This document shows, one piece after another, positions 1 through 64,000 of a stretch of DNA of 64,000 nt. The stretch's first letter is position 1; each line of letters begins with the position of its first letter. Source of the stretch: Candidatus Poribacteria bacterium (GTDB lineage Bacteria > Poribacteria > WGA-4E > PCPOR2b); contig JAJEAL010000013.1 of assembly GCA_022822785.1 (NCBI GenBank), forward strand, positions 9,118 to 73,117, in the 5' to 3' direction. Made by a program: the position numbers and the translations under genes. The notes beneath the pieces were generated by a model that saw only the letters and a program-made list of their open reading frames with translations, was not told where the DNA came from and did no database searches.

Positions 1-522
1 ACGCTCGGACATCTGCATCGGCCACATGCCATCAGTGGAGCAAGCTATCCAATCCGATATGCAGGTTCGCCGCTGCCGTTGAGGTTTAATGAAGCTAACT
101 ATCGTAAGAAGGTATATCTGCTAGATGTTGCAACAACCAGTGATGTGGAAGTAGAAGACATTGAGATTCCTGTTTTCAAAGAACTCCACACCGTGACAGG
201 AAGCCTAGACGAAGTACTTTCAAAGGCAATGTCACCCGAGTGGAACGAAAAATATATTCAGGTACAACTGAGGCTTAATCGACCGGAGGTTGGCATCAGT
301 GACAAGATTCGGGAGGTATTTCATCAACATGGTGGAGATGTGTTAAGCGTTGAGGTCGAACTGCCGGCCCAATCAGACAGACCAGAGATACCGATGGAAG
401 ACATGCAGCAGCCATCGGAAATCTTTGAACAATTCTACAAGAAAAATTTTAACGAATCCCCTGACGAACTCATGATAAAAACGTTCCATGAGTTGCTCCA
501 ACTCGTCGAGGAACAGACATGA
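1..522 (+). CDS. sbcD: SbcD/Mre11 nuclease subunit, C-terminal part (5' end outside window)
   Basis: Frame 1 is open from base 1: LGHLHRP...IRYAGSPLPLRFNE, typical SbcD phosphoesterase motifs; overlaps the sbcC start (ATGA). Confidence 0.92.
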   Translation, partial: TLGHLHRPHAISGASYPIRYAGSPLPLRFNEANYRKKVYLLDVATTSDVEVEDIEIPVFKELHTVTGSLDEVLSKAMSPEWNEKYIQVQLRLNRPEVGISDKIREVFHQHGGDVLSVEVELPAQSDRPEIPMEDMQQPSEIFEQFYKKNFNESPDELMIKTFHELLQLVEEQT

Positions 523-3500
523 AATTATGTAAATTGAAACTTAAGAATCTAAACAGTTTCCGCGGAGAGATTGAACTCGATTTTGAAAAATCGCCGTTGG
601 ACGAGGCATCTCTTGTCGCAATTACTGGACCCACCGGTGCTGGAAAGACAACCCTGTTGGATGCGATCTGCGTCGCCCTATATGGCAGGACACCTCGCTT
701 GACAGGCAGCGGAGCCCAAAATCCGAGCCACCTCATCAGTCATGGTCAGAACGACGCTTATAGCGAAGTGCATTTTGAGGCGAACAACACACGTTACCTC
801 GCTGAATGGAATGTGAGACGTAAAAGCTCTCCAAAAGGACAGCTGCGTTGCATCGAGAACGATGAGCTAATCAGTGACAAGTTATCCGCCCGAGGTAAAT
901 CTCTAGGTTCCAGCGAAAATACAATCAGCGAAGAGATAGCCAATATCTTGGGACTTGATTTTGACGCATTTAAGCGGTCTGTTATGTTAGCGCAGGGGGA
1001 ATTTGCAGCGTTCTTAAAAGCAAAGGATGAGGAAAGACGAACAATTTTAGAAGCCACCGCTGGCGTTGATATCTACGATAGATTAAAAGACGCATTGAAT
1101 CAAAAGATGAGGGAGATCGAAGATATACATCAAGAAGTGATACAGAGGCTAAGCGGCATTCCAGAAGTTACTCCAGAACAACTCGCCGACTTGGAGGACC
1201 ACCTGAGAGATTTGCAGCGGAATGCCGAGGCGTTAGATGCTACTAGACAGCAGATTCAATCTGACAAACAGCGCGAGATGCAACGCGCAACGTTGTTTTC
1301 AGAACTTCACTTCGCCGAAGAACGTAATGAAGAACTATCGAACCAGCAAACGGAAATCGCAGCGCTCAAAACGGAGTTAGAGCAAGCGGATCGCGCGAAT
1401 TATCTTCGCCCTGAAAAACAGACATTTGATACAGCAAAAGCGGAACTCGGTGCAGCCGAGGTAGCATTCTGTCAGACTGAAACGGAGCTTGCCGATGCAC
1501 AGAAACAATTTGATGTGAATCGAACCGATTTTGGTGAAAAAGACAACGCTTATATAGCTGCGTTGGTTCAATCTAACCAGCAAGCCAATGATTACGACAC
1601 CGCGAGATTCGATGTAAGCCAAGCAACGGAGCGATTTACACGTGCTGCAGAATTGGAAGAGGATCAGGCGGAATTGGCCGCGCGTATCGAAAATTTCTTA
1701 ACTGAACTCACCGATGCTAAAGAGAGAGATGCCGCTTTAGAAGTAGAGGTCGGCACAATAGAAACCTTTTTGGCAGAGAATCAGCTTCCACAAGATCGGC
1801 AAGAACGCCTCACTTCTGCGAACACACTTCTCGCCGAACATCGGATAAAACAGGAACAGCTAACGGAAAGATCAGAAGCAGAAGCGGCGGCGGCATCGGA
1901 TGTTCAAAGATTATCAACAGTGCTAGTACAGTTAGATGCCCATCGAGAAGAAATCGCTGCTCGAAAAGAGGCATCAGCAGCATCACTAGCAGAGGCAGAT
2001 ACTACGTTAACAACATTACAGGAACAGGGACCTTTAGAGGAATGGGGGATCCGTAGACAAGGCGCTGAACAGGCACTGCCTATTGCGCTGCAATATGAAA
2101 CAATCCAAGATCAACTGGTTCAAGCGAAGGGCGATTTGCAGGGATTCCAAGCCCGTGTTGCCACACTTAATAGCGAACTTGAAAGAGTCACAAGCCAATT
2201 GGCCTGCCAATCGCAAGCGTGTCAGGATGCAGATGAGGGAGTCAAAAGATGGGAAGCGGAGCGAGAATCCGCGCTCTTGGTAGATCCTATCAATCAGCTG
2301 CGGCGGCGTCTTCAACCCGGTGAACCGTGCCCGGTATGTGGTGCTACGGAACATCTCTGTGGCAATGACATAGAACCTGAAGCCACAGAACAGTTGGAAA
2401 ACGTTGAAAACGCCTTAGCTAATGCTAGAGAGGTAGCGGAAAGAGCATATGAATGTCGGAAGGATCTGGAACGAGAACAGATTCGTATCAACCAAGATAT
2501 GAGTAACGTTACCGCCCAAGTTGAGGTAGCCCGTGAGGAGATACACCAACTAAAATCTGATGCCCAATCCACTATAATACAATGGCGGGAAATTTATCCC
2601 AACACTGAGGTTTCATCGAATTGGATTGATCAACAAGTTCGGGAAGCAGACACTGCTATTGAGAACCTGCAAAACGCCCATGAGTCACATACACAGGCAT
2701 CGCATCTTTGCCAAGAAATATCCCAGCAGCTCGAGAATCTTGAACAGAACGTCTCACGAGAAAAATCGGTGTTGGACGATGCCAAACAGAATTTGCAGGC
2801 AATCACCAATATGGTTCAAGATTTACACACCGAAATTGGGGCTATCAAGGTTCGATTTTGGGAATTGTTGCCTGACGCTTTCCACGGAATTGGGCTAGAG
2901 GAGGCTGTCAACCAATTTGCCGATAGGATTACGGCTGTAGCGACGCACGAGCAGGAACGCGATCAGAAAAGGAGTGAAATCGCACAACTCAACATCGGCA
3001 TCAGTGAAAAAGAGAGATCACTTGGAACGGAGTGCGAACGACACAGCAGGTTGGACACCGAAATCGAAGGCTATCGAGACGAAGGAAATGATTTTTTGGA
3101 CGCTGCCCGCGAGAAAACCGGCGGGCTTATAACCATAGATGAGATTAACGCAGCTGCAGAAGAACTGGAAGCGGCACTTCAGGCAAAAAGCACCCAACGC
3201 GATGAAGCCGAACAACTGTTTCAAGCGAGTCAGACGGCACTTACAGAAACGCGAACGAACCATTCACACCATCAATCTCGACGTACCGAATATTCTCAGA
3301 AATTTGAAACAGCGAGGACTAACTACTTGGCAAAGTTAAATGAGGCAGGCTTTGACTCCCCAGAAGCGCATGATAGCGCATTCCGAGAAGAAGACTCGAG
3401 ACAAGAGTTGGTAGAAATAATAGCAGCCTATAGTGAGGAAAAACAGGCACTTGAGGTCCAAATCGCCAAATTAAGGGCGATATTTGAGGAAAATCCGTTT

Positions 3501-4163
3501 AACCCAGAGGTATTAGCAGCCCTCCAAACCTCTGAGCAGGAAAACGAGAAAGAAATTGAGGAGAAACAGCAAGAAATTGGCGCGCAGCGGACGGAAATTA
3601 ATCGCCTGAAAGATGCGCTTGCCCAGCGGATAGCGATTGACGCTGAAATACAGCAATCGGGGCATGAATTGGAGCGCTGGCAGCGTCTACAAAACACTAT
3701 TCCTGCGAATAACCTGCGTGATTTCGCACTGGATATTATGTTCCAGCAGATGGGTCGTTTAGCCAACGCACAGTTGGAGTACCTGACCTTAGAACGCTAC
3801 CAGCTCAAGGTCGAAGGTATCGGTAAGCTTACCATCATCGACAGGTGGAACGCGAATGACGAGCGCCCCGTCGAAACGTTGTCCGGTGGGGAGTCCTTTC
3901 TGACTAGTCTTGCCTTGGCACTTGCGCTTTCTGAGCTCAGTCGTGGACGTGCTCAGATTAATTCTCTCTTCCTCGATGAAGGTTTCGGGACACTTGATTC
4001 GGAAACGCTTGACGTTGCCATCGCTGCGCTTGAAGGATTGCAGATGCAAGGACGGAGTATCTTTCTTATTAGCCACGTTGGAGAGTTGACGCGGCGTATT
4101 CCTGTCCGCATCGCTGTCGAAAAAAGGGGGAATGGGAGTTCGCGGGTGCAAATACGCGGCTAA
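519..4163 (+). CDS. sbcC: SbcC/Rad50 SMC-like ATPase
   Basis: Walker A GPTGAGKT, long coiled coil with CPVCG zinc hook, LSGGE signature, LFLDEGFGTLD Walker B/D-loop, ISH H-loop. Confidence 0.96.
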   Translation: MKLCKLKLKNLNSFRGEIELDFEKSPLDEASLVAITGPTGAGKTTLLDAICVALYGRTPRLTGSGAQNPSHLISHGQNDAYSEVHFEANNTRYLAEWNVRRKSSPKGQLRCIENDELISDKLSARGKSLGSSENTISEEIANILGLDFDAFKRSVMLAQGEFAAFLKAKDEERRTILEATAGVDIYDRLKDALNQKMREIEDIHQEVIQRLSGIPEVTPEQLADLEDHLRDLQRNAEALDATRQQIQSDKQREMQRATLFSELHFAEERNEELSNQQTEIAALKTELEQADRANYLRPEKQTFDTAKAELGAAEVAFCQTETELADAQKQFDVNRTDFGEKDNAYIAALVQSNQQANDYDTARFDVSQATERFTRAAELEEDQAELAARIENFLTELTDAKERDAALEVEVGTIETFLAENQLPQDRQERLTSANTLLAEHRIKQEQLTERSEAEAAAASDVQRLSTVLVQLDAHREEIAARKEASAASLAEADTTLTTLQEQGPLEEWGIRRQGAEQALPIALQYETIQDQLVQAKGDLQGFQARVATLNSELERVTSQLACQSQACQDADEGVKRWEAERESALLVDPINQLRRRLQPGEPCPVCGATEHLCGNDIEPEATEQLENVENALANAREVAERAYECRKDLEREQIRINQDMSNVTAQVEVAREEIHQLKSDAQSTIIQWREIYPNTEVSSNWIDQQVREADTAIENLQNAHESHTQASHLCQEISQQLENLEQNVSREKSVLDDAKQNLQAITNMVQDLHTEIGAIKVRFWELLPDAFHGIGLEEAVNQFADRITAVATHEQERDQKRSEIAQLNIGISEKERSLGTECERHSRLDTEIEGYRDEGNDFLDAAREKTGGLITIDEINAAAEELEAALQAKSTQRDEAEQLFQASQTALTETRTNHSHHQSRRTEYSQKFETARTNYLAKLNEAGFDSPEAHDSAFREEDSRQELVEIIAAYSEEKQALEVQIAKLRAIFEENPFNPEVLAALQTSEQENEKEIEEKQQEIGAQRTEINRLKDALAQRIAIDAEIQQSGHELERWQRLQNTIPANNLRDFALDIMFQQMGRLANAQLEYLTLERYQLKVEGIGKLTIIDRWNANDERPVETLSGGESFLTSLALALALSELSRGRAQINSLFLDEGFGTLDSETLDVAIAALEGLQMQGRSIFLISHVGELTRRIPVRIAVEKRGNGSSRVQIRG

Positions 4164-4182
4164 TTGTATAGGAGACCAGACG

Positions 4183-4839
4183 ATGAAACTACTTTCAGTA
4201 AACGTTGCACAACCAAAGGAAGTGTCGTATAACGGTGAACGTATCAGAACAGGGATTTTCAAAAAGCCTGTATCTGGTGGGACAATGATGCGACGATTGA
4301 ATCTTGATGGTGATGGGCAGGGCGACCTGAGCGTTCACGGCGGCATCCACAAAGCTGTTTACGCTTATCCAATGGAGCACTATGACTATTGGAAACGCGA
4401 ACTAGGTCGCGACGATTTGACCTATGGACAGTTTGGTGAAAACTTAACTGTAGAAGGGCTATTAGAGGAAGCGGTTCACATCGGAGATGTTTTTCGGGTA
4501 GGCGAGGCGGTGATCGAAGTGTCCCAGCCGCGTGTCCCTTGCTTCAAATTGGGCATTAAAATGGGGATACCAGAAATTGTAAAGCCATTCTTGGCAAATG
4601 GACGGGTGGGGTTTTACGTACGTGTGCTGGAAGAAGGGGAAGTGCGCGCCGGCAATACGATCGAGCGGACAAAAATCGGCGATGGGGAAATGACGGTGAA
4701 AGAGATTGTCCACCTGCGCCACTTCGACAATGCGAATACAGTGGGCATAGAGAAAGCGATAAACCTTCCTGCCCTTTCCCCCAGCTGGCGCAACTCATTC
4801 GAGGAAATTCTGGTCAAAGCTCGCGGGAGCAGCAGGTAA
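4183..4839 (+). CDS. MOSC domain protein (YiiM-like)
   Basis: RTGIFKKPV, GDGQGDLSVHGG..KAVYAY, FGENLTVEG, SQPRVPCFK motifs; ATG at 4183 after a GGAG RBS. Confidence 0.9.
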   Translation: MKLLSVNVAQPKEVSYNGERIRTGIFKKPVSGGTMMRRLNLDGDGQGDLSVHGGIHKAVYAYPMEHYDYWKRELGRDDLTYGQFGENLTVEGLLEEAVHIGDVFRVGEAVIEVSQPRVPCFKLGIKMGIPEIVKPFLANGRVGFYVRVLEEGEVRAGNTIERTKIGDGEMTVKEIVHLRHFDNANTVGIEKAINLPALSPSWRNSFEEILVKARGSSR

Positions 4840-5516
4840 TGAAGCCGCAAACGTCCCTGATTATGGCGGTAAGTCTCGACGGCAAAATCTCTACACGGGA
4901 CGGTGCAGGTCCACGATTCGCAAGCGAGGCGGATGGAATACGGCTCCGGGAACTTAGGAGCCACGCCGATGCGATTCTTGTTGGTGCAGGAACAATCATC
5001 GCCGACGATCCGACATTCACTGAGAATGGGAAGTACAAGGAATTGCGTATTCAACGCGGCTTGGCACCCAATCCGATCAAAGCCGTTGTGAGTGGCCGCG
5101 GTAGCGTACCTGAAACCGCCCAGATGTTCCACCCGAATGGTGCACCTGCATTGGTGTTTACAACGGAGCGCATTTCTTCAAGCAGGCTTGTACCACTACA
5201 AAAGGTCGCGGAGATTTACCGTGTTGGCGAAACCACAGTCGACTTCCAGCGTGTGATTGAGATTTTGGGAGAGGTGTATCAAGTCAAGCAGTTGCTGATT
5301 GAAGGAGGCGGGCAAGTAAACTTCGACCTATTTCGGGCAGGATTAATTGACGAAGTATATCTCACTCTATGTCCGAAAGTCATTGGTGGAAAAGATGTGC
5401 TGACAAGCGTCGAAGGAGCTGGATTCAACTTCCTCGATATCGTTGACGTTGAACTGCTAGACCATCGCCTTGTAGGCGATGAAATTTTTCTGCATTATCG
5501 CGTTTGTAAAGACTGA
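4839..5516 (+). CDS. RibD C-terminal/DHFR-fold NADPH reductase family protein
   Basis: AVSLDGKI, DAILVGAGT..ADDP, LLIEGGG, LIDEVYLTLCPKVIGG; TAATG overlap with the MOSC gene. Confidence 0.88.
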   Translation: MKPQTSLIMAVSLDGKISTRDGAGPRFASEADGIRLRELRSHADAILVGAGTIIADDPTFTENGKYKELRIQRGLAPNPIKAVVSGRGSVPETAQMFHPNGAPALVFTTERISSSRLVPLQKVAEIYRVGETTVDFQRVIEILGEVYQVKQLLIEGGGQVNFDLFRAGLIDEVYLTLCPKVIGGKDVLTSVEGAGFNFLDIVDVELLDHRLVGDEIFLHYRVCKD

Positions 5517-5536
5517 AATCTACATTGTGAAACGTG

Positions 5537-6847
5537 CTACTCAGAATCCGAGTCCGATGGTGGTGGGTCTTCTTGTTTAACCCGATCCCCTTTTTTAATC
5601 TCACCAAATCCTTCAATAATCTTCACTCTGGAAAGTCGATCGCTTTGAACTTCGACAACCGTGACTACGCCCACTGATTTAGGTATCACCCCGAGCACAT
5701 CACCTGTGTCTGGATCCACCAGCGATTCAATCGTGTAAACCCTCAGTTGCTGGTCAACTGCAACACCTTTGTCAGAACCGATGTTGATATAGGTATTTTC
5801 TGGGTCCTTTGAATCAACGTAAACGATTGCGCCCTGAACCGCTGCAGGTTGGGGTGAGGTTTTTCCGGGCTTGCTCAGGTCATTTTGAACTGCCACATCA
5901 GAACCGGGCAGCGCGGGACCAATGTTTTCACGTAAAGCCAACACTACCTTATGCAAAGCCTCGTCCGTCGCCATGCCAAATAGGGTCTTATCATATTCAG
6001 CACTGCCAAATTCAATCTGGTTCAACTCCGCAGGGGCAACGATTGGGCGGGGCAGCCTTTTGCGCCCTGGTGACTGTCCGAATTGCGTTTCTGTCCCCTC
6101 TTCAGTTATAACCCATTCGACGGGACCTATCCTGCTCCCGCCAACCTGGTGCTGTTTTCTGCCTGAAATCTTTGGGGTGTCAATTTCATTGCCTGATGTG
6201 CTGAAGATTCGCATTTCAAGCTGGACAGAGGCGATATAAAGACTTCCCATTAGCTGTACGCCCCCAACATAACTAGCTGTCGCACCTTGATACCCTGCCC
6301 CACCTTGTCTTATCAGGCGTCCAGCATTCGCCTTCACTCGCTCTTGGTTGAACTTCCGTATATCACCCACGATGAGTGCTTCGACATTGAGTGTCTTTGC
6401 TAGCTGCGCCCGTTTTTTTGAATCGGATTGAAGTCCTCTCCTAGAGAATCCCAGCTCCGCCATCGCATCTAGCAATTCATCTTGGCTAACCGGTTCGTAG
6501 ACCTCTGATTTCCCCAATTTTCGATTGAGTAACTCGGTGAACCCTTCTTTCAGATACCATCTCTTATGGTGCTTACGTCCCCCGAAGAATTTACCGAAAG
6601 GTCCAGTGGGAATACAGCCGCAGCCTGTTGGATGATCGAAGCGACTATGGTCGTCAAAATATAGGACAACAACCCGTTTTGGCGCGGCAAGGCTGCTGGG
6701 TGCGGGTAGAATCAGGAAACCTAATGCCATCACAGCAGCCAAGTATTTAGTCAGTCGCGTACACAGGCGATATGCACATGGATATTGAATTTTCACGCTA
6801 AAATTATATCCTTTTTGAATATTCTTGCCCCACACCTTATTGGGCAA
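5537..6847 (-). CDS. Exported CsgG/TolB-N-like protein with C-terminal FlgT-like beta domain (start uncertain, possibly 6730)
   Basis: Signal-like hydrophobic segment, RVVVLYFDD, VEALIVGDIRKF, and C-terminal YINIGSDKGV...LVDPDTGDVLG...KKGDRV. Confidence 0.6.
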   Translation of the reverse strand: MPNKVWGKNIQKGYNFSVKIQYPCAYRLCTRLTKYLAAVMALGFLILPAPSSLAAPKRVVVLYFDDHSRFDHPTGCGCIPTGPFGKFFGGRKHHKRWYLKEGFTELLNRKLGKSEVYEPVSQDELLDAMAELGFSRRGLQSDSKKRAQLAKTLNVEALIVGDIRKFNQERVKANAGRLIRQGGAGYQGATASYVGGVQLMGSLYIASVQLEMRIFSTSGNEIDTPKISGRKQHQVGGSRIGPVEWVITEEGTETQFGQSPGRKRLPRPIVAPAELNQIEFGSAEYDKTLFGMATDEALHKVVLALRENIGPALPGSDVAVQNDLSKPGKTSPQPAAVQGAIVYVDSKDPENTYINIGSDKGVAVDQQLRVYTIESLVDPDTGDVLGVIPKSVGVVTVVEVQSDRLSRVKIIEGFGEIKKGDRVKQEDPPPSDSDSE

Positions 6848-6901
6848 CCTAGGTGATTATTAGTAAAACGATTCGATAATAGAGCCCCAATCCGCTCAAG
6901 C

Positions 6902-7315
6902 TTACAGATTCTGCTCATATTTGATAAAAATTGCTCTAATCTGTCTTTCCGCTTCCGCACTTGTAACGGTGATAGCGGCTATGCGGCGTTTCTTTTCTTC
7001 GCGCTTTATTTCTTCGTTATATGTGGTTGTTTCTCCCGTTTGTATCCGATCGAATCCGTGAATAACGATTCCGTCAGCACCCGCCGCGCGTGCCTTTGCT
7101 TCTAGTTTCTTTTGCAAGTTTTCTGTGCTGATGCCTTCATGCGCTTGTGCAATAACATGGCCCATCACTTGATAATCTTCCCTGATATCCTGTTCTGAAA
7201 AGTAAAGATCCACATGCGTGGTAGGTGGGTAAGATTGCCCAATATAGTCAATTTTGGCGCAAGCAGCGCTGAACAGGACCAATAATGCTAGAAGTGACAC
7301 GGTGTATTTCAACAT
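6902..7315 (-). CDS. Small lipoprotein, YbjQ/heavy-metal-binding-like fold
   Basis: MLKYTVSLLALLVLFSAAC lipobox; L..KARAAGADGIVI motif; GGGGA RBS before ATG 7315. Confidence 0.65.
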   Translation of the reverse strand: MLKYTVSLLALLVLFSAACAKIDYIGQSYPPTTHVDLYFSEQDIREDYQVMGHVIAQAHEGISTENLQKKLEAKARAAGADGIVIHGFDRIQTGETTTYNEEIKREEKKRRIAAITVTSAEAERQIRAIFIKYEQNL

Positions 7316-7420
7316 GATAATCCCCCATGAAAGTGAATTCGGTGAGTTAATCGGTTCTACAAATACTTTTCCAAGCCAGATAAGATCTGATACTATGCTC
7401 TCTAGCTTTATCAACCATAG

Positions 7421-7435
7421 GCAATTAAGATGCCA
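7421..7435 (-). promoter_or_regulatory. Putative sigma54 (-24/-12) promoter
   Basis: Minus strand TGGCAT-CTTAA-TTGC, about 105 bp upstream of the lipoprotein gene. Confidence 0.5.
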
Positions 7436-7667
7436 CAGTTATATCAAACCACCTAAAAAGAATGGTGTAAGAACCGAATTGTCCCGAAAACACTGCCTCC
7501 GGGGGATTTCGCATCTGCTTTTGGCACACAATACAATTTCATAGAGCATGGCATACTCATAGAGCGGCTGTCGAAATTGTGCCACACCCTCGTCTCAAAA
7601 ACGCCACACTAATAGCAGGCTGTACCGATGTCTCGGCGCAATACAATACGAGCGAGCAACTCAATTT

Positions 7668-8162
7668 TTACGTGGAAATACCAGCGAGCAACACAGCCGT
7701 TGGCATTGACGTCTCTTGAGCTTTCTTGAATGCCTCGCTGATAAAGGGAATATCATCATCGGTCTCAATGATGTTATACGGAAATCCCCACGCCTTGAGC
7801 GTTGGCTCCAAAAATGTCGCGGCGGTGTCTACGCGCGGCGCATCAGGTCCCATTGTCTGATACCCCCGGTAGCCGATTAACGATACTAAGGGGACTTCCA
7901 TATTAAAAACTGTGCCTCGGATGGCGTCTCCAGACTCCAAAAACCCTGTGTTCTGGATGATGACTACTGGGTGTTTCCCACCAACGTATAACCCCGATGC
8001 GAGCGCGAATGCTTCACCTTCGCGAGTGACATTGATGACATCGATTTCGGGGGTTTCGTGGAGCCGTTTGAAAATTTGCGCTGTCCCGTTGTCGGGCAAG
8101 CCGATCGCATGGGTCACGTTCCATCTGTTTAACTCGTCTACAATCTTCTGTGCGGATACCAA
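7668..8162 (-). CDS. ThDP enzyme PYR-domain-only subunit (ComD/phosphonopyruvate decarboxylase alpha-like)
   Basis: VTREGEAFALASG, VIIQNTGFLESGDA, LIGYRG; 164 aa; GAGGAGG RBS before TTG. Confidence 0.8.
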   Translation of the reverse strand: MVSAQKIVDELNRWNVTHAIGLPDNGTAQIFKRLHETPEIDVINVTREGEAFALASGLYVGGKHPVVIIQNTGFLESGDAIRGTVFNMEVPLVSLIGYRGYQTMGPDAPRVDTAATFLEPTLKAWGFPYNIIETDDDIPFISEAFKKAQETSMPTAVLLAGIST

Positions 8163-8199
8163 ATTGTGTTCCTCCTCAATGAATCGCTATCCCTTCTTG

Positions 8200-10143
8200 C
8201 TACTGCCGCCCTTCGACGAGCGAATCGACAACTGCCGGTTCAGCGAGTGTTGACGTATCCCCAAGATCGTCAAGTTCTCCTTCAGCGATTTTCCGAAGGA
8301 TGCGGCGCATAATCTTGCCCGATCGGGTTTTGGGAAGCACCGGCGCAAACTGAATCTTGTCCGGGGTCGCGTGGGGACCGATATGCTGGCGAACGGCACT
8401 CCTGATACCGGTCTCAATTTCATCTGAAGGAGATAAACCACTCATCAATGTGACATAAGCGTAGATACCTTGTCCCTTAATCTCGTGCGGGTAACCGACG
8501 ACCGCGGCTTCAGCGACGGTTTCATGCTGTCCAATAGCCCCCTCAACTTCGGCAGTGCCTAAACGGTGTCCAGAGATATTCAGCACATCGTCAACGCGCC
8601 CGGTGATCCAGTAATAACCGTCTTCGTCGCGCAGAGCACCATCGCCGGTCATATAGTAGCCGGGGAATCGGTCAAAATAGGTTTCGCGGAAGCGCTCGTG
8701 GTTGCCGTAAACGGTTCGCATCACGCCGGGCCATGCGGTCTTGATACACAAGTATCCACGTGCCGGGTTGCCTTCCACCTCTTCACCTTCTTCGTCTAGA
8801 ATCACAGGTTCAATTCCGAAGAAGGGGAAGGTTGCGGAGCCGGGTTTAAGTGGTGTAGCCCCCGGTAACGGCGTCATCAAAATTCCGCCGGTTTCAGTTT
8901 GCCACCATGTATCAACAATTGGGCATTGCCCTCCTCCGACGATGTGGTAGTACCAGAGCCATTCAGGTTCCTTAATGGGCTCACCAACAGTACCTAACAG
9001 CCTCAGGGTAGATCGGCTATGTTTTGTGACCCAGTCATTTCCTTCCTTCATCAAGGCACGCAAGGCGGTTGGTGCGGTGTAGAAGAGATTAACTTGGTGC
9101 TTGTCGACCACCTGCCAGTAACGTCCGAAATCAGGATAGGTTGGGATACTTTCAAACATGAGGGTAATCGCACGGTTTGAAAGGGGACCGTACACAATAT
9201 AAGAGTGACCCGTAATCCAACCGATATCAGCGGCGCAGAAATAAACATCACCTTCGTGATAATCGAAAACCATCTCGTGGGTAAATGATGTATAGACGAG
9301 GTAGCCACCGGTTGTATGTAATACTCCTTTGGGTTGACCTGTTGAACCGGAAGTATAGAGGATAAACAGCGGATCTTCGGCATCCATCTCCTCAGGTGGG
9401 CATTCCTCATCAGCATCTGCCATTGCTTCGTGCCACCATACGTCACGTGATGGATCGAAATCAACGGGATCGCCGGTGCGGCGGACAACAATGACACCTT
9501 CAATCGACGGACAGTCCACCACAGCTGCATCGCCATTGGCTTTCATCGGGATACCACTACGGTCTCCACGAAACGCGGTATCCTGAGTAATTAGCAGTTT
9601 ACACTCCGAATCGTTAATGCGATCGCGTAGGGAATCAGCAGAAAACGCGCCGAACACAACGGAATGGACTGCGCCGATACGCGCACATGCTAGCATGGCA
9701 ATCGTCAGTTCCGGAACCATTTGCAGATAGATACAGACACGGTCGCCTTTACGGACACCTTGCGCCTTGAGAACGTTAGCAAAGCGTTTTACTTGTCCCA
9801 ACAACTCACTGTAAGTAAAGGTTTTATCCTCGTCGGGATTGTTACCCTCCCAAATAATTGCGGTTGCATCGCCATGTCCGGCTTCCACATGTCGGTCAAG
9901 ACAGTTGTAGCAAGCGTTCAACTTTCCGCCATCAAACCACTTAATGTTGGCGTTCACAAAGTCATACTCTCGGACGGTGTCCCACTGCTTATACCATGTA
10001 ATGCGTTCAGCGACATTCGCCCAGAAAGCCTCTGGATCAGCCACTGATTCATCGTACATCTTTTGATATTGCTCCATGTCGCTTATATGGGCGTTGGAGA
10101 TTGGATAATTTGTATTTTCTGGTGGAAATATCTTGGCTGCCAT
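8200..10143 (-). CDS. acs: Acetyl-CoA synthetase (AMP-forming)
   Basis: [44 protein letters not shown]. Confidence 0.96.
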
Positions 10144-10172
10144 AAAATTCTCCTTAGAAATTTGTTTCATGT

Positions 10173-10200
10173 ATTATAAACTAAAATGGGGTATTGTCAA
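10173..10200 (-). promoter_or_regulatory. Sigma70-type promoter for acs
   Basis: Minus strand TTGACA-16 bp-TATAAT, 30 nt upstream of the start codon. Confidence 0.7.
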
Positions 10201-10229
10201 TCAAAAACATAGGGGCATTTAGTTTTTCT

Positions 10230-10287
10230 GTAGGAGGGATTTCCCAATCCCGACCCTTCACTCTCGGAGCGACTTCCAGACGCCGAC
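10230..10287 (+). repeat. Two degenerate REP-like 24-nt units
   Basis: TAGGAGGGATTTCCCAATCCCGAC (10231-10254; stem GGGATT/AATCCC, preceded by G to give GTAG) and TCGGAGCGACTTCCAGACGCCGAC (10264-10287), about 17/24 identical. Confidence 0.4.
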
Positions 10288-10383
10288 TTTTCAAACAAAA
10301 TGGCTAAAAACCCTAAAACTGAACAGCCCTATCCATACCTAGTTCTAAAGGCTTATATTAGCCGTTGAAAGATTGAGAGTACC

Positions 10384-12942
10384 CTAATGTTCTCTCCCAC
10401 AAAATTCCTTGAGCGCCTCCTTCAACCGTGTTCCGCCCGGTACATACGCCAAAATCAACCCATCAATCACCTGACTCTGATCGGAGACAACCCCGGTCAA
10501 GCGCTCCCCCGTCACTCCCTTGGACAACAGTAGATAGAATGTGTCCTTCTTTAACCCCAACGTTGTAAAGAGATTTCCCTGCCCCTTTGAGATGACAAGG
10601 TCCGCATCAAGGAGGGCGTTTGCAAACTCCCCGGTTGCTTGATGGAGATTGGTGCCAACAGTGTTCGACCCCGATGAGATCAGATGCACATCACCAACGA
10701 CAGTCTGCTCCCGAAGTTTTTGGAATTGCGGATATGCAGTGAGTTCGCACAGATCATCTAGTGTCGCATCGTTAGCTGCGGGTGCTGCTTTGCCAGCGAT
10801 TGTAATCCGGTGCCCACGCTCGACGAGGGATTCCATAAGCCACAGATCAAAAACGGCTTCGCCATCGTTATCAATGAGCCAAACGATGCTTTTCGGTTCA
10901 CTTTCGATTACAGTTGACCGAAACCGGTCAAAACAATCAATCGATAAAGAAGCATGGCTAGCTTCCCGAAGAACGTGGTTGAAGTAATCGGGGGCTTCCC
11001 GGAGTTTCGCTACAACCCTTGTGCTGCTGTAATCGATAATATTGGCGGCTATGACGAGTTTCAGTCGTTCCAACCAATCACAGTCTGAAAATTGGCAAAG
11101 TAGATTAATCGCTGTTTGTCTAGCAGCAAGTTTATCTCGACGATATGGATCTGGGTTACCTGTGCAGAGCGAAACCATTTGAAAAATACTTCCCCAAAGT
11201 TCTTCAGGCGTCAAATCATCAATAATATGAGTACCGTTACCCTGACGCAATTCGAGTAGTTCAGTTACGGCATTTACTGCAGCCCGGCGCAATATCGGGT
11301 TGCGCGTCGCACGTCCGATTACCTCCCGCTCTGAATGCGATCTAACATGCCGGCGTAGATTTTCCCAATCCGGCAGTCCACGTTTTTCGCCAAAGGTAAA
11401 GACACCAGGGTTATAGTCAGGGAGGACTAGTTGATTTAGAAAGACCTGAGAAATCTGGCTTGAGATGGATTGTGTATTCCCTGACGCGTGATACCTGAAC
11501 CTAGCAGGAACGCCTAGCTGTTTATCTCTTATGGAACATTCTGGTGGAATCACTGTTGTCCGTGCTACGACGGATTTGAGGTGCGTTGGAGCCCCTACCT
11601 TCACACCGTCGAGCTGGCTGCTTTCGACGGAGGTGCCGACAGCCAATCCAGCAATCGGTGTAGCGATTTCGGTTGGCAGCAAGTTGGACTCAAAGACTGT
11701 ATTTGTTGCGGTCACATTTTCCAAGCCGACGAGATCGCCGACAGTCGTATTTCCCAAGAGCACAACATTTTCAAGACGACAGTAATTCCCAATCTCCACC
11801 TCACTGCCAAGATGAACACGTCCTAAAAGGTAGCAGCCGTGCCCAATTGTGATGTCATCATCCGCTAATGTGACCTGTGCCGCGGGATCGACCCGCACCC
11901 CTTTCTGGACAAGCTTTTGCTTAGTATCTGCAAACAGGTATTCTTCGCCGGTGAGAACGTTTGACCAACGATTGACGCCAGAGACAATTTCACCTTGATA
12001 GATATAGGCGTTGGTTTTTAAGCCATCCTCGTAGCAGTGGCGGATGAGATCGACATGATGGAGTTCCGACCTGTCACCATGGGGGCGTAGCCGATCGATT
12101 CGTTCCATCGCTGCATCGCGACGAATCAAGGTAATGCCGGTGTTGGTGTAGGCTTCTCCCCGCTTTAATCGACGCCACATCGACTGTTTTTCAGCGTCAG
12201 TCATATCGTACCACTCTTTTGTGCCGATAAACCTGCCCTCACTATCAAAGAATAGCCCCCCTTTGTCGACGACAGTATCTGGCACTTTACCACAGAGGGT
12301 AATATCCGCACCGACGGTAAAATGTGATAGGAGTATGCCCACAAAGATAGATTGATTCAGAAACGGCTCATCGCCAAATGCAACACCGATACACGCTGCG
12401 TCGGACTCGGCAACGAGGGGCAACGCGACCCGTAATGCAGCTCCTGTTCCGTAAGGCTGGTCAGGTTGGACACACAGGATAGCATTTGAACCAAACAGTC
12501 GATCGGTTTCGTCTCGATTAAGTGCTGTAGACGGGATAAGACCACTTGAAGGGATGTCTGTTTTCGCCACGCGCTCCGCCATCTGGGAGTTGACGACAAT
12601 GATATGCGCCCGGCTCCCCGGCAGGTAGCTTCGGGATAGTTGCAAAGTATTCTGTCCACCGAACCACAAATCCAAGTTTTTATTTAGGCGACTGGATGGA
12701 TCGATGCGGGTGCCCTTACCGGCTGCGAGGATAACCCATTGCGGATCAATTTGTCGAGACAGATGTTCAAAATCCGCTTGCCCAAGGTTTAGCTGACTAC
12801 CGATTCGGTCTGCGACAGCATGGAGGAATCGCAGCACCAATTTTTCAGATTCCACTTTATCTGAAATGCCGGTTAATTCAGAAAGATTGCAACGCAAAAC
12901 TGTTTCGACTGTTTGGCGAAGGCTATCAAGATGACTATTCAT
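10384..12942 (-). CDS. Fusion: GlmU-like nucleotidyltransferase + short left-handed beta-helix + DUF89/ARMT1-like phosphatase
   Basis: LAAGKGTR, Q..QPYGTG, GDEPFL, NTGI, GVN, hexapeptide-like repeats; then DPYRRDK, AANIIDY, DNDGEAVFD, NDAT, ADLVISKGQGN. Confidence 0.8.
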   Translation of the reverse strand: MNSHLDSLRQTVETVLRCNLSELTGISDKVESEKLVLRFLHAVADRIGSQLNLGQADFEHLSRQIDPQWVILAAGKGTRIDPSSRLNKNLDLWFGGQNTLQLSRSYLPGSRAHIIVVNSQMAERVAKTDIPSSGLIPSTALNRDETDRLFGSNAILCVQPDQPYGTGAALRVALPLVAESDAACIGVAFGDEPFLNQSIFVGILLSHFTVGADITLCGKVPDTVVDKGGLFFDSEGRFIGTKEWYDMTDAEKQSMWRRLKRGEAYTNTGITLIRRDAAMERIDRLRPHGDRSELHHVDLIRHCYEDGLKTNAYIYQGEIVSGVNRWSNVLTGEEYLFADTKQKLVQKGVRVDPAAQVTLADDDITIGHGCYLLGRVHLGSEVEIGNYCRLENVVLLGNTTVGDLVGLENVTATNTVFESNLLPTEIATPIAGLAVGTSVESSQLDGVKVGAPTHLKSVVARTTVIPPECSIRDKQLGVPARFRYHASGNTQSISSQISQVFLNQLVLPDYNPGVFTFGEKRGLPDWENLRRHVRSHSEREVIGRATRNPILRRAAVNAVTELLELRQGNGTHIIDDLTPEELWGSIFQMVSLCTGNPDPYRRDKLAARQTAINLLCQFSDCDWLERLKLVIAANIIDYSSTRVVAKLREAPDYFNHVLREASHASLSIDCFDRFRSTVIESEPKSIVWLIDNDGEAVFDLWLMESLVERGHRITIAGKAAPAANDATLDDLCELTAYPQFQKLREQTVVGDVHLISSGSNTVGTNLHQATGEFANALLDADLVISKGQGNLFTTLGLKKDTFYLLLSKGVTGERLTGVVSDQSQVIDGLILAYVPGGTRLKEALKEFCGREH

Positions 12943-13090
12943 CCGAGGAATTCTATCTGGCTTTTTGCAAAAGTACGAGGAAAATTGTGGGGATTGAACG
13001 GTGGTCTGGTACAGAAATCAGTGGTCGTTCATAGAATAAACATTGTGTAGGTACATTCTTTTGGGATGTTGATAGGAGATGCAGTGAGGA

Positions 13091-13158
13091 AACCGGATTC
13101 AAAAACCCGGTTGTTACAGATTACGGCGGGGTTGCCTTTCAGAAAACCCCGCCGTAAT
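13091..13158. repeat. Two adjacent inverted repeats downstream of ALDH (terminator or REP-like)
   Basis: AACCGG..CCGGTT (13091-13112) and a perfect 14-bp stem ATTACGGCGGGGTT/AACCCCGCCGTAAT (13120-13158). Confidence 0.6.
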
Positions 13159-13197
13159 GTACGAATACATCGGAGGGAGTACACCGTATTTTACACC

Positions 13198-14616
13198 TTA
13201 TTCACTCAGATGGAAAATCGCCATCTTCGTCTCGGTCATCTCCTCGACAGCGTACTTCGGACCTTCTTTACCCATGCCGCTCTCTTTCACGCCGCCATAG
13301 GGCATGAGGTCTGCTCGCCACTGCGTTCCCCAATTGACCATTAGGTTACCGGAGTCAACTTCACGCACAAACCGCATCGCCCAGTCAATGTTTTCGGTGA
13401 AGATTGCTGCACTCAATCCGTAGTTGGTATCATTGGCAAGAGCGATAGCATCGTCAATGTTTGAAACCTTTGTCACACCCACAACAGGTCCAAAGATTTC
13501 ATCGCATGAAATCTTCATCTCCGGCGCGACGTTGGCGACGAGTGTCGGAGCATAGATCTGACCATTTCTTTCGCCACCGGTGAGGAGCTCTGCACCACTA
13601 CTGACGGCCTCATCGACCCACTCACCAACACGGACAGCGTCATCTTCACGAATCATCGGCCCCATTTTGGTCGGTTCATCAAGGGGATTCCCTGTGGAGA
13701 TATCTTCAACAGTTGATTTGAAAGCATCAAGAAAATCGCCGTAGATATCCTGATGGGCAATGACCCGTTGTGTTGAGATACAAACCTGACCCGCATTAGA
13801 ATAACCGGATAATGCTGCAGCTGCGGCAACCTTCTCGGGATCGGCGTCCGGCATAACAATTAACGGAGAGTTAGATCCCAGTTCCATCGTTACACGTTTG
13901 AGTCCGGCGACCTTGCAGATATGCTCTCCGACATCACGGCTACCGGTGAACGTAATCTTTCGGACCCGCTTATCCTCACAGAGCCCATCACCAATCACAC
14001 TGCCTGATCCGGTCAGACATTGAATAGCCTCCGGCGGTGTGCCCGCTTCAAGGAAGAGCTCAACTAGTTTCAATGCCGATAGCGGTGTGTCTGTAGCAGG
14101 TTTAACAATAATTGCGTTTCCTGCCGCGAGTGCGGGCCCCACTTTGTGACAAACCAAGTGGAGCGGGAAGTTAAACGGACTAATTCCAACAACAATGCCA
14201 CAAGGCACTCGAACGGTAAAACCTAGTTTCCCCTTAACACCGGGGCCGCCTTCAAGCGGGATTACTTCACCGTAGAGCCGCTTAGCTTCTTCCGCAGAGA
14301 GCGCGATAATCTCAGCTGCGCGTCCAGCTTCCATTGTTGCCTCTGCGAGAATTTTTCCTTCCTCCAACGTAATGATTCGAGCGAGTTCATCAGTACGCTC
14401 TGCCATCATTTCGGAGACCTTGTGAATAATTTCATAGCGTTCGTAACCGGTCATTTTCGCCATGATTTTTGCGCCGCGTTCGGCGGTCTTGAGCGCGGTT
14501 TCGACATCATCGTGATCACCTCTGGGAATGGTGTCAACAACAGAACCGTCAAAAGGATTCAGAACTTCAATTTTCTGCGGCTTGTCAACCCATTCTCCGC
14601 CGATATGCATTCTCAT
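13198..14616 (-). CDS. NAD(P)-dependent aldehyde dehydrogenase
   Basis: ISPFNFP, VKPA, FTGS, MELG, GQVCIS catalytic Cys, EIFGP, PYGGVKESG. Confidence 0.95.
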   Translation of the reverse strand: MRMHIGGEWVDKPQKIEVLNPFDGSVVDTIPRGDHDDVETALKTAERGAKIMAKMTGYERYEIIHKVSEMMAERTDELARIITLEEGKILAEATMEAGRAAEIIALSAEEAKRLYGEVIPLEGGPGVKGKLGFTVRVPCGIVVGISPFNFPLHLVCHKVGPALAAGNAIIVKPATDTPLSALKLVELFLEAGTPPEAIQCLTGSGSVIGDGLCEDKRVRKITFTGSRDVGEHICKVAGLKRVTMELGSNSPLIVMPDADPEKVAAAAALSGYSNAGQVCISTQRVIAHQDIYGDFLDAFKSTVEDISTGNPLDEPTKMGPMIREDDAVRVGEWVDEAVSSGAELLTGGERNGQIYAPTLVANVAPEMKISCDEIFGPVVGVTKVSNIDDAIALANDTNYGLSAAIFTENIDWAMRFVREVDSGNLMVNWGTQWRADLMPYGGVKESGMGKEGPKYAVEEMTETKMAIFHLSE

Positions 14617-14683
14617 TGATTTTGACCTCCATTGAAATAAATTGGTAAACCGTCAATTAAAAATTTGTAAGTTCCTCAAATTG

Positions 14684-14712
14684 AAGCTACCATCTCTCAT
14701 CGAAATTGTCAA
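14684..14712 (-). promoter_or_regulatory. Sigma70-type promoter for ALDH
   Basis: Minus strand TTGACA-17 bp-TAGCTT. Confidence 0.55.
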
Positions 14713-14822
14713 TCGGAATTTATCGTTCCGCTGGGTATTTTCACTTGACCCGTCTGGCAGAATTAAGGTAAAGTATAACATATTCTTTGCTCAAATGACA
14801 GATTTGACTTGAGGAAAAACGC

Positions 14823-15638
14823 ATGAAATCTCTGGGCTGCAGCACAATTTTATACGGAGGATTCAATTTAGAACAGACGCTCAACAGCATTGCGAAAGCT
14901 GGGTATAAGGCGATTGAGCTCTGCGCACGTCCCGGGATGGCGCCCCATCTGGAAATTGGCAGACCGGCTTCATACTACAGGGAGATCAGCACGAGAGTCG
15001 CTTCGTACGGTTTGGCAATTGAATCCATCGCAGGAACTGGTGGAATTGGGCTGGATAACCCTGAATTTGACACGGTAATCGAAGCAGCACAACAGGTTGG
15101 CGCATCGGTAATCGCCGAAGGAACAGGCGGGAAGTCCGATGATGAGGAGAGTTTCAAACAGGTAGTGGAGTTGATTAAGGCGACCAGCACCCGGACCTCA
15201 CAAGCTGGCATTAAGCTGAGTCTGAAACCGCATGTCAATAATGCAGTGTATTCAACGGAAACGGCGTTACGCTTTATGCGGGAGGTCGACCGTCAGTGGG
15301 TAGGGCTGAATTTTGATGCAAGCCACATTTGGCGGACAGCTGCTGCTGAGGATCCGGTGGAATCGCTCCAGCAGCTGAAAGATTACATTGCTACGCTGCG
15401 TATCCGTGACAATCGCGAGAGCCGTGAGACTCCGATAGGTCCTGTTGAGACACAGATTCCCGGCAAAGGGGGTATGGATCTTCCTGCACTCGCCGCTGTT
15501 ATGAATACAATGGACCATGTACCTTATGTAACACTGGAGATTGTTGGCACACATGGGGGGACGGATACACCACTTGCTGAAGTCCAACGGGTTGTAGAGG
15601 AATCAATAAAGTATTTGAGACCATTTTTCGTTGCGTAG
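14823..15638 (+). CDS. Sugar phosphate isomerase/epimerase (AP-endonuclease-2 TIM barrel)
   Basis: GYKAIEL, GLNFDASH, IRD, PGKGGMD, VTLEI. Confidence 0.8.
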   Translation: MKSLGCSTILYGGFNLEQTLNSIAKAGYKAIELCARPGMAPHLEIGRPASYYREISTRVASYGLAIESIAGTGGIGLDNPEFDTVIEAAQQVGASVIAEGTGGKSDDEESFKQVVELIKATSTRTSQAGIKLSLKPHVNNAVYSTETALRFMREVDRQWVGLNFDASHIWRTAAAEDPVESLQQLKDYIATLRIRDNRESRETPIGPVETQIPGKGGMDLPALAAVMNTMDHVPYVTLEIVGTHGGTDTPLAEVQRVVEESIKYLRPFFVA

Positions 15639-15669
15639 GAGTTTGCCCAGCAGCCTCGGAGGGAGTCAA

Positions 15670-15999
15670 ATGGCTGAAGTCGAAACAAACGTAACCTTAC
15701 AACGCATTAAGGAAATTGCCGATCAGATTGTGGAACGCTCCCATCCACAGAAGATAATTCTGTTTGGTTCTTACGCTTACGGCACAGCAACGGTGGACAG
15801 TGATGTGGATCTGCTGGTAATGATGGATACAGAAGAAAAACCACTCCATGTCGCAGCGGAAATTGCTGCAGCTATTGACCATCCCTTTCCGCTGGACATT
15901 GTCGTACGCACGCCCACCGACTGGAATGCTTCTCTGAAACGCAAAGGAATCTTTGCCACAGAGGTTATGGCGAAAGGGATTGTCTTGTATGAAGCCTGA
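15670..15999 (+). CDS. Minimal nucleotidyltransferase (MNT) antitoxin
   Basis: ILFGSYAYG...DSDVDLLV motif; 109 aa; overlaps the HEPN gene. Confidence 0.9.
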   Translation: MAEVETNVTLQRIKEIADQIVERSHPQKIILFGSYAYGTATVDSDVDLLVMMDTEEKPLHVAAEIAAAIDHPFPLDIVVRTPTDWNASLKRKGIFATEVMAKGIVLYEA

Positions 16000-16375
16000 G
16001 ACGCAGGAGGGGATTGAGAAAGCCGAAGGCGACAGGAAGGTTGCGCGACGGGAGATTCAAACCGTCCATCCTGTCTGGAATGTTGTGTGCTTTCTTGCAC
16101 AACAGTGTGCAGAAAAATACCTGAAAGGATTCTTGGAAGAACATAGCATTGCCTTTCAGAAGACTCATGATCTTCTGGTTCTGCTCAATTTAAGTGGAGG
16201 ACCGATTTCAGAACTGGACTCATTGAGACTGCAATTGGCACATCTCAGTACTTTCGGCATTGCAACCCGCTATCCGGGAACACAGGCGGATAAGCAAGCA
16301 GCAGAAAATGCTATCCAAACAACAGAGACAGTACGCACGGTGGTCAGAACAAAGTTAGGACTTTCAGACGGCTAA
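15989..16375 (+). CDS. HEPN domain protein (MNT-HEPN TA pair)
   Basis: CFLAQQCAEKYLKG, KTHDL, RYP motifs. Confidence 0.9.
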   Translation: MKPETQEGIEKAEGDRKVARREIQTVHPVWNVVCFLAQQCAEKYLKGFLEEHSIAFQKTHDLLVLLNLSGGPISELDSLRLQLAHLSTFGIATRYPGTQADKQAAENAIQTTETVRTVVRTKLGLSDG

Positions 16376-16459
16376 TCGTTGAATTCAATCATCATAAATC
16401 GCTTATCAAAAGCGGTTTCAATTCAGCTTGCTTCAGTTAACTCTTACGGAGACACGACA

Positions 16460-17185
16460 ATGCGTTTAAGCGATGAACAGATTCATCAATATCAAGAAAC
16501 TGGTTTTTTTGTGGTGCCGGGGCTTTTTGATACGGCAACGGCGCAGCAGATGATCCAGCACTACATGAAGCGACGTGCTGAGGGACCCAAATTAGGAGAC
16601 AGCGGTGGCACAACGGATCATCCAGAAGATCCGAATCATCAATACCCCCGAATGATCAATATGCACAACTGGGATACCTTGACCGGTGAATGGGCAATGC
16701 AGGACACGCTGTTAGGAATTGTCGAACAACTAATCGATGATAAGCCTGTACTTCGGCAGACAATGCTCTATTTTAAGCCGCCGGGAGGCAGAGGGCAGGC
16801 ACTCCATCAAGATGAGCAGTACATTACCACTGACCCGTTGATTGGTGTGTGGATTGCGTTGGATCAATCGGATAGATCTGTTGGGCAGATGGTAGTTGTC
16901 CCCGGTTCACATAAACGCGGATTGTTACAGGTAGAGGCTGCAAATACGGCAATTTCATTCACTGATGTACAATCGGTGATGCCGGACGGCGTTGAGGAGT
17001 TTTATGTGGATATGGAGCCGGGAGACGCACTATTTTTCGATGGTAAGACTATCCACGGTTCGTATATGAACGAAACTCACGATCGCTGGCGACGGAGTTT
17101 CATCTGCCACTACATCGGCGAACATGCCAAAGATTTTGAACCGCCACCAGGAAGGCATGTCTCACATTTAGAGCGCGATGCGTAA
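16460..17185 (+). CDS. Phytanoyl-CoA dioxygenase (PhyH) family Fe(II)/2OG enzyme
   Basis: LHQD, VWIALD, VVPGSH, GDALFF..IHGS, RRS. Confidence 0.9.
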   Translation: MRLSDEQIHQYQETGFFVVPGLFDTATAQQMIQHYMKRRAEGPKLGDSGGTTDHPEDPNHQYPRMINMHNWDTLTGEWAMQDTLLGIVEQLIDDKPVLRQTMLYFKPPGGRGQALHQDEQYITTDPLIGVWIALDQSDRSVGQMVVVPGSHKRGLLQVEAANTAISFTDVQSVMPDGVEEFYVDMEPGDALFFDGKTIHGSYMNETHDRWRRSFICHYIGEHAKDFEPPPGRHVSHLERDA

Positions 17186-17231
17186 GCACTACACTTTTTT
17201 GAAGCTACAGTTATCATGTCGGAGAAGATAA

Positions 17232-18404
17232 ATGAACGTACACGAATATCAAGCGAAACAGATTCTACAAGCACATGGGGTAAACGTTCAACGCGGCGAA
17301 GTGGCCTTCACCTCTGATGAAGCAGAGACGATTGCTCGGGAATTGAATTGCCCACTGTATATCGTCAAAGCACAAATCCACGCAGGCGGGCGGGGAAAGG
17401 GAGGCGGCGTTAAGCTGGCAAAGACCCCCGAAGAGGTGAAGGAACATGCAGATGCCATCCTTGGTATGCAGCTGGTTACCCCCCAAACAGGACCTGAGGG
17501 CAAGCTAGTCCGCAAGGTGTTGGTTGCTGAAGCTAGCGATATTGAAAGAGAACTATACCTCGGTATGGTGATTGATCGGACGGACTCACGACTAGTCGTA
17601 ATGGCCAGCGAAGAGGGCGGCGTAGATATTGAGGAAGTCGCCGCGACTCATCCTGAGAAGATTCTCAAGCAAACTATTGATCCAGCGATTGGCTTGCCTC
17701 CTTTCCAAGCGCGGACACTCGCCTACGACCTGAATATCCCACGCGAATTGGTCAACAAGGCAGCGGATTTGATGATTGGCTTGTACAATGCCTTTGTCGG
17801 TTCCGACTGCTCGCTTGCCGAGATCAACCCACTCGCCATCACGAAGACCGATGAGGGGCAGGATATAGTTGCCCTTGATGCCAAACTCAATTTCGATGAC
17901 AACGCACTTTGGCAGCATGAAGCAATTAGCGCCATGCGGGATCCAAACGAAGAGGATGCCCGTGAACTTGAAGCAGGAGAGTCGGGCTTGAGCTATATCA
18001 GTCTCGACGGAAATATCGGGTGTATGGTCAATGGAGCGGGGCTTGCGATGGCGACGATGGATCTCATCCAGCTGCACGGCGGGGAGCCCGCAAATTTCCT
18101 TGATGTCGGTGGCGGTGCGACAACGGAAACCGTTACGCATGCTTTTCGTCTCATTCTTGCAGACGAAAAGGTGCAGGCGGTCCTCGTCAACATATTTGGT
18201 GGTATCATGCAGTGCGACGTAATCGCTAACGGGATTATTGAAGCGGTTAAGCAGGTGGATTTGACAGTTCCGTTAGTTGTACGCTTGGAAGGAACAAATG
18301 TGGAATTGGGAAAGCAGATTCTTGCTGATTCCGGCTTGAACCTGATTGCCGCTGACGGACTTTCGGGGGCAGCACAAAAAGCGGTACAAGCGGTAGCGAA
18401 CTAA
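17232..18404 (+). CDS. sucC: Succinyl-CoA ligase beta subunit
   Basis: [56 protein letters not shown]. Confidence 0.97.
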
Positions 18405-18520
18405 GTTCAACATTTACATCTTTATGCCTATGAGCGTTTGTATCCCGATCCATTGGGAACTTCACTAACTGTCACATTCATGAGACATAACCGTGGCAGA
18501 AGTCACAGAGATGCACGCCG

Positions 18521-19729
18521 TTGATAGGAAAATGGATGACAGACAAACTCGGACTACACGATTTAGATGTTGCAGGCAAGCGGGTTTTAGTGCGTGTTGA
18601 TTTCAATGTACCGATGGATGGGAAGCAAATAACTGATGATACACGCATCCGTGCATCCCTTCCCACGGTTTTGGAGCTTATCCGGGGCGGCGCAAGAATT
18701 ATCTTGGCTACGCACCTCGGACGTCCCAAAGGTTTCGATCCGATTTTATCCACAGAACCGCTCGCGGTCGCCCTCAGCAAATTGCTGGGGCAACGGGTTA
18801 GGCATGTAGTTGATTGTGTCGGAGTTGAGGTCGAGGGCGTTGTTTCCGAACTCCGTGTGGGGGAGGTGCTGCTGCTTGAAAACGTCCGTTTCTATGAAGA
18901 AGAAACGAAGAATGACGCAGAATTTGCGACAAAACTCGCATCTCTCGCGGATCTCTATGTCAACGACGCTTTTGGCGCGGCGCACCGTGCACACGCTTCA
19001 ACTGAAGGGGTAACGCACTATTTCGATCAGTGCGCTGCGGGCTTGCTGATGGAAAGGGAAATTGATCATCTCGGCGGAGCACTTCGCAATCCAGCGCGTC
19101 CCTTTGTTGCGATTCTTGGTGGTGCAAAGATTTCGGACAAAATCGACGTGATTGAGAACCTTCTCGACAAGGTCGATCAATTCATCATTGGCGGTGGTAT
19201 GGCGTATACCTTCCTCAAAGCACAGGGATTGCCGATTGGAAATTCAATTGTGGAGCTCGATAAGATTAACTTAGCGCATGAGTTGCTACAGAAAGCGTCG
19301 GACCGGAATCTAACCATCCATCTTCCGCAAGACCATATCGTTGGTAGGGAATTTGATCGGAATACCGAATTACAAGTTATTTCTAGTCAGGAGATCCCCG
19401 ACGGTTGGAGCGGTTTTGATATTGGTCCCGAAACTGTCGCAAAATTCAGTGAAATTATCAACACGGCAAAAACGATTATCTGGAACGGCCCGTTGGGGGT
19501 TTATGAGTTTGAACCGTTTGCGGAAGGTACGCTTGAGATCGCGAGACGGGTTGCTGAATCGGAAGCTGTTAGCATCGTTGGAGGAGGGGACTGTGTCGCT
19601 GCAGTGCATCAAGCGGGCGTCGCGGATCGGATAACACATATCTCTACCGGCGGCGGCGCATCATTGGAATTTCTTGAAGGAAAACAGTTACCCGGGATTG
19701 AAGCATTGACAGACAAGGTTGGTCAATGA
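18521..19729 (+). CDS. pgk: Phosphoglycerate kinase (start possibly 18533)
   Basis: [54 protein letters not shown]. Confidence 0.97.
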
Positions 19730-19782
19730 AGATCTATTCTTCACATACACCTTAAAATCTGGCGAACAACAAGGAAGCTAAG

Positions 19783-21069
19783 ATGATAACGTACTTGATA
19801 CGCGTGATGATTATCGCATGTGTGGGATTGATTCCTCTGATTGGATGCTCAGGTGAAGAAGATGTATCTCCTGAAGATGAAAATCTTGAAATGTCTCTGG
19901 AAGAAGAGACCCCAGAGGTCGCTGATGGGTGTGCAATTTTAGGAAAGCCTGCTGATTTCACCGATAATGCGCTGTCCGATGCCAATGCAAAGTTTGGTTT
20001 TAAGCTACTCAGCGAACTCTATAATCAAAAACCCAACAACAACGTTTTTATCTCCCCGTTAAGTATTTCAATTGCCTTGACAATGACCTACAATGGCGCT
20101 TTAGGGAAAACAAAACAAGCAATGGAAAAGACGCTAGAAATCGAGGGGATGGAGCTGCAGGCGGTCAACCAAGCTAACGCACAGTTACGAGAAATCCTCA
20201 AGAGCGCAGATCCCCAGATTGAACTTGCCATTGCCAACTCGATCTGGATACGGAACACATTTGATGAAGTAAATCCCGATTTCCTTGACCGAAATGACAG
20301 ATTCTTTGGCGCAGAGATTGCTTCGTTTGATTTTGACGATCCGCAAACAGTAGAGACCATCAACCAATGGGTCAACACAAACACACAGGGTAAAATCACG
20401 GAAATTCTGGGCAAAATTGAGAATCACGAAGTTATGTTCCTGATTAATGCGATCTATTTTAAGGGGGGCTGGAAAGGAAAATTCGACGCATCAAAAACAC
20501 AGGATGGCGTTTTCCATCTGTTGGATGGCGGTGAGAAGCAGTTGCCAATGATGTCCCATACCTGCAATTATTCGTATCTTCGGACAGAAAGCTTTCGAGC
20601 TGTTGGCTTACCTTACGGGGAAGGGCGAGTGAGCATGTATATTTTCCTGCCGGAGCCTTCTTCCAATCTTGATGATTTTCTTGAGGAGCTAAACGCCGAG
20701 AACTGGGAGAACTGGCTGTCGCGATTTTGGAATGAACCGGATTTGAAACTGACAATGCCTCGATTTAGACTAGAGTATGAAATGCTTCTCAATAACGCGC
20801 TCAAAGCACTCGGCATGGAAATTGCTTTTGTTCCGTTCGTAGCCAATCTTGAAGGCATTGCGCCTCTTCTGTACATTGAAAAAGTTATACACAAAACTTT
20901 TTTGGAGGTCAACGAAGAAGGCACCGAAGCTGCTGCTGTAACGTTGGTTGGTCCGCCACCAGCGAGCAGTCCGCAGCCCTTTGCTGTAAATCGTCCCTTC
21001 TTCTTCACTATTCATGATAATTGGACGAACACAATACTGTTCATGGGAATTATCGTCGAACCGATGTAG
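19783..21069 (+). CDS. Serpin lipoprotein 1
   Basis: LIGC lipobox; FISPLSI, NAIYFKG, EEGTEAAA hinge, NRPFFF, LFMG. Confidence 0.93.
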   Translation: MITYLIRVMIIACVGLIPLIGCSGEEDVSPEDENLEMSLEEETPEVADGCAILGKPADFTDNALSDANAKFGFKLLSELYNQKPNNNVFISPLSISIALTMTYNGALGKTKQAMEKTLEIEGMELQAVNQANAQLREILKSADPQIELAIANSIWIRNTFDEVNPDFLDRNDRFFGAEIASFDFDDPQTVETINQWVNTNTQGKITEILGKIENHEVMFLINAIYFKGGWKGKFDASKTQDGVFHLLDGGEKQLPMMSHTCNYSYLRTESFRAVGLPYGEGRVSMYIFLPEPSSNLDDFLEELNAENWENWLSRFWNEPDLKLTMPRFRLEYEMLLNNALKALGMEIAFVPFVANLEGIAPLLYIEKVIHKTFLEVNEEGTEAAAVTLVGPPPASSPQPFAVNRPFFFTIHDNWTNTILFMGIIVEPM

Positions 21070-21121
21070 ATTGCCAAACTTCGTCAATGGATTATAGAGG
21101 GCATTACATAAGGAAGAGGAC

Positions 21122-22336
21122 ATGAAAAATTATCAAATTGGTATAATGGGCACAGTGTTGTTGTGTCTGTCAGGATGTTTCGACATTGATGCTACAAGGA
21201 ACATCATTCGTGACGCATTAGAAGCCACCGATGATACGGATGTTTCAAGTGTTGCTTCTGCTAACACACGATTTGGGTTCAAGCTGCTTCACGATCTTCA
21301 GGAACGAGACTCAGGCGGGAATATATTCATCTCTCCATTAAGTATCTCCATCGCGCTGACGATGACCTACAACGGCGCGGTTGGAGAAACCGAGCGTACC
21401 ATGGCGGAAGTTCTGGAGATAGATGGGTTAGACTTATCAACGATTAATAATTCTAACAAGGCATTACGAAACAGCCTTGAAAACCCTGATCCCAAGGTTG
21501 AAATCTCGATCGCAAATTCGATCTGGTATCGTCAGGGGATGGTATTCAATCCCGACTTCTTAGAACGGAATCGCTCATTTTTTGGAGCGATGGTGGCTGC
21601 GCTTGATTTTAGTTCACCGCAAGGGACGGGAACCATCAACGAATGGGTGGATACAAACACGAACGGCAAAATCCAAAAAATCGTCGATAGGATTAACCCG
21701 CAAACACTGCTCTTTCTGATTAACGCCATCTACTTTAAGGGGAATTGGCAGGATAAGTTCGATCCGTCGAGAACGCGGCAGGGCACTTTTCATCTGTCGG
21801 ATGGGAGTGAGAAGCCGGCACAGATGATGCGTCGAGAGGGAGAGTACCCATATTTCCGTGGCGAGAATTTTGAGGCAACGAGTTTACCGTATGGCGATGG
21901 ACGGTTGAGTATGTATATTTTCTTACCGAATCGTGATTCCAATCTGAATGAATTTTTGAGAAATTTAAACGAGGAAAATTGGGAGGGTTGGATATCACAG
22001 TTACAGGATAGACGGCATGAAATGGTGCTTCCCCGTTTCAAATTGGAGTACGAAGTAAGCCTTAACGACACACTCGAAACACTTGGAATGGGAATTGCTT
22101 TCGGTGGCGGCGCCGATTTTAGCGGTATGGGTCCTAGCCTTTTTATTAGTGAGGTGAAGCATAAAACCTTCGTGAAAGTCAACGAAGAAGGAACGGAAGC
22201 GGCGGCTGTTACTGCTGTCGTAGGCGTTAAGTCTTTGCCACCAGCATTCAGAGTAGACCGTCCCTTCTTTTTCGCCATTTATGACGCTGAAACGGAGACT
22301 ATACTGTTCATGGGAACCGTCACCGAGCCGATGTAG
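21122..22336 (+). CDS. Serpin lipoprotein 2
   Basis: LSGC lipobox; same serpin motifs; RCL EEGTEAAAVTAVVGVKSLPP. Confidence 0.93.
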   Translation: MKNYQIGIMGTVLLCLSGCFDIDATRNIIRDALEATDDTDVSSVASANTRFGFKLLHDLQERDSGGNIFISPLSISIALTMTYNGAVGETERTMAEVLEIDGLDLSTINNSNKALRNSLENPDPKVEISIANSIWYRQGMVFNPDFLERNRSFFGAMVAALDFSSPQGTGTINEWVDTNTNGKIQKIVDRINPQTLLFLINAIYFKGNWQDKFDPSRTRQGTFHLSDGSEKPAQMMRREGEYPYFRGENFEATSLPYGDGRLSMYIFLPNRDSNLNEFLRNLNEENWEGWISQLQDRRHEMVLPRFKLEYEVSLNDTLETLGMGIAFGGGADFSGMGPSLFISEVKHKTFVKVNEEGTEAAAVTAVVGVKSLPPAFRVDRPFFFAIYDAETETILFMGTVTEPM

Positions 22337-22418
22337 TTAGCCGGTAATTCGATCACACCAGGTGAAGAAAATCTATATGTTAAAAGCACAATGATATCTC
22401 ACAGTCACTCAAGCTTGT

Positions 22419-22460
22419 AGTCCTGACAGACAGGGCCGGTTAATGAGTCCTGTTTTTTCT
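22419..22460 (+). terminator. Intrinsic terminator with an alternative (anti-terminator-like) pairing, between serpins 2 and 3
   Basis: ACAGGGC/GTCCTGT stem followed by a T-tract; a second AGTCCTG copy at 22419-22425 can pair with the same CAGGGC. Confidence 0.55.
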
Positions 22461-22497
22461 TTATGTTCTAAAATCTGGTAACGATTGAAAGGCTAAA

Positions 22498-23733
22498 ATG
22501 AGAAATGACTGGACTCGTTTAATTCTTATCGGATATGTAGGTGTAGTGATACTCTGTTTTCTCAGTTGTTCTGGCAGTGATAACCTAACAGATGCCATGA
22601 ACGGTGTATCGGCAACTATCGAGGATCCAGATTTGGCAAGCCTTGCTTCCGCTAACACAGAATTTGGCGTCAAGTTGCTTCAAGATTTGCGAGAACGAAA
22701 ACCCAATACAAATATCTTCATCTCTCCATTGAGCATTTCAATTGCGTTGACCATGACCTTTAACGGCTCGGTTGGAGAAACGGCACGTGCTATGGCAGAA
22801 GTGCTAGCGATAGACATGTTGGACCGAAACGCAGTTAATCGTTCCAACATGACATTACGAGAAAGCCTCAGCAGCCGCGGACCAAAGGTTGAAATTTCGA
22901 TAGCGAACTCAATTTGGTACCGCCAAGATGTGGAACTCAACCTCGACTTTCTAGAGCGTAATCGCCAATTTTTTGAAGCGGAAATTGCCTCACTGGATTT
23001 TGCCGCCTCGCACGCAACAGAAATCATCAACGAATGGGTTGGCACAAACACGAATGGCAAGATTGAGAAAATCATTGACGAGATTGACCCGCTAACATTG
23101 CTTTTACTGATGAACGCCATCTATTTCAAGGGAGGCTGGCAGGATAAGTTCGATAAGTCACAAACACGGGAGGAGATTTTCTATCTATCGGATGGAAGCA
23201 CGAAACCGGTACAGATGATGCACCGGGAAGGAGTATATCCACACTTTCGCGGAGCGAACTTCGAGGCGGCGCGCTTAACCTACGGTGATGGAGACATTAG
23301 CATGTATATTTTTCTCCCCAACCAGAACTCCAACCTCAATGAATTTCTGGACGGTTTTAACGCGGAAAACTGGAAAAACTGGCTGCCACAGTTTTCTCCC
23401 GTACGGATAGACAGTATGATGATACTTCCTCGTTTCAAACTGGAATACGAAGTACAACTCAATGAGCCCCTCAAGGCAATGGGGATGGAAATTGCATTCG
23501 GTGACAGTGCAGATTTTAGCGGCATGGGCCATGGTCTTTCTATCAGTGAGGTGAGACATAAAACGTTCATAGAGGTAAATGAAGAAGGCACGGAGGCAGC
23601 CGCAGTCACTGTTGTTGCTCTCGCCGAGTCTGCCCCGCCGGTCTTTCGGGTAGATCGTCCTTTCTTCTTTACCATTTATGATGCCAAAACGCAGACTATG
23701 TTATTCATCGGAATTGTTACGGAACCGATGTAG
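22498..23733 (+). CDS. Serpin lipoprotein 3
   Basis: FLSC lipobox; serpin motifs; RCL EEGTEAAAVTVVALAESAPP. Confidence 0.93.
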   Translation: MRNDWTRLILIGYVGVVILCFLSCSGSDNLTDAMNGVSATIEDPDLASLASANTEFGVKLLQDLRERKPNTNIFISPLSISIALTMTFNGSVGETARAMAEVLAIDMLDRNAVNRSNMTLRESLSSRGPKVEISIANSIWYRQDVELNLDFLERNRQFFEAEIASLDFAASHATEIINEWVGTNTNGKIEKIIDEIDPLTLLLLMNAIYFKGGWQDKFDKSQTREEIFYLSDGSTKPVQMMHREGVYPHFRGANFEAARLTYGDGDISMYIFLPNQNSNLNEFLDGFNAENWKNWLPQFSPVRIDSMMILPRFKLEYEVQLNEPLKAMGMEIAFGDSADFSGMGHGLSISEVRHKTFIEVNEEGTEAAAVTVVALAESAPPVFRVDRPFFFTIYDAKTQTMLFIGIVTEPM

Positions 23734-23772
23734 GTAGTAGGAAATTTAGTCGCGCACAGCTAATGGAGGCGT

Positions 23773-24119
23773 ATGGCTACTGAGCCTTTGCCAAGGCTGG
23801 ATTCCGACACGGAAATTCGGCAGAAGATATCGACCTATTGCAGGTGCCCGATTTCATGGTCATGATTAAAGAATTTGAGGGCTTAGAGGTGAGAAGTTTC
23901 ATTACGATGCGGAATCAACGGAGGTAAGGCACTCAGAAAAACTGGATGGCGGTTCGACAAGAGCTACTGTACTATACGAAAGGGAATCCCGATTTCACTG
24001 TTATTTATAGGGATATACACAAAATTTTGCGTGGCTATTATAAAACAGTGGGCGGGAAACGAGTGGAAAATTTGGAGCGGATAAGAAAAAGATCGGAAAG
24101 TGACGAACTATACAGATAA
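23773..24119 (+). pseudogene. Decayed site-specific (N4/N6) DNA methyltransferase-like remnant
   Basis: GGAGG RBS + MATEPLPRLDSDTEIRQ, frameshift, then RSFITMRNQRR*GTQKNWMAVRQELLYYTKGNP...LRGYYK..ENLER with an in-frame TAA at 23925. Family assignment is from recalled sequence similarity. Confidence 0.55.
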
Positions 24120-24218
24120 TTTTGAGAAACGGATTGACGATGATAGCAGAGATACCTTCAGCAGTCTAGGTTAAATAAGGAATAATATTCTACCAATTAA
24201 AGAGGAGCAAATCCGGCA

Positions 24219-25652
24219 ATGAGAGACAAAATCACACCCCGTAGTGAGGATTATTCAGAGTGGTACACCGAAGTGATTCGAGAGGCGGAGCTAGCCGATT
24301 ACGCCCCGGTGCGCGGATGTATGGTCATTCGCCCCTATGGTTATGAACTTTGGGAAAATGTGAAGGCGGGGTTAGATCGGCGGTTCAAGGAGACGGGCCA
24401 CGAAAATGCGTATTTTCCGCTGTTTGTGCCGATGAGCTTTATTGAGAAGGAAGCACAGCATGTCGAAGGTTTTGCGCCAGAATTAGCGGTCGTTACGCAC
24501 GGCGGCGGTAAAGAATTAGAAGATCCGCTCGTAGTGCGCCCCACCTCAGAAACGGTAATCGGATACATGTACAGTCAATGGATTCAGTCCTATCGAGATC
24601 TGCCCGTACTGATCAACCAGTGGGCGAACGTCGTACGGTGGGAACTACGCACCCGCTTATTTCTGCGTACGATGGAGTTTCTCTGGCAGGAGGGACATAC
24701 TGCCCATGCCACCGCGGAAGAAGCACAGGAAGAAACGTTACGAATGTTGGATGTATACGCCGATTTCGCTGTGAACGATGCCGCTATCCCAGTCATTCCC
24801 GGCCGCAAGAGTGACAGCGAGAAGTTTCCCGGAGCAGACGCTTCCTACAGTATTGAAGCCATGATGGGAGATCGCCGGGCATTGCAGTCAGGTACGTCGC
24901 ATAACCTTGGACAAAACTTTGCCAAAGCGTTCGACATTCAGTATCAGGACGCGAATGGGACGCAGCAACACTGCTGGACGACCAGTTGGGGTGTGAGCAC
25001 ACGAATGGTTGGCGCAATCATTATGGCTCACGGCGATGACCAAGGGCTGGTCTTGCCGCCGCGTTTGGCACCCACACAGGTAGTGGTCGTACCGATATAT
25101 CGGAAAGACACCGAACGAAGTACAGTGATGGAAGCAACCGAAAAAATTGAAGCTATGCTAGGACAGAACGTACGGTTGAAGGTGGATCAGCGTGACGAGT
25201 ACTCGCCGGGCTGGAAGTTCAACGAGTGGGAGCTCAAGGGGGTGCCGTTACGGATAGAGATTGGACCGAGAGATATTGCAAAAGACCAGGTGGTACTTGC
25301 CCGTCGCGATGTACCGGGACGAGAGGGCAAATCGTTTGTTCCATTAGAGGAACTGGCTGCTATCGTCCCGGATACGCTCACGGATATCCAGGATAGTTTG
25401 CTGGCGCGGGCTACCGAATTCCGCGACACCAATATATCGGAACCGTCCGACTACGACTCATTGCGCGAAACAGTGGCAGAAGGCTTCGCCCGTGCGTGGT
25501 GGTGTGGGGATGTTGCTTGCGAGGATAAGGTCAAAAATGACACTAAAGCGACGACACGCTGTATCCCTTCGGATCAACCCGGCGGCAATGGGGCTTGTAT
25601 TGTGTGTGGCGAACAAGCTGAGGAGATTGCTATCTTTGCGCGGGCTTACTAA
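24219..25652 (+). CDS. proS: Proline--tRNA ligase (archaeal/eukaryote-like family, C-terminal Zn domain)
   Basis: RPTSET, QWANVVRWE, FLRTMEFLWQEGHT, SHNLGQNF, WGVSTR, C-terminal ARAY. Confidence 0.97.
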   Translation: MRDKITPRSEDYSEWYTEVIREAELADYAPVRGCMVIRPYGYELWENVKAGLDRRFKETGHENAYFPLFVPMSFIEKEAQHVEGFAPELAVVTHGGGKELEDPLVVRPTSETVIGYMYSQWIQSYRDLPVLINQWANVVRWELRTRLFLRTMEFLWQEGHTAHATAEEAQEETLRMLDVYADFAVNDAAIPVIPGRKSDSEKFPGADASYSIEAMMGDRRALQSGTSHNLGQNFAKAFDIQYQDANGTQQHCWTTSWGVSTRMVGAIIMAHGDDQGLVLPPRLAPTQVVVVPIYRKDTERSTVMEATEKIEAMLGQNVRLKVDQRDEYSPGWKFNEWELKGVPLRIEIGPRDIAKDQVVLARRDVPGREGKSFVPLEELAAIVPDTLTDIQDSLLARATEFRDTNISEPSDYDSLRETVAEGFARAWWCGDVACEDKVKNDTKATTRCIPSDQPGGNGACIVCGEQAEEIAIFARAY

Positions 25653-25783
25653 AATGGTACGGAACGTGATGAGTAGGAGTTTATTATGGCTTCATTGGTT
25701 CAAGTGAAACTGGAAAGCCAAAAAACGAGATACACGGAGGTTGCAGCATAAGTACCCCGAATAGGATTGGGATTCAGAGCAAT

Positions 25784-26857
25784 ATGCTTACTGCTAGTAT
25801 GCGTCGATTAGTCTCGCTAAGTGCCTTTCTTACCTGTACCATCTTTGGATCGTGGCTGCTAGCGGGGGGGGAAACACCGGCAAGCGAACCCAAGACAACG
25901 ACATCAGCACGGGTTGTTAAAGAAGGTAATGACGACATACTGCATCTTTATACAGCGCTTGACACCAATGAAGCAAAGATCTACATCCGCGCTTTTGAAG
26001 AAGAAACTGGCATTCAGGTACGATGGGTCCGCTTATCCGCAGGAGAGGTGTTGGTGCGGATTAGAAGCGAGCGACTCAATCCACAAGTAGCGCTCTGGTT
26101 TGGTGGACCTTCACCAGAGTTTATCGTCGCTAAAAACGAAGGCTTACTCGCTCCTTATGCGCCGCGTATCAACTTTGAACCGCCACCCGGCACATTCGAC
26201 GAAGAACACTACTGGACAGGCTTCTACTTCGGTGCAATCGGCTTTGCGTCCAACACAGAGATTTTGGAACGCAAGGGGATTTTACCGCCCACCTCATGGT
26301 ACGACCTACTAAAACCCGAATTTAAAGATGAAATCAGCGTCGCTTATGCCTATACATCAGGCACCGCCAACACACTGCTCGCTGCGATTGTGCAGATGAT
26401 GGGTGAGGAGGCGGGGTTCAATTATATTGCACAACTAGACCGAAATGTCCATCACTACAACCGGTCGGGATCGGCGTGTGTGACACAGGTAGGTTTCGGG
26501 GAGGTCGCTGTGGGGATTGCTTTCTCGCACGATATTGTCAAGAAAGGGCCCGCGAAAGGGTATCCGGTTGTGTTGAGCTTTCCGAAGGAAGGAACGGGGT
26601 TCGAGATCGGTGCGATGGCACTTGTTAAAGATGGACAGAATCAAGCCACTGCAAAGCGATTTATGGATTGGGCGCTCTCAGTGCAAGCGCAGAACTTAAT
26701 GCAGAAGTGGTTTCGCACCCCCTTGAATCCGGGAGCCGAAGTCGCTCAAGGAGCTGTAACCGCTGATAAGGTGGAATTAATTGAGTTTGACTCTATTTGG
26801 GCGGCAAATCACCGGCAGAGATTAGTCGAACGGTGGCGAGAAGTTACAGCGCAATGA
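25784..26857 (+). CDS. ABC transporter substrate-binding protein (AfuA/Fe3+/thiamine cluster)
   Basis: Signal peptide; LSAGE, WFGGP, WYDLLKPEFK, TSGTA, FPKEG, FMDWALS. Confidence 0.88.
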   Translation: MLTASMRRLVSLSAFLTCTIFGSWLLAGGETPASEPKTTTSARVVKEGNDDILHLYTALDTNEAKIYIRAFEEETGIQVRWVRLSAGEVLVRIRSERLNPQVALWFGGPSPEFIVAKNEGLLAPYAPRINFEPPPGTFDEEHYWTGFYFGAIGFASNTEILERKGILPPTSWYDLLKPEFKDEISVAYAYTSGTANTLLAAIVQMMGEEAGFNYIAQLDRNVHHYNRSGSACVTQVGFGEVAVGIAFSHDIVKKGPAKGYPVVLSFPKEGTGFEIGAMALVKDGQNQATAKRFMDWALSVQAQNLMQKWFRTPLNPGAEVAQGAVTADKVELIEFDSIWAANHRQRLVERWREVTAQ

Positions 26858-26888
26858 CATACTTCGGCTTCTGAAGAAGTGGAGTATA

Positions 26889-27425
26889 TCAAGTAAAGAG
26901 CTTTGCTACACGGCAACAAAACCCTTTAACAACAGGATCGCCGGCTAAAATGTCGTCGATTGTTAAGAGACTGATGTCCGTAGGTGAACGGTAGGCAATC
27001 ACCGTTTGAGAGAACGGCTCAATTGCCCAAACCAGTTGGGTGCCAGCGTCGAGATATTCAAAGGCTTTTTCGTGCACAGCTTTCATGGCGTCCGTTTCCG
27101 ACACGACTTCAATAGCTAAATCGGGGGGAATGGGGAAATTCTGCCACAGGTCGTCGGGGATGCGTTCCGAGGCAACAAATGCGACATCCGGTTTCCTGCC
27201 TCTATCGCCCACAGTGAATACGGTTTCTGCTGTGTATAGTTTACCCAACTGATGCTCCTTGACATGGTGAAACAAAAGTCCAAGGATTTCTGCTGCGACA
27301 TCTCCATGAATAATCTTCGCTGCTGCCATTGGAATTAATTTTCCTTCTACGAATTCGTAGGATTCATAATCTCCTTCCAAGAATTCTGCCAATGTTGATG
27401 GGTGCTCAATGGCTTGGGTTTCCAT
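26889..27425 (-). CDS. Uma2 family (DUF820) endonuclease-fold protein
   Basis: YEFVEGKLI, KPDVAFV, PDLAIEVVS, YLDAGTQLVW. Confidence 0.9.
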   Translation of the reverse strand: METQAIEHPSTLAEFLEGDYESYEFVEGKLIPMAAAKIIHGDVAAEILGLLFHHVKEHQLGKLYTAETVFTVGDRGRKPDVAFVASERIPDDLWQNFPIPPDLAIEVVSETDAMKAVHEKAFEYLDAGTQLVWAIEPFSQTVIAYRSPTDISLLTIDDILAGDPVVKGFCCRVAKLFT

Positions 27426-27477
27426 GGTGTCTCCTTCATTAGCTGAGGGTGTTGCTGAACAAATTAGTCCTGTAAAG

Positions 27478-28323
27478 CTATCGGCGATAACCCGCTAACT
27501 CTTCCAGACGACGGATGCGTTCGTCCATTGGTGGGTGGGTGCTGAAAAGACCTGCTATGCCGCCGCGCAACGGGTTGACAATGAAGAGATGGGACGTTGC
27601 TTCATTTCCTCGCATCGGGTGCATTTCAACGCCACGTTCAAGTCGGCGAAGCGCATTTGCCAATGCCAACGGATTGCCACAGATTTCTGCGCCACCACGG
27701 TCTGCCGCATATTCACGGGAACGGGAAATTGCAAACTGAATAATCATTGCAGCGATAGGAGCAACAATAATTAAAAATAAAAAACCGAAGATTCCACCGC
27801 TATCTTCCTCGTCATTTCCACCAAAACCACCAAACAGTGCTGCCCATTGCGCCATGTTCGCGATCATCATGACTGCGCCCGCAATTGTGGCAACAATACT
27901 ACTTATCAGAATGTCACGGTGCTTGATATGTGCTAGTTCATGTCCAATAACACCCGCCAATTCATCACGCGATAAGATGCGCATAATTCCGTCCGTTGCG
28001 GCGACCGCCGCGTGCTTTGGATTTCTGCCGGTAGCAAATGCATTTGGCATATCGGTTGGAATCGTATAAACCCGTGGCATCGGTAAACCAGATCTTTCAG
28101 TCTGTTGTTTGACAATCTGATATAATTCACTGTTGGGACTAACTTCCTGCGCTCTATACATTGATAAGACAATCCTATCACTAAACCAGTATGAGCCAAA
28201 GTTCATGATAGCTGCCAAGATGAGGGCGATTGCCATGCCAACTTCCCCACCTAATATGTTGCCAATGAGCATGAGCAGGGCAGTCAACGCAATTAAGAGT
28301 ATTCCAGTCTTTAGGATGTTCAT
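27478..28323 (-). CDS. htpX: Zinc metalloprotease HtpX
   Basis: [15 protein letters not shown] (HExxH), [15 protein letters not shown]. Confidence 0.96.
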
Positions 28324-28781
28324 TTTGGGTCATCTCCTTAGATAAATTTAACGGTGTATTATGTGTATTAACCACAGTGAGCAGGCTGCCCACTTTACCC
28401 ATCAGATCTGATATTTTTTATGATGAAGGTAGATTTCGCTTCGCGTCATTTGTTATTGTAACACACCAAAATTGAAATTGGGTTCATAAAATGTGGACTG
28501 TTACCGTTATTTTTAGACGTGAAATAGGCCCTTTAAGTGTAGACTTTTTTTTATTTGCTATGGGTCTTATCCGGTAAAAAGAAGGAATAACGAACCTAGA
28601 ATAGGTAGCCTACGGATTTGCACAAGAAATAATCCTGTCTATTATAGTTGTACCAGCAAACAGGTAGATTCTCAATGCGAATTTTTTGCAATCTGATAGG
28701 GTGGTATGATAACATTATGCGCTTATTCGGCATAACTGATTTTCCCAATGGAGATATCCAACTACAGCCAGGGAGATTCGG

Positions 28782-29657
28782 ATGAAAGAGATTAGGATTC
28801 GTAATCCGCAGGCAGAAGCGCAAGCACTGCTTGAAATGGATGCCAAGCAGGCTGCCCTCCACTTCCAACAATATACCACTGATGAGCAGCTAGCTATCAT
28901 TGAAACAGTTGCGGATGCAAAAAGCCGTGAGGAATTGTATTATCTTGTCCCCGATTGCGCGGATTTAGTGCAGCGGAGTCCAACCGAGAATGTGATGCAG
29001 ATGGCACTCGCACATCTTGGCACTGGACAATCTGCCGGCATTTTGTCTGCAGCGTCCTCTCAGCAGCTTGCAGAGATTGTTGATCTAATTGCCTACCAAG
29101 ATGGCAAATTAGATGAGGTGCGATTTGAGGCATGGCTGATAGAGATGTTACATGCGGACGAAGAGGTGTTTGAAAACATGTTGCGTTCCATCGATCCACA
29201 ACTACTCGGCGAATTTTTCTGGGACCGGCTAGAATTTGCTCCCAGAAAGTCCGATGCAGTACCTTATCCCGCGTTTCTAGTCGAGCAATGCCTTGTGAGT
29301 CCCGAAGACCTCAATTACGACACCGAAGATACCGAACTGCTAATCGAAATGCTTTACGCCGCGGATGGCAATCTGTTCCAATCCCTCATGGAGTATATAT
29401 TCCTCGAAGATGCGACTGCACTAGAAGGCCACGCTAGGGAAATCAAGGCGCGAGCAGCACGAGAAGAAGCCAAAGCTCGCATCGAGGAACGAGACCGAGA
29501 AAAAGGCGTAACTGAAGAAGACTTGGAGAGGTTGGTAGATCTTGACAACGTGCCATTAAACGAGGGACGCTCACTTCAAAGATCCGCCAACGCGGCCCCC
29601 ACCGAAGAGGATTTGGATAAGTTAGTTGACCTAGATAACCTACGGTTGGACGAATAG
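28782..29657 (+). CDS. Acidic helical hypothetical protein, resembles the N-terminal half of DUF6178
   Basis: S.QQL..IVDL.AY.DG.LD....EAWL..ML...D.QLL pattern; duplicated TEEDLxxLVDLDN tail. Confidence 0.5.
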   Translation: MKEIRIRNPQAEAQALLEMDAKQAALHFQQYTTDEQLAIIETVADAKSREELYYLVPDCADLVQRSPTENVMQMALAHLGTGQSAGILSAASSQQLAEIVDLIAYQDGKLDEVRFEAWLIEMLHADEEVFENMLRSIDPQLLGEFFWDRLEFAPRKSDAVPYPAFLVEQCLVSPEDLNYDTEDTELLIEMLYAADGNLFQSLMEYIFLEDATALEGHAREIKARAAREEAKARIEERDREKGVTEEDLERLVDLDNVPLNEGRSLQRSANAAPTEEDLDKLVDLDNLRLDE

Positions 29658-29690
29658 GCAAATTACGTCCTCCACCACGGAATAGCATTA

Positions 29691-30686
29691 ATGGCAAATG
29701 CAAACTCTCTTATCGAATATGACCCACGCTTGTTCCTGTTCAAGGCATTATCTGAACTAGGCGAACTGGAGAATGTTCCGACTGAACGGATTGATGAACT
29801 CAATCGTCAAATCGTTGCAATTATGAACAAACGCTCAATTATGGAGCCGGTTGACATCTCTAAACTATCCGAATTGCAAACAGTTGCGAGGGATGTCGTC
29901 CTCCGACTCAACTTAGGGCTTGAGCACGGAAGCAAACTCAATCTTATACGAGCGAGACATCTGCTGCTTCACAACGATATGATCCGTTTCTACCAAATCG
30001 GGAATACATTGATGACGAAATTGAAGCGCGACGTCGAAGCCATTCAACAACGTGCACGATTGACAATCGCCGAATCGGGAATGGTGCAGATTGGTGCACA
30101 CCCCGAGTCGGTGATGGAAATACCTCTTTTGAGTCAAATGGAGGAAGATTTTCTCTCGGCGCTGATGGATGAGCACCTGATTATAGACGAAGTTGTTGCT
30201 GTCATCGAATCAACGAGGGAGCAAGCACAACCGATTGAACAATTCAGTCAGGTTGAAATCGCCGATGGACTGCTGAAAAATCTAGACTTCCGGCTAGATT
30301 GCCTTCAGACACTCCCACTTTACCTCATAACAAAGGAGAAGGATCTGCGATATGTAGAAAGTATGGAATGGTCAGAAGATCTGGCTGGAAAGATTACGTG
30401 CGGTATGATGGTCAATCTGGCAATCGACGGGAGAAGGCATTTTTGCGTAACGTTTGATAACATTCGCAAATTCAGCGAAAACTGTATCGAAGCAGCTCGG
30501 GTTTCTGAAGCAATTGAGGAGAAACTGCTCGCGTGGTTGATTGAATATTTAGAAACCCATCAGGCAACGGAAGCGGTAATTGATTACGCTTACGATTACT
30601 GGATGTATTGGCTTAATCGGCTAGGTAGGCACTTACAAAAACCGATAGCGGACAGCGACGTATTACGCGACTGGTTTATTCTTTGA
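29691..30686 (+). CDS. Helical hypothetical protein, resembles the C-terminal half of DUF6178
   Basis: LNLGLEH..LNLIRARHLL....RFYQIGNTL pattern; 33 bp after the previous gene. Confidence 0.5.
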   Translation: MANANSLIEYDPRLFLFKALSELGELENVPTERIDELNRQIVAIMNKRSIMEPVDISKLSELQTVARDVVLRLNLGLEHGSKLNLIRARHLLLHNDMIRFYQIGNTLMTKLKRDVEAIQQRARLTIAESGMVQIGAHPESVMEIPLLSQMEEDFLSALMDEHLIIDEVVAVIESTREQAQPIEQFSQVEIADGLLKNLDFRLDCLQTLPLYLITKEKDLRYVESMEWSEDLAGKITCGMMVNLAIDGRRHFCVTFDNIRKFSENCIEAARVSEAIEEKLLAWLIEYLETHQATEAVIDYAYDYWMYWLNRLGRHLQKPIADSDVLRDWFIL

Positions 30687-30753
30687 CAGGGGCGCCCACT
30701 ATCGCCAAGTTTATACGCCTTGAGAGGATAGCCAATCTTGCCATGAGTAAAGC

Positions 30754-30792
30754 GTGAAACGTGAGAGAAGATTCTTCACGTTCCACGTTTCA
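30754..30792. terminator. Hairpin between convergent genes
   Basis: TGAAACGTG (30755-30763) / CACGTTTCA (30784-30792) inverted repeat. Confidence 0.45.
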
Positions 30793-30806
30793 ATGCCTAG
30801 GTTCAC

Positions 30807-31574
30807 TCAGACGGTAACGTTGCATGTATCAAAAGCGGTTTGCATCGCAGCGAGTGGATCGCCTTTCGGAACAAATTCGTGTCCGACGTATAGATCGTAG
30901 TCCGTTTCAGCGATAGCACGCATAACAGGTGGATAGTAGATTTCCTGTTCATCGTCGAGGTCCTTACGCCCCGGATTCCCCGCCGTGTGGAAGTGCCCGA
31001 TGTAATCAATGTTATCCTGAATGGTCCGGACAAGGTCACCTTCCATAATCTGCATGTGATAAATATCGTAGAGGAGCTGGACACGAGGGGAGTTGACACC
31101 TTTGCACACCTCTACGCCCCAAGGAGTGCGGTCACATTGATAGTCGGGGTGATTTACCTTGCTATTAAGCAGCTCAATGCACAGATTGACCCCTTTATCT
31201 TCGGCTGCTTTGGCAACACGCAAGAGCCCCTCAATGGTATTATCCCGTCCTTCCTTGTCCGATTTCCCTTCTCGATTGCCTGAAAAGCAGATAAGCCCGG
31301 GTATATCATTGTCGGCAGCTACTTCGAGATTCTCCAGGATTTCCCCCTCAATGCGATCATGGTTCTCACGTTTGTTGAGACCATCAGGCAGGGACTGATG
31401 CCCAACAATAATTGCGACCCGCATCCCATTATCGCGCACAAGAGACCAATATTCTGGCGGTGCCATTTCGACCGATGTATAACCGATTCTCGCCGCCTCT
31501 CGAATGACCTGTTCGGGAGAGACATTGTCACGAGTGAAGCAACCGTAGCAGATTGACTGATTAATTGAACCCAT
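30807..31574 (-). CDS. Hydroxypyruvate isomerase (Hyi)-family TIM barrel protein
   Basis: CFSGNR, ELLNSKVNHPDY, LLYDIYHMQIMEGD, HFHTAGNPGR, GHEF. Confidence 0.9.
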   Translation of the reverse strand: MGSINQSICYGCFTRDNVSPEQVIREAARIGYTSVEMAPPEYWSLVRDNGMRVAIIVGHQSLPDGLNKRENHDRIEGEILENLEVAADNDIPGLICFSGNREGKSDKEGRDNTIEGLLRVAKAAEDKGVNLCIELLNSKVNHPDYQCDRTPWGVEVCKGVNSPRVQLLYDIYHMQIMEGDLVRTIQDNIDYIGHFHTAGNPGRKDLDDEQEIYYPPVMRAIAETDYDLYVGHEFVPKGDPLAAMQTAFDTCNVTV

Positions 31575-31664
31575 TCCTTTTTCCTTTCGTGTTCCCGACT
31601 AACCAAAGCCGAGAAAGGATCTGACAAGGCGCTTGAAAACAGATGTTCGCCCACAGGCACCGTT

Positions 31665-32621
31665 CTACAGATCTACTGCCTTACCCGTTTCAAACGATGT
31701 ACTCGCTGCCATCATAATCCGGAGTGTCTTCAACGCATCACTATAGGGTGAAAGGATATTCGACGAATCACCAGTTTTGACGGCATCAATAAACACTCGG
31801 TCTCGGTCTTGACCTCCATTTTCGGGCAGTGAGTCCTCTACACCTTTCCGATTAATGGTGTTAGCCCCACCAACAGTTACCACCAAGCCGCGACAGAAGA
31901 CCTCAAGTTGTACCCGATTCCAACCCTCCATCGCACAGCATGAAACGATATTGGCAACGGCACCGCTCTCAAACTCAATATTGACCATGCTGAGGTCATC
32001 GACATCGTATTGAGGAACATCTGTCATGCTTCCACGGGTGGCAACACCATGTACCGTTTTTGCGTCGCCGAGTAGAAAGCGTGCCAAATCGAAGATATGG
32101 GTTGTTTGTTCAACATGCTGCCCGCCGGACTGGGCACGAATTCTCCACCAGAGTGTGCCGGGTAGTCCGCCCATCCAGTAGCCTAATGCACCGAGAACTG
32201 GCGATTCCTTGTCAAGTATAGATTTAGCATATTGCGCATTGCCGCCATAACGCCAATGATATCCAACACTGGTAATAACACCGCTCCGTCGGATATCCTC
32301 ATTGATGATTACCGCCTGCTCTAGGTCGGCAGTAATTGGTTTCTCAATGAACATCGGAATGCCGTTTTCACACGCAATCCGCTCCTGTTCACCATGTGCA
32401 AACGGCGGAGTACAGATATAAACTGCGTCAAGGGATTCCTTGTCGTACATCTCGCGGAAGTCGGTGTACGGGTTACCGCCAAACTCCGCTGCACGCTCTT
32501 TTGCGCGTTCTTCCGAAACATCGCACATCGCGGTAAATTCAATATCATCAAACGTTTGCAGGTTCCTCATATGAGCGCCTGCCATGCCGCCTGTTCCAAT
32601 AAAACCGAGTTTTACTGTCAT
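31665..32621 (-). CDS. Gfo/Idh/MocA oxidoreductase
   Basis: GFIGTGG Rossmann motif, CTPPFAH, IEKP, EQTTHIFD. Confidence 0.92.
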   Translation of the reverse strand: MTVKLGFIGTGGMAGAHMRNLQTFDDIEFTAMCDVSEERAKERAAEFGGNPYTDFREMYDKESLDAVYICTPPFAHGEQERIACENGIPMFIEKPITADLEQAVIINEDIRRSGVITSVGYHWRYGGNAQYAKSILDKESPVLGALGYWMGGLPGTLWWRIRAQSGGQHVEQTTHIFDLARFLLGDAKTVHGVATRGSMTDVPQYDVDDLSMVNIEFESGAVANIVSCCAMEGWNRVQLEVFCRGLVVTVGGANTINRKGVEDSLPENGGQDRDRVFIDAVKTGDSSNILSPYSDALKTLRIMMAASTSFETGKAVDL

Positions 32622-32811
32622 GTCTTCTCCTCAGATAAAGGAATTTACGCCAGACAGATTCTACGCACATATAATACGAAAATCTGTCTTTCATTTTTAA
32701 CAGTTTATCAAAAAATGTTTGTTGGATCAATCACAAACTTCCTACAGTGTTTTGAATGAGGTTTTTTTAGCGTTATGCTAGATTGGAAAAACGAATCTAA
32801 ATATTTAAACA

Positions 32812-32843
32812 AAAACGGGCAACCGCAGTAGGTTGCCCGTTTT
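32812..32843 (-). terminator. Intrinsic terminator of the nuo operon (potentially bidirectional)
   Basis: Perfect 13-bp stem AAAACGGGCAACC/GGTTGCCCGTTTT with T-tracts on both strands. Confidence 0.85.
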
Positions 32844-32910
32844 ATTCGACTAGAAAGCAGGAAAAGCTGTAGTGGCGAAATTGGTTGAAAAAGCAGAAAA
32901 TCAGTTCTTT

Positions 32911-34368
32911 CTAACCCATCAGTTTTCCGAGAGAAGCTCTAGATAGTTCATATAAGGGATTCCAATAGATTCCGAGCAGAAGCGTTGGAACCACAAAAAC
33001 AAGGAGCAGGACAAGACTGCCGGTGGAAAAAGAGAGAGATTCGGTATCATCAGCAGTTTCAAGGAACATCGCTTTGACGATTCGCACATAATAGTAAAGC
33101 GCGACAACACTGTTGAGCAAGCCGATGATCGCTAACCAATAGAGTTGTTCTTTGATGACAGCAGCAAAAAGAATCCATTTCCCCGCAAACCCGGCAAGGG
33201 GCGGCAGCCCGGTCAAAGAGAAGAGGAAGATTGCCATTGACACCGCGATGAGCGGGGCACGCGAAACTAGTCCGCGGTAACCGTCAATCGTTTCACTGCC
33301 AACCTCATTCGCAATAAGGATAACGACAAAGAACGCCCCCAAATTCATAAATAGATAAATGATTAGGTAAATCAGGATCGCTTGAAGCCCTTCACTTGTC
33401 AGTAAAACGCCACCCATGAGCAGGAAACCACCGTGCGAAATACTTGAGTAAGCAAGGAGGCGTTTGACATTTTGTTGCGGAAGTGCGGCAAGGTTGCCGA
33501 CGGTCATGGTTAAAGCGGAGACAACCGCGAGCATCAATGACCAGTCAACCGAAGCATCTGCGGATTGCAAGCCAGAATAGAAGAGACGAATGAACAGAGC
33601 AAAACCGGCGGCTTTGGATGCGACAGATAGAAATGCTGTGATTGGGATCGGGGCACCTTCGTAGACGTCGGGAGACCACATGTGGAAGGGCACGGAAGCG
33701 ATTTTGTAGCCGACACCGGCAAGGATAAAGGTGATTGAGAGCAGAACAGCCAACGGATAAACGTTACCTTGACTGAACATCTCTCCGAGTCGGCTGCTAA
33801 TTAGCATAATATCCCCTGTACCAGTCATACCAAAGAGGAGAGAGATACCAAAAAGCATGGTTCCCGACGATACCGCCCCAAAAGTAATATACTTGAATGC
33901 GGCTTCGCTTGAGCGTGGGCTATGGGTCAAGAAACCGGCGAGGATGTAGGAGGTAAGACTGACCGTTTCGAGCGACAGGTAAATCATCAGGAGATGGGTT
34001 GACGATGCCATCAGATACATGCCCAGCGTGACCGCAAGCAGCAGCGCATAGTATTCGCCCTTCGTTGCTGGATCAAGTTCGACAGAACGGATGGAAAATA
34101 GAACTGTTGCAGCAGTAGCGACTGAGATAATAACTTTGAAGAACAGGGCAAAACTATCAAGTCGAACCATGCCGAGGAAAAGGGATCGGTCTTCGGATCC
34201 GATTACAATTGCCGCGATGACAGCTACCACAAGTCCGATCAGCGCTAGATAGGCGGCCCCCTCGCCGCCTCGTTTTTTAGACGCCAAGTCAAATAAGATA
34301 ACGACTACCGCAAAGACAACTAAAACGATTTCTGGTATAAAGTAAGGAATACTTGCAATATTTGGCAA
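32911..34368 (-). CDS. nuoN: Complex I subunit N
   Basis: SSEAAFKY, KIASVPFHMWSPDVYEGAP, KRLLAYSSISH, GLPPLAGF. Confidence 0.95.
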   Translation of the reverse strand: MPNIASIPYFIPEIVLVVFAVVVILFDLASKKRGGEGAAYLALIGLVVAVIAAIVIGSEDRSLFLGMVRLDSFALFFKVIISVATAATVLFSIRSVELDPATKGEYYALLLAVTLGMYLMASSTHLLMIYLSLETVSLTSYILAGFLTHSPRSSEAAFKYITFGAVSSGTMLFGISLLFGMTGTGDIMLISSRLGEMFSQGNVYPLAVLLSITFILAGVGYKIASVPFHMWSPDVYEGAPIPITAFLSVASKAAGFALFIRLFYSGLQSADASVDWSLMLAVVSALTMTVGNLAALPQQNVKRLLAYSSISHGGFLLMGGVLLTSEGLQAILIYLIIYLFMNLGAFFVVILIANEVGSETIDGYRGLVSRAPLIAVSMAIFLFSLTGLPPLAGFAGKWILFAAVIKEQLYWLAIIGLLNSVVALYYYVRIVKAMFLETADDTESLSFSTGSLVLLLVFVVPTLLLGIYWNPLYELSRASLGKLMG

Positions 34369-34380
34369 CGGAATCTCCTC

Positions 34381-35883
34381 TTATTGTACAAGCGGCAGTA
34401 TGCTCACAGCTTCTCTAAACATATCAATGGCGATTGAGGGCCAAATGCCAAGCACAATCGTAAGGATACCCAAGGGCACCAACGTTGCAATTTCACGCCC
34501 ATTGATTTCGGCGATATCTTCATACTTCGGGTTCAACTCTCCCAGAAAAACACGCTGTAACGTCCAGAGGAAATACGCGGCACCGACCACGATACCAGCG
34601 GTTGAGAGGATTGTTAGCATCTTGAATTTACTGTATGCACCTAGCAGAGATAACGCTTCGCCGACAAAACCGCTGAGGCCCGGCAATCCCAAGGAGGCCA
34701 TAAACGCCAGCGTTGTTATGCCGGTGTATATCGGCATTTTGCTGCCGAGTCCACCGAAACCGTTGATTTCACGGTGGTGTGCTCGGTCATACACGACACC
34801 CACCAGGAGGAATAGCATTGCGCTAATCACGCCGTGGTTAAACATCTGAAGGATAGCGCCGGTAAGTCCGCTCTCATTCCGCGCTGCAAGTCCTATCAGG
34901 ACAAATCCCATGTGACCGATACTAGAGTAGGCAACGAGTTTCTTGAAATCGGTCTGTGCCAACGCACAGAGCGACCCGTAAACGATGTTAATGAAGCCGA
35001 GGATTGCCAACGAGTTGCCCCACGTACCTTCACCATTGCAGAAGAAGTCCATCCCTGCCGGCAGCATCGCAAAATTCACACGCACGAGTCCATAAGTACC
35101 CATCTTCAAAAGGATACCCGCAAGGATAACGCTGATGGCGGTTGGCGCTTCAACATGAGCATCAGGCAACCACGTGTGGAAGGGGAAAATTGGAACTTTA
35201 ACGGCAAAACCAATGAAGAAACCGAGAAACGCCCAAATCTGGAATGTTGGGTCTGCTAGTGCGTGCCCCGGGGTTTTTGCAAGTTCAATCAACGTGGGAA
35301 TATCAAAGGTGCGAGCCACATCATCCGTACCGCTTTTGAGATAAACAGCAATCATGGCGATAAGCATCAGCACACTGCCGAAAAGTGTATACAGGAAAAA
35401 CTTAATTGCTGCATATTCACGTCTCGGACCGCCCCATATCCCGATTAGGAAGTACATCGGAAGCAGTGTGAGCTCAAAGAAAACATAGAATAAAAACATA
35501 TCTAGCGCACAGAAGAATCCGATCATGCCAGTTTCCAAGAGCAGGAAAAGCGCGAGGTACGCTTTAATCCCTTTCTCAATCTTCCACGATGCGAGGACGC
35601 ATATTGGACCTAACAGTGCGGTTAAAAGCACCAGCGTAACGCTCAGTCCATCAATCCCAACGTGGTAGCGGATATTGAACGCTTCAATCCACATCATGTT
35701 CTCTTCAAACTGATGACCCGACGCAGATCGATCATAGGTGATAAAAAGAAAAACTGCAATCAGCAGCGGGATTAGCGTGACGATAAACGTAACACGCTTA
35801 GCGAGTTCCTCCTGTTCTCGCCGAATAGCAAACAAAACCACAAGCATCCCTAGCAGGGGGATAAAAATCATCAACGATAACAT
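34381..35883 (-). CDS. nuoM: Complex I subunit M
   Basis: YHVGIDGLS, FFELTLLPM, FPFHTWLPDAHVEAP, KLVAYSSIGH, GLPGLSGF. Confidence 0.95.
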   Translation of the reverse strand: MLSLMIFIPLLGMLVVLFAIRREQEELAKRVTFIVTLIPLLIAVFLFITYDRSASGHQFEENMMWIEAFNIRYHVGIDGLSVTLVLLTALLGPICVLASWKIEKGIKAYLALFLLLETGMIGFFCALDMFLFYVFFELTLLPMYFLIGIWGGPRREYAAIKFFLYTLFGSVLMLIAMIAVYLKSGTDDVARTFDIPTLIELAKTPGHALADPTFQIWAFLGFFIGFAVKVPIFPFHTWLPDAHVEAPTAISVILAGILLKMGTYGLVRVNFAMLPAGMDFFCNGEGTWGNSLAILGFINIVYGSLCALAQTDFKKLVAYSSIGHMGFVLIGLAARNESGLTGAILQMFNHGVISAMLFLLVGVVYDRAHHREINGFGGLGSKMPIYTGITTLAFMASLGLPGLSGFVGEALSLLGAYSKFKMLTILSTAGIVVGAAYFLWTLQRVFLGELNPKYEDIAEINGREIATLVPLGILTIVLGIWPSIAIDMFREAVSILPLVQ

Positions 35884-36051
35884 CCAGTGAAATCCTCCTA
35901 AAAAGTTGGTTCAAGGTTTATTTAGTCAACGCCTCTATTCCTAAACTGATCAATGCGTTAGTTCGACCGGTCACCCTTAACTCTAACTCACATTCTTCAC
36001 TTCTTTTCCCACAGAAACTCAAAGACCGTTCATTATCCCCTCTCAGGCGAT

Positions 36052-38268
36052 CTAGAACAAGGCACGGAAAATTAGAATTAGTAGCACGACACCACCCACA
36101 ACGGCTAGCAAGTAATTTTGAATCATCCCCGTCTGAACTCGCCTAATCCGGCCACCGACTGCCCATGTAATTTTGGCAACCCAATTGACCAGCCCATCGA
36201 CAAAGGTGTTATCGAACCACCCTGCGATTCGGGAGCACCCAGCCTGCACAACGACACCGACCCCGTTGACGATTCCATCAATGAAACGCAAATCAAAGAG
36301 TCCAAGCACTTTTGAGCCTGCGACAGTAAGGGCGACAAGCACACCGTCGTACAATTCATCAAAATAGTATTTGTTCCAAAGCAGCGTATAAATCGGTCGC
36401 AGGCGTGCTGCAACAGCGTCGGCAGAAAACCTTTTCCAGTAATAGAAAAGCGCGGATAACCCGATACCGATAATGACGATAACAAACGATAGCGGCACTA
36501 CAATGTTATGCGCTTTATCGTGGTCCGAATCGTGGTGCGCTGCGGCATCGTCATGGTGTACATCTTCGGCGGCAGCCTGTGCATCCGAAATCCCTAGTTG
36601 TGCCTGCAGGGCCCCCTGACCCGACTCGTACATTGCATGTTTTGGCAAATGGATGTGGGGCTGTTCTGGTTGCTTCACATATTTTTCAAACGACCATTTG
36701 TTGACTATTGGAAAACTGAGCACCGCTAGAATAATCAGCGGAATTGCCATCTTTAAGGGCGATTCGTGTGCACCATCGTACATTTCTTGATTACGGGGTT
36801 CGCCCATAAAGGTCATAAAGATGAGACGGAACATATAAAACGCGGTGATAACCGCTGCGAGTGCCGCCATGCCAAACAGAATGTAGTGATGCACGGAACC
36901 CCAAGATATTGCCCTGTATAGTACTTCAACGAGGATGGCATCTTTGCTCCAAAATCCTGAAAAGATATAGGGCACACCAGCGATTGATAGCGTTGCAATC
37001 AGCATCGTCACAAAGGTAATAGGCATCTTATGTCTGAGCCCTCCCATGTGGCGCATATCCTGTGCGGGATCAATGCCGAAGCTATCGAATGCGGCGGCAT
37101 GTGTGTCAGTATCTTCGCGATCGGCATCGTGGGCGTGATCATGGTCGTGGTCATGAGCGTGATGAGCGGCATGGAAAGCGTGGATCACGCTACCGGATCC
37201 GAGGAACAGTAGGGCTTTAAAAAATGCGTGTGTCGTGAGGTGAAAAAGCCCTGCGATGTAGCTTCCTGCTCCAATCGCCAACATCATAAAGCCAAGTTGG
37301 CTGATGGTCGAATAGGCGAGTACCCGTTTAATATCAAATCGCACAATGGCGATCGTTGCTGCGACAAGTGCCGTGATACCTCCAACATACGCAATGACCA
37401 AAGATGAATCTGCGGTAAGGATTGGAAACATCCGTGCGGTAAGGTAAACCCCTGCAGCAACCATCGTCGCGGCGTGAATCAAGGCGCTGACAGGTGTGGG
37501 ACCTTCCATCGCATCAGGTAGCCATGTATGCAAGGGGATTTGTGCGGATTTACCGACGGCACCGCAGAAAATCAGCACACCGGCGACCGACAACCATGTC
37601 ATGTCCCCGGCAGTTAAATTACTAGCAAGCGCAAAAATACCCTCATCGCCGTATAGCGATAGGGTGCGGAATTTAGTAAAAAGCATCATCATGCCGATAA
37701 ACATTCCGACATCCCCGACGCGGGTGGTCATGAACGCTTTTTTACACGCGTTCGCCGGCGCATCTTCTTCAAACCAGAACCCAATCAGCAGATACGAGCA
37801 CACCCCGACAAGCTCCCAACCGATATAGATACCGAGTAGATTATCGGACACGACTAAAAAAAGCATGGAAAAGGAGAACAAAGACAGGAAGGCAAAGAAA
37901 CGAGGGTAGCGTGGATCACCGTGCATGTACCCGATTGAAAAAATATGCACAAGGCTACTGACAATCGTGACGACAAGAAGCATGACGGCGGTCACACTGT
38001 CAAAGAGGAAACCCATTGAGAAATTGACCGATCCTAGTGGCAGCCACGTGAGCGAGTGTATCTCTGCACCATCGTGCGAAAGTTTATCCGGTTCGGCGAC
38101 AACGTTTGTAAATAGCAGGACAGCACACACAAACGCTATGAGCATCGCTACAGTCGAAACGAGGTCCTGGCGGGAATAATTACGTCCCGTCAACGAGAGA
38201 AGTGCGAAAAACGCAAACGCGGCAAGGGGAGCGAGCAAAATGATACTGATGAGAGGAACGATGGGCAT
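36052..38268 (-). CDS. nuoL: Complex I subunit L with His-rich insertions
   Basis: YMHGDPRYPRFF, GKSAQIPLHTWLPDAMEGPTPVSALIHAATMV, HAFFKALLFLGSG; ATG 38268 after a GGAG RBS. Confidence 0.95.
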   Translation of the reverse strand: MPIVPLISIILLAPLAAFAFFALLSLTGRNYSRQDLVSTVAMLIAFVCAVLLFTNVVAEPDKLSHDGAEIHSLTWLPLGSVNFSMGFLFDSVTAVMLLVVTIVSSLVHIFSIGYMHGDPRYPRFFAFLSLFSFSMLFLVVSDNLLGIYIGWELVGVCSYLLIGFWFEEDAPANACKKAFMTTRVGDVGMFIGMMMLFTKFRTLSLYGDEGIFALASNLTAGDMTWLSVAGVLIFCGAVGKSAQIPLHTWLPDAMEGPTPVSALIHAATMVAAGVYLTARMFPILTADSSLVIAYVGGITALVAATIAIVRFDIKRVLAYSTISQLGFMMLAIGAGSYIAGLFHLTTHAFFKALLFLGSGSVIHAFHAAHHAHDHDHDHAHDADREDTDTHAAAFDSFGIDPAQDMRHMGGLRHKMPITFVTMLIATLSIAGVPYIFSGFWSKDAILVEVLYRAISWGSVHHYILFGMAALAAVITAFYMFRLIFMTFMGEPRNQEMYDGAHESPLKMAIPLIILAVLSFPIVNKWSFEKYVKQPEQPHIHLPKHAMYESGQGALQAQLGISDAQAAAEDVHHDDAAAHHDSDHDKAHNIVVPLSFVIVIIGIGLSALFYYWKRFSADAVAARLRPIYTLLWNKYYFDELYDGVLVALTVAGSKVLGLFDLRFIDGIVNGVGVVVQAGCSRIAGWFDNTFVDGLVNWVAKITWAVGGRIRRVQTGMIQNYLLAVVGGVVLLILIFRALF

Positions 38269-38345
38269 ATGAGGGTCTCCTAAAACAGTCATTCAAGAGT
38301 TCAGGCGGAGAGATAAATTCCTTCTACAATATAGTCAGATCTTTT

Positions 38346-38654
38346 TTATCCCTTCAAAGTATCGGTCTCGTCAGGGCTGATGGTACTGAACTCTCTATAA
38401 ATTGCCAGAATAATAGCTAAAAAGACAGCGGCTTCGGCGGCAGCGAGGACAATTCCAAAAAGTGCGATAATTTGGCCACTAATATCGTCAGGGGGTGTTA
38501 CGAACCGAGAAAAAGCAGCGAAGTTGAGGTTACAGGAATTGAGAATCAATTCGATTCCCATCAGGATGCTGATAGCATTCCGGCGTGTCAACACACAGAA
38601 AATTCCGAGACAGAAAAGTATAATACTGATAACAAGATAACTTTGTAGACTCAC
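38346..38654 (-). CDS. nuoK: Complex I subunit K
   Basis: RRN...LMGIELILN, AAAEAAVFLAI. Confidence 0.93.
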   Translation of the reverse strand: MSLQSYLVISIILFCLGIFCVLTRRNAISILMGIELILNSCNLNFAAFSRFVTPPDDISGQIIALFGIVLAAAEAAVFLAIILAIYREFSTISPDETDTLKG

Positions 38655-39181
38655 TCGTCCCTGACCTCCTTACGGGAAATAAGTGCCGCGCCAATCAGGG
38701 CAACCAATAGCAGAATTGACGCGATTTCAAATGGGAGCAAGAACTCCTCTTTCATAATCATCTCGCCAATTTTGTGCGTTGTGGGTTCCTGCGATGCTCC
38801 TACGTCCACGTTGTCCCATTGTGGTGTGTTCGTAATGACACTCAAAAGCAAGCCAAAAATAATTAGCGATACAACACCGCCCCAGAAAAGTTGTCCACGT
38901 TCAAGTTTTAGCTTTAGGTCCAAGCTGCCACTTGTCATCATAACTCCAAATAGGATTAGCACTAGGATACCACCGACATAGACTATCACTTGGGTGGCAG
39001 CAAGGAAATCGGCTTGCAAGAAAACATAAAGCCCTGCAACGCTAAACAGCGTAACCATGAGGGCAAAGGCAGCGTAGACGATATTTCTTATCGTTACGAC
39101 AACAACCGCCGATCCGATCGTCAGCAGAGCAAAAAGGTAGAAAACCAATTGTTGAGGATTCAGTTCCATAAGTTGACTCAA
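38651..39181 (-). CDS. nuoJ: Complex I subunit J (start 39181 or 39169)
   Basis: ADFLAATQVIVYVGGILVLILF, LPFEIASILLLVALIGA. Confidence 0.93.
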   Translation of the reverse strand: MSQLMELNPQQLVFYLFALLTIGSAVVVVTIRNIVYAAFALMVTLFSVAGLYVFLQADFLAATQVIVYVGGILVLILFGVMMTSGSLDLKLKLERGQLFWGGVVSLIIFGLLLSVITNTPQWDNVDVGASQEPTTHKIGEMIMKEEFLLPFEIASILLLVALIGAALISRKEVRDE

Positions 39182-39214
39182 TTACTCAATTTCGGGTGTG
39201 AGATTTTATTCAGA

Positions 39215-39886
39215 TTAGTCTGCGGCTTCAGCCTCAGTGGATTCATCAGCCGGCTGGTCATACATTTCTGGTTCTGCAAATTCGTAAATCAGATCTGTCC
39301 GATCGAAGGTTGAGTATTCAATCCCGTCACTAAGATTATCGAACATAATCAGACACTCTGTCGGACAAACTTCGGTACAAAGTCCGCAGTACATACAGAG
39401 CGACATATCGATATCAAACTGATCGAGATAGAAAATCACCGGTTTTCGTTCGACGATGCTAGCGATTTCATCGCTTGAAACCGTGATAGTTCTATCGTCG
39501 CGGGTATTAATTGTAACAGTCGTATTAGGTGCTGGCTTTTCATCTCCTTCAATATTGCCGACGATTTCCGTTCTATCTTTGAGATGAACCACGTTCATAC
39601 TATCCCAGAGCCGCTCGCCTCTGGGCAGTTTTTGGGTGACAATAGTAATACAATCGACAGGACAGATCATCTCGCATTTCTTACAACCGATACAGTCCTC
39701 AATGCGGTTATGTAACTTCCCACGATAGCCTTTGGGAATTTCGCGCACATTTTTCTTCTGCTCAAAGGAGCGGTCATACGGATATTGGTGGGTGACCGAG
39801 GGTTGCAAGAACTGTTTGAAAGTGATACGCATACCGACGAGGGCTGTATAAACCCCGAAGTAGATATTTGACAGATAGTGGCGCAT
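39215..39886 (-). CDS. nuoI: Complex I subunit I with an internal insertion of about 55 aa
   Basis: TxQYP, CIGCKKCEMICP and CMYCGLCTEVCP ferredoxin motifs. Confidence 0.92.
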   Translation of the reverse strand: MRHYLSNIYFGVYTALVGMRITFKQFLQPSVTHQYPYDRSFEQKKNVREIPKGYRGKLHNRIEDCIGCKKCEMICPVDCITIVTQKLPRGERLWDSMNVVHLKDRTEIVGNIEGDEKPAPNTTVTINTRDDRTITVSSDEIASIVERKPVIFYLDQFDIDMSLCMYCGLCTEVCPTECLIMFDNLSDGIEYSTFDRTDLIYEFAEPEMYDQPADESTEAEAAD

Positions 39887-39930
39887 GGTTAAACCTCCTT
39901 GCGAGGTAAATTGGTGTGCTTTTGGCTTTT

Positions 39931-41214
39931 CTATGTTGTCGCAGAAATCTGCCTATCCGGCGAACTTGGCGGTGTTGTGCTCTTAGATAAACTCCTACCG
40001 AGCACGCCGAATACAAGAATCAGTCCAAGTATAATGGCAGCGATACTAATAATAATGCTTAATCGCGAATCTTGCGGGAAAATCAGTCCCCAAATTCCGA
40101 CGCCGAGAATGTTGAAAAATGAAATCGGAATAAAATACTTCCAACAGAGATTCATCAACTGATCTACCCGCAAACGTGGCAGCGTCCACCGCAGCCACAT
40201 CATGACGAACACCAAGCACAGAGTCTTGATGGCAACTCCCAAAAGTCCGCCGAGGGTAATCGCTCTCAGGACAAAGCCGAGGAGACCGGCTTCGGGTAAC
40301 ATCCCTGAAGGCACAATGCCGTGCCAACCGCCGAGAAATAGCGTTGCAGCGATTGCACTGACCGCAAACATATTGGCATATTCTGCAATGAAGAACAACG
40401 CGAACCGCATGCCACTATATTCGGTATGAAAACCAGCAACCAGCTCGGATTCAGCTTCAGGCAGGTCAAACGGGGTGCGGTTGACTTCAGCAATCGACGA
40501 TATAAAGAAGACGAAGAAAGCAATAAAGGTGAAAGGCGTTCGAAAAATTAACCAGTTAGCTATCCCATCCTGGCCGTTGACGATTTCTTGCATATTCAAG
40601 CTCTGCACCAGCATAACCACAGTCAAAATACCGAGCCCGAGTGGAATTTCATAGCTAACGATTTGGGCAGCCGATCGCATAGCCCCAAGCAGTGACCACT
40701 TGCTATTGGAAGCCCATCCCGCCATAATCACGCCCATCACGATGACGGAAGAGATAGCCATGATGTAAAAGATGCCGATATTTAAGTTACTGACCAGAAT
40801 GGACCGATCGAACGGAATCGCAGCAAATACGGCAAAGGAACAGGCAAAGATAATATATGGAGAGACCACAAATAGGAATTTATCTCCCTCGCGCGGGATA
40901 TGGTCCTCTTTGAAAATGAGCTTAACCCCATCGGCTAAGGTTTGAAGAGTGCCGTGGGGCCCCACCCTCATAGGGCCGACCCGATCTTGAATATGTGCAG
41001 AAACTTTCCGTTCTGCTAAAACAAGTCCGAGCGGGAGGAGGGGGACAACAGCCACGAAAATGACACAACACGCGAGCATAATGGCGAGTTCACCAAGCGG
41101 TGCGGGGAGATGCTCCAAGAATGGAGCGTGATTCTGGACGAACCTTTGTGCCCAATTGTCGGAGGATTGGACAAAAAATTGATGTAAGTTTTCAACTTGT
41201 AGACCGAGTAGCAT
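39931..41214 (-). CDS. nuoH: Complex I subunit H
   Basis: ERKVSAHIQDRVGP, ADGVKLIFKED, NRTPFDLPEAESELVAGFHTEYSG, LPRLRVDQLM. Confidence 0.96.
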   Translation of the reverse strand: MLLGLQVENLHQFFVQSSDNWAQRFVQNHAPFLEHLPAPLGELAIMLACCVIFVAVVPLLPLGLVLAERKVSAHIQDRVGPMRVGPHGTLQTLADGVKLIFKEDHIPREGDKFLFVVSPYIIFACSFAVFAAIPFDRSILVSNLNIGIFYIMAISSVIVMGVIMAGWASNSKWSLLGAMRSAAQIVSYEIPLGLGILTVVMLVQSLNMQEIVNGQDGIANWLIFRTPFTFIAFFVFFISSIAEVNRTPFDLPEAESELVAGFHTEYSGMRFALFFIAEYANMFAVSAIAATLFLGGWHGIVPSGMLPEAGLLGFVLRAITLGGLLGVAIKTLCLVFVMMWLRWTLPRLRVDQLMNLCWKYFIPISFFNILGVGIWGLIFPQDSRLSIIISIAAIILGLILVFGVLGRSLSKSTTPPSSPDRQISATT

Positions 41215-41262
41215 TCAAACTCCTTATCCCTGAAACGTGATGCAGGAAAATAGAAAGAGACT

Positions 41263-42441
41263 CTAGCGATCGACCTCTCCCATAACAATATCAATGCTTC
41301 CGATGATTGCGATAATGTCTGCGACCATTAGGCCTCGACTCAACTCTTGCAAGGCACTTAGCGCTGTAAAGCAGGGGGATTTGGCTTTCACACGCACTGG
41401 CTTCGGTGTGCCATCACTTACGATATAAAAGCCGAGTTCTCCACGGGGTGCTTCGCTTCGGTGGAAGATCTCACCCTTAGGGGGACGTACCGCTTTCAGC
41501 TCCGCTTGGATTGGCCCGTCGGGCAAACCGGACTCAAGAATTTGCCGGATGATTCGGACGGACTCTTTCATCTCATCCATTCGGACTTTATAGCGGTTCC
41601 AACAGTCGCCGGAGACCACACCCAGCTCTGGAATATCTCTTCCAACGGGAACATCAAAGTCAAATCGGTCATAGATGGAGTATGTTTCATCTCTGCGCAG
41701 GTCCCATTGTAGTCCGGCGCCACGGAGGTTGGGGCCCGTAATGCCGTAGTTAATCGCCATTGCTGCGTCCATCACAGCAACATTTGCTGTGCGTTCAATG
41801 AAGATGCGGTTAGCGGTGAGTAGCGAGTTGTACACATCGATCTGCGGCTCGAAATAGTCGATAAATTCCTCAACATCATCCATGAAGCCCGGTGGTGTAT
41901 CCCTTGACACGCCACCGACCCGGATATAATTGTAGGTCAATCGTGCACCACAAATCTTTTCAAAAAGCAGAAGAATCTTCTCACGGTCTCTAAAAGCGTA
42001 AAGGAACGGGGTAAACGCACCGATGTCCATGCCGTAGGTGCCAAAGGACAAAAGATGACTCCCAATTCGATTGAGTTCGCCGATGAGGACACGCAGGTAT
42101 TCCCCCCGTTCAGGGACACCGGGAAATTTTCCTCCGTCCCTTGCCATTAACTCCTCAACCGTGAGGCAGAATCCCCAGTTCATATTCATTGCCGCAATAT
42201 AATCCATCCGGTCGGTAAACGGGATAATCTGTTGATAATTCAGGTTCTCGGAATGCTTTTCAAAGCAGCGGTGCAAGTATCCAATATGGGGGATTGCATC
42301 CCGGACGATTTCCCCATCCAGTTTCAGCTCAAGCCGTAACACGCCATGAGTGCTTGGGTGCTGCGGTCCCATGCTGACAACCATCTCATCCGTAAATGGC
42401 TTCAGTTCAATAAATTTGCTTTCCTGTTGTGGTGCTGCCAT
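41263..42441 (-). CDS. nuoD: Complex I subunit D
   Basis: GPQHPSTHGVLRL, GYLHR, RMDY, EAPRGE, IDIVMGEVDR. Confidence 0.96.
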   Translation of the reverse strand: MAAPQQESKFIELKPFTDEMVVSMGPQHPSTHGVLRLELKLDGEIVRDAIPHIGYLHRCFEKHSENLNYQQIIPFTDRMDYIAAMNMNWGFCLTVEELMARDGGKFPGVPERGEYLRVLIGELNRIGSHLLSFGTYGMDIGAFTPFLYAFRDREKILLLFEKICGARLTYNYIRVGGVSRDTPPGFMDDVEEFIDYFEPQIDVYNSLLTANRIFIERTANVAVMDAAMAINYGITGPNLRGAGLQWDLRRDETYSIYDRFDFDVPVGRDIPELGVVSGDCWNRYKVRMDEMKESVRIIRQILESGLPDGPIQAELKAVRPPKGEIFHRSEAPRGELGFYIVSDGTPKPVRVKAKSPCFTALSALQELSRGLMVADIIAIIGSIDIVMGEVDR

Positions 42442-42482
42442 GATGTTATTTCCTTTAACCTAATCAGATTAACTGATAAAAA

Positions 42483-43232
42483 TTAGCTAGCCTCAAAATT
42501 TTCAGCGTCTGGCCATGTTATATAAAGCTGGTGCACAGTCATCTCAGATTGTTGTCCCTGGCCGTATGGAATGCGGTCCAAATCGCAAGCCATGTATTGA
42601 AGATAACAATCCTTATTGAAAAACTGTTCATCAATCAACCCTTCTTTACTCAACGAAACAAAGAGCGCAGCAGCACGTGCCTGACAATTGAGAGAACGTT
42701 GGGGATTAAAAACTATATCCGAAAATCCTTCAAATGGTTCGAGCTCTTCTTTTGCCAGATTCGGTTTCTTTTGCCATAGCGCAGTCAGATATAACCAGTC
42801 ATAGAAAGCCGTTTGGGGGTCAATAGGAAAATCTTCGCCAAAGAAATTAAAAGCGATTAGTTTTCCTGAATTCCGCAACCGCTCATCGGTTTTCGCCGCT
42901 CGACTCGATACTGAATACAGATCTTGATAGGGCCCACCGTTTTCAAACACCTTGCTTCCTTGATAGGCACATTCCACGCTCACCTTCTGTCCATTTGGCG
43001 TTTTTAAAGGGAGATTAAAAGCACTCAATGAAACACCCAAGACTGAAGTAGATTTTCCTGAGATTTCCAAAATTGGAGCAATACCCTTATCTTCAGCGGC
43101 CCTATGTAGGGAAGCGATAGATTTTTGCAGTCGCGATTTTGCAAAACCAGGATACCATCGAAACTCTATATCGACCTCTTTAACATAAGGAAAATCACTG
43201 AAATTAGGGGTAAAAATAGGGCGTTTTGCCAT
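42483..43232 (-). CDS. DarT-associated NADAR-like antitoxin (DUF6977-like)
   Basis: MAKRPIF, W.PGFAKS..QKSI, LEISGKS, SAFNL, VECAYQGSKVFENGGP, TAFYDWLY, FNPQRSLNCQAR; directly downstream of darT. Confidence 0.75.
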   Translation of the reverse strand: MAKRPIFTPNFSDFPYVKEVDIEFRWYPGFAKSRLQKSIASLHRAAEDKGIAPILEISGKSTSVLGVSLSAFNLPLKTPNGQKVSVECAYQGSKVFENGGPYQDLYSVSSRAAKTDERLRNSGKLIAFNFFGEDFPIDPQTAFYDWLYLTALWQKKPNLAKEELEPFEGFSDIVFNPQRSLNCQARAAALFVSLSKEGLIDEQFFNKDCYLQYMACDLDRIPYGQGQQSEMTVHQLYITWPDAENFEAS

Positions 43233-43243
43233 TCTCTCAACTC

Positions 43244-43963
43244 CTAAAAAGGCATATCATCGTCAACCTCAAGTATATCGTCGTTGTTCAAATTAGCAGA
43301 CTGCCATTTTTTGTAATCACATCTATAGCGGAAATATTCTTGATTGGAGCAGTATCGTCGCCCATCAGAAAACGTTGGAGAATTAGAAGACCACCATCGA
43401 TCAAAAGCAATATTATCCCAAAAATGGACTTCGTTGATATACCGATCAGAAATTGCGTTAAACACTAGAACTTCTGCTTGAGGATTTGTGGGATAACCAC
43501 TGGGTATTTTTAAAGATTGACGGTTGATGGTACGGTAATCTTCTACAAAAACGCCGTTTAACGCATCAGGCTTCTTTCTGTCCTCCAATAAAATATGACG
43601 AACAACATTAGATGATGCGTTTTCTTGACAAAACGCACAATCCAACTCCCATAACACCTTTGCATCCAGAAGCAAAACAACCCACTGAGAATGTTCGATA
43701 CGTGTTCTATAGCTATAGAACATTTTGTAGTTTGGAAAACTGATGCTTAGACAAATTGCATCTTTATGGCCGTCAAATCGATCTGGATCATTAAACAAAA
43801 ACTGCTGTCCGCTTGTTTCCAGATAACTACGGCTCAATAAACCCTTTTGCAGAATACTAGATAGATTGTCGATCCGGGTAAAATGGCAAAGCGTTATTAT
43901 ATCTCGCTCAATACAAATCTGTTGTATTTGGCGTTTCCTCTGGCGTCTCCTCTTTGCGTACAT
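43244..43963 (-). CDS. darT: DarT (DUF4433) ssDNA ADP-ribosyltransferase toxin
   Basis: HFTRIDNL.SIL..GLLSR, ND..R.DG...ICLSISFPNYKMF, ENASS, QAEVLV catalytic Glu. Confidence 0.85.
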   Translation of the reverse strand: MYAKRRRQRKRQIQQICIERDIITLCHFTRIDNLSSILQKGLLSRSYLETSGQQFLFNDPDRFDGHKDAICLSISFPNYKMFYSYRTRIEHSQWVVLLLDAKVLWELDCAFCQENASSNVVRHILLEDRKKPDALNGVFVEDYRTINRQSLKIPSGYPTNPQAEVLVFNAISDRYINEVHFWDNIAFDRWWSSNSPTFSDGRRYCSNQEYFRYRCDYKKWQSANLNNDDILEVDDDMPF

Positions 43964-44069
43964 ACAAGCTCCGCCCTATTGCCACTAGAAATCCAAGAGG
44001 ATTAGGAACAACTATCTTCCTGCATAGTGAGGATTTACCTTTTTAATGAAGTCAATAGAATACTCTGGT

Positions 44070-44321
44070 TCATCTTCCCCGTACCCGTCTTCTAAGCCTT
44101 GAACCAATACATATTTCTTTTCGCGCTTCTTGAATTTCTTCATCAGTCGGTTCAAAACCTTCCCATAGACCACCAAGTTTGACTATATTTTTCTCCGCAC
44201 TAGGTTGATATTCGTCCTTTAAAGCTGTCACAAAATCGACAACCGCAGCTAGTTTTTCTTTGGGCAATTCTTTAATCGTATCAATAATCTGTTGTTGATA
44301 CTGCTCTGACAACGCCATCAT
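44070..44321 (-). CDS. DUF2281/VapB-like small antitoxin with an aberrant C-terminus
   Basis: IIDTIKELP.EKL..VVDFV..L, KLGGLWEG...TDEEIQEARKE; GAGGGG RBS; no PIN gene follows. Confidence 0.6.
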   Translation of the reverse strand: MMALSEQYQQQIIDTIKELPKEKLAAVVDFVTALKDEYQPSAEKNIVKLGGLWEGFEPTDEEIQEARKEICIGSRLRRRVRGR

Positions 44322-44341
44322 TCTGCCCCTCGCTACGTAAA

Positions 44342-44827
44342 TCAATAAGGCACCCGCATCCCGCGATAAAACTCAGGCTCTGTATAATCCTTACGCATCG
44401 GGTAACCTTCCCAATCGTCTGGAAGTAGAATGCGTCGCATATCACTGTGACCATCAAAGATAATCCCATATAGATCGTACGTCTCCCGCTCATGCCAGTT
44501 GGCGGTTCTCCAGATATGCTCAACAGTAGGAACATGGGGTTCTTCTTCTTTGGGTAGAACGATCTTTAGGACTAGTTTATGCCGGTGGGTCATTGAGTAG
44601 AGGTGATACACAACATAAAAATTGGAGTCCTTTGCGCCGAGATCGACACCGCTCAAACACATCAAGAAATCAAAAGCCAGCCCTTCATCGTCGGCAAGGT
44701 ATTGGGCAACATCGGCAATTGACTCAGCGGCAACGACAATAAAGGGATCTCCAATGTCTTCTTCAAACGAGGCAATTGACTCTCCAAATTTATCTTTTAG
44801 TTTTTCGCAAATGTCTTGTGGTGTCAC
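44342..44827 (-). CDS. nuoC: Complex I subunit C
   Basis: FDFLMCLSGVD, VVYHLYS, WHERETYDLYGI.F.GH.DMRRILLP..WEGYPMRKDY. Confidence 0.95.
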   Translation of the reverse strand: MTPQDICEKLKDKFGESIASFEEDIGDPFIVVAAESIADVAQYLADDEGLAFDFLMCLSGVDLGAKDSNFYVVYHLYSMTHRHKLVLKIVLPKEEEPHVPTVEHIWRTANWHERETYDLYGIIFDGHSDMRRILLPDDWEGYPMRKDYTEPEFYRGMRVPY

Positions 44828-44997
44828 GGAAAAGCATCAACGCTGTTGAGCAGATGCCAATAGCGTATCATTCCCCTTTCTCAAAAATTCAGCATTTGAA
44901 CGGTTGGTAAGGAATAGCCATTCGATAATTTCGTAGCATAAGCCTTAAATCTGTCGCGGGTGATTAGTGTCTGCAGCCTTCGGTTAGGACTCCAAGT

Positions 44998-45600
44998 TTA
45001 GCCAGCAGCTTCCTCTTGTTCATCGTGTTCCGCCTGTGCTGCTCTGGCTTCAGCCATTGCTTCCTGATTGTTTTCCAAGTCGGTCTTAGTGAAAAGTTTC
45101 TTCAAGAAAGGCACACTCGTCCGTTTTGCAACGGTCTGTGTTTTAATTTTTTCTTGCAGCTTCATCAAGCCTTCGAGTACAGCTTCCGGACGCGGCGGGC
45201 AACCGGGGACATAGACATCAACGGGAATGATTCGGTCTACGCCTTTCAGGACATGATAACCGTGTTGCCAGTAGGGCCCGCCACTTGTCGCGCAGCTGCC
45301 CATGGAGATGACGTATTTTGGTTCGGGCATCTGTTCATAGAGGCGTTTAATCCGCGTCGCCATTTTCAATGTTACAGTTCCCGAAACAATGATCAGATCC
45401 GACTGACGAGGCGTCGCGCGCGGAACTCCGGCACCAAAGCGGTCTAAGTCGTAATTTGAGGCGGCGGTCGCCATAAATTCAATTGCACAGCAAGCAAGTC
45501 CAAAGGTCATGGGCCATAAAGAAGATGCCCGGGCCCAATTGGCAACGGCATCAATAGAAGTTACGATGATATTCTTGTCTAGTTTTTCCTCAATGATCAT
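44998..45600 (-). CDS. nuoB: Complex I subunit B
   Basis: [34 protein letters not shown]. Confidence 0.96.
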
Positions 45601-45602
45601 TG

Positions 45603-45989
45603 TTAATTTTCCTCCCTGACAGACTGAATCGAGCGAATCCACTGGAGGTCTCCTTTTACCCAGACATAAGCAAGACCGACCAAGAGTATAAAGATGAAAA
45701 CTAGCATTTCGACAAATGCGAGCAGCCCGATTTCACGGAAAACAACCCCCCACGGAAATAGAAAGACAATTTCGACATCAAAGATTAAAAAGATGAGCGC
45801 AATAATATAGAATCGGGCGTTGAATTTAATGCGCGTATCACCAATTGGGTCCTCTCCGCACTCATAGGGCATATACTTTTCGTCGCTGTAGAGTCGGGTT
45901 TGGAGCAGACGAGAGAGGACAAGGTTCAGCGTGACGAATAAACAGCCAACTACCAAGAAGAGTAACACATTCGCAAAATTAAAGAGCAT
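45603..45989 (-). CDS. nuoA: Complex I subunit A
   Basis: [28 protein letters not shown]. Confidence 0.95.
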
Positions 45990-46064
45990 CTGTTCCGCAA
46001 GGCAAATCTTCGCAAATTATAGCTTTCGAGATTAACCAAAAATTCGCCTTGTCCTTTCAAGGGT

Positions 46065-46086
46065 GTTTGTGAAATTTCTCACAAAC
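46065..46086. promoter_or_regulatory. Rex-like operator in the nuo leader
   Basis: TTGTGAA-ATTT-CTCACAA (46067-46084), one mismatch from TTGTGAA-N4-TTCACAA. Confidence 0.65.
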
Positions 46087-46161
46087 TAAGGGCTAAAAAA
46101 AGATCTTAATAAACCGTTGAACCATATCAGTTTGATGAGCACATCTACCTGAAGCATATTT

Positions 46162-46190
46162 ATTATATATCAGATCTATATGATTTGCAA
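46162..46190 (-). promoter_or_regulatory. Sigma70-type promoter of the nuo operon
   Basis: Minus strand TTGCAA-17 bp-TATAAT. Confidence 0.7.
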
Positions 46191-46302
46191 CAAAAAACCT
46201 GACAGCCGGATGGCGGCAAAAGCGTTACCTGCTTCCCGTTTAATCCCCCACCAACAGAGGGTTCAAACACAATCGATGAATCAAGCGGGCAATTCTAAAT
46301 TT

Positions 46303-46332
46303 GATTAGGTCACGGAATTCCGTAACCTAATC
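46303..46332. repeat. 30-bp near-perfect palindrome
   Basis: GATTAGGTCACGGAATTCCGTAACCTAATC, one mismatched pair, no loop. Confidence 0.7.
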
Positions 46333-46573
46333 GAGGATTGATATCCCTTCTACTGTGTAGCGGTTTCTAACCTTTCGCATTAGGTTTAAGAGTATTTGCT
46401 ATGACAGTCAAAGCAGAAACATTTTTTATTGATGAGGAATTTTTGTGAAAGCATAGATTTCCTTTTACAGATCGGTTATAATTTATGGAGAGGAGTTAAG
46501 ATATCATAGATGCCTACACCTACAGCAGAGCGGGGATTGCACGCTCCGTCAGAGAGAATTTAACCGTAGGATA

Positions 46574-46727
46574 CAAGACTTTGAACGAGGCAGACCGATG
46601 GAGATTGATGCAGTATTGACGGACGTTCAGGAGCTAGGACGCTTGATCAAGCAAGGTGGAAACCCCAACGCTTGATGTAGTCCTGCCGCTCGTTCAGCAC
46701 AAGGCGCGCCCTGCGGGAGGCTATTGA
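46574..46727 (+). pseudogene. C-terminal fragment of ketopantoate reductase (PanE/ApbA-like)
   Basis: QDFERGRPMEIDAVLTDVQELGRL, frameshift, VETPTLDVVLPLVQHKARPAGGY*. Confidence 0.7.
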
Positions 46728-46798
46728 TACACTCCCAAGGATAAGGACTTGGGATTTACAACTGAGAAGTCAATTTTTAACATTAGGAGAATATACTT

Positions 46799-48427
46799 AT
46801 GAGAGGTGGAGATATTCTTATTGAATGTCTAAAAGCACAAGGGGTACGTGCCGTTTTCGGTATGCCAGGAACACAAAACATACAGATTTATGACTCGCTC
46901 CTTCGTTGCGGAGCAGGCGTTATCGATCACTACCTTGTCCGTCATGAATATGCTTCAACACAGATGGCGGACGGCTACGCACGTTCTACCGGCGAAGTTG
47001 GCGTTGCACTGACGGTTCCAGGTCCCGGTGCAAGTAATGCATCAACGGGAATTGTGGAGGCATTCACAGATTGTGTCCCTGTATTACTAATCACCGGACA
47101 GAGCGATTCTGAATTTTACGCAAGAGATCCGAGCAAGATGTTTCACGGTTTGGATCAGATGAGTTTCTTTGAGTCTGTTACAAAGTATTGCGCGATCGCG
47201 CGGACAGTGGAGGAAATCCCCACAGTTGTCGAAAATGCCTTTCGCGCTATGCGTTCGGGTCGTCCTGGGCCCGTCGTGTTGGAATTCCCAATGGATGTAG
47301 TCACTGGAGAGGGAGAAGTTCTCATCCCAGCGCGTGTTGAACGCCAGCCAGCCGCGCCACCCAATTCTGGTGATCTTCAGGCTGCGGCGGAAGCACTAAG
47401 GAACGCAGAACGGCCGGTCCTGTTTGCAGGTTCAGCTGTCATCCACTCCGGCGCACGGGAAGAATTGCAGCAACTTGCAGAGAAACTTAACGCTCCGGTT
47501 GTTGTGGCACGATGTGCGAAGGGAGCATTGCCTGAAGACCATCCACTCGCATTGCAGATTGTTTACGGCTATCCGGGCTATCAAGCAATGCAGATTGCAG
47601 ATTGTACCCTTGCCATCGGTCCCCGTTTCACATCAATTGACACACGGAGTTGGAACCTCAAACCACCAAGCCCATTAATCCAGATCGATGAGGATGAGAG
47701 AGAAATCGGACGAGAATATCCTTGTGATGTCGGTGTTGTCGGAGATCTTAAATTAGCTTTGCAAGCGTTAATCGAAGAGGTAGATGGGGGCAAAGATTCG
47801 TGGACGCAGCCATTGGCGCGGATTCGCGAGAGATTTGCTGCCCAACCTCCCTTGCCGCTGCTGCCGGAAATACGCGCAGTACTTCCAGATAATGGGATAC
47901 TTTCCGTTGATGTCCATGGCATCGGTTACGCTTCATTCGCTGAGTATCCGGTGTTCAATCCACAAACCTTTCTCTATCCGAACATTGGCGTTGCCCTCGG
48001 ATATGCCTTCCCCGCAGCGCTCGGCGCAAAGGTCGCACATCCAGATAAGCCGGTTGTGTGCTTCAGCGGAGATGGTGGGTTCATGATGGGATCCCCTGAG
48101 TTAGCCACCGCAATGATGTACGGTATCAATGTAGTAACGATTGTTGTGAATGACGGAGCGTTAAGCGCGATTAAAGGCTCCCAGCAAAAAGGATGCAACG
48201 GACGGACTATTGATACTGACTTGAGCAACCCGGATTTTATCCAGTTTGCTAAATCCTTCGGAGCTTACGCTGTTCGGGTCAACGAGCTAGTGGACTTCAA
48301 GGGTGTGCTACAAGACGCCCTTGCTGCGGACCGCCCTGCACTAATAGAAGTATCGATGCAAGATCGGCAGGAAGAGGTCATTGGAATGATCGGCTGGCTG
48401 CAGTCGGATCCGCTGCGAAGAGGTTGA
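46799..48427 (+). CDS. ThDP-binding protein (acetolactate synthase-like)
   Basis: FGMPG, RHE..MADGYAR, GPGASN, GRPGPV, GDGGFMM...NDG ThDP motif. Confidence 0.9.
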   Translation: MRGGDILIECLKAQGVRAVFGMPGTQNIQIYDSLLRCGAGVIDHYLVRHEYASTQMADGYARSTGEVGVALTVPGPGASNASTGIVEAFTDCVPVLLITGQSDSEFYARDPSKMFHGLDQMSFFESVTKYCAIARTVEEIPTVVENAFRAMRSGRPGPVVLEFPMDVVTGEGEVLIPARVERQPAAPPNSGDLQAAAEALRNAERPVLFAGSAVIHSGAREELQQLAEKLNAPVVVARCAKGALPEDHPLALQIVYGYPGYQAMQIADCTLAIGPRFTSIDTRSWNLKPPSPLIQIDEDEREIGREYPCDVGVVGDLKLALQALIEEVDGGKDSWTQPLARIRERFAAQPPLPLLPEIRAVLPDNGILSVDVHGIGYASFAEYPVFNPQTFLYPNIGVALGYAFPAALGAKVAHPDKPVVCFSGDGGFMMGSPELATAMMYGINVVTIVVNDGALSAIKGSQQKGCNGRTIDTDLSNPDFIQFAKSFGAYAVRVNELVDFKGVLQDALAADRPALIEVSMQDRQEEVIGMIGWLQSDPLRRG

Positions 48428-48430
48428 AAC

Positions 48431-49120
48431 ATGATGAACATTCGTGCCTTGTTGTTCGATTTTGGTGGCACACTCGATGGCAATGGCGTCCATTGGCGCG
48501 ATCGAACATACCGGTTCCTTCAGCGCAGGTATCCAGAGATTGAACGGGAGACCTTTGATCGGGTAGATCGTGCGGCAGTTGATCAACTTATCGCTAGTGG
48601 AAACGCTCCCCAGCTCTCACTACGCGAAACAATGGATTTCATTGCCACGGGTATATACAAAGGACTTGATTTGGATTCAGACATAAAAGACCAGTATGTA
48701 GACTGTTTCTGCGACGGGGCAAAGGAATCCCTTGAGCAGAACCGGCGGTGGATCGCTACCCTTCAAGGACGATACCAACTCGGTGTTATCAGCAACAATT
48801 TTGGAAACACACAAGGCTGGTGCGACGAGTACGCCCTCTCACCCTTGCTTGATGTCGTGGTCGATTCAACTATTGTCGGCATATCGAAGCCAGAGGCGGG
48901 AATATTCCACGCGGCGCTGTCGGCGTTAGGTATTTCCCCGGAAGAGGCACTCTACGCTGGGGATACGTACTCGGACGATGTGATTGGTGCAAAGCGCGTG
49001 GGGATGTGGGCAGCTTGGTTGGTCGGTGAAGAAGACAAGGAGTGCCCCGACCCATCAATTGTCGATATTCAACTCAGAGAACTTAAGGAGATTCAGAGAT
49101 TTTTGGAATTGCAGTCGTAA
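48431..49120 (+). CDS. HAD-family hydrolase
   Basis: FDFGGTL, ISN, KPE..IF, GDTYSDDVIGA..VGM. Confidence 0.9.
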   Translation: MMNIRALLFDFGGTLDGNGVHWRDRTYRFLQRRYPEIERETFDRVDRAAVDQLIASGNAPQLSLRETMDFIATGIYKGLDLDSDIKDQYVDCFCDGAKESLEQNRRWIATLQGRYQLGVISNNFGNTQGWCDEYALSPLLDVVVDSTIVGISKPEAGIFHAALSALGISPEEALYAGDTYSDDVIGAKRVGMWAAWLVGEEDKECPDPSIVDIQLRELKEIQRFLELQS

Positions 49121-49259
49121 AAGATTGAATTTTTATTAATATTATGTTAAGAGTTACCCACGACCAGCAGATGCCTAAACCCCGCCCACCCTTCTGCGTC
49201 TACCTATGCACAGAACGAATTTACAGTAACAGATTGGACGGATAGAGGGGTCGAAAAAC

Positions 49260-51005
49260 ATGCACAATGCGGTGGGAAGGTCACTAGTACAGCTGATGCG
49301 AGATTCAAATCTAATCTCTGAAAATGAGCATCAGCAAGTTCTTGAGGAAATTGAGAACACAGGTGTTACTCACACCCAAGCACTCTCAAAGTTTGTGAAC
49401 ACCAAGTCCCTGACGCTCGCTAAACAGGCTCTGGACTACGGCGTATCGTGCGTTTTGCTCGAAGATATTGTTCCAGCGAATGAAGCAACCGATCGGGTAT
49501 CAGCGAGCTTCGCCTACCGGAACAAGATCTTGCCAATTCGCCTAAGCGAAAACACGCTTACCGTGGCGATGGCGGATGCGTTGGATATCACCCTGATTGA
49601 TGAGATGCGACTGGTTACAGAATGCGAGATTGAGCCCGTGCTTGCGGATGAAGGAGATATCGACGCAGCGATTATTCGTGCCTACGGCAAAACTGCCGCC
49701 GCCATCCTCAGCGAAGGGATCAAGGGGCCCGTTGGCGCGGTCGCCACACTTGAACGCGAAACGATTGATGACTTTGGTATCAGCGAACATGACTTAAGCC
49801 AAGATCCAACGGTTATCAACGCTGTAGATCAGATTATCATTGACGCTGTTCGACTGGGTGCCAGTGACATCCATATTGAGCCCTTCCCCGGTGAACTCAA
49901 AATCCGTTATCGGATTGACGGCGTTTTGGAGGATCAACCCAACCCCCCGCCCCATCTCCAGTCAGCAATTACCTCCCGTATCAAGATAATGGCGAACATG
50001 AACGTAGCAGAACGTCGCCGTCCTCTGGATGGAAAAATTGGCGTGACCGTTCAGAGCGTTGGCAACCGTCAGATTGACTTGCGTGTTTCGACTGTTCCTA
50101 CGGTGCACGGTGAAAGTGTCGTTCTCCGAATTCTTGATAGGCAATCAATCTCATTCGGTTTAGAGCAACTCGGTTTGTTAGAGGACAATCTAGATCAGTT
50201 TTACCGAATGATTCAGAAACCGCACGGCATTATCTTAGCAACGGGACCAACAGGCAGTGGTAAGACAACAACACTATACGCTTGTTTGAAAGAGATTAAT
50301 ACCCCAGAGGTCAAAATTATCACGATAGAGGATCCGGTTGAGTATGAATTGGAAGGGATAAACCAGATCCAGGTGAATCCGGAGATAAATGTGACCTTTG
50401 CAGCGGGGTTGAGACATATCCTACGTCAAGACCCAGATAAAGTATTAGTTGGTGAAATTCGAGACTATGAAACAGCAGAGATGGGGATCCACACCTCTTT
50501 GACGGGACACCTCGTCTTCAGTTCACTCCATACCAATGATGCAGCGAGTGCGGTCACTCGGTTGGTGGATATGGGGGTAGAACCGTATTTGGTTGCCTCA
50601 ACGTTGGAGGGCATTATCGCTCAGCGGCTTGCGCGTCGGGTGTGTGCACACTGCTATGAGATGTACACGCCGGAACCGGAGCGCGTCCAAGACCTACTTG
50701 GCAGCCAAACTGGAGTGATTACTGATGATCTGCTTATCCCGCGTGCGGTCGGTTGCAAAGAGTGTCGGAACCGTGGATACAAGGGGCGGATCGGTCTCTT
50801 TGAGGTCATCCTGATGAGCGAGGAATTACGTGAGATGACCATCCAAAGTGCCTCCGCTAACCAACTAAAACGGACCGCGATGCGGCTAGGGATGAAAACA
50901 TTGCGAGAGGATGGCTGGAGAAAAGTGGTTGCTGGTTATACAACGATTGAGGAAGTTGTACGGCTGACACAAGAGGATGAGTTTGACATCGGCGAAGTAG
51001 TATGA
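49260..51005 (+). CDS. gspE: Type II secretion ATPase GspE/PilB family
   Basis: ASDIHIEP, GPTGSGKTTTLY, EDPVEY, LRQDPD..VGEIRD, TGHLVFSSLHTN, tetracysteine motif. Confidence 0.93.
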   Translation: MHNAVGRSLVQLMRDSNLISENEHQQVLEEIENTGVTHTQALSKFVNTKSLTLAKQALDYGVSCVLLEDIVPANEATDRVSASFAYRNKILPIRLSENTLTVAMADALDITLIDEMRLVTECEIEPVLADEGDIDAAIIRAYGKTAAAILSEGIKGPVGAVATLERETIDDFGISEHDLSQDPTVINAVDQIIIDAVRLGASDIHIEPFPGELKIRYRIDGVLEDQPNPPPHLQSAITSRIKIMANMNVAERRRPLDGKIGVTVQSVGNRQIDLRVSTVPTVHGESVVLRILDRQSISFGLEQLGLLEDNLDQFYRMIQKPHGIILATGPTGSGKTTTLYACLKEINTPEVKIITIEDPVEYELEGINQIQVNPEINVTFAAGLRHILRQDPDKVLVGEIRDYETAEMGIHTSLTGHLVFSSLHTNDAASAVTRLVDMGVEPYLVASTLEGIIAQRLARRVCAHCYEMYTPEPERVQDLLGSQTGVITDDLLIPRAVGCKECRNRGYKGRIGLFEVILMSEELREMTIQSASANQLKRTAMRLGMKTLREDGWRKVVAGYTTIEEVVRLTQEDEFDIGEVV

Positions 51006-51053
51006 GATGTGAAGTGTGATGCGTAAATTACGTATGACCAGAGAAAGATACTG

Positions 51054-52277
51054 ATGCCAAGATTCCGCTACGAAGCACTGACCAATACCGGAACGGTAGT
51101 TACCAACACACAGGAGGCAAGCAGCAAGGCTGAGCTTGTGTCCAGCCTGAAGGTGATGGGATATTGGCCCACGAGCATCGTTGAGGACACCGCAGAAACT
51201 GAGGGGCGGCAAGCAATTAAGATTCCATTCCTTGCCCCCCGGATTAAGCCGGCGGAGGTCGAGTTTTTCACGTATCAGATGGCAACGTTGATTAACGCCT
51301 ATGTTCCGTTATCTCGTGCTTTGGAGGTGACCCTAGAACAGATTACCAACCTTGAGCTCAAGCGGGTAGTCGAACAGGTCAAATACGATGTCGAACACGG
51401 CTCGCCACTTAATGATGCGCTCGCACAGCATCCGCGAGTGTTTTCCGATCTGTATGTGAACATGGTAAAAGCAGGGGAAGCGGGTGGTGTGCTTGGTGTA
51501 GTGTTGGAACGTCTCGCCGAGTTTGCCGAACGACAGCGACTCCTGAAAACGGAGGTGACCTCTGCATTGTTCTATCCCGCCATTTTGCTGGGGCTAAGCA
51601 TCGGTGCCGTGGCGGTTTTAATGACCTTTGTTATTCCTAAGTTCACCGGCATGTTCGCCGAATTGGACGTTGAATTGCCGGGCCCAACACAATTTCTTAT
51701 CAGTATCACGAATTTCCTGAGTGTTTACTGGTGGATAATTTCAATCGCGATTATTGGCAGTGTTTTCGCGCTCAGACAGTACATTCGTACAGATACCGGA
51801 CGATTGGCTTTTGATCGCGTGAAGATTCAACTTCCCATCATTGGGGTAATCTTCAGCAACTTTGCGCTGGTACGCTTTACACGAACAATGGCAACACTGC
51901 TTGAAAACGGTGTTATACTTCTACCAGCCCTTCGCGTTGTTAAAGACACCATCGGAAATTCGGTCTACAGTAATGCAGTCGCAACCGCGGAAGAAGAAAT
52001 TGAACGGGGTTCAACCTTGTCGCGAGAATTGGAACGGAGTGCTGCCTTCCCTCCTCTACTCACCCATATGGTCGCGATTGGTGAGGAATCCGGCGATCCT
52101 GAACAGATGTTGACGAAACTAGCGATATATTACGATTTAGAAATCAAGAAAAATCTAGAACGATTGACTAATTCAATTGGGCCATTGGTGATTTTATTTA
52201 TGGGGTTGTTGATTGGGTTTATCGCCGTCGCGATGATACTCCCAATCTTTGAAGCTAGCACATCGCTCGGCGGATAA
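51054..52277 (+). CDS. gspF: Inner-membrane platform protein GspF/PilC
   Basis: YVNMVKAGEAGG.L..VLERLA, ALFYP, GEESG. Confidence 0.92.
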   Translation: MPRFRYEALTNTGTVVTNTQEASSKAELVSSLKVMGYWPTSIVEDTAETEGRQAIKIPFLAPRIKPAEVEFFTYQMATLINAYVPLSRALEVTLEQITNLELKRVVEQVKYDVEHGSPLNDALAQHPRVFSDLYVNMVKAGEAGGVLGVVLERLAEFAERQRLLKTEVTSALFYPAILLGLSIGAVAVLMTFVIPKFTGMFAELDVELPGPTQFLISITNFLSVYWWIISIAIIGSVFALRQYIRTDTGRLAFDRVKIQLPIIGVIFSNFALVRFTRTMATLLENGVILLPALRVVKDTIGNSVYSNAVATAEEEIERGSTLSRELERSAAFPPLLTHMVAIGEESGDPEQMLTKLAIYYDLEIKKNLERLTNSIGPLVILFMGLLIGFIAVAMILPIFEASTSLGG

Positions 52278-52313
52278 CTATTACCCTGTTATCATCAAGA
52301 TAGGAGGTAAAAT

Positions 52314-52763
52314 ATGCTCAAACGGTTAAAATCAGACGAATCGGGCTTGACACTTATCGAAATTACGATTGTGATTGTCATTCTCGGTCTATTGGCAAGT
52401 TTTATTGCACCGCGGGTTTTGAACGCGCCAGATAAGGCGAAAGTCGCCAAAGCAAGGGTGGAGATTAGTGCTTTGGAAAACGCACTAGAGATGTACGCGA
52501 TAGAGGTCGGGGACTATCCGACGGCAGAGCAAAATTTACAGGCACTTTGGCGAATGCCCAACCCGGAACCTGAAAATTGGAACGGTCCTTATATCACGAA
52601 GCCAACGTTCACAGATCCGTGGGGAAATACTTACATCTATGTCTATCCCGGTCTTCACGAAGGCTATGATTACGACCTCTACTCGCTTGGCAAGGACGGT
52701 AAGGAAGGCGGACAGGAATTCGACGCTGATATCACAAACTGGATAGCGGAAATAACCGAGTAA
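52314..52763 (+). CDS. gspG: Major pseudopilin GspG
   Basis: G|LTLIEI prepilin site, WNGPY, DPWG..Y.Y..PG, SLGKDGKEGG. Confidence 0.92.
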   Translation: MLKRLKSDESGLTLIEITIVIVILGLLASFIAPRVLNAPDKAKVAKARVEISALENALEMYAIEVGDYPTAEQNLQALWRMPNPEPENWNGPYITKPTFTDPWGNTYIYVYPGLHEGYDYDLYSLGKDGKEGGQEFDADITNWIAEITE

Positions 52764-52779
52764 GACGGATTCGTGCGCC

Positions 52780-53676
52780 TTGTCGTTCTTTATTGACCGA
52801 ACATCCGTTTCACTCCTTGAAGGTGAAGGCATGTATCTGCCTAGACGGATTTTTTGTTCAGACAGGGATTCGTCCCGAAAATACTCGGCGTGTAGTGTGA
52901 CAGGCTTGGCTCGCTTAATCCGGCGCGTTCGACAGCGTCGCTGGAATCTTCTTAATCCCGCAGAGGATCATGGTTGCTATTTGTCTGTGATTCGACGCTT
53001 GTTTGACCGTGTTAGACGGGGTTCATACCCGCTTACTTCAAACGGCTTCACGTTGATTGAGGTCATGATTGTGCTTGCGTTAATCGCAATCCTTTCCTCT
53101 ATCGCAATGCCCTCTCTACGCGGATTCGCCACATCAACGCGCTTGAAATCCACCGCTCACGCCATCCGAGATATGCTCAACTTTGCGCGAGATATGGCAA
53201 TCACTGAGCGCGCAGCTCACCTTGTTGTGTTTGATTTGGCAGCGAATCGTTACTGGCTTGCCACTAGCGAAACCTTCAATCCCGCCGATCCGTCCACGCC
53301 TTTAACCGCGAGCTCATTAAGTTCCCAACCTGCTGCCCAACAGGCACCATTAGCTCAAGAAACAACCGCATTGCAGCAAACGTCCCCTGTACGAACCAAT
53401 GCGATCTTGGGTATACCACAGAAACCGGCTCATAATGTTAGTTTAGCGCGTATGATAACGAGTCACAACTTTCAGACCCATCAGATCGATACCGGTGTGG
53501 ATTATATTTACTTCTCTCCAACAGGATCATCGGAGGATACCGCGTTGTATATTCAAGATCGACGCGGGAAAGCAATGGCTGTTACAGTTGAGAACGCAAC
53601 AGGCCGGATCCGCCTGCAAAAAATCAGCTCGCAGCAACTTGATACGTTAGGATTGGCAGATGAATCGTCTGAATAA
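52780..53676 (+). CDS. Minor pseudopilin, GspH/FimT-like (start uncertain)
   Basis: G|FTLIEVMIV prepilin site followed by a hydrophobic helix. Confidence 0.75.
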   Translation: MSFFIDRTSVSLLEGEGMYLPRRIFCSDRDSSRKYSACSVTGLARLIRRVRQRRWNLLNPAEDHGCYLSVIRRLFDRVRRGSYPLTSNGFTLIEVMIVLALIAILSSIAMPSLRGFATSTRLKSTAHAIRDMLNFARDMAITERAAHLVVFDLAANRYWLATSETFNPADPSTPLTASSLSSQPAAQQAPLAQETTALQQTSPVRTNAILGIPQKPAHNVSLARMITSHNFQTHQIDTGVDYIYFSPTGSSEDTALYIQDRRGKAMAVTVENATGRIRLQKISSQQLDTLGLADESSE

Positions 53677-54118
53677 TTTAATCTCACCTGTCCACCGATT
53701 CGTGGACGACAAAAGCGGTTTCACTTTAATCGAAATCGTGGTTGCGCTCGCTATTTTGTCATTAGCCCTGCCGGCGCTACTCCGTTCCTTTACAGAAGCG
53801 GCAAAAGGACAAGCATTAACAGAAAATAGAACAACTGCCTTGTATCTCCTTAAATTTCGGATGGCGGCAATTGAGGCAGAAGGCTATCCGGATATCGGTG
53901 AAGAGGATGGCGAATTTGGAGAGGACTCACGGTTTCGTTGGCATTCAGACGTTCAAGACGTAGAATCGGAGGAAATTGAAGGGCTGCGATTGGTTACCAT
54001 CACTGTGACATGGCAAGAACGTGGAAACGAGCGGGTAATTTCGGCGAGCACATATCTCGCAGACCGGCAGATACCACAACCAGAGCAGGCGCAGGGCGGT
54101 CAACAAGGAGGGAACTGA
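53660..54118 (+). CDS. Minor pseudopilin, GspI-like
   Basis: G|FTLIEIVVAL; VTITVTW. Confidence 0.75.
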   Translation: MNRLNNLISPVHRFVDDKSGFTLIEIVVALAILSLALPALLRSFTEAAKGQALTENRTTALYLLKFRMAAIEAEGYPDIGEEDGEFGEDSRFRWHSDVQDVESEEIEGLRLVTITVTWQERGNERVISASTYLADRQIPQPEQAQGGQQGGN

Positions 54119-55020
54119 TGAAGTCTCGCATTTCACGGCTTACACTCCGCGCTGATGGTTTTACCCTTCTCGAACTACTCGTCGCTGTCAGTATCTTGGT
54201 CATTATTGGTGGTGCCTCATATACGGCGTTCAATGCTGCACTTGATATTTACCGAAAATCCGAATCGCGGATTGTGATGACACAGAAATGTCGGACTGCG
54301 TTAGAGCGCGTTGCCACAGATTTGAGCAACCTGCAAGCTGTGCAAGGCGATGAATCACTTCTCATTGTGTCGCAGGATAACCCGCTCGAAGAGGGGGTGG
54401 ACCGGGATGTAATTAGTTTCGTAACGTTGATCCACACCGATCCTGACCCATTCTTGGCTGAGTTGAATGCGGCGAACCAAACGGTTATAGCCGACGGGGC
54501 AGGTAATTCAGAGGAATTGGTAAGCGATGTTCAACGGGTCGCCTACTATATTGGAATGGATACCGCCGGACAGATTGCAAATGAGGAAGATGATGAAATC
54601 GAAGTAGGGGGACAGATGTTGACCCCAGATAGCGGAGCGGAGGGAGGGTTCGCCCTTTTCCGCCTTTCAACCACGGCTCTGGAGGTAGAAACCGTTATCC
54701 AACCGTTGCTTGAATCCGAAACGCTCCCGACAGAGGATGAAGATGGCAATCCAATCTACGTGAATATTGTTCCGATCATCGACCAGGTTATCTCCTTTGA
54801 TGTAAGATATTACGACGGTGAGGAGTGGTACGAATCATGGGATGATACCGAAATGATTCCAGCATCTGTTGTTGCTTGGGTGACAGTCACGACTGAAAAT
54901 GACCGGCAGCAGAATGTTACCGCTAGTACAATAACTCAATCGACCATGATTTATCTACCAATGAGCGCGAACTTCAGCGAACAGACGGCGGGTGAAGGCG
55001 CTGCTAGTTCAGGTGGTTAA
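54118..55020 (+). CDS. Minor pseudopilin, GspJ-like
   Basis: G|FTLLELLVAV; YYDGEEWYESWD..IPASV; ATG overlaps the upstream TGA. Confidence 0.75.
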   Translation: MKSRISRLTLRADGFTLLELLVAVSILVIIGGASYTAFNAALDIYRKSESRIVMTQKCRTALERVATDLSNLQAVQGDESLLIVSQDNPLEEGVDRDVISFVTLIHTDPDPFLAELNAANQTVIADGAGNSEELVSDVQRVAYYIGMDTAGQIANEEDDEIEVGGQMLTPDSGAEGGFALFRLSTTALEVETVIQPLLESETLPTEDEDGNPIYVNIVPIIDQVISFDVRYYDGEEWYESWDDTEMIPASVVAWVTVTTENDRQQNVTASTITQSTMIYLPMSANFSEQTAGEGAASSGG

Positions 55021-55043
55021 GGAAGTGGAGCAGAAAGGGAAGG

Positions 55044-56582
55044 ATGGAAGAGCAGGCAAACTCACTCTTTTATGTCAGGGCCACGGTCCTTTTACAATTC
55101 AGGCGGAATACGTGTAAATTGTATAAGCGGTTCCGCCGGGGACCTCTACGCACCTGCGAGCGTGGACTTTCTCTTATCTCAACACTCTGGCTGGTAACAA
55201 TTCTTTCTGTCCTTGCAACTCAGTTTCTGTATTCCATTCGTCTTGAGCAACGCGCACAGGCAAACTTCGCAGATCGGATAAAGTTCCATTATGCTGCAAA
55301 GGCAGGATTTGAACGAGCAGTTGTGATGCTCCGTGGTGACAGTACCCCTTACGATTCCCTTGGCGAAAGCTGGGCGGATGGAATAAACGAGCAGATTGGA
55401 GATGGAACTACAGTTGAGCCTCCTCTCACTTACCGTGTCAAGATTACCGACGAGGGCACAAAGATTAACATCAACACCGCGGACGCAAGTATGATTCAAG
55501 GGTTATTGGATCTCATAGGTTATCAAGATGCAGAAATAACGGAACAACCGCTCGCTCAGGCGATTGAGCAGGAAAGGCCCTACCGCACTGTGCGAGATCT
55601 TGCACGCGTACAAGGCATGACATCAGATCTACTTTATGGGCCAGGGATGGCTGGAGATCCGAATGCAACCGCGACCACGGGTGGTGGAGTAGCGTCGGAC
55701 GGGACGGAGACACAGCAAGGGATGCCCGGATTGATCGATCTAGTAACGGTCTATTCAATCGATAAAAATACCGACGCAAGCGGTAATGCGCGTGTCAACA
55801 TTAACAACGCGGACGGACAACAACTGACGCAGATTCAAGGGGATAACAATCAGCCCGTTTTCTCCCAAGGGGAAAAGGACGCATTGGTCCAACAGCGTGA
55901 GTTCGATAGTATCGGCGATCTGATTGATGCAGCAGCGGTCACGGAGCAGGTTTTTGACAATATACGGGAGAGGATCAGCGTTGAAAGTAGTGATGAAGAG
56001 GACGACAATACGGTGAACATCAACACCGCCGACGCTGAACAGTTACAGAGTTTAGATGGTATTGACGAAGGCATCGCCGATCGGATTATCGATCACCGCA
56101 GCAGTCAAGGCGACTTTCAGAATGTCGATCAGCTCAAAGAGGTCAAACTGATAACGGAAGAAGAGTTTACTAGCATAGTAGATCAGATTACAACCAAGGA
56201 TGAAGAAACGGTCAGCGGTTACATCAACATCAACACTGCGCCGCAAGAGGTGTTGCAACTTTTGCCGGGCATGGACGCGGACAAAGCCCAAGCCATCATC
56301 ACGCGTCGTGAATCGGAGCCCGAGGATAGTCAGCAAGCTGAAGCATTGGCAGAAGCTGGGATCGAGGGGAACCCTTTTGAGAATATCAGCCAGCTTCTCG
56401 ACCTGGAAGGGATTGATATGGCGACCTTTCGCCAAATCGCAGAATTGGTTACCTATCGCTCACACGGTTTTTTGATTGAAGCGGCCGGTGTCGATAGGCG
56501 CGGTAAACCAATAGCCTCTTGCGTCGGCGCCCTGGATCGCACTGGGGCGCAAATTGTGACCAAGTATTGGCGGCAGAATTAG
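55044..56582 (+). CDS. gspK: GspK-like minor pseudopilin with several ComEA-type helix-hairpin-helix repeats
   Basis: G|LSLISTLW (no E5), DEGTKININTA, four NIN(T/N)A repeats. Confidence 0.8.
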   Translation: MEEQANSLFYVRATVLLQFRRNTCKLYKRFRRGPLRTCERGLSLISTLWLVTILSVLATQFLYSIRLEQRAQANFADRIKFHYAAKAGFERAVVMLRGDSTPYDSLGESWADGINEQIGDGTTVEPPLTYRVKITDEGTKININTADASMIQGLLDLIGYQDAEITEQPLAQAIEQERPYRTVRDLARVQGMTSDLLYGPGMAGDPNATATTGGGVASDGTETQQGMPGLIDLVTVYSIDKNTDASGNARVNINNADGQQLTQIQGDNNQPVFSQGEKDALVQQREFDSIGDLIDAAAVTEQVFDNIRERISVESSDEEDDNTVNINTADAEQLQSLDGIDEGIADRIIDHRSSQGDFQNVDQLKEVKLITEEEFTSIVDQITTKDEETVSGYININTAPQEVLQLLPGMDADKAQAIITRRESEPEDSQQAEALAEAGIEGNPFENISQLLDLEGIDMATFRQIAELVTYRSHGFLIEAAGVDRRGKPIASCVGALDRTGAQIVTKYWRQN

Positions 56583-56594
56583 GTGGAGAAGGTT

Positions 56595-58259
56595 ATGGCA
56601 AAGAACCAAATTATCTCCATTGATATTGGAGCAAGCACAATCAAGTTGGTCCAGCTCGAGCAAACCGCGTCAGGCATTCGTCTTGTGAACGCGGGGATAG
56701 AGGCATATTCCCAGACAAACCCACCGGCAGCGATCTCGCCCGAAGTTATATCCGAAACTTTAGAGCGTCTCTGGAGGCGTGTAGGCGCACGCAGCACTTC
56801 AGTAACCCTGTCAATTCCCCGCTTGTCGGTTACCTCGCGTCGATTGACAAATTTGCCTGCGGTCGCCGCAGATGACCAACTCTCAGACCTCGTTGCTATG
56901 CAGGCGGAAACGGAACTTCCTTTCCGAGCGGAAGGGGCGATTTACGATTATCACGACGTGCAGCGCTTAGAGGATGCCCTATCGGTTGAATTGATTGCTG
57001 CGAAGCGCGAGACGGTGCAGCAACAGATTGATTATCTGAAGCCGCTCGGTCTCACACCTATAGGTGTAATCCCTTCAACACTAGCGACAAGCGTATTGGC
57101 AGGAATGGAAACCGTTAGGAATAACGCATCACCGGAAATGACTATGGTTGTGGATATCGGTGCGGGACGAACAGACCTATGCTTAATCGATGGAGCTGCC
57201 CTACGGTTTTCACGCAGCTTTCCCATCGGCGGGAACGATTTAACACATCTATATCAGCGCGAGATGGGCGGTGATTTTGAACTCGCTGAAAATCGAAAGA
57301 TTGTGAACGCTGCCTTAGATCAACAATCTGAAAGCGACACAGCTTGTTATGAGTGGGCAGACGGACTTGCTGCGGAGTTGGGGCGATCTATCAACGGTGC
57401 AAAACGAGAATTGGACATCAATGACGAGAGGATTGTCGGCGAAATCTGGTTGTGCGGCGGGGGAGCACGTATCCGCGGGTTGGCAGGCTACATCGCCGAT
57501 CGATTGGAAATTCCAGCCCGACTCTGGAATCCACTGGATACTTTTCAGGAGGTAGCGGACGAACAATATGCTAACTTCCACTCTGTTGATGGTTTCGGGG
57601 ATACGCTCGCTGTCACATTGGGGTCGGGAGTCAATGCGTTGACCTCGCAGATTGCTCTAGATCTCCTCCCTTCGGAAGAGAAGGTCAAACTGACACAAGC
57701 TCAACAGCGGAAGCGAACATTAATGGCTGCCGCAGCTGGATTGGCACTGCTCGTGGGACTTGGACTTGGCGGATTCACGTGGAGCAAGATTCATCAGGCG
57801 AAGATTGTCACTCTAGATGGAGCGATTAGAAACATCAGACAAGCCGAATCCAATGCCAAAAAGACATTGACTAAAGATTTAGCCATCGCGAATCTGCTAG
57901 CCCCTCGAATTTCGCCGCTCGATATAGTGCGTGAGCTGAGCGTGCGGTTCGCCGATCGTACAAGGGTCGCTTGGACAACACTTAACATGAGTAGATTAGA
58001 TGACCCGGAAAGAACAAAGATTACTTTCAATCTCGAAGCCCAATCGCACCAAGATGTGAGTCAGACGATCAGTATGATGGCACAATCAGGGGTATTTACG
58101 AACATCAAATCCGGTCAGGTCACAAGCATCGAACGCGATAAGAGGCCGATTTTCCAAGTACAGATTACCTGCAATCTGGCACAAGATGCGATACAGCAGT
58201 TTGCCCAAACCCGTCATTTCAATCAGAATCTGTCTCGCAGCTCCGAGACTAGCGACTAA
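56595..58259 (+). CDS. GspL-like protein: PilM actin-like domain fused to a TM segment and a PilN-like domain
   Basis: IDIGASTIKLVQL, VDIGAGRTD, IGGNDLT, LCGGGARI..LA; TM around residue 385; ferredoxin-like C-terminus. Confidence 0.8.
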   Translation: MAKNQIISIDIGASTIKLVQLEQTASGIRLVNAGIEAYSQTNPPAAISPEVISETLERLWRRVGARSTSVTLSIPRLSVTSRRLTNLPAVAADDQLSDLVAMQAETELPFRAEGAIYDYHDVQRLEDALSVELIAAKRETVQQQIDYLKPLGLTPIGVIPSTLATSVLAGMETVRNNASPEMTMVVDIGAGRTDLCLIDGAALRFSRSFPIGGNDLTHLYQREMGGDFELAENRKIVNAALDQQSESDTACYEWADGLAAELGRSINGAKRELDINDERIVGEIWLCGGGARIRGLAGYIADRLEIPARLWNPLDTFQEVADEQYANFHSVDGFGDTLAVTLGSGVNALTSQIALDLLPSEEKVKLTQAQQRKRTLMAAAAGLALLVGLGLGGFTWSKIHQAKIVTLDGAIRNIRQAESNAKKTLTKDLAIANLLAPRISPLDIVRELSVRFADRTRVAWTTLNMSRLDDPERTKITFNLEAQSHQDVSQTISMMAQSGVFTNIKSGQVTSIERDKRPIFQVQITCNLAQDAIQQFAQTRHFNQNLSRSSETSD

Positions 58260-58293
58260 GAAAAGACGCTGAGGAACAAAAGAGAGTTGACCA

Positions 58294-59742
58294 ATGAGAA
58301 AACTCACACGTCGTGAAATCATATTAATTGCTGTCCTTGCCCTCGCGCTCTTGATTCTTCTCGCTCAACCGATCATTCGACAAGGTTTCCCGGACGATGA
58401 ACTCACCACAAAACAAGAAAGACTTCAAACAGCCCAGAATCTGGTACAACTTGCCAAAGTTACGCAGCAAGTTGACCGAGAGATTCAAGCGCAAGTCGGT
58501 TTAGAAGGTCAGATTATCTCTGATTCTCTGTTTGAGGAAATTGTAAGTCGGGTTGATTTAGAAGCGCTTAATCAAGCGACTCGTGCTTCTGCATTGGCGG
58601 CGCTACATCCCGCTCTTGAGGATAAGGCAGGTTCACTGCTCGCCTATAAGAAACATTATGGCGAATTTGGGAGTTTAGAGCAGTTAAGGGAGATACGGGG
58701 GCCTATCTTTGAGGGGGAGCAGGCGCAGGCAGTCATTTCGCGGCGAATTTCAGACCTTGCAAAAAGAGCGGGGTTGCGTCCCAACTATCAACTCAATATT
58801 AGACCGACGCCGGGGGCGAAATCTGAAAAACTTCCGCCGCGGACGAAGAAAAATCTAGTCTACCATCTCTACCTAGGTGCGCTAGAAACCGAACTCAAAC
58901 AGCTGCAAACACAACAAGAAACCATAGCAAAAACGGAGGAACAACGACAAACCCAAACCGAAGAAGAGATGATGGAGACGATGTTCAACACGTGGTGGGA
59001 GAAAGATGATACAGAAGATACGGAAAAAGAAGATGCACTAGAGATGGAAGAACAACCATCCAAAGACGATCTACCCGAAGGATCTGGTTCGGCGGTCAAT
59101 TCCGTACCAACTGAGGATAAGTCCGCGAAACACCTCCAGCGGGAAGCTAACAATCAATTCCCATCGCTTCCCGAAGTTATCCCTTTAACGCTGCGGATAG
59201 AGCTGCTGCGGTTTATTCAATCAAACCTGAAACAGCAATTGGCTGGAGTCCAAGAATCTAACCAGGGGTTCCTTGAAGTTCAAATCACCCGACAGACCAA
59301 CGATACGGATGGCGGCTTTTTGGGCATCGGTGCCACAAAGGAGACAACAGCTATTAAGTTCAGACCTAACAGTGTATTGTTGTCGAGATTCGAGACGCTA
59401 ATTGACGGCTATGAGGCGAAGCAGCCCTATAGCACGGCAGAGATGGAACAACCACTGGATTATGATCAGCAAATTCGCGCGCTCACCGCGTACGTTGATC
59501 AGATTTTGGGACAGGAAGATAAACTTGAAAGTTGGCTTGCAACCGTGCCCGCTACTTATCAACCCGAAACTTACATCGTTGACATGCGCTTCAGTAACAA
59601 TATTGAGCGAATTGTCCGGCTAATTCACGCCCTCGAATCAAGTTCAAAATGGTTGCAGGTCAGAGATTTGCAGATCACCATAGCGGACAAGAAGGAAACA
59701 ACCATCAGTACAAACCTCTCAATGATTGCAAGGGTATTCTAG
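58294..59742 (+). CDS. GspM/PilO-like protein, greatly enlarged by insertions
   Basis: MRKLTRRE + N-terminal TM; C-terminal IVRLIHALES..LQVRDLQI; internal HhH-like and acidic segments. Confidence 0.6.
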   Translation: MRKLTRREIILIAVLALALLILLAQPIIRQGFPDDELTTKQERLQTAQNLVQLAKVTQQVDREIQAQVGLEGQIISDSLFEEIVSRVDLEALNQATRASALAALHPALEDKAGSLLAYKKHYGEFGSLEQLREIRGPIFEGEQAQAVISRRISDLAKRAGLRPNYQLNIRPTPGAKSEKLPPRTKKNLVYHLYLGALETELKQLQTQQETIAKTEEQRQTQTEEEMMETMFNTWWEKDDTEDTEKEDALEMEEQPSKDDLPEGSGSAVNSVPTEDKSAKHLQREANNQFPSLPEVIPLTLRIELLRFIQSNLKQQLAGVQESNQGFLEVQITRQTNDTDGGFLGIGATKETTAIKFRPNSVLLSRFETLIDGYEAKQPYSTAEMEQPLDYDQQIRALTAYVDQILGQEDKLESWLATVPATYQPETYIVDMRFSNNIERIVRLIHALESSSKWLQVRDLQITIADKKETTISTNLSMIARVF

Positions 59743-59907
59743 TGAAATGTAGAGAGTTCTCCGCTTCTCGCAACGAACCCTCAACCGAGCAAGGTAAAAT
59801 GTAATAAAATGCAGAGACACACGAAGACAAAGTTTGTTCTTTATATTGATGTGGCTTTGTATTCTAGCGTTCAATTTTCTCCAGATGTCTAAAGGAAGGT
59901 TCTGACA

Positions 59908-62900
59908 ATGTGTTTTCAACAATCCAGATATTATAAATACCTGACCAGAACGTTGCGTAGGGTAGGGTTCCAAGCTCTCTTCACTAGTCGGATAGTTACT
60001 TGCCTTATGCTATTGGTATCCATTGGGTGTGCTACCGGGGCTTTTACCGCGTCGGTATTCGCACAAGAAGACGATCAGCGGGGAATGGAAGTTGCTGAAC
60101 GCGACGAAGCCGGCAAAGCGATTCGATTTAACTTTGACTTTCCGAGCGGAAATTTGCAGAGCTTGATTAAGTTCATCAGTGCAGAAACAAATCTGACGAT
60201 TATTGCCTCCGAAAACGACATCAAAGACAAGAAGTTTGCACTGACCAACCTCAAGAACGCAACCATTGACGAAACGATAGAAGAGATTAAAACGGTTCTT
60301 GCTCAATATGATCTGACCATGATTCGGACGAATAATACCTTGCTAATTACGACATTCGAGAAGGCTGTCAGAATGAAAGTACCGGTGAAGCGAATTGCGG
60401 CAGACCCAAGTCTAATTGAACAAACCGACGAAATCCAGACATATATGATTCAATTGAACAGCGCTGTCGCTGCGGAGCTAGTGAATAGCCTCAAGCCGCT
60501 CTTGAGCAAAGCGGCGAATATTTTCGCGGACGGCAACAGCAACTCGTTGATCATTACCGACGTTGCGTCCAATATCCACCGGATTGCAACCATTTTACAG
60601 GTAGCGGATGAGGCACCGGAAACCCCGCTCAAGGTAGAGATTATTCCGCTGCAGAATGCGACCGCCTCCTCCCTCGCTCAAACCTTGAACCGTGTTTTCC
60701 AGCAAGATAGCGATGTTGCGGGGCTCGTGCGAAAGATGAGTTCAACAAACAACCCCGAAGAGATGAAGGAAATGATGGAACATGCTAGAGCAGAAGGCGT
60801 GGGCGTCGATATGCTCCGTGGGCGTATTCAGATTTCTGCTGACGAAAGTTCAAACTCATTGGTTGTGCAGGCCTCCGAAGCTAATCTCGTTGTGTTGAGA
60901 GAACTGATTCAACAACTTGACACCGCCCCAAGCATTCAGACAGAGATCAGAATTTTTCGGTTAAATTATGCAATTGCGGAAGATGTAGCTCAGGTACTTG
61001 AAGAGCTAATAACAGGTATGAGTGCTGGCAGGCGACCTGGGAGAAATGCCGAGTGGTGGGAACGACGCGAGTGGGAACGGACGCGACGCGATCTGATGCG
61101 GCGGCGAGCCCGAGAGGGCGGGGAGTATCAGAGTATCGTTGGGACCGTGAATATCTCATCGAGTGATCGACTAAACGCAGTGGTGGTCTCCTCTGATCCG
61201 CGAAACTTTTCCATTATCGAAAAAATTATCACAGAATTGGATCAGGCGGATCCACAAGAGGAGATCCGCATCTACTTCCTGCAATTTTCTGAAGCACAAA
61301 GCTTATCCGATAACCTGCGCGATCTCTTTGAAGGTGGCGATTCCAGCCGAGATGACGACCTACCGTGGTGGTGGCGTCGGGAGGAAAACCGGGGAGAAAG
61401 CGAAGGTGGATTTGGCATCCAAGGTGACGTTCATCTTGTATCTGATACCCGTTTGAACGCCCTTCTGGTCTCAACCGCTTCTCAAAACTTTGAGACAATT
61501 GACGACTTGATTAAGCGTCTAGATGTCAGTATGCCCGATCAAGAGTGGGGTACCCGTGTCTATCAGCTCGAACATGCTGACGCGGAAAATATTGCGAATA
61601 TTATCAACAACGTCTATCAAGGCTCCGGTAATAGGAGGGGTGATTTCTTCTTTTTTGTGCCCGGACGGGCGCGGAATCAGAATCAGGGTGCCCTGGCGGG
61701 AAATGTGACGGCAGAGGCTTATCCGACACTCAACGCTGTGATTATCTCTACCGCAACGCAACGGAACTTTACACTCATCACACAGTTCGTCGAGGAACTC
61801 GACACACCGACTCCTGAAGGACAACGAGAAGTCACCAAACTCCTCCGTCTTGAATACGCAAATGCAGAAGATATCGAAGATTTGCTCGAAGATGTATGGG
61901 GTGAAAACGCAGCGAACAATCGCGGCGGATTCAACTTTGGACGTTTCATTGCACGCGGTGGAACCCCTGAGCAGAATGATATCAATTCACTGCGCGGTCA
62001 GGTCCAGGTGGAAGCGGACAACCAAACCAATTCGGTGCTCGTAACGACCGCACAACGGTACATGGCACAAGTAGAAGCCATGATTCGTGAACTTGACTTT
62101 GTACGAGGACAAGTTTGGATTGATATACAAATCCTCGAAGTAACCCTCGATGAAAGCACGAAACTCGGCGTGGAGTTAACGGCGCGAGAGCGCGGTTTGT
62201 TCGGCGCAGAGGTTCGGAATGGCAACCCACTCGTCGGAGAATTTGGAGCTGAGCTTGGATTGGAACAGGAAATAAGTGGTTTTAATATCAGCTTGGCCAC
62301 AAAAGAATATATGGCGCTGCTCCACACACTGATTCGTGAGAACAAGGTACAAACCATATCGACACCGGCACTCTTGACCCGCGATAACCGTGAAGCCACA
62401 TGGTCCTCCGGCAGACGGGTTCCGTACCTACAAAGTGCCGATGTTACAAGTCTAGCCGATAATCTGACGCAGCCGTTGTTTAACTATGACTTCATCGATC
62501 CACCAGTTGGCGTTACCATCTCGATTACGCCTCATATCGCAAAATCGCAGATGTCCGATAGTAAAAAGCGGACAATAGGTCTTGATATTTCTCAAATCAC
62601 CTTGAGTAATTTTGTCGAGTTTACCGACTTCAACGCTCCTATTACCGAAGATAGCACAATAAGTGCATTCATTGATGTAGAAGACGGACAACAGATTGTG
62701 GTGGGCGGGATGATCAAGGAGAAACGTCAGCAAATTGAAAGTAAGGTGCCGATTTTGGGAGACCTCCCCTTTATCGGTGGTCTCTTCAAAAAGACGGAAA
62801 CCGTCGCAGAAAACTCTGAAGTTGTGATTATTATCACGCCACATATCATCGATATTCGAAATCCAGAAGATTACGGCAGGCTTGAGCGACAATCTGAGGA

Positions 62901-62955
62901 GTGGCGCTTGAACGGGCAGAATCAGGAGAACGAAAAGCCTGTATCGGATAAATGA
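59908..62955 (+). CDS. gspD: Secretin GspD with N0 plus six N-domains (start uncertain)
   Basis: Six L..A.A..(N/D)SL.V repeats; GQVWIDIQILEV, STPALLT.DN.EA..SSG..VP, VVGGMI, KVPILGDLPFIGGLF. Confidence 0.92.
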   Translation: MCFQQSRYYKYLTRTLRRVGFQALFTSRIVTCLMLLVSIGCATGAFTASVFAQEDDQRGMEVAERDEAGKAIRFNFDFPSGNLQSLIKFISAETNLTIIASENDIKDKKFALTNLKNATIDETIEEIKTVLAQYDLTMIRTNNTLLITTFEKAVRMKVPVKRIAADPSLIEQTDEIQTYMIQLNSAVAAELVNSLKPLLSKAANIFADGNSNSLIITDVASNIHRIATILQVADEAPETPLKVEIIPLQNATASSLAQTLNRVFQQDSDVAGLVRKMSSTNNPEEMKEMMEHARAEGVGVDMLRGRIQISADESSNSLVVQASEANLVVLRELIQQLDTAPSIQTEIRIFRLNYAIAEDVAQVLEELITGMSAGRRPGRNAEWWERREWERTRRDLMRRRAREGGEYQSIVGTVNISSSDRLNAVVVSSDPRNFSIIEKIITELDQADPQEEIRIYFLQFSEAQSLSDNLRDLFEGGDSSRDDDLPWWWRREENRGESEGGFGIQGDVHLVSDTRLNALLVSTASQNFETIDDLIKRLDVSMPDQEWGTRVYQLEHADAENIANIINNVYQGSGNRRGDFFFFVPGRARNQNQGALAGNVTAEAYPTLNAVIISTATQRNFTLITQFVEELDTPTPEGQREVTKLLRLEYANAEDIEDLLEDVWGENAANNRGGFNFGRFIARGGTPEQNDINSLRGQVQVEADNQTNSVLVTTAQRYMAQVEAMIRELDFVRGQVWIDIQILEVTLDESTKLGVELTARERGLFGAEVRNGNPLVGEFGAELGLEQEISGFNISLATKEYMALLHTLIRENKVQTISTPALLTRDNREATWSSGRRVPYLQSADVTSLADNLTQPLFNYDFIDPPVGVTISITPHIAKSQMSDSKKRTIGLDISQITLSNFVEFTDFNAPITEDSTISAFIDVEDGQQIVVGGMIKEKRQQIESKVPILGDLPFIGGLFKKTETVAENSEVVIIITPHIIDIRNPEDYGRLERQSEEWRLNGQNQENEKPVSDK

Positions 62956-63018
62956 TACAGCTCTATACGACGTTATTTCGCTGGCTGCTTGGGCTAGGGC
63001 ATAATATCTATTGAAACC

Positions 63019-64000
63019 ATGAAAAAAGTAGCGATAATAGAAGATAGGAATTATGACGTAATTGTCATCGGTGGTGGGCCTGGGGGAAGCACTACTGCAA
63101 CGCTGGTGGCAGAAAAAGGACATCGTGTGCTGCTTTTGGAACGTGATAAATCTCCTCAATTCAAAATAGGCGAATCGCTAATGCCGGCGACCTACTGGAC
63201 ATTTGAGCGATTGGGTATTATAGAAAAACTGAAAGCGAGTCACTTTCCCCAAAAGTATAGTGTTCAATTCTATTCAAGCTCTGGCAAAGCGTCTGCCCCC
63301 TTTTACTTTTATCGCAACGATCCCCACGAATCTTCCGTAACTTGGCAGGTGTTACGCAGCGAGTTTGATCAGATGTTGCTCGAAAACGCACAGGAGAAAG
63401 GGGCAGAGGTCCAGCGTGGTGTCAGTGTGCATGAGGTGTTATTTGACGGTGAGAGGGCGGTTGGGGTCCGAGCAAAACTTGAAGACGGAAAGATAGCAGA
63501 ACTCTCAGCAAAGGTGGTTGTGGATTCGACGGGCCAGAGTGCCTTGATTTCGCGGAAGCTCAAGATAAATAAGATAGAACCAAAGCTGAAAAAAGCGTCG
63601 ATCTACACCCATTTTGAAGGTGGGATTCGAGACGAAGGGATTGATGAAGGTGCTACGTTGATTCTTCACACGGAGAACAAGGATTCGTGGTTCTGGTATA
63701 TTCCGCTGCCCTATGATCGGGTGAGTGTAGGAGTTGTGGGTGACTTGAGGTATCTTCTGCAAAACCGAAGAAAAAGTGATGGCACCCTTGTTCACCAAGC
63801 GATTTTTGACGAAGAACTTGCCAAATGTCCCCCCCTGCAGCCACGTCTTGCCGGCGCCAAGCAACTGTTTCCGGTCAAGGTTACAAAGGACTTCTCCTAT
63901 CGCGCCAACTGCATCGCAGGCGATGGTTGGGTACTGGTTGGGGATGCTTTCGGATTTCTAGATCCCGTCTACTCGTCGGGGTTATTTCTCGCACTGAAAT
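63019..64000 (+). CDS. Flavin-dependent halogenase-like / FAD oxidoreductase (3' end outside window)
   Basis: Not in the ORF track; my translation gives YDVIVIGGGPGGS, IGESL, WFWYIP (63688), GDAFGFLDPVYSSG. Confidence 0.82.
   Translation, partial: MKKVAIIEDRNYDVIVIGGGPGGSTTATLVAEKGHRVLLLERDKSPQFKIGESLMPATYWTFERLGIIEKLKASHFPQKYSVQFYSSSGKASAPFYFYRNDPHESSVTWQVLRSEFDQMLLENAQEKGAEVQRGVSVHEVLFDGERAVGVRAKLEDGKIAELSAKVVVDSTGQSALISRKLKINKIEPKLKKASIYTHFEGGIRDEGIDEGATLILHTENKDSWFWYIPLPYDRVSVGVVGDLRYLLQNRRKSDGTLVHQAIFDEELAKCPPLQPRLAGAKQLFPVKVTKDFSYRANCIAGDGWVLVGDAFGFLDPVYSSGLFLALK

Follow-up and report, generated by a model that had tools for sequence, protein, structure and literature searches.

A GlmU-type nucleotidyltransferase fused to a DUF89 phosphohydrolase domain in Poribacteria

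The gene and its neighbours

The window, by which we mean the whole stretch of 64,000 nucleotides that was analysed, carries on its reverse strand a single open reading frame (10384..12942) encoding 852 amino acids followed by a stop codon. The initial annotation had read this frame as a GlmU-like nucleotidyltransferase joined to a DUF89 domain, and this reading stands: there is no internal stop and every motif that had been listed occurs exactly once in the protein. In the N-terminal half these are LAAGKGTR (residues 72-79), RLNKNL (85-90), QPYGTG (162-167), GDEPF (190-194), NTG (267-269) and GVN (322-324); the DUF89 half has AANIIDY (632-638), DNDGE (691-695), NDAT (724-727) and SKGQGN (785-790).

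That the fusion is an artefact (a chimera of the assembly, or two genes run together by a missed stop) or a pseudogene in decay is exceedingly improbable. Full-length homologues with 41-82% identity occur throughout Poribacteria, with intact frames in about 68 independent assemblies, many of them single-chromosome and some of them complete chromosomes, and the catalytic residues of both halves are invariant. A DNA contig from run X1 (positions 10302-13400) runs across the whole gene and shows 0 differences. Parts of both domains are also represented in metatranscriptome contigs, which have no indels or joints, and on this basis the gene is expressed. One relative (L010/G015) has a split copy, comprising residues 1-721 and 710-849, which is the observation that would favour decay. 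An assembly chimera or missed stop, which the initial annotation had wanted checked, is ruled out by these assemblies and contigs together with the presence of one copy per genome in 57 of the 61 sampled Poribacteria genomes (56/58 of those of high quality). The fusion is restricted to this one lineage. No description of a GlmU-type uridylyltransferase-DUF89 fusion was found in the literature searched, in keeping with the earlier statement that none was known; the architecture is common only within Poribacteria and has not been characterised.

The gene is flanked in the window by genes for an aldehyde dehydrogenase (13198-14616), acs (8200-10170) and a ThDP decarboxylase-like protein (7668-8162). 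The aldehyde dehydrogenase/acs neighbourhood is conserved only in the source genus (about ten loci), gaps of 213-255 bp lie between the genes, and acs is served by a perfect sigma-70 promoter of its own. A functional link to these neighbours was discarded on these grounds, as was the idea that a cytidylyltransferase-like activator works here in a phosphonate or sulfonate cluster.

Domain architecture of the fusion protein

A structure model was obtained with AlphaFold from 67 diverse sequences (pLDDT 83); an earlier model from 29 close homologues (pLDDT 57) was discarded. The uridylyltransferase and DUF89 domains each have pLDDT values of about 90. The orientation of the domains is not reliable in this model, with a pTM of 0.60 and pLDDT of only 50-60 in the left-handed beta-helix (LbH).

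Residues 1-65 (12748..12942, reverse strand) form a helical extension, with helices at 2-16, 29-47 and 55-65 in the model. The extension is variable (mean column conservation 0.56, 23% gaps), and other families of the phylum lack part of it; in family f3 the matches begin only at residue 45-65 or thereabouts.

The GlmU-type sugar-1-phosphate uridylyltransferase domain comprises residues 66-345 (11908..12747, reverse strand) and contains LAAGKGTR followed by K88, Q159-x5-GTG, GDEPF (D191), E243, N267-TG, E293 and GVN (N324). Positions 4-316 of the 452 in the NCBIfam glmU model TIGR01173 align with residues 70-411 (E 1.4e-20), at a score of 73.6 bits, far below the equivalog cut-off of 366.85. 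Nevertheless, the glmU models are the sole NCBIfam nucleotidyltransferase models to match this domain at E < 1e-9. Pfam gave a weak NTP_transf_3 match to residues 70-201, and a sequence search of the PDB matched many GlmU chains. With the model as query, Foldseek fills its first 16 ranks with bacterial GlmU structures, the best at E 1e-19, ahead of RmlA, ST0452 and AGPase types.

In GlmU the site is built from the GxGTR loop with a lysine, a glutamine that binds uracil, an aspartate and an asparagine at the metal and phosphate, and a glutamate and an asparagine at GlcNAc. Alignment to GlmU chains places R79, K88, Q159, D191, E243, N267, E293 and N324 on the conserved active-site motifs, with K88 opposite GlmU K25, and all eight residues are invariant in the 67 fusion sequences. 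We take Q159, D191, E243, N267, E293 and N324 to be the counterparts of the GlmU uracil, metal and GlcNAc contacts; judged by alignment, the uridylyltransferase residue set appears to be complete. The asparagine equivalent to GlmU N169 contacts the GlcNAc 3-OH and is required for full activity (bioRxiv 10.64898/2026.06.23.733835). The replacement of the usual sequence after the glycine-rich loop by RLNKNL had been taken as a hint of a different substrate. The invariance of K88 and of the aligned contact residues does not bear this out.

Residues 346-480 (11503..11907, reverse strand) correspond to the connecting helix and a short LbH, with a Pfam Hexapep match at 364-392. Only the proximal coils of the GlmU LbH are represented, since the glmU models align no further than position 316-344 or so of 452. 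The region has a fixed length of 135 residues in 58 of 67 sequences and no invariant polar residue; His377 is found in 64/67, with valine in deep lineages, and His454 in 8/67. The GlmU acetyltransferase site, that is the distal LbH coils, the catalytic histidine and the acetyl-CoA arm, is absent from the 67 sequences, no histidine being invariant. The earlier description of a short beta-helix without the acetyltransferase tail was therefore correct.

A variable linker (residues 481 to about 505) and a conserved segment (510-533) follow at 11374..11502 on the reverse strand. The linker is 35-76 residues long in relatives, with indels, and its pLDDT falls below 50 at residues 482-495. The segment is family-specific (YxPGVFTFGEKxxLPDWENLRxHV, with Pro512, Gly513, Trp526 and His532 invariant) and leads into the DUF89 domain.

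Residues 524-852 (10387..11373, reverse strand) form a DUF89/ARMT1-like metal-dependent phosphohydrolase domain of subfamily I type. PF01937 (ARMT1-like) matches residues 583-791 with 116.3 bits against a threshold of 25 (E 2e-33), and a PDB sequence search aligned the DUF89 protein PH1575 (2g8l) with residues 541-806 (E 9e-15). Foldseek superimposes PH1575 with a target-normalised TM-score of 0.84 (rmsd 3.1 over 320 columns) and AF1104 (2ffj) with one of about 0.8. The complete C-terminal DUF89 domain that had been proposed is thus present with its full catalytic set: N634, D637, D691-N692, D725 and K786 (of KGQGN) are invariant in 67/67 sequences. These match residues essential in Schizosaccharomyces pombe Duf8901, namely Asn192, Asp195, Asp248, Asn249, Asp286 and Lys401 (PMC9062747). 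The same residues are kept in a distant relative of 991 amino acids (P0143), the gene for which sits between fliF and flhF on a metagenome contig, a location that gives no clue to function.

The domain falls short of the NF040824 damage-control phosphatase equivalog (86 vs 440 bits); it belongs to the superfamily as a divergent member outside that equivalog. Nor does it belong to subfamily III (yeast YMR027W and human ARMT1), members of which have 380-480 residues and an RTxK motif 40-50 residues from the C-terminus (PMC9062747); the C-terminal region of the fusion (...LLLSKGVTGERLTGVV...) has no RTxK. Its best solved relatives are subfamily I proteins.

The UDP-GlcNAc pathway in Poribacteria

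Canonical GlmU, defined as TIGR01173 above its cut-off, was found in 0/61 Poribacteria genomes; 9 of 14 control genomes exceeded the same cut-off. The initial annotation had asked whether a canonical glmU lies elsewhere in the genome. The source genome (96% complete) has GlmS (803 bits), an archaeal-type GlmM (514 bits, cut-off 439) and YvcK in one cluster, and also MurA (553 bits, cut-off 393) and LpxA (312 bits, cut-off 226). YvcK/GlmR binds UDP-GlcNAc, activates GlmS and has an accessory uridyltransferase function (PMC6171935, PMC7525490, PMC10128056).

In deep-branching Poribacteria the fusion gene lies within a same-strand string, glgC, Arch_glmM, yvcK, fusion and nagB, with a 4-bp overlap and gaps of 19 and 46 bp. 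Two loci (L063 and L071) have a discrete yvcK-fusion-nagB unit.

A UAP/NagU-type uridyltransferase was sought with PF01704, a search run without a positive control, and in an independent six-frame motif scan; neither gave a match. No separate glucosamine N-acetyltransferase for the pathway was found. An LbH acetyltransferase resembling the GlmU C-terminal part (C36) was considered as a split-off acetyltransferase and rejected, only 11/61 genomes having it. Other nucleotidyltransferases of the source genome are C17, C67 and C129. C17, which is rmlA_long/Arch_glmU-like, is unlikely to be the real GlmU, as it belongs to a separate cluster in which its neighbours are a sugar kinase, an epimerase, an alcohol dehydrogenase and a GNAT protein; C67 is a GHMP-kinase-GalU salvage fusion.

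Three genomes from another class of the phylum have neither GlmU, nor the fusion, nor YvcK, and their 'GlmU-like' matches proved to be GalU. Some other route to UDP-GlcNAc must therefore exist, and it could operate in the fusion-bearing lineages too.

Function of the fusion and comparison with known systems

GlmU, an antibiotic target, is treated as universal and essential for UDP-GlcNAc synthesis in bacteria. Exceptions to the canonical enzyme have recently been reported (bioRxiv 10.64898/2026.06.23.733835). We consider it probable that the fusion is a GlcNAc-1-phosphate uridylyltransferase derived from GlmU, coupled to an active phosphohydrolase and replacing the housekeeping enzyme. It would be a Poribacteria-specific descendant of bacterial GlmU, the N-terminal domain of which most likely converts GlcNAc-1-phosphate and UTP to UDP-GlcNAc and pyrophosphate, thereby supplying MurA for peptidoglycan and LpxA for lipid A in a phylum without canonical GlmU. 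The retained proximal beta-helix is probably a trimerisation stalk. With the acetyltransferase active site gone, its place would be taken by the DUF89 phosphohydrolase, which is predicted to form an aspartyl-phosphate intermediate on D691 and to bind its metal through D691, N692 and D725, and N-acetylation would fall to a separate enzyme.

In support of this assignment we counted the matches to GlmU profiles only, the Foldseek ranking, the invariant active-site residues of both halves, the pathway gap alongside GlmS, GlmM, YvcK, MurA and LpxA with no UAP/NagU found, the single-copy pattern, the gene order of the deep lineages and the RNA contigs. Against it we counted the remoteness of the likeness to GlmU (73.6 vs 366.85 bits, 21-23% identity), the incomplete pathway, with no acetyltransferase found, the outlying genomes that use another route, the presence of C17, C67 and C129, the report of YvcK as a uridyltransferase and, in the source genus, neighbours (aldehyde dehydrogenase, acs) unrelated to amino sugars.

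What the DUF89 half contributes is a more tentative matter. The activity is expected to be coupled to uridylyl transfer, and the version that we prefer, as a plausible suggestion, has it hydrolysing the pyrophosphate by-product on the spot, which would render the otherwise reversible transfer irreversible. DUF89 enzymes hydrolyse pyrophosphate as well as phosphomonoesters, which makes this as good a candidate as the self-proofreading proposed in the initial annotation (PMC9062747). Against it stands the canonical family-I pyrophosphatase of the source genome (on C41), which also removes a missing pyrophosphatase as an argument for the idea. Subfamily I enzymes, reportedly on the findings of Huang et al. 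in 2016, favour nucleotides over sugar phosphates, a further point against pyrophosphate. A third is the disparity in rate, about 0.5-32 per min measured for DUF89 pyrophosphatase activity against 6-10 per s for uridyltransfer (PMC9062747; bioRxiv 10.64898/2026.06.23.733835).

Nearly as likely, and equally tentative, is that the DUF89 half clears competing or non-acetylated hexose-1-phosphates such as GlcN-1-phosphate and Glc-1-phosphate. The uridylyltransferase would act as we prefer, and the DUF89 half would serve proofreading or damage control as a sugar-phosphate phosphatase on wrong hexose-1-phosphates or reactive phosphoesters. Possibly only GlcNAc-1-phosphate would then be activated, or inhibitory sugar phosphates would be kept from accumulating. 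The characterised activities of DUF89 enzymes include dephosphorylation of sugar phosphates and further reactive phosphoesters (reviewed in PMC9062747), and glucose-1-phosphate inhibits GlmU chemistry (PMC12345230). The domain replaces exactly the GlcN-1-phosphate-binding module of GlmU; if acetylation took place at the level of the 6-phosphate, GlmM would be left making GlcN-1-phosphate as a dead end, and a genome that already has a canonical pyrophosphatase fits such a role. Hydrolysis of GlcN-1-phosphate would, however, create a futile cycle with GlmS and GlmM, stand-alone DUF89 genes in six other phyla have no amino-sugar genes nearby, and the closest solved relatives are of the subfamily that is reported to prefer nucleotides over sugar phosphates.

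It is unlikely, in our judgement, that the fusion serves a glycan or metabolite peculiar to Poribacteria by activating a different sugar-1-phosphate, with UDP-GlcNAc coming from YvcK acting as a uridyltransferase, from the rmlA_long-like C17 or from another enzyme. The score far under the GlmU cut-off and the other nucleotidyltransferases of the genome fit such a role, as do the three genomes that live without GlmU or the fusion, the uridyltransferase activity of Listeria GlmR (PMC10128056) and the lack of amino-sugar neighbours in the source genus and in family f3. Yet the residues aligned with GlcNAc contacts are conserved, C17 sits in a cluster of its own and C67 is a salvage enzyme. The gene is a single-copy, near-universal core gene in a phylum without GlmU and, in the deep lineages, takes the place of glmU between glmM-yvcK and nagB, which makes replacement of housekeeping GlmU likelier than the new nucleotide-sugar pathway offered as an option in the initial annotation.

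Returning to GlmU replacement, we infer, as a conjecture, a layout in which the only GlmU-type enzyme of Poribacteria carries DUF89 on a trimeric stalk, coupled to uridylyl transfer either by hydrolysis of the pyrophosphate product or by destruction of non-acetylated GlcN-1-phosphate, with N-acetylation moved to another step and to a different enzyme. We know of no prokaryotic DUF89 protein with an established physiological substrate. If correct, this layout would provide the first physiological role for such a protein and a further layout of bacterial UDP-GlcNAc synthesis. Poribacteria are abundant sponge symbionts, and the phylum as a whole is without canonical GlmU and carries in its stead a conserved fusion, placed where glmU would lie in the amino-sugar operon. 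Two questions follow: at which step and where Poribacteria acetylate glucosamine, and what role is played by a phosphohydrolase hard-wired to a nucleotidyltransferase. Since the domain is joined to a partner of defined reaction, the candidate DUF89 substrates come down to a few, namely pyrophosphate, hexose-1-phosphates and uridine nucleotides. The protein also provides a clean phylum marker.

Bacterial GlmU (Escherichia coli 1HV9/2OI6, Mycobacterium tuberculosis 2QKX/3SPT) is a GlcN-1-phosphate acetyltransferase and GlcNAc-1-phosphate uridyltransferase. It shares with the fusion the Rossmann-like uridylyltransferase fold, the long connecting helix, the start of the LbH and the pattern GxGTR...K, Q-x5-GTG, G-D-x-P, E, N-T-G, E and G-V-N. 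The fusion differs in its low identity (21-23%) and a score one fifth of the family cut-off, in the loss of the distal coils of the beta-helix and of the C-terminal arm, and with them of the acetyl-CoA/GlcN-1-phosphate site that they form, and in the gain of a 65-residue N-terminal extension, an insert of about 20 residues in the nucleotidyltransferase domain and 330 residues of DUF89.

The subfamily I proteins Pyrococcus horikoshii PH1575 (2G8L) and Archaeoglobus fulgidus AF1104 (2FFJ) have a similar fold (TM 0.79-0.84) and share the complete catalytic set N...D / D-N / D / K-G-x-G-N. They are stand-alone proteins of about 285 residues, whereas in the fusion DUF89 makes up the C-terminal part of a biosynthetic enzyme, with the 510-533 segment ahead of it. 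The PANK4-type pantothenate kinase-DUF89 proteins (subfamily II) follow the same design, with DUF89 C-terminal to an enzyme of a cofactor or precursor pathway (PMC4921024, PMC9062747). The partner enzyme, the pathway and the DUF89 subfamily differ, and PANK4 is eukaryotic while the fusion is bacterial.

Recent work describes a NagU/UAP1-type uridyltransferase and species, among them Polystyrenella longa, with only a truncated GlmU N-terminal domain, and contains no description of a GlmU-type DUF89 fusion (bioRxiv 10.64898/2026.06.23.733835). Like Poribacteria, these bacteria lack full-length GlmU, need UDP-GlcNAc and have no acetyltransferase assigned (bioRxiv 10.64898/2026.06.23.733835). The Poribacteria enzyme differs from their truncated GlmU in not standing alone and in carrying DUF89, and our searches found no NagU/UAP-type gene.

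A GlmU-type uridylyltransferase joined to a DUF89 domain

The fusion is encoded by an uninterrupted open reading frame of 852 amino acids (window 10384-12942, minus strand), in which every motif given in the initial annotation was found, each exactly once. A variable helical N-terminal extension (residues 1-65) precedes the uridylyltransferase domain (66-345), a connecting helix and beta-helix (346-480; 135 residues in 58 of the 67 diverse homologues aligned), a variable linker (481-505), a family-specific conserved segment (510-533) and the DUF89 domain (524-852). Pfam matches residues 583-791 to ARMT1-like/DUF89 (116 bits, cut-off 25), residues 364-392 to a hexapeptide repeat and, weakly, residues 70-201 to MobA-like nucleotidyltransferases. 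Positions 4-316 of the 452 in the NCBIfam GlmU equivalog model align with residues 70-411 (E = 1.4e-20), scoring 73.6 bits, below the family threshold of 366.85; no nucleotidyltransferase family other than GlmU scored comparably in the NCBIfam search. A PDB sequence search returned PH1575 and AF1104, both DUF89 proteins of subfamily I, together with many GlmU chains.

An AlphaFold model built from 29 close homologues was poor (pLDDT 57); the 67 diverse sequences gave a second model with a pLDDT of 83.3, reaching about 90 in the nucleotidyltransferase and DUF89 domains, only 50-60 in the beta-helix and less than 50 in linker residues 482-495. When this fold was compared with the PDB using Foldseek, bacterial GlmU structures ranked highest (E = 1e-19 to 1e-17), ahead of the RmlA, ST0452 and ADP-glucose pyrophosphorylase types; the DUF89 matches were PH1575 (TM 0.84) and AF1104 (TM about 0.8).

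Arg79, Lys88, Gln159, Asp191, Glu243, Asn267, Glu293, Asp298 and Asn324 are invariant in all 67 sequences. In HMMER alignments to GlmU chains they map to the motifs LAAGKGTR...K, Q-x5-GTG, GD-x-P, VE-x-KDA, NTG, GEY and GVN, which in GlmU structures contact uracil, the metal with the phosphates, and the ring of GlcNAc. The asparagine equivalent to GlmU Asn169 hydrogen-bonds the 3-OH of GlcNAc, and S. aureus GlmU is severely impaired without it (bioRxiv 10.64898/2026.06.23.733835). It had been suggested that replacement of the usual Pro-Lys pair after the Gly-rich loop hints at a different substrate. The replacement is real, the pair reading Asn-Lys, but the lysine is kept and the change therefore tells little about the substrate.

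The GlmU models cease to align ahead of the acetyltransferase site, and no polar residue of the segment 346-480 is invariant amongst the 67 sequences: His377 is valine in deep lineages and position 454 is histidine in only eight. These observations indicate that the acetyltransferase function of GlmU is not conserved. In the DUF89 domain, Asn634, Asp637, Asp691, Asn692, Asp725 and Lys786 are invariant in all 67 sequences. Their counterparts in S. pombe Duf8901 are the aspartate nucleophile, metal ligands and phosphate-binding lysine, as established by mutagenesis and by BeF3 and AlF4 structures (PMC9062747). Judged by their invariant residues, both halves of the fusion look catalytically competent.

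Occurrence in the Poribacteria

A homology search with the fusion recovered full-length proteins of 840-880 residues in more than 120 clusters (62-82% identity). When one genome was scanned for each species, about 68 loci carried the complete fusion, with identity down to 41%; nearly all are labelled Candidatus Poribacteria and many lie in single-chromosome assemblies. Beyond Poribacteria the same scan gave no fusion, only stand-alone DUF89 matches (L074-L079). The gene occurs once per genome in 57 of 61 sampled phylum genomes (56 of the 58 of high quality); of the four without it, one is fragmented and three belong to a different class. A DNA contig from sequencing run X1 covers positions 10302-13400 without a difference, and contigs from a sponge metatranscriptome (run X4) overlie parts of both halves with no indels or joints. 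An assembly artefact, which the initial annotation had considered, is ruled out by these loci, genomes and contigs. In one complete Poribacteria chromosome (L010, OY762266.1; G015:C1:161784-164329) two overlapping frames, for residues 1-721 and 710-849, replace the single fusion frame, owing to a frameshift or to an error in long-read assembly.

Amongst 1.84 billion 50%-identity representatives the whole architecture is found in only about six clusters and in P0143, a distant relative of 991 residues (L082 2273-5248, JGI metagenome 3300045146; 28% identity). The latter has large inserts in the nucleotidyltransferase domain, retains the six DUF89 catalytic residues and is flanked by fliF and a gene of the SRP54/FlhF type.

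Gene order and the UDP-GlcNAc pathway

The initial annotation raised the question of a canonical glmU elsewhere in the genome. None scored above the curated cut-off in any of the 61 phylum genomes, with nine of 14 control genomes above it in the same search; the best GlmU-like match in nearly every phylum genome is the fusion frame, of 800-890 residues. The window's own genome, 96% complete, needs UDP-GlcNAc; it encodes MurA (553 bits against 393), LpxA (312 against 226) and KdsB (contig C57). Upstream steps are encoded in a housekeeping cluster (C33:100000-105800; L080 5625-11774) comprising a TPR protein, a 264-residue ORF, archaeal-type GlmM (TIGR03990; 514 bits against 439), YvcK/GlmR and GlmS (803 bits). 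The 264-residue ORF, a candidate further component of the pathway, overlaps the glmM start and has no Pfam or NCBIfam match.

The pathway assignment is best supported by the order of genes in deep-branching lineages, whose fusions are 41-43% identical to the query. Locus L070 carries, on one strand, glgC, Arch_glmM (463 bits against 439), yvcK (308 against 196), the fusion and nagB (246 against 236.9), with a 46 bp gap between glmM and yvcK, a 4 bp overlap of yvcK with the fusion and 19 bp between the fusion and nagB. In L063 and L071, yvcK, the fusion and nagB form a discrete unit with opposite-strand genes on either side. NagB interconverts GlcN-6-P and fructose-6-P. YvcK/GlmR is a UDP-GlcNAc-binding activator of GlmS and, in Listeria, an accessory uridyltransferase (PMC6171935, PMC7525490, PMC10128056). 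It thus stands beside glmM and glmS in the window's own genome and beside the fusion in deep lineages, where the fusion occupies the place expected of glmU.

Other nucleotidyltransferases of the genome look committed elsewhere. An rmlA_long-like protein on C17 adjoins a GHMP sugar kinase, a GalE-like epimerase, an alcohol dehydrogenase and a GNAT protein. On C67 (36467-38413, minus strand) a galactokinase- or mevalonate-kinase-like GHMP sugar kinase is fused to a GalU-type UTP-sugar-1-phosphate uridylyltransferase (640 residues), apparently combining the salvage and activation of a sugar in one protein. We read the C20 enzyme as IspD-like and that on C24 as MobA-like. A PF01704 search, run without a positive control, and an independent motif scan of all six frames both failed to find a UAP/NagU-type enzyme. 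One LbH acetyltransferase alone, on C36, resembles the GlmU C-terminus; it was rejected as a candidate, occurring in just 11 of the 61 genomes; a eukaryote-like route, with a GNAT acetylating at the 6-phosphate level, is conceivable but hypothetical. Three genomes of another class (G002, G004 and G006) have neither GlmU, the fusion nor YvcK, and their 'GlmU-like' match is GalU; lipid A synthesis, if they carry it out, would still require UDP-GlcNAc, which they must then obtain by a further route. Locus L083, from the same class, also carries a 448-residue ORF resembling, by eye, an LpxC-FabZ fusion.

Neighbours in the window genus (aldehyde dehydrogenase, acetyl-CoA synthetase and a ThDP-decarboxylase-like gene) and in family f3 (a CapK-like ligase and a sulfatase) are lineage-specific and uninformative. 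Directly upstream of acs (8200-10170) is a perfect sigma-70 promoter (TTGACA-16-TATAAT, 12/12; 10173-10200, minus strand), which argues for transcription independent of the fusion gene. At a short intergenic element (about 10216-10256), contigs from several runs, both metagenomic and metatranscriptomic, break off and the summed depth rises abruptly, in run X1 to 263 against about 9; the element is probably a short, multi-copy repeat in this community or genome. The ThDP-enzyme N-terminal domain protein (7668-8162, minus strand; 164 residues) resembles sulfopyruvate/phosphonopyruvate decarboxylase alpha subunits (75.8 bits, below cut-off), and a 170-residue ORF without a family match, 254 bp further on (6902-7414, minus strand), could be a divergent beta subunit. 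The aldehyde dehydrogenase (13198-14616) is related to phosphonoacetaldehyde and sulfoacetaldehyde dehydrogenases. Two small overlapping ORFs at 15631-16375 (plus strand; 122 and 140 residues, clusters 38 and 39), by eye a nucleotidyltransferase/HEPN toxin-antitoxin-like minimal pair, occur only in some genomes of the genus.

Proposed function and relation to known systems

We favour, with moderate confidence, a predicted role for the N-terminal domain as the phylum's GlcNAc-1-P uridylyltransferase, with the DUF89 half an active phosphohydrolase of the same pathway. Retention of the beta-helix at fixed length suggests that a GlmU-like trimer is kept, which would place three DUF89 domains where three acetyltransferase sites formerly sat.

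For the DUF89 half, two possible substrates appear about equally good. It would hydrolyse pyrophosphate, the by-product of uridylyl transfer, or act on a competing or non-acetylated hexose-1-phosphate such as GlcN-1-P or Glc-1-P. Fission-yeast and human DUF89 enzymes do cleave pyrophosphate with cobalt or nickel, but slowly (0.5-32 per min; PMC9062747), and an ordinary pyrophosphatase of family I is encoded on contig C41 of the genome. GlmU chemistry is known to be sensitive to glucose-1-phosphate (PMC12345230). A hexose-1-phosphate would also fit the 'damage-control' reputation of the family and the position of DUF89 in place of the GlcN-1-P-binding module. Nucleotides, which DUF89 subfamily I is reported to prefer, are a third option, less obviously coupled to the first half.

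The fusion is predicted to work like the uridylyltransferase half of GlmU, yet lacks two defining features of that enzyme: it scores below the family cut-off and has no acetyltransferase site. Its DUF89 domain is a bona fide member of the superfamily by fold, threshold score and catalytic residues, although it is neither the named NCBIfam equivalog nor of subfamily III. A 2026 preprint notes bacteria that carry NagU or truncated halves of GlmU, together with an 'unidentified acetyltransferase'; the fusion is not amongst its GlmU variants (bioRxiv 10.64898/2026.06.23.733835). Literature searches on DUF89 with nucleotidyltransferases, and on Poribacteria with UDP-GlcNAc or GlmU, found nothing relevant. 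PANK4 is the known precedent for DUF89 wired to a biosynthetic enzyme. The fusion is lineage-restricted and made of known parts; it reveals a whole phylum that deviates from the canonical UDP-GlcNAc pathway, and it places a prokaryotic DUF89 protein in a defined biochemical neighbourhood.

What the first reader, a model, noticed from the sequence alone, without database searches (positions are those of the whole stretch)
19783..23733. Tandem array of three lipoprotein serpins with diversified reactive-centre loops
Seen: three co-oriented paralogues, each with a lipobox and an intact inhibitory hinge (EEGTEAAAVT) but a different bait region: LVGPPPA-S (Ala codon 20962), AVVGVK-S (Lys codon 22229), VVALAE-S (Glu codon 23626). 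Known: the P1 residue sets serpin specificity, and surface serpins of host-associated bacteria (e.g. Tannerella miropin, Bifidobacterium serpin) block host proteases. Inference: a membrane-anchored panel against elastase-like, trypsin-like and acidic-P1 proteases. The Lys/Glu assignment assumes a loop one residue shorter than in alpha1-antitrypsin; with standard counting P1 would be Ser. The PPP bait of serpin 1 is odd.
Basis: partly seen in the sequence, partly recalled or inferred. Interest (0 to 1): 0.68.

Follow-up and report, generated by a model that had tools for sequence, protein, structure and literature searches.

The report
Three tethered serpins, sponge symbiont
A sponge-symbiont bacterium (Candidatus Poribacteria) carries three adjacent genes for membrane-tethered protease inhibitors (serpins) that share one scaffold but have different bait loops; they are real and probably functional, but they are new members of a kind already known from Tannerella miropin and from animal serpin clusters.

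Summary
Three co-oriented ORFs (19783-21069, 21122-22336, 22498-23733) are full-length serpins (Pfam E 1e-112 to 1e-120). All carry a lipoprotein-type signal and the hinge EEGTEAAAVT. The bait residues Ala394, Lys370 and Glu377 lie at the stated codons.

The genome is a Candidatus Poribacteria MAG from a sponge. These are its only serpins. The closest solved relative is miropin, the surface lipoprotein serpin of Tannerella.

Serpins occur in 138 of 168 poribacterial genomes, at 1-7 copies. In this genus they sit at a fixed site between pgk and proS.
- The Lys copy (S2) is the conserved core gene. Fifteen orthologues share an identical 13-residue loop, although their scaffolds are only 70-94% identical and 12 of the 13 codons vary synonymously.
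- The extra copies differ most just before an invariant Ser. Across 108 relatives that residue is T, K, E, A, R, V, D or Q, which supports it as P1.

A sponge metatranscriptome holds near-identical contigs of S1 and S2.

Most likely these are envelope-anchored suicide inhibitors with three specificities. Their targets (host, neighbouring microbes or the bacterium itself) are unknown.

Verdict: new members of a known kind, of moderate interest.

The parts
19783..21069 (+). Serpin S1 (428 aa), the divergent paralogue with bait LVGPPPA|SSPQPF (P1 Ala394, canonical 17-residue register)
   Evidence: ORF; Pfam Serpin E 4.4e-112. It is 51% identical to S2 and S3. Its clade is confined to close relatives. 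At least 17 protein clusters carry [LS]V[GS][PL]P[PT]A|S-x-P.
19783..19848 (+). S1 lipoprotein-type signal peptide ending in lipobox LIG-C22
   Evidence: Read from the sequence; the Cys is invariant in alignment A2; Lgt and LspA are present in the genome.
19849..19980 (+). S1 acidic, probably disordered tether (SGEEDVSPEDENLEMSLEEETPEVADGCAILGKPADFTDNALSD) with an S1-specific Cys51
   Evidence: pLDDT is below 50 for mature residues 1-27. The Cys51/Cys261 pair occurs only in S1-type sequences.
20914..20982 (+). S1 reactive-centre loop, P17 Glu378 to P6' Phe400; Ala394 codon at 20962
21122..22336 (+). Serpin S2 (404 aa), the conserved core copy with bait AVVGVK|SLPPAF
   Evidence: Pfam E 5.5e-120. 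Best PDB match is miropin 5ncs, E 5.6e-76. Fifteen orthologues have an identical 13-residue loop with scaffolds 70-94% identical, and 12 of 13 codons vary synonymously.
21122..21178 (+). S2 lipoprotein-type signal peptide ending in lipobox LSG-C19
22184..22249 (+). S2 reactive-centre loop, P17 Glu355 to Phe376; Lys370 codon at 22229
   Evidence: Lys370 aligns with miropin Lys368.
22429..22460 (+). Hairpin followed by U6 in the 161-bp S2-S3 spacer, a possible intrinsic terminator
   Evidence: Centroid fold. Its energy is not better than shuffles (z -0.2), so this is weak evidence.
22498..23733 (+). Serpin S3 (411 aa) with bait VVALAE|SAPPVF
   Evidence: Pfam E 5.6e-116. The scaffold is 68% identical to S2, but only 1 of 6 residues matches in P6-P1. 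Its nearest relative, L032, also has Glu before Ser.
22498..22569 (+). S3 lipoprotein-type signal peptide ending in FLS-C24 (Phe at -3)
23581..23646 (+). S3 reactive-centre loop, P17 Glu362 to Phe383; Glu377 codon at 23626
17232..19729 (+). Upstream housekeeping genes sucC and pgk, which mark the conserved insertion site
   Evidence: tblastn synteny in 30 loci.
24219..25652 (+). Downstream proS, the other conserved flank

Best explanation
The three genes encode miropin-like (bacterial Group T) inhibitory serpins of a sponge-symbiotic Candidatus Poribacteria bacterium.

Proposed mechanism (steps 1-3 are inferred):
1. Each protein is exported by Sec. It is lipidated on the lipobox Cys by Lgt and LspA, and held at a membrane by a 25-45-residue acidic flexible tether.
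2. A protease that attacks the exposed reactive-centre loop at the bond before the invariant Ser becomes an acyl-enzyme.
3. The loop then inserts into beta-sheet A, and the protease is trapped covalently on the cell envelope.

The copies offer different P1 residues: Ala behind a Pro-rich P4-P2 (S1), Lys (S2) and Glu (S3). Together they should cover three protease specificities.

S2 is the ancestral, vertically inherited core gene of the lineage. S1 and S3 are old tandem duplicates kept in a minority of genomes by birth-and-death evolution.

The most likely role is to protect the symbiont's envelope from exogenous proteases in the sponge mesohyl or in phagosomes, whether from the host or from neighbouring microbes.

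Shown here: the genes, the fold family, the hinge, the signals, the conservation pattern and weak evidence of transcription. Inferred: lipidation, topology, inhibition, the P1 register and the targets.
For: - Full-length serpin domains, 34-37% identical to miropin, which is the best PDB hit.
- The hinge EEGTEAAAV fits the inhibitory consensus ExGTEAAAA cited in 10.1101/2020.09.09.289108.
- The PROSITE-type serpin signature F-x-V-[DN]-R-P-F-F-F-x-I is present in all three.
- A lipobox-type signal is present in 109 of 109 family members, and Lgt and LspA are in the genome.
- The genome is a Poribacteria MAG from sponge metagenomes.
- Serpins occur in 138 of 168 genomes of the phylum, at a fixed sucC/pgk/proS site in 30 loci.
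- The S2 loop is under strong purifying selection. The S1 loop motif is also conserved in at least 17 clusters.
- Paralogue pairs diverge most in P6-P1. In L026 the scaffold is 91% identical but only 1 of 6 bait residues matches; bait pN is 0.58 against scaffold dN 0.04.
- The residue before the invariant Ser switches among T, K, E, A, R, V, D and Q, in both the 16- and 17-residue registers.
- Miropin uses Lys368, at the same aligned position as S2 Lys370, as its reactive residue, and it is a surface lipoprotein.
- Metatranscriptome contigs at least 99% identical cover S1 and S2, at a depth like that of sucC and pgk.
- The AF2 model threads P15-P6 as a strand in a loop-inserted serpin fold.
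Against: - There are no biochemical data.
- The location, periplasmic or on the surface, cannot be predicted.
- By canonical 17-residue counting, P1 of S2 and S3 would be Ser, not Lys or Glu.
- I know of no inhibitory serpin with prolines at P4-P2 as in S1. They could hinder full loop insertion and make S1 substrate-like.
- No target protease is linked in the genome.
- The RNA evidence rests on assembled contigs, whose depth is a poor measure and which may include carried-over DNA. S3 is only thinly covered.
- The AF2 model is in the relaxed state, so it says nothing about a metastable native state.
Confidence: 0.65

Rival explanations
1. The serpins are housekeeping regulators of the bacterium's own exported proteases. 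They face the periplasm and limit self-damage, rather than acting on host or foreign enzymes.
For: - The Lys-type loop is invariant across two genera, which suits a conserved endogenous target.
- The genes sit among housekeeping genes.
- The genome encodes 2 subtilases and about 12 trypsin-fold proteases.
- In another poribacterial family the serpins head a cluster that includes a Peptidase_MA_2 protein.
- For sponge Thaumarchaeota, serpins next to S8A proteases were proposed to regulate the cells' own proteases (PMC6790972).
- By default, diderm lipoproteins face the periplasm.
Against: - No serine protease gene lies next to the array in this genus.
- The neighbouring protease in the other family is a metalloprotease, which serpins do not normally inhibit.
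- Copy number and P1 vary between close relatives. That fits changing external targets better than a fixed internal one.
Confidence: 0.25
2. In S2 and S3 the scissile bond is the canonical one (17 residues from P17), so P1 is Ser in both. Lys and Glu are then P2 residues that only tune one shared specificity for small P1 residues (elastase- or subtilisin-like). The 'panel' would be much narrower than proposed.
For: - Canonical counting from the hinge gives Ser371 and Ser378.
- Miropin's canonical P1-P1' is Thr369-Ser370, one residue after its Lys.
- The Ser is invariant across the family.
Against: - In 65 relatives with 17-residue loops the same Ser-x-P-P motif follows position 17, so there it is P1'. 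K, E, T and R then occupy canonical P1.
- From my own knowledge, the motif aligns without gaps with alpha1-antitrypsin's P1'-P4' Ser-Ile-Pro-Pro.
- Miropin is inhibited at Lys368-Thr369 in the 16-residue register by trypsin-like enzymes and Kgp.
Confidence: 0.2
3. S1 is not an inhibitor. The Pro-Pro-Pro bait prevents full loop insertion, so S1 acts as a decoy substrate, a binding protein or a chaperone-like serpin.
For: - P4-P2 prolines are unknown to me in characterised inhibitory serpins.
- S1 has a distinctive N-terminal extension and a private Cys pair.
- It sits on a long branch.
- One relative carries an interrupted copy.
Against: - The hinge is intact and identical to that of S2 and S3.
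- The loop motif x-P-P-A|S-x-P is conserved in at least 17 clusters that are 80-89% identical.
- P2 Pro is tolerated in alpha1-antitrypsin (own knowledge).
- The gene is covered by a metatranscriptome contig.
Confidence: 0.25

Closest known systems
Miropin of Tannerella forsythia (PDB 5NCS native; 5NCT, 5NCU and 5NCW cleaved), bacterial Group T serpin
   Same: - It is the best sequence match among solved structures (E 5.6e-76) and the AF2 model is 34-37% identical to it.
- It has a lipoprotein signal.
- Its hinge is the same, EEGTEAAAVT.
- Its Lys lies 16 residues from P17, at the position that aligns with S2 Lys370.
- It comes from a host-associated bacterium.
   Different: - Miropin is a single gene that gains breadth by using three adjacent bonds in one loop. 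Here breadth would come from three genes with different loops.
- The poribacterial loops are 5 residues shorter on the P' side.
- Surface exposure and inhibition are proven for miropin but untested here.
- The host is a sponge, not a human.
Serpin expansions of sponge-symbiotic Thaumarchaeota (Ca. Nitrosospongia ianthellae with 15 genes, Cenarchaeum symbiosum; PMC6790972, PMC7848895)
   Same: These are multiple secreted serpins in sponge symbionts. They are rare or absent in free-living relatives and were proposed to counter host proteases or regulate the cells' own.
   Different: - They are archaeal and often lie next to S8A subtilases.
- They are not described as lipoproteins.
- The poribacterial array has no linked protease in this genus.
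Tandem serpin clusters of animals with divergent reactive centres (mammalian SERPINA1/A3 clusters; tick and squirrel serpin arrays, e.g. PMC12646145)
   Same: Both show tandem duplication, a conserved scaffold and hinge, divergence concentrated in the bait, and gene birth and death.
   Different: - This array is bacterial and lipid-anchored, with only 1-3 copies (up to 7 in the phylum).
- The duplicates in this window are old (dS saturated).
- One copy has a frozen loop.
Tandem lipoprotein serpins noted elsewhere in this scan (WOR-3, Fidelibacterota, Dehalococcoidia, Marinimicrobia, gut Bacillota)
   Same: The architecture is the same: adjacent lipoprotein serpins with diverged loops, and miropin or chloropin as the closest solved relative.
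   Different: - Several of those arrays are linked to ECF or sigma54 regulators. No regulator is linked here.
- Those entries are unchecked AI notes, used only as leads.

Membership tests
Serpin superfamily (Pfam PF00079) | Full-length match to the serpin domain above the curated cut-off | tested here: met
   375-401 bits against a cut-off of 27, covering profile positions 2-370 of 370, for all three proteins.
Serpin superfamily (Pfam PF00079) | Serpin fold | tested here: met
   The AF2 model of S1 has mean pLDDT 82 and pTM 0.83. Foldseek gives E 2e-40 and TM 0.8-0.95 to antithrombin, conserpin, tengpin and miropin.
Inhibitory serpins | Hinge consensus P17-P9 E-x-G-T-E-A-A-A-A, with small residues at P12-P9 and Thr/Ser at P14 | tested here: met
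   The hinge is EEGTEAAAV in all three, as in miropin. The consensus is quoted from 10.1101/2020.09.09.289108. P9 is Val here, as in miropin, rather than Ala.
Inhibitory serpins | Loop length of 16-17 residues from P17 to P1 | tested here: met
   S1 has 17 residues; S2 and S3 have 16 if P1 is Lys or Glu. The family splits 41 with 16 and 65 with 17.
Inhibitory serpins | Formation of an SDS-stable covalent complex and the stressed-to-relaxed transition | not testable with these tools
   This needs recombinant protein. The AF2 model only shows that the loop can be threaded as strand 4A.
Bacterial lipoproteins | Signal peptide with a positive n-region, a hydrophobic h-region and a lipobox [LVI][ASTVI][GAS]-C | tested here: met
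   S1 has LIG-C and S2 has LSG-C, both canonical. S3 has FLS-C, which fits the looser PROSITE-type pattern. The Cys is invariant in 50 of 50 aligned sequences and the signal is present in 109 of 109. No dedicated predictor (LipoP, SignalP) was available.
Bacterial lipoproteins | Processing machinery present (Lgt, LspA) | tested here: met
   PF01790 matches at E 2e-49 and PF01252 at E 2e-41 in the window's own genome.
Miropin-like surface serpins | Exposure on the outer face of the outer membrane | not testable with these tools
   For miropin this needed dot blots and flow cytometry. No sequence rule is known for Poribacteria.
Miropin-like surface serpins | Closest sequence relationship to miropin among characterised serpins | tested here: met
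   Miropin chains are ranks 1-4 in the PDB sequence search.
Serpin clusters with diversified reactive centres | The bait segment diverges faster than the scaffold between tandem paralogues | tested here: met
   P6-P1 falls in the top 1-9% of windows by mismatches in 8 of 9 pairs. Bait pN is 0.16-0.60 against scaffold dN 0.04-0.21. Family-wide entropy is only moderately raised.

The most novel reading that the evidence does not exclude
The poribacterial serpin locus may be a symbiosis determinant. Its frozen Lys-bait core copy would neutralise a conserved sponge trypsin-like protease of digestion or innate immunity. The accessory copies (Glu, Asp, Ala and Thr baits) would be gained, recombined and lost as lineages meet different host or neighbour proteases. 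The bait repertoire would then track host range and help explain why sponge cells do not digest these symbionts.
Probability: 0.25. Interest if true: 0.65.

Novelty: new member of a known kind. Interest (0 to 1): 0.4.

Why it matters
How sponges, which feed by phagocytosing bacteria, spare their dense resident symbionts is an open question. Eukaryote-like repeat proteins are the usual suspects. Poribacteria are dominant symbionts of high-microbial-abundance sponges. I found no paper in the searchable library that analyses their serpins. An envelope-anchored serpin that is nearly universal in this lineage and has a frozen Lys bait, plus variable accessory baits, is a concrete and cheap candidate to test. 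The proteins can be expressed without cultivating the organism and used as activity-based probes to pull target proteases out of sponge tissue. The molecular kind itself (lipoprotein serpins, tandem copies with different baits) is not new.

Tried and rejected
- Rfam scan of 19000-25000 found nothing.
- The sigma70 promoter and terminator scans were not above shuffled expectation, so no promoter is claimed. The hairpin after S2 is not more stable than shuffles.
- Family-wide column entropy did not single out the bait as the most variable segment (rank 61 of 353). I therefore dropped 'hypervariable RCL' in favour of the contrast between paralogues and orthologues.
- I looked for a linked target protease. 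None lies within 10 kb; the only peptidase nearby is an M48 metalloprotease at 27478-28323. The genome's S8 and trypsin-fold genes are on other contigs.
- The AF2 model came out in the relaxed, loop-inserted state: rmsd 1.2 to cleaved miropin against 5.3 to native miropin.
- Recent duplication or ongoing gene conversion within this window is rejected, because scaffold dS is 1.6-2.7.
- Horizontal acquisition is not supported. GC is 0.45-0.46 against about 0.48 around the array, the site is syntenic, and the gene is found across the phylum.
- A look-up of earlier scan notes by sequence found nothing.
Full report
**Observation.** The window holds three co-oriented ORFs at 19783-21069, 21122-22336 and 22498-23733.
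- Each is a full-length serpin: Pfam PF00079, 375-401 bits, profile positions 2-370 of 370.
- S2 and S3 are each 51% identical to S1. All three share the hinge EEGTEAAAVT and the C-terminal signature F-x-V-[DN]-R-P-F-F-F.
- Each protein starts with a short basic segment, a hydrophobic segment and [GS]-Cys: LIG-C22, LSG-C19 and FLS-C24. The genes have Shine-Dalgarno-like sequences and spacers of 52 and 161 bp.

**Organism and distribution.**
- The closest genome records are all 'Candidatus Poribacteria bacterium' MAGs. The sequence occurs at 99% identity or more in several sponge metagenomes.
- The assembly is 5.6 Mb and 96% complete. These three genes are its only serpins.
- Serpins occur in 37 of 41 related genomes and in 138 of 168 genomes of the phylum, but in only 13 of 26 genera. 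Copy number is 1-7.
- In the window's genus, counting the window's genome, 11 genomes have one copy, 5 have two, 3 have three and 1 has none.
- In 15 loci the order is phyH-sucC-pgk-[serpins]-proS-SBP. In a second set of 15 more distant loci it is sucC-[serpins](-pgk)-proS. The locus is therefore vertically inherited, and its copy number changes by local duplication and loss.
- One relative has an S1 orthologue interrupted by TAG, and another has a copy interrupted by TAA.
- One database protein, P0021, is a chimera: the first 90 residues are S1-like, the body is S2-like and the bait is new.
- In another poribacterial family (f2; loci L048 and L058) the serpins sit in a different conserved cluster: Oxidored_molyb, serpin(s), YfbK/VWA, Peptidase_MA_2, Metallophos, TPR.

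**Family anatomy.** I extracted 109 poribacterial serpins from the fetched loci.
- All have a hydrophobic segment ending in [GAS]-Cys; LFGC is the commonest form.
- Ninety-three of the 109 have no other cysteine.
- The own genome encodes Lgt and LspA.
- The hinge is nearly invariant: 0.25 bits against a scaffold mean of 1.13.
- A Ser followed by x-P-P is invariant after the bait.
- In 108 sequences the residue just before that Ser is T (50), K (32), E (15), A (4), R (3), V (2), D (1) or Q (1).
- The N-side of the loop is 16 residues long in 41 sequences, 17 in 65 and 19 in 2. K and E occur in both the 16- and 17-residue registers.
- The Ser-x-Pro-Pro motif matches alpha1-antitrypsin's P1'-P4' (my own knowledge). 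Together with the points above, this supports the residue before Ser as P1.
- In the phmmer alignment, S2 Lys370 lies on miropin's Lys in AVEMVKT. According to 10.1101/2025.09.05.674453, trypsin-like enzymes and Kgp attack miropin at Lys368-Thr369, the 16-residue register.

**Selection pattern.** I built a tree on the scaffold with the bait columns removed.
- S1 belongs to a long-branch clade confined to the closest relatives.
- S2 belongs to a broad Lys-bait group.
- S3 groups with L032, another Glu-bait copy. Glu-bait copies appear in several separate clades.
- Fifteen Lys-type proteins share the identical 13-residue loop TAVVGVKSLPPAF, although their scaffolds are only 70-94% identical. Twelve of the 13 codons vary synonymously without any amino-acid change. 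This is strong purifying selection.
- The S1 bait motif [LS]V[GS][PL]P[PT]A|S-x-P is kept in at least 17 protein clusters of 80-89% identity.
- Between tandem paralogues, P6-P1 is among the most diverged windows in 8 of 9 pairs. For S2 against S3 the scaffold is 68% identical and the bait matches at 1 of 6 residues. In L026 the scaffold is 91% identical and the bait matches at 1 of 6.
- Nei-Gojobori estimates give scaffold dN/dS of 0.08-0.16, with bait pN of 0.16-0.83.
- The window's own copies are old: dS is 1.6 for S2/S3 and 2.7 for S1/S2.

**Expression.** A sponge metatranscriptome holds contigs at least 99% identical that cover S1 (19905-20463) and S2 (21602-21904 and 21958-22424), with thin coverage of S3. 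Their depth is similar to that of sucC, pgk and proS. Contig depth is a poor measure and DNA carry-over is possible, so this is weak support for transcription. A hairpin plus U6 lies between S2 and S3, and no terminator is seen between pgk and S1.

**Structure.** An AF2 model of mature S1 has mean pLDDT 82 and pTM 0.83.
- It has a disordered N-terminal tether (residues 1-27) and a low-confidence segment at 370-380, which is the bait.
- It matches loop-inserted serpins best: latent antithrombin, latent conserpin, and cleaved miropin at rmsd 1.2 against 5.3 for native miropin.
- This confirms the fold and shows that P15-P6 can be threaded as strand 4A. It says nothing about the metastable native state.

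**Interpretation.** The best-supported reading is a set of envelope-anchored suicide inhibitors with three different P1 residues. S2 is the conserved core, and S1 and S3 are accessory copies.
- Whether they face the periplasm or the outside is unknown.
- The targets are unknown. No serine protease is linked.
- Published work on sponge Thaumarchaeota proposed the same two alternatives, host proteases or the symbiont's own proteases (PMC6790972 and PMC7848895).
- I favour exogenous targets because bait type and copy number vary among close relatives. The frozen Lys bait is equally compatible with a conserved endogenous target.
- The Pro-Pro-Pro of S1 is unusual and could make it a poorer inhibitor, but its conservation argues for function.

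**Novelty.** The kind is known.
- Miropin is a lipoprotein serpin of a host-associated bacterium.
- Tandem serpins with different baits are classic in animals.
- Notes from this scan list at least 24 similar bacterial cases. These are unchecked leads.
- NCBI already labels relatives 'serpin family protein'.
- New here: the poribacterial context, the near-universality in that lineage, the contrast between a frozen core bait and switching accessory baits, and the Pro-rich Ala bait. I found no paper that analyses poribacterial serpins.

Noticed in passing
window 19849-19980 and 20563-20565 (S1 Cys51 and Cys261): S1-type serpins alone carry a longer acidic linker with a conserved Cys (DGC) and a body Cys (HTCNYSY). 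The two cysteines are present together in all S1-type sequences and absent together in the near relatives P0021 and P0022. This suggests a disulfide that pins the linker to the body.
   Followed up: partly
protein P0021, from another poribacterial assembly: This is a chimeric serpin. Residues 1-90 are 73-89% identical to S1, the body is 67-97% identical to S2, and the bait AVDLTA|S is new. It is evidence of recombination between array members.
   Followed up: partly
G011:C32:64344-65426 and G004:C1:5032425-5033495: Serpin copies in two congeneric genomes are interrupted by a single TAG or TAA, consistent with gene loss from the array.
   Followed up: no
L048 4887-11651; L058 4870-12822: In another poribacterial family the serpins lie in a conserved cluster: molybdopterin oxidoreductase, serpin(s), YfbK-like VWA protein, Peptidase_MA_2, calcineurin-like phosphoesterase, TPR protein. 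L058 also has an S9 prolyl-oligopeptidase-family gene upstream.
   Followed up: partly
window 22429-22460: A hairpin followed by a U6 run lies in the S2-S3 spacer. RNA contig depth drops to 0 at 22492-22785 while the DNA runs still cover the stretch. S3 may be a separate, less expressed transcription unit.
   Followed up: partly
window 23734-24218: The S3-proS spacer is 485 bp, with only short ORFs (the longest is 57 aa, at 23946-24119). The corresponding spacer is 1-2 kb in several relatives. It may be a remnant of a lost gene.
   Followed up: no
protein P0023: This related serpin has a bait containing five consecutive Asp residues (AIEVDDDDDGPRIF) and an Asp-rich linker.
   Followed up: no
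window 42483-43963 and 49260-62955: Earlier notes on the same window report a DarT/NADAR-like module inside the complex I operon and a type II secretion cluster. Type II systems can export lipoproteins such as pullulanase to the cell surface (own knowledge). I found no link to the serpins.
   Followed up: no

What the first reader, a model, noticed from the sequence alone, without database searches (positions are those of the whole stretch)
42483..43963. DarT/NADAR-like anti-phage TA module inserted inside the complex I operon
Seen: a DarT gene with the catalytic QAEVLV motif and a NADAR-like partner lie between nuoC and nuoD, co-oriented. Sampled 60-nt lines are about 37-42% GC versus about 60% in a nuoD line. 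I saw no terminator, integrase or target duplication. Known: DarTG1 pairs a DNA ADP-ribosyltransferase with a NADAR eraser and defends against phage, consuming NAD+. Inference: the module may be transcribed from the nuo promoter under a Rex-like operator, tying an NAD+-using defence toxin to redox state and sheltering it in an essential operon.
Basis: partly seen in the sequence, partly recalled or inferred. Interest (0 to 1): 0.66.

Follow-up and report, generated by a model that had tools for sequence, protein, structure and literature searches.

The report
DarT1–NADAR toxin pair inside nuo operon
A known DNA-modifying toxin and its antidote enzyme (DarT1–NADAR) sit between two respiratory complex I genes of a sponge symbiont (Poribacteria) and are transcribed with them; that gene junction is a slot where related species carry many different toxin-antitoxin and restriction genes.

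Summary
ORF 43244-43963(-) is a DarT1-type ssDNA ADP-ribosyltransferase with every essential residue of E. coli C7 DarT1. ORF 42483-43232(-) is a DarT1-associated NADAR. Both lie, co-oriented, between nuoC and nuoD of an 11-gene nuoABCDHIJKLMN operon in a Candidatus Poribacteria genome.

Metatranscriptome contigs from an independent sponge sample run without a break from nuoB through DarT, and from NADAR through nuoD to nuoL. They stop near a sigma-70-like promoter upstream of nuoA. A Rex-type palindrome, unique in the genome and conserved in relatives, lies in the leader, and the genome encodes a Rex homologue.

The site is not specific to DarT. Across 143 Poribacteria genomes the nuoC-nuoD gap ranges from 11 nt to 5.3 kb. 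It carries VapBC-like, MazEF-like, GmrSD and HNH cargo, plus non-defence cargo, always co-oriented. Five genomes split the operon exactly there.

The module turns over. DarT is a pseudogene in a sister genus, the module is deleted to a NADAR stub in a congener, and NADAR is cut by an IS in another sponge sample.

Verdict: a new member of a known system, sitting in an intra-operon cargo hotspot. Adaptive redox coupling is unproven.

The parts
46162..46190 (-). Sigma-70-like promoter of the nuo operon (TTGCAA-17 nt-TATAAT, 10 of 12)
   Evidence: Consensus scan. The RNA contig of run X2 ends at 46141, and no RNA contig covers 46142-46501 although a DNA contig of the same sample spans 45846-46278.
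46067..46084 (.). Rex-type (TGTGA-N6-TCACA core) palindromic operator candidate in the nuoA leader: TTGTGAGAAATTTCACAA
   Evidence: Sequence. It is the only TTGTGA-N6-TCACAA in the genome. The same palindrome lies upstream of the nuo operon in at least 26 of 41 relatives. A Rex homologue (PF06971, 65.6 bits) is at G000:C129. A similar box lies 66 nt before nuoA of the second nuo operon.
45603..45989 (-). nuoA
   Evidence: ORF list; position in the operon.
44998..45642 (-). nuoB
   Evidence: ORF list; tblastn conservation in relatives.
44342..44827 (-). nuoC (left flank of the cargo slot)
   Evidence: Pfam Complex1_30kDa, 159.8 bits.
44070..44318 (-). DUF2281/VapB-like orphan antitoxin ORF (82 aa). 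Its last ~13 residues are out of frame because of a deletion that removed its PIN toxin partner
   Evidence: Weak Pfam DUF2281 and NCBIfam TA_VapB hits. 83-88% identical full-length copies are followed by a PIN gene in G002, G004, G013, G018 and G064. Gene call in L069.
44016..44112 (-). Deletion scar: 3' tail of a second antitoxin gene (...QGLEDGYGEDEPEYSIDFIKKVNPHYAGR) plus the first four codons of a mazF-like toxin gene
   Evidence: blastn and direct alignment with the intact pair in G019 and G059.
43244..43963 (-). DarT1-type ssDNA (guanine) ADP-ribosyltransferase toxin, 239 aa, intact
   Evidence: Pfam PF14487, 68.1 bits. PDB 8BAQ E. coli C7 DarT1, E 1.3e-41. F28, R45, N58, D59, R62, D64, S73, M81, F82, N115 and E164 match F18, R35, N48, D49, R52, D54, S63, M71, F72, N104 and E152.
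42483..43232 (-). DarT1-associated NADAR antitoxin (guanine-ADP-ribose hydrolase), 249 aa, intact
   Evidence: Pfam PF22397, 282.4 bits. PDB 8BAT G. lovleyi NADAR, E 2e-58. dN/dS 0.15 against the G022 copy.
43007..43013 (.). Target site (7-bp duplication AAGGGAG, NADAR codons 74-76) of a 1045-bp IS present in the strain of sponge sample S2 but absent from the window
   Evidence: RNA (X2) and DNA (X3) contigs of S2 break here, overlap by 7 nt and carry 27-30-nt tails identical to the two ends of the IS at G000:C143:5844-6888. The gene call in the RNA contig gives a 75-aa NADAR stub.
42442..42458 (-). Conserved nuoD ribosome-binding segment (AAGGAAATNCATC before the ATG), kept whatever the cargo
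   Evidence: blastn and sequence comparison of filled and empty sites.
41263..42441 (-). nuoD (right flank of the cargo slot)
   Evidence: Pfam Complex1_49kDa, 325.4 bits.
32911..41214 (-). nuoH, I, J, K, L, M, N: the rest of the 11-gene operon; no nuoEFG
   Evidence: ORF lists. Gene calls with Pfam in L069. NuoF homologues occur only on C88 and C72.

Best explanation
The pair is a bona fide DarT1-NADAR (DarTG1-type) toxin-antitoxin module. By homology, DarT1 uses NAD+ to ADP-ribosylate guanine in single-stranded DNA, and NADAR removes the adduct. In model systems this gives abortive-infection phage defence.

In this Candidatus Poribacteria genome it is a promoter-less, AT-rich cassette of about 1.56 kb (about 42459-44015). 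It lies in a cargo slot between nuoC and nuoD of the NuoEFG-less nuoABCDHIJKLMN operon. It is transcribed by read-through from the nuoA promoter, whose leader carries a Rex-type operator. nuoD-N expression depends on transcription passing through the cargo, which explains why all cargo there is co-oriented and lacks terminators.

The slot is a phylum-wide hotspot. Cargo is gained, stacked, deleted and exchanged, most likely by recombination that uses the highly conserved nuo flanks. The DarT1-NADAR cassette replaced a mazF-like toxin next to older VapBC-like and MazEF-like remnants.

Shown: gene identities, residue conservation, anatomy, RNA continuity, hotspot distribution, decay in relatives. 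Inferred: enzymatic activities, defence function, the recombination mechanism, Rex control.
For: Identity:
- Pfam DarT 68 bits and NADAR-DarT1 282 bits.
- Best solved relatives are E. coli C7 DarT1 (8BAQ, E 1.3e-41) and G. lovleyi NADAR (8BAT, E 2e-58).
- All eleven catalytic and NAD-binding residues named in PMC11543638 are conserved.
- NADAR keeps E87, K94, K114 and D172 at the spacing of E88, K95, K115 and D171.

Transcription:
- RNA contigs of run X2 cover 43007-45319 (nuoB-nuoC-scar-DarT-NADAR 5') and 38000-43013 (NADAR 3'-nuoD...nuoL, one 10.1-kb contig).
- RNA depth is 22-33 here and 1-25 over the neighbouring genes (45000-64000), while DNA depth in the same sample is flat at 2-4.
- RNA ends at 46141, next to the promoter-like site.
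- No minus-strand promoter-like site between nuoC's stop and the NADAR start region, and no terminator-like site in the insert.

Hotspot:
- nuoC-nuoD gaps are 11-106 nt in most of genera g7, g8, g9, g11 and g12.
- Gaps exceed 400 nt in 12 of 20 genus members, are 302-4359 nt in all 10 g10 genomes, and reach 5296 nt in g13.
- Five g15/g17 genomes have the operon broken at exactly this junction.
- Cargo includes PIN, PemK-like, GmrSD, HNH, a trypsin-like protease and a membrane protein. All 8 independent cargo types are on the nuo strand.

Turnover:
- A NADAR 3' stub, 92.5% identical, lies directly before nuoD in G011.
- In G022 a 116-nt duplicate of the nuoC 3' end precedes DarT.
- Cassette dS is 0.52-0.64 against 0.88-1.14 for the flanking nuoC and nuoD in the same genome pair.
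- Filled and empty sites are intermingled on a NuoD tree.
- Cassette GC is in the lowest 0.3% of genome windows.
Against: - The RNA evidence comes from unstranded assembled contigs of one metatranscriptome. It shows continuous coverage, not a single transcript, and cannot exclude a weak internal promoter.
- In that same sample the NADAR gene is interrupted at codon 74-76 by an IS while DarT is unchanged and transcribed. An active toxin without its antitoxin should be harmful, so DarT may be weakly active, poorly translated or compensated. A YbiA-type NADAR exists at C13.
- PADLOC-DB 2.0.0 and NCBIfam do not call the pair: DarT scores 28.5 bits over 28 residues, and 15 bits against a 150-bit cut-off.
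- The Rex-type box shares its core with CRP/FNR-type sites and lies about 70 nt downstream of the inferred start, so the regulator is not settled.
- The lower dS of the cassette could partly reflect its different codon composition.
Confidence: 0.8

Rival explanations
1. Adaptive redox coupling. The module was selected at this site so that a Rex-controlled respiratory promoter ties expression of an NAD+-consuming toxin to the NADH/NAD+ state, and the essential operon shelters it from loss.
For: - Co-transcription with nuo.
- A unique, conserved Rex-type box in the leader and a Rex homologue.
- DarT uses NAD+ (PMC11543638).
- NADAR is under purifying selection (dN/dS 0.15).
Against: - The slot holds many unrelated cargos with no NAD link.
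- Six of eight Poribacteria with DarT1-NADAR keep it elsewhere.
- At this site the module is a pseudogene in G022, deleted in G011 and IS-disrupted in sample S2.
- The host operon lacks the NADH-oxidising NuoEFG module, and a second nuo operon with a NuoF homologue directly downstream of its nuoD exists.
- The Rex-type box is also present in genomes whose slot is empty.
Confidence: 0.1
2. Inert passenger. The cassette is transcribed only because it sits in the operon, and DarT is no longer effectively toxic. It is a selfish addiction module on its way to decay and gives no present defence benefit.
For: - A natural NADAR::IS allele with an unchanged, transcribed DarT in sample S2.
- DarT pseudogene with intact NADAR in G022.
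- Deletion stub in G011.
- Neighbouring TA remnants in the same gap.
- DarT dN/dS 0.32-0.37, higher than NADAR.
Against: - Both ORFs are intact in the window.
- All essential DarT1 residues are conserved.
- Shine-Dalgarno motifs precede both genes.
- NADAR is under purifying selection.
- The relaxed DarT ratio is expected because one of the two compared copies is a pseudogene.
Confidence: 0.2
3. Independent transcription unit. The module has its own promoter, autoregulated like classical type II TA systems, and nuoD-N are driven from a promoter inside or after the cargo. The nuo operon would then be functionally split at this junction.
For: - Five Poribacteria genomes (g15, g17) have nuoABC and nuoD... 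hundreds of kb apart or on different strands or contigs, so nuoD-N can be expressed without nuoABC upstream.
- A weak promoter-like match (TTGTCA-17-GATTAT, 9 of 12) lies just after the nuoC stop, and another (TTGAGA-16-TATTTT) at the NADAR start.
Against: - Promoter-like matches in the region are no more frequent than in shuffles (13 against 9.9 +/- 2.9).
- None lies in the 48 nt before DarT.
- Only 12-17 nt before nuoD are conserved across different cargos, enough for a ribosome site and not for a promoter.
- RNA coverage is continuous, at a depth like nuoB and nuoC.
Confidence: 0.12
4. Assembly artefact. The cassette was joined to nuo genes by metagenome misassembly.
For: The genome is a 147-contig MAG.
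Against: - The same junctions occur in a 13.7-kb contig of X1, in X4, and in RNA contigs of an independent study.
- The same order occurs in the closed chromosome OZ244587.1.
- There is a remnant in G011.
Confidence: 0.01

Closest known systems
DarTG1 / DarT1-NADAR toxin-antitoxin system of E. coli C7 and Geobacter lovleyi (Schuller et al. 2023, PMC11543638; phage-defence role described by LeRoux et al. 2022, cited from my own knowledge and from PMC11257639)
   Same: The gene order is toxin then antitoxin, here with an 11-nt spacer. The DarT fold family and all catalytic residues match. The NADAR-DarT1 family partner has its catalytic E, K, K and D at the same spacing. Best PDB matches are 8BAQ and 8BAT.
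   Different: - Only about 48% (DarT) and about 55% (NADAR) identical to the solved proteins over the aligned parts.
- No promoter of its own is detectable.
- It is embedded in and co-transcribed with a respiratory operon.
- The host is an uncultured sponge symbiont.
- Activity, target base and defence are untested.
DarTG2 (DarT2 with macrodomain DarG; Thermus aquaticus, Mycobacterium tuberculosis)
   Same: The same DarT superfamily and the same logic of reversible ssDNA ADP-ribosylation.
   Different: - The partner here is a NADAR, not a macrodomain.
- The NCBIfam DarT (DarT2-type) equivalog scores 15 bits against a 150-bit cut-off.
- DarT1 has S63 in place of the Tyr of the H-Y-E motif.
- A separate DarT2-type gene exists elsewhere in this genome (C54).
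Defence and TA hotspots flanked by conserved core genes (defence islands, core-gene-flanked integration hotspots; from my own knowledge)
   Same: Variable cargo of TA and restriction genes lies at one syntenic position between conserved genes. Turnover among close species is fast, the composition is AT-rich, and remnants are stacked.
   Different: - The slot is inside an operon, between two subunit genes of one enzyme.
- Every cargo gene is co-oriented and apparently promoter- and terminator-less.
- No integrase, tRNA or att repeats are present.
nqo/nuo clusters of Paracoccus denitrificans and Rhodobacter capsulatus with interspersed unidentified reading frames (from my own knowledge)
   Same: Unrelated ORFs lie between complex I genes, co-oriented and co-transcribed.
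   Different: Those URFs are fixed in their lineages and are not recognisable TA or defence genes. Here the content differs between species of one genus.

Membership tests
DarT1-NADAR (DarTG1) toxin-antitoxin system | Toxin belongs to the DarT ADP-ribosyltransferase family | tested here: met
   PF14487, 68.1 bits against a 22.5-bit cut-off.
DarT1-NADAR (DarTG1) toxin-antitoxin system | Toxin is of the DarT1 rather than the DarT2 subtype | tested here: met
   The only significant PDB match is E. coli C7 DarT1 8BAQ (E 1.3e-41). The DarT2/DarG-containing chain 7OMU scores E 0.84. The NCBIfam DarT2-type equivalog scores 15 against 150 bits. Ser at the S63 position.
DarT1-NADAR (DarTG1) toxin-antitoxin system | Essential catalytic residues E152, N104, M71, R52, D54, and NAD/NAM-binding F18, R35, N48, D49, F72 | tested here: met
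   All are conserved: E164, N115, M81, R62, D64, F28, R45, N58, D59, F82.
DarT1-NADAR (DarTG1) toxin-antitoxin system | Adjacent, co-oriented partner of the DarT1-associated NADAR family | tested here: met
   PF22397, 282.4 bits, profile positions 1-211 of 212. 8BAT, E 2e-58. 11-nt spacer.
DarT1-NADAR (DarTG1) toxin-antitoxin system | NADAR catalytic and essential residues (E88, K95, K115, D171 of E. coli C7 NADAR) | tested here: met
   E87, K94, K114 and D172 lie in the motifs VECAYQGSKVFE, AAKTD and FSDIVFNP, aligned to G. lovleyi NADAR at the same spacing. Numbering is inferred from spacing because the E. coli C7 NADAR sequence was not on hand.
DarT1-NADAR (DarTG1) toxin-antitoxin system | Toxicity of DarT1 relieved by NADAR; guanine-specific ssDNA ADP-ribosylation; phage defence | not testable with these tools
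   Needs expression and biochemistry. The natural NADAR::IS allele with intact DarT is a caution.
Rex regulon (redox-sensing repressor) | Operator of the TTGTGAA-N4-TTCACAA type near the promoter, and a Rex protein in the genome | tested here: inconclusive
   The box matches 13 of 14 consensus positions. It is unique in the genome and conserved upstream of nuo in at least 26 of 41 relatives. A Rex homologue is present, with PF06971 at 65.6 bits and a GxGxxG motif. Binding is untested. The core is shared with CRP/FNR sites, and the box lies about 70 nt downstream of the inferred start.
Integron-like or transposon-borne cassette | attC-like inverted repeats, terminal inverted repeats, target-site duplication, integrase or transposase | tested here: not met
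   No flanking repeats beyond chance-size matches. No integrase or transposase ORF in the gap.

The most novel reading that the evidence does not exclude
The nuoC|nuoD junction of complex I operons may be a general landing pad that crosses phylum boundaries. Promoter-less toxin-antitoxin and restriction cassettes would enter by recombination through the conserved nuo flanks. They would then be expressed by read-through from a redox-controlled (Rex-type) respiratory promoter. Abortive-infection toxins such as the NAD+-consuming DarT1 would in that case be physiologically gated by the cell's NADH/NAD+ state. Earlier notes of this scan report TA cassettes at the same junction in Chloroflexota, Elusimicrobiota, Planctomycetota and others; I did not check those notes here.
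Probability: 0.15. Interest if true: 0.75.

Novelty: new member of a known kind. Interest (0 to 1): 0.5.

Why it matters
The module itself extends a characterised defence and TA family to Poribacteria, uncultured sponge symbionts known to be rich in defence genes.

The context is the more useful result. One junction inside a respiratory operon behaves as a hotspot for TA and restriction genes across a whole phylum. All its cargo is co-oriented and apparently read through, and some lineages break the operon at exactly that point. This gives a concrete system for three questions:
- How does selfish or defensive cargo exploit strongly transcribed core operons?
- How much extra sequence can operon polarity tolerate?
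- Does such embedding couple toxin dosage to metabolism?

The natural antitoxin::IS allele with an intact, transcribed toxin is a ready-made test of how toxic DarT1 is in its native host.

Tried and rejected
- **Mobile-element signatures.** I searched 42300-44500 for attC-like, terminal inverted or direct repeats. Only short chance-size matches turned up.
- **Known RNA elements.** Rfam found no match at E <= 1 in 41000-46600. The nuoA leader does not fold more stably than shuffles (z -1.58), so a leader riboswitch or attenuator is not supported.
- **Defence-system libraries.** PADLOC-DB 2.0.0 matches only 28 residues of DarT and nothing for NADAR. NCBIfam stays below its cut-off. These libraries would miss the system. 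Pfam and PDB settle the identity.
- **Donor of the duplicated nuoC 3' end in G022.** It is closest (89.7%) to G022's own nuoC and 82-88% to the window's genus. This is not decisive for a donor.
- **Other RNA data.** Only run X2 holds the region, so there is no stranded or read-level test.
- **Literature.** No paper in the held library describes TA or defence cargo in nuo operons or DarT in Poribacteria.
- **nuo context elsewhere.** The nearest non-poribacterial NADAR homologues (Marinobacterium, Acinetobacter junii, Hwanghaeella, Limiplasma; 46-54% identity) have no nuo genes within 6 kb.
Full report
**1. What is at the coordinates**

On the minus strand the window carries these genes:
- nuoA (45603-45989), nuoB (44998-45642), nuoC (44342-44827)
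- a gap of 1903 nt
- nuoD (41263-42441), then nuoH, I, J, K, L, M, N down to 32911

Pfam confirms nuoC and nuoD. It assigns the 239-aa ORF 43244-43963 to DarT (PF14487, 68.1 bits). It assigns the 249-aa ORF 42483-43232 to NADAR-DarT1 (PF22397, 282.4 bits, full profile length).

The best solved relatives are E. coli C7 DarT1 (8BAQ, E 1.3e-41) and Geobacter lovleyi NADAR (8BAT, E 2e-58).

Schuller et al. 2023 (PMC11543638) name these residues as essential or NAD-binding in DarT1: E152, N104, M71, R52, D54, F18, R35, N48, D49, S63, F72. All are conserved in the window's protein as E164, N115, M81, R62, D64, F28, R45, N58, D59, S73, F82. NADAR keeps E87, K94, K114 and D172 at the spacing of the E. 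coli C7 residues E88, K95, K115 and D171.

PADLOC-DB 2.0.0 and NCBIfam do not recognise the pair. That reflects the age and scope of those libraries.

- The GC contrast is 40.7% for the cassette, against 49.8% for the genome and 50.6% for nuoD. nuoD is not about 60%.
- nuoC and DarT are not direct neighbours.

**2. Anatomy of the gap**

Right after nuoC comes an 82-aa DUF2281/VapB-like antitoxin ORF (44070-44318). In five relatives the same gene, 83-88% identical, is followed by a 130-aa PIN toxin.

In the window the PIN gene is gone. A deletion joins codon ~76 of the antitoxin, out of frame, to the last 33 codons of a second small antitoxin gene (...QGLEDGYGEDEPEYSIDFIKKVNPHYAGR). That second gene is intact in G019 and G059, where a MazF/PemK-like toxin follows it.

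The window keeps the first four codons of that toxin (ATGCAGGAAGA), and homology then ends. DarT-NADAR starts 48 nt later. On the right, homology with other genomes resumes 17 nt before the nuoD ATG, in the ribosome-binding segment.

The DarT1-NADAR cassette is therefore about 42459-44015. It replaced a mazF-like gene beside older TA remnants.

There are no flanking repeats, no integrase and no terminator-like hairpin on the coding strand. AGGAG and GGAG Shine-Dalgarno motifs precede NADAR and DarT.

**3. Organism and host operon**

The nearest locus outside the genome is in OZ244587.1, 'MAG: Candidatus Poribacteria bacterium', which is G022. The runs that hold the region are sponge metagenomes.

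The host operon has 11 genes and no nuoEFG. NuoF homologues occur only on contig C72 and on C88, where one lies about 1.6 kb downstream of the nuoD of a second nuo operon. The word 'essential' for the host operon is therefore not established.

**4. Transcription and the Rex idea**

Run X2 is a sponge metatranscriptome from a study different from the best DNA holder. It has three relevant contigs:
- 45307-46141
- 43007-45319 (nuoB, nuoC, scar, DarT, NADAR 5')
- 38000-43013 and beyond (NADAR 3', nuoD to nuoL; one contig of 10.1 kb)

RNA depth is 22-33 over the operon and 1-25 over the neighbouring genes. DNA depth in the same sample is flat at 2-4. No RNA contig covers 46142-46501, although a DNA contig does. 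The data therefore behave as RNA.

The RNA ends about 20 nt downstream of the best promoter-like site in the region, TTGCAA-17-TATAAT at 46190-46162.

In the leader lies TTGTGAGAAATTTCACAA (46067-46084). Four results bear on it:
- It is the only TTGTGA-N6-TCACAA in the 5.6-Mb genome.
- The same palindrome is found upstream of the nuo operon in at least 26 of 41 relatives.
- A related box lies 66 nt before nuoA of the second nuo operon.
- A Rex homologue (PF06971, 65.6 bits) is encoded on C129.

Binding, strandedness and the absence of internal starts remain untested. The TGTGA-N6-TCACA core is shared with CRP/FNR sites.

**5. The junction is a hotspot**

I first compared 41 relatives. I then combined NuoC and NuoD coordinates from 176 Poribacteria genomes, of which 143 had both genes. 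The gap distribution is:

| Group | nuoC-nuoD gap |
|---|---|
| Genera g8, g9, g11, g12 | 11-58 nt |
| Genus g7 | mostly 52-106 nt, with outliers of 139, 161 and 810 nt |
| Window's genus (g1) | >400 nt in 12 of 20 genomes |
| Other genera of family f1 | 611, 952, 1946, 3125 nt |
| Genus g10 | 302-4359 nt in all 10 genomes |
| Genus g13 | 129-539 nt, plus one of 5296 nt |
| Genera g15, g17 | 5 genomes with nuoC and nuoD hundreds of kb apart, on opposite strands or on different contigs |

The cargo comes:
- DUF2281-like antitoxin with PIN
- the second antitoxin with a PemK-like toxin (21.4 bits, just under the cut-off)
- GmrSD type IV restriction enzymes, full length in G003, G029 and G152 (two in tandem in G152), and fragments in G012, G022 and G066
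- HNH endonucleases (G022, G106)
- a 140-aa membrane protein
- a secreted trypsin-like protease in g10

All eight independent cargo types lie on the nuo strand. This is what one expects if nuoD-N depend on transcription through the cargo. A NuoD tree shows filled and empty sites intermingled among close species.

**6. History of DarT1-NADAR at the site**

- Eight of 41 relatives have a NADAR-DarT1 gene. Only the window's genome and G022 have it between nuoC and nuoD. The other six carry it elsewhere, with no nuo genes nearby.
- The G022 copy is the closest relative (NADAR 84%, against 60-73% for the others).
- In G022, DarT is a pseudogene with an in-frame stop and a ~19-nt indel after the MFY motif, while NADAR is intact. 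A 116-nt duplicate of the nuoC 3' end, fused to a GmrSD fragment, sits immediately upstream. This is the footprint of a recombination event that involved the nuoC end.
- G011, a congener, keeps only the last 42 codons of NADAR, 92.5% identical, directly before nuoD.
- Between the window and G022, dS is 0.52 (NADAR) and 0.53-0.64 (DarT), against 0.88 (nuoC) and 1.14 (nuoD). dN/dS is 0.15 for NADAR and 0.32-0.37 for DarT.
- The cassette therefore looks younger than the split of the two genera. This favours lateral exchange into the same slot, probably through the conserved flanks, followed by decay in some lineages.

**7. A natural antitoxin knock-out**

In sample S2 both the RNA (X2) and DNA (X3) contigs break at 43007-43013. 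They overlap by 7 nt and carry 27-30-nt tails. The tails are identical to the two ends of a 1045-bp IS present in the window's own genome at C143:5844-6888. That IS has one 333-aa DDE transposase ORF and the terminal inverted repeat AGGAGTTACGCAGTTG.

The repeat family has about 120 termini and 28 short MITE-like pairs in the genome.

The tail length of k-1 and the lack of any contig spanning the intact site in S2 indicate that the IS allele is dominant there. X1 and X4 have the intact site. The RNA contig encodes an unchanged DarT and a 75-aa NADAR stub, which ends before all catalytic residues.

Three readings are possible:
- DarT is tolerated without NADAR in its host.
- Another enzyme compensates. 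A YbiA-type NADAR is at C13.
- A downstream restart yields a working NADAR core.

This is the main caution against assuming a fully active toxin.

**8. Verdict**

The pair is a new member of the known DarT1-NADAR family. Its position is real, and the transcription claim is supported. The position is best explained as one cargo among many in an intra-operon hotspot, not as a redox-coupled adaptation.

Earlier notes of this scan report TA cassettes at nuoC|nuoD in other phyla. I did not test them. If they hold, the hotspot is general.

No paper in the held library describes the phenomenon.

Noticed in passing
window 43007-43013; G000:C143:5844-6888: In sponge sample S2 (runs X2 RNA and X3 DNA) a 1045-bp IS is inserted in the NADAR gene with a 7-bp target duplication. 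The IS has a 333-aa DDE transposase and the inverted repeat AGGAGTTACGCAGTTG. It is co-oriented with the operon. DarT is unchanged and transcribed.
   Followed up: partly
G000 genome-wide, e.g. C8:1008-1190, C28:2733-2915, C132:14326-14508: An abundant MITE-like family of 130-470 bp shares the same terminal inverted repeat as that IS. There are about 120 termini at <=2 mismatches and 28 paired elements, with none for the reversed control pattern.
   Followed up: partly
relatives G070-G072 (genus g15) and G074-G075 (genus g17): nuoC and nuoD lie 0.35-1.2 Mb apart, on opposite strands or on different contigs. The 11-gene operon is broken exactly at the junction that is a cargo hotspot elsewhere.
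   Followed up: no
genus g13, e.g. L073 (G153), L074 (G173), L075 (G149), L083, L084: nuoC-nuoD spacers of 300-540 nt at 38-42% GC. The five fetched hold at most one 48-aa ORF (L073); the other four have none of 45 aa or more. More than 40 species have spacers of this size. They could be decayed cargo or a non-coding element.
   Followed up: no
G000:C54:10628-11194: A second DarT2-type gene (PF14487, 153 bits) in a 449-aa open frame. Similar genes occur in many relatives. Probably a DarTG2 system.
   Followed up: no
L065 (G035:C37), L067 (G038), L068 (G029): Unusual DarT1-NADAR layouts elsewhere in Poribacteria. In G035, NADAR is followed by a 965-aa frame with two DarT domains. In G038 and G029, DarT is followed by two tandem NADAR genes, one of them inside a ~460-aa frame.
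   Followed up: no
window 46047-46062 (-): A terminator-like hairpin plus T-run (CCTTGAAAGGACAAGG CGAATTTTTG) lies in the nuoA leader just downstream of the Rex-type box. RNA reads through it, there is no Rfam match, and the leader fold is not significant.
   Followed up: yes
window 36052-38292 (-), NuoL: NuoL (746 aa) carries two His/Asp-rich low-complexity inserts: HAAHHAHDHDHDHAHDADREDTDTH and VHHDDAAAHHDSDHDKAHN.
   Followed up: no
G000:C88:56968-56985 and 57034 onward: A second nuo operon (nuoA, B, C, D, with a NuoF homologue about 1.6 kb downstream of its nuoD) is preceded by its own Rex-type box, ATGTGAAACATTTCACAA, 66 nt before nuoA.
   Followed up: partly
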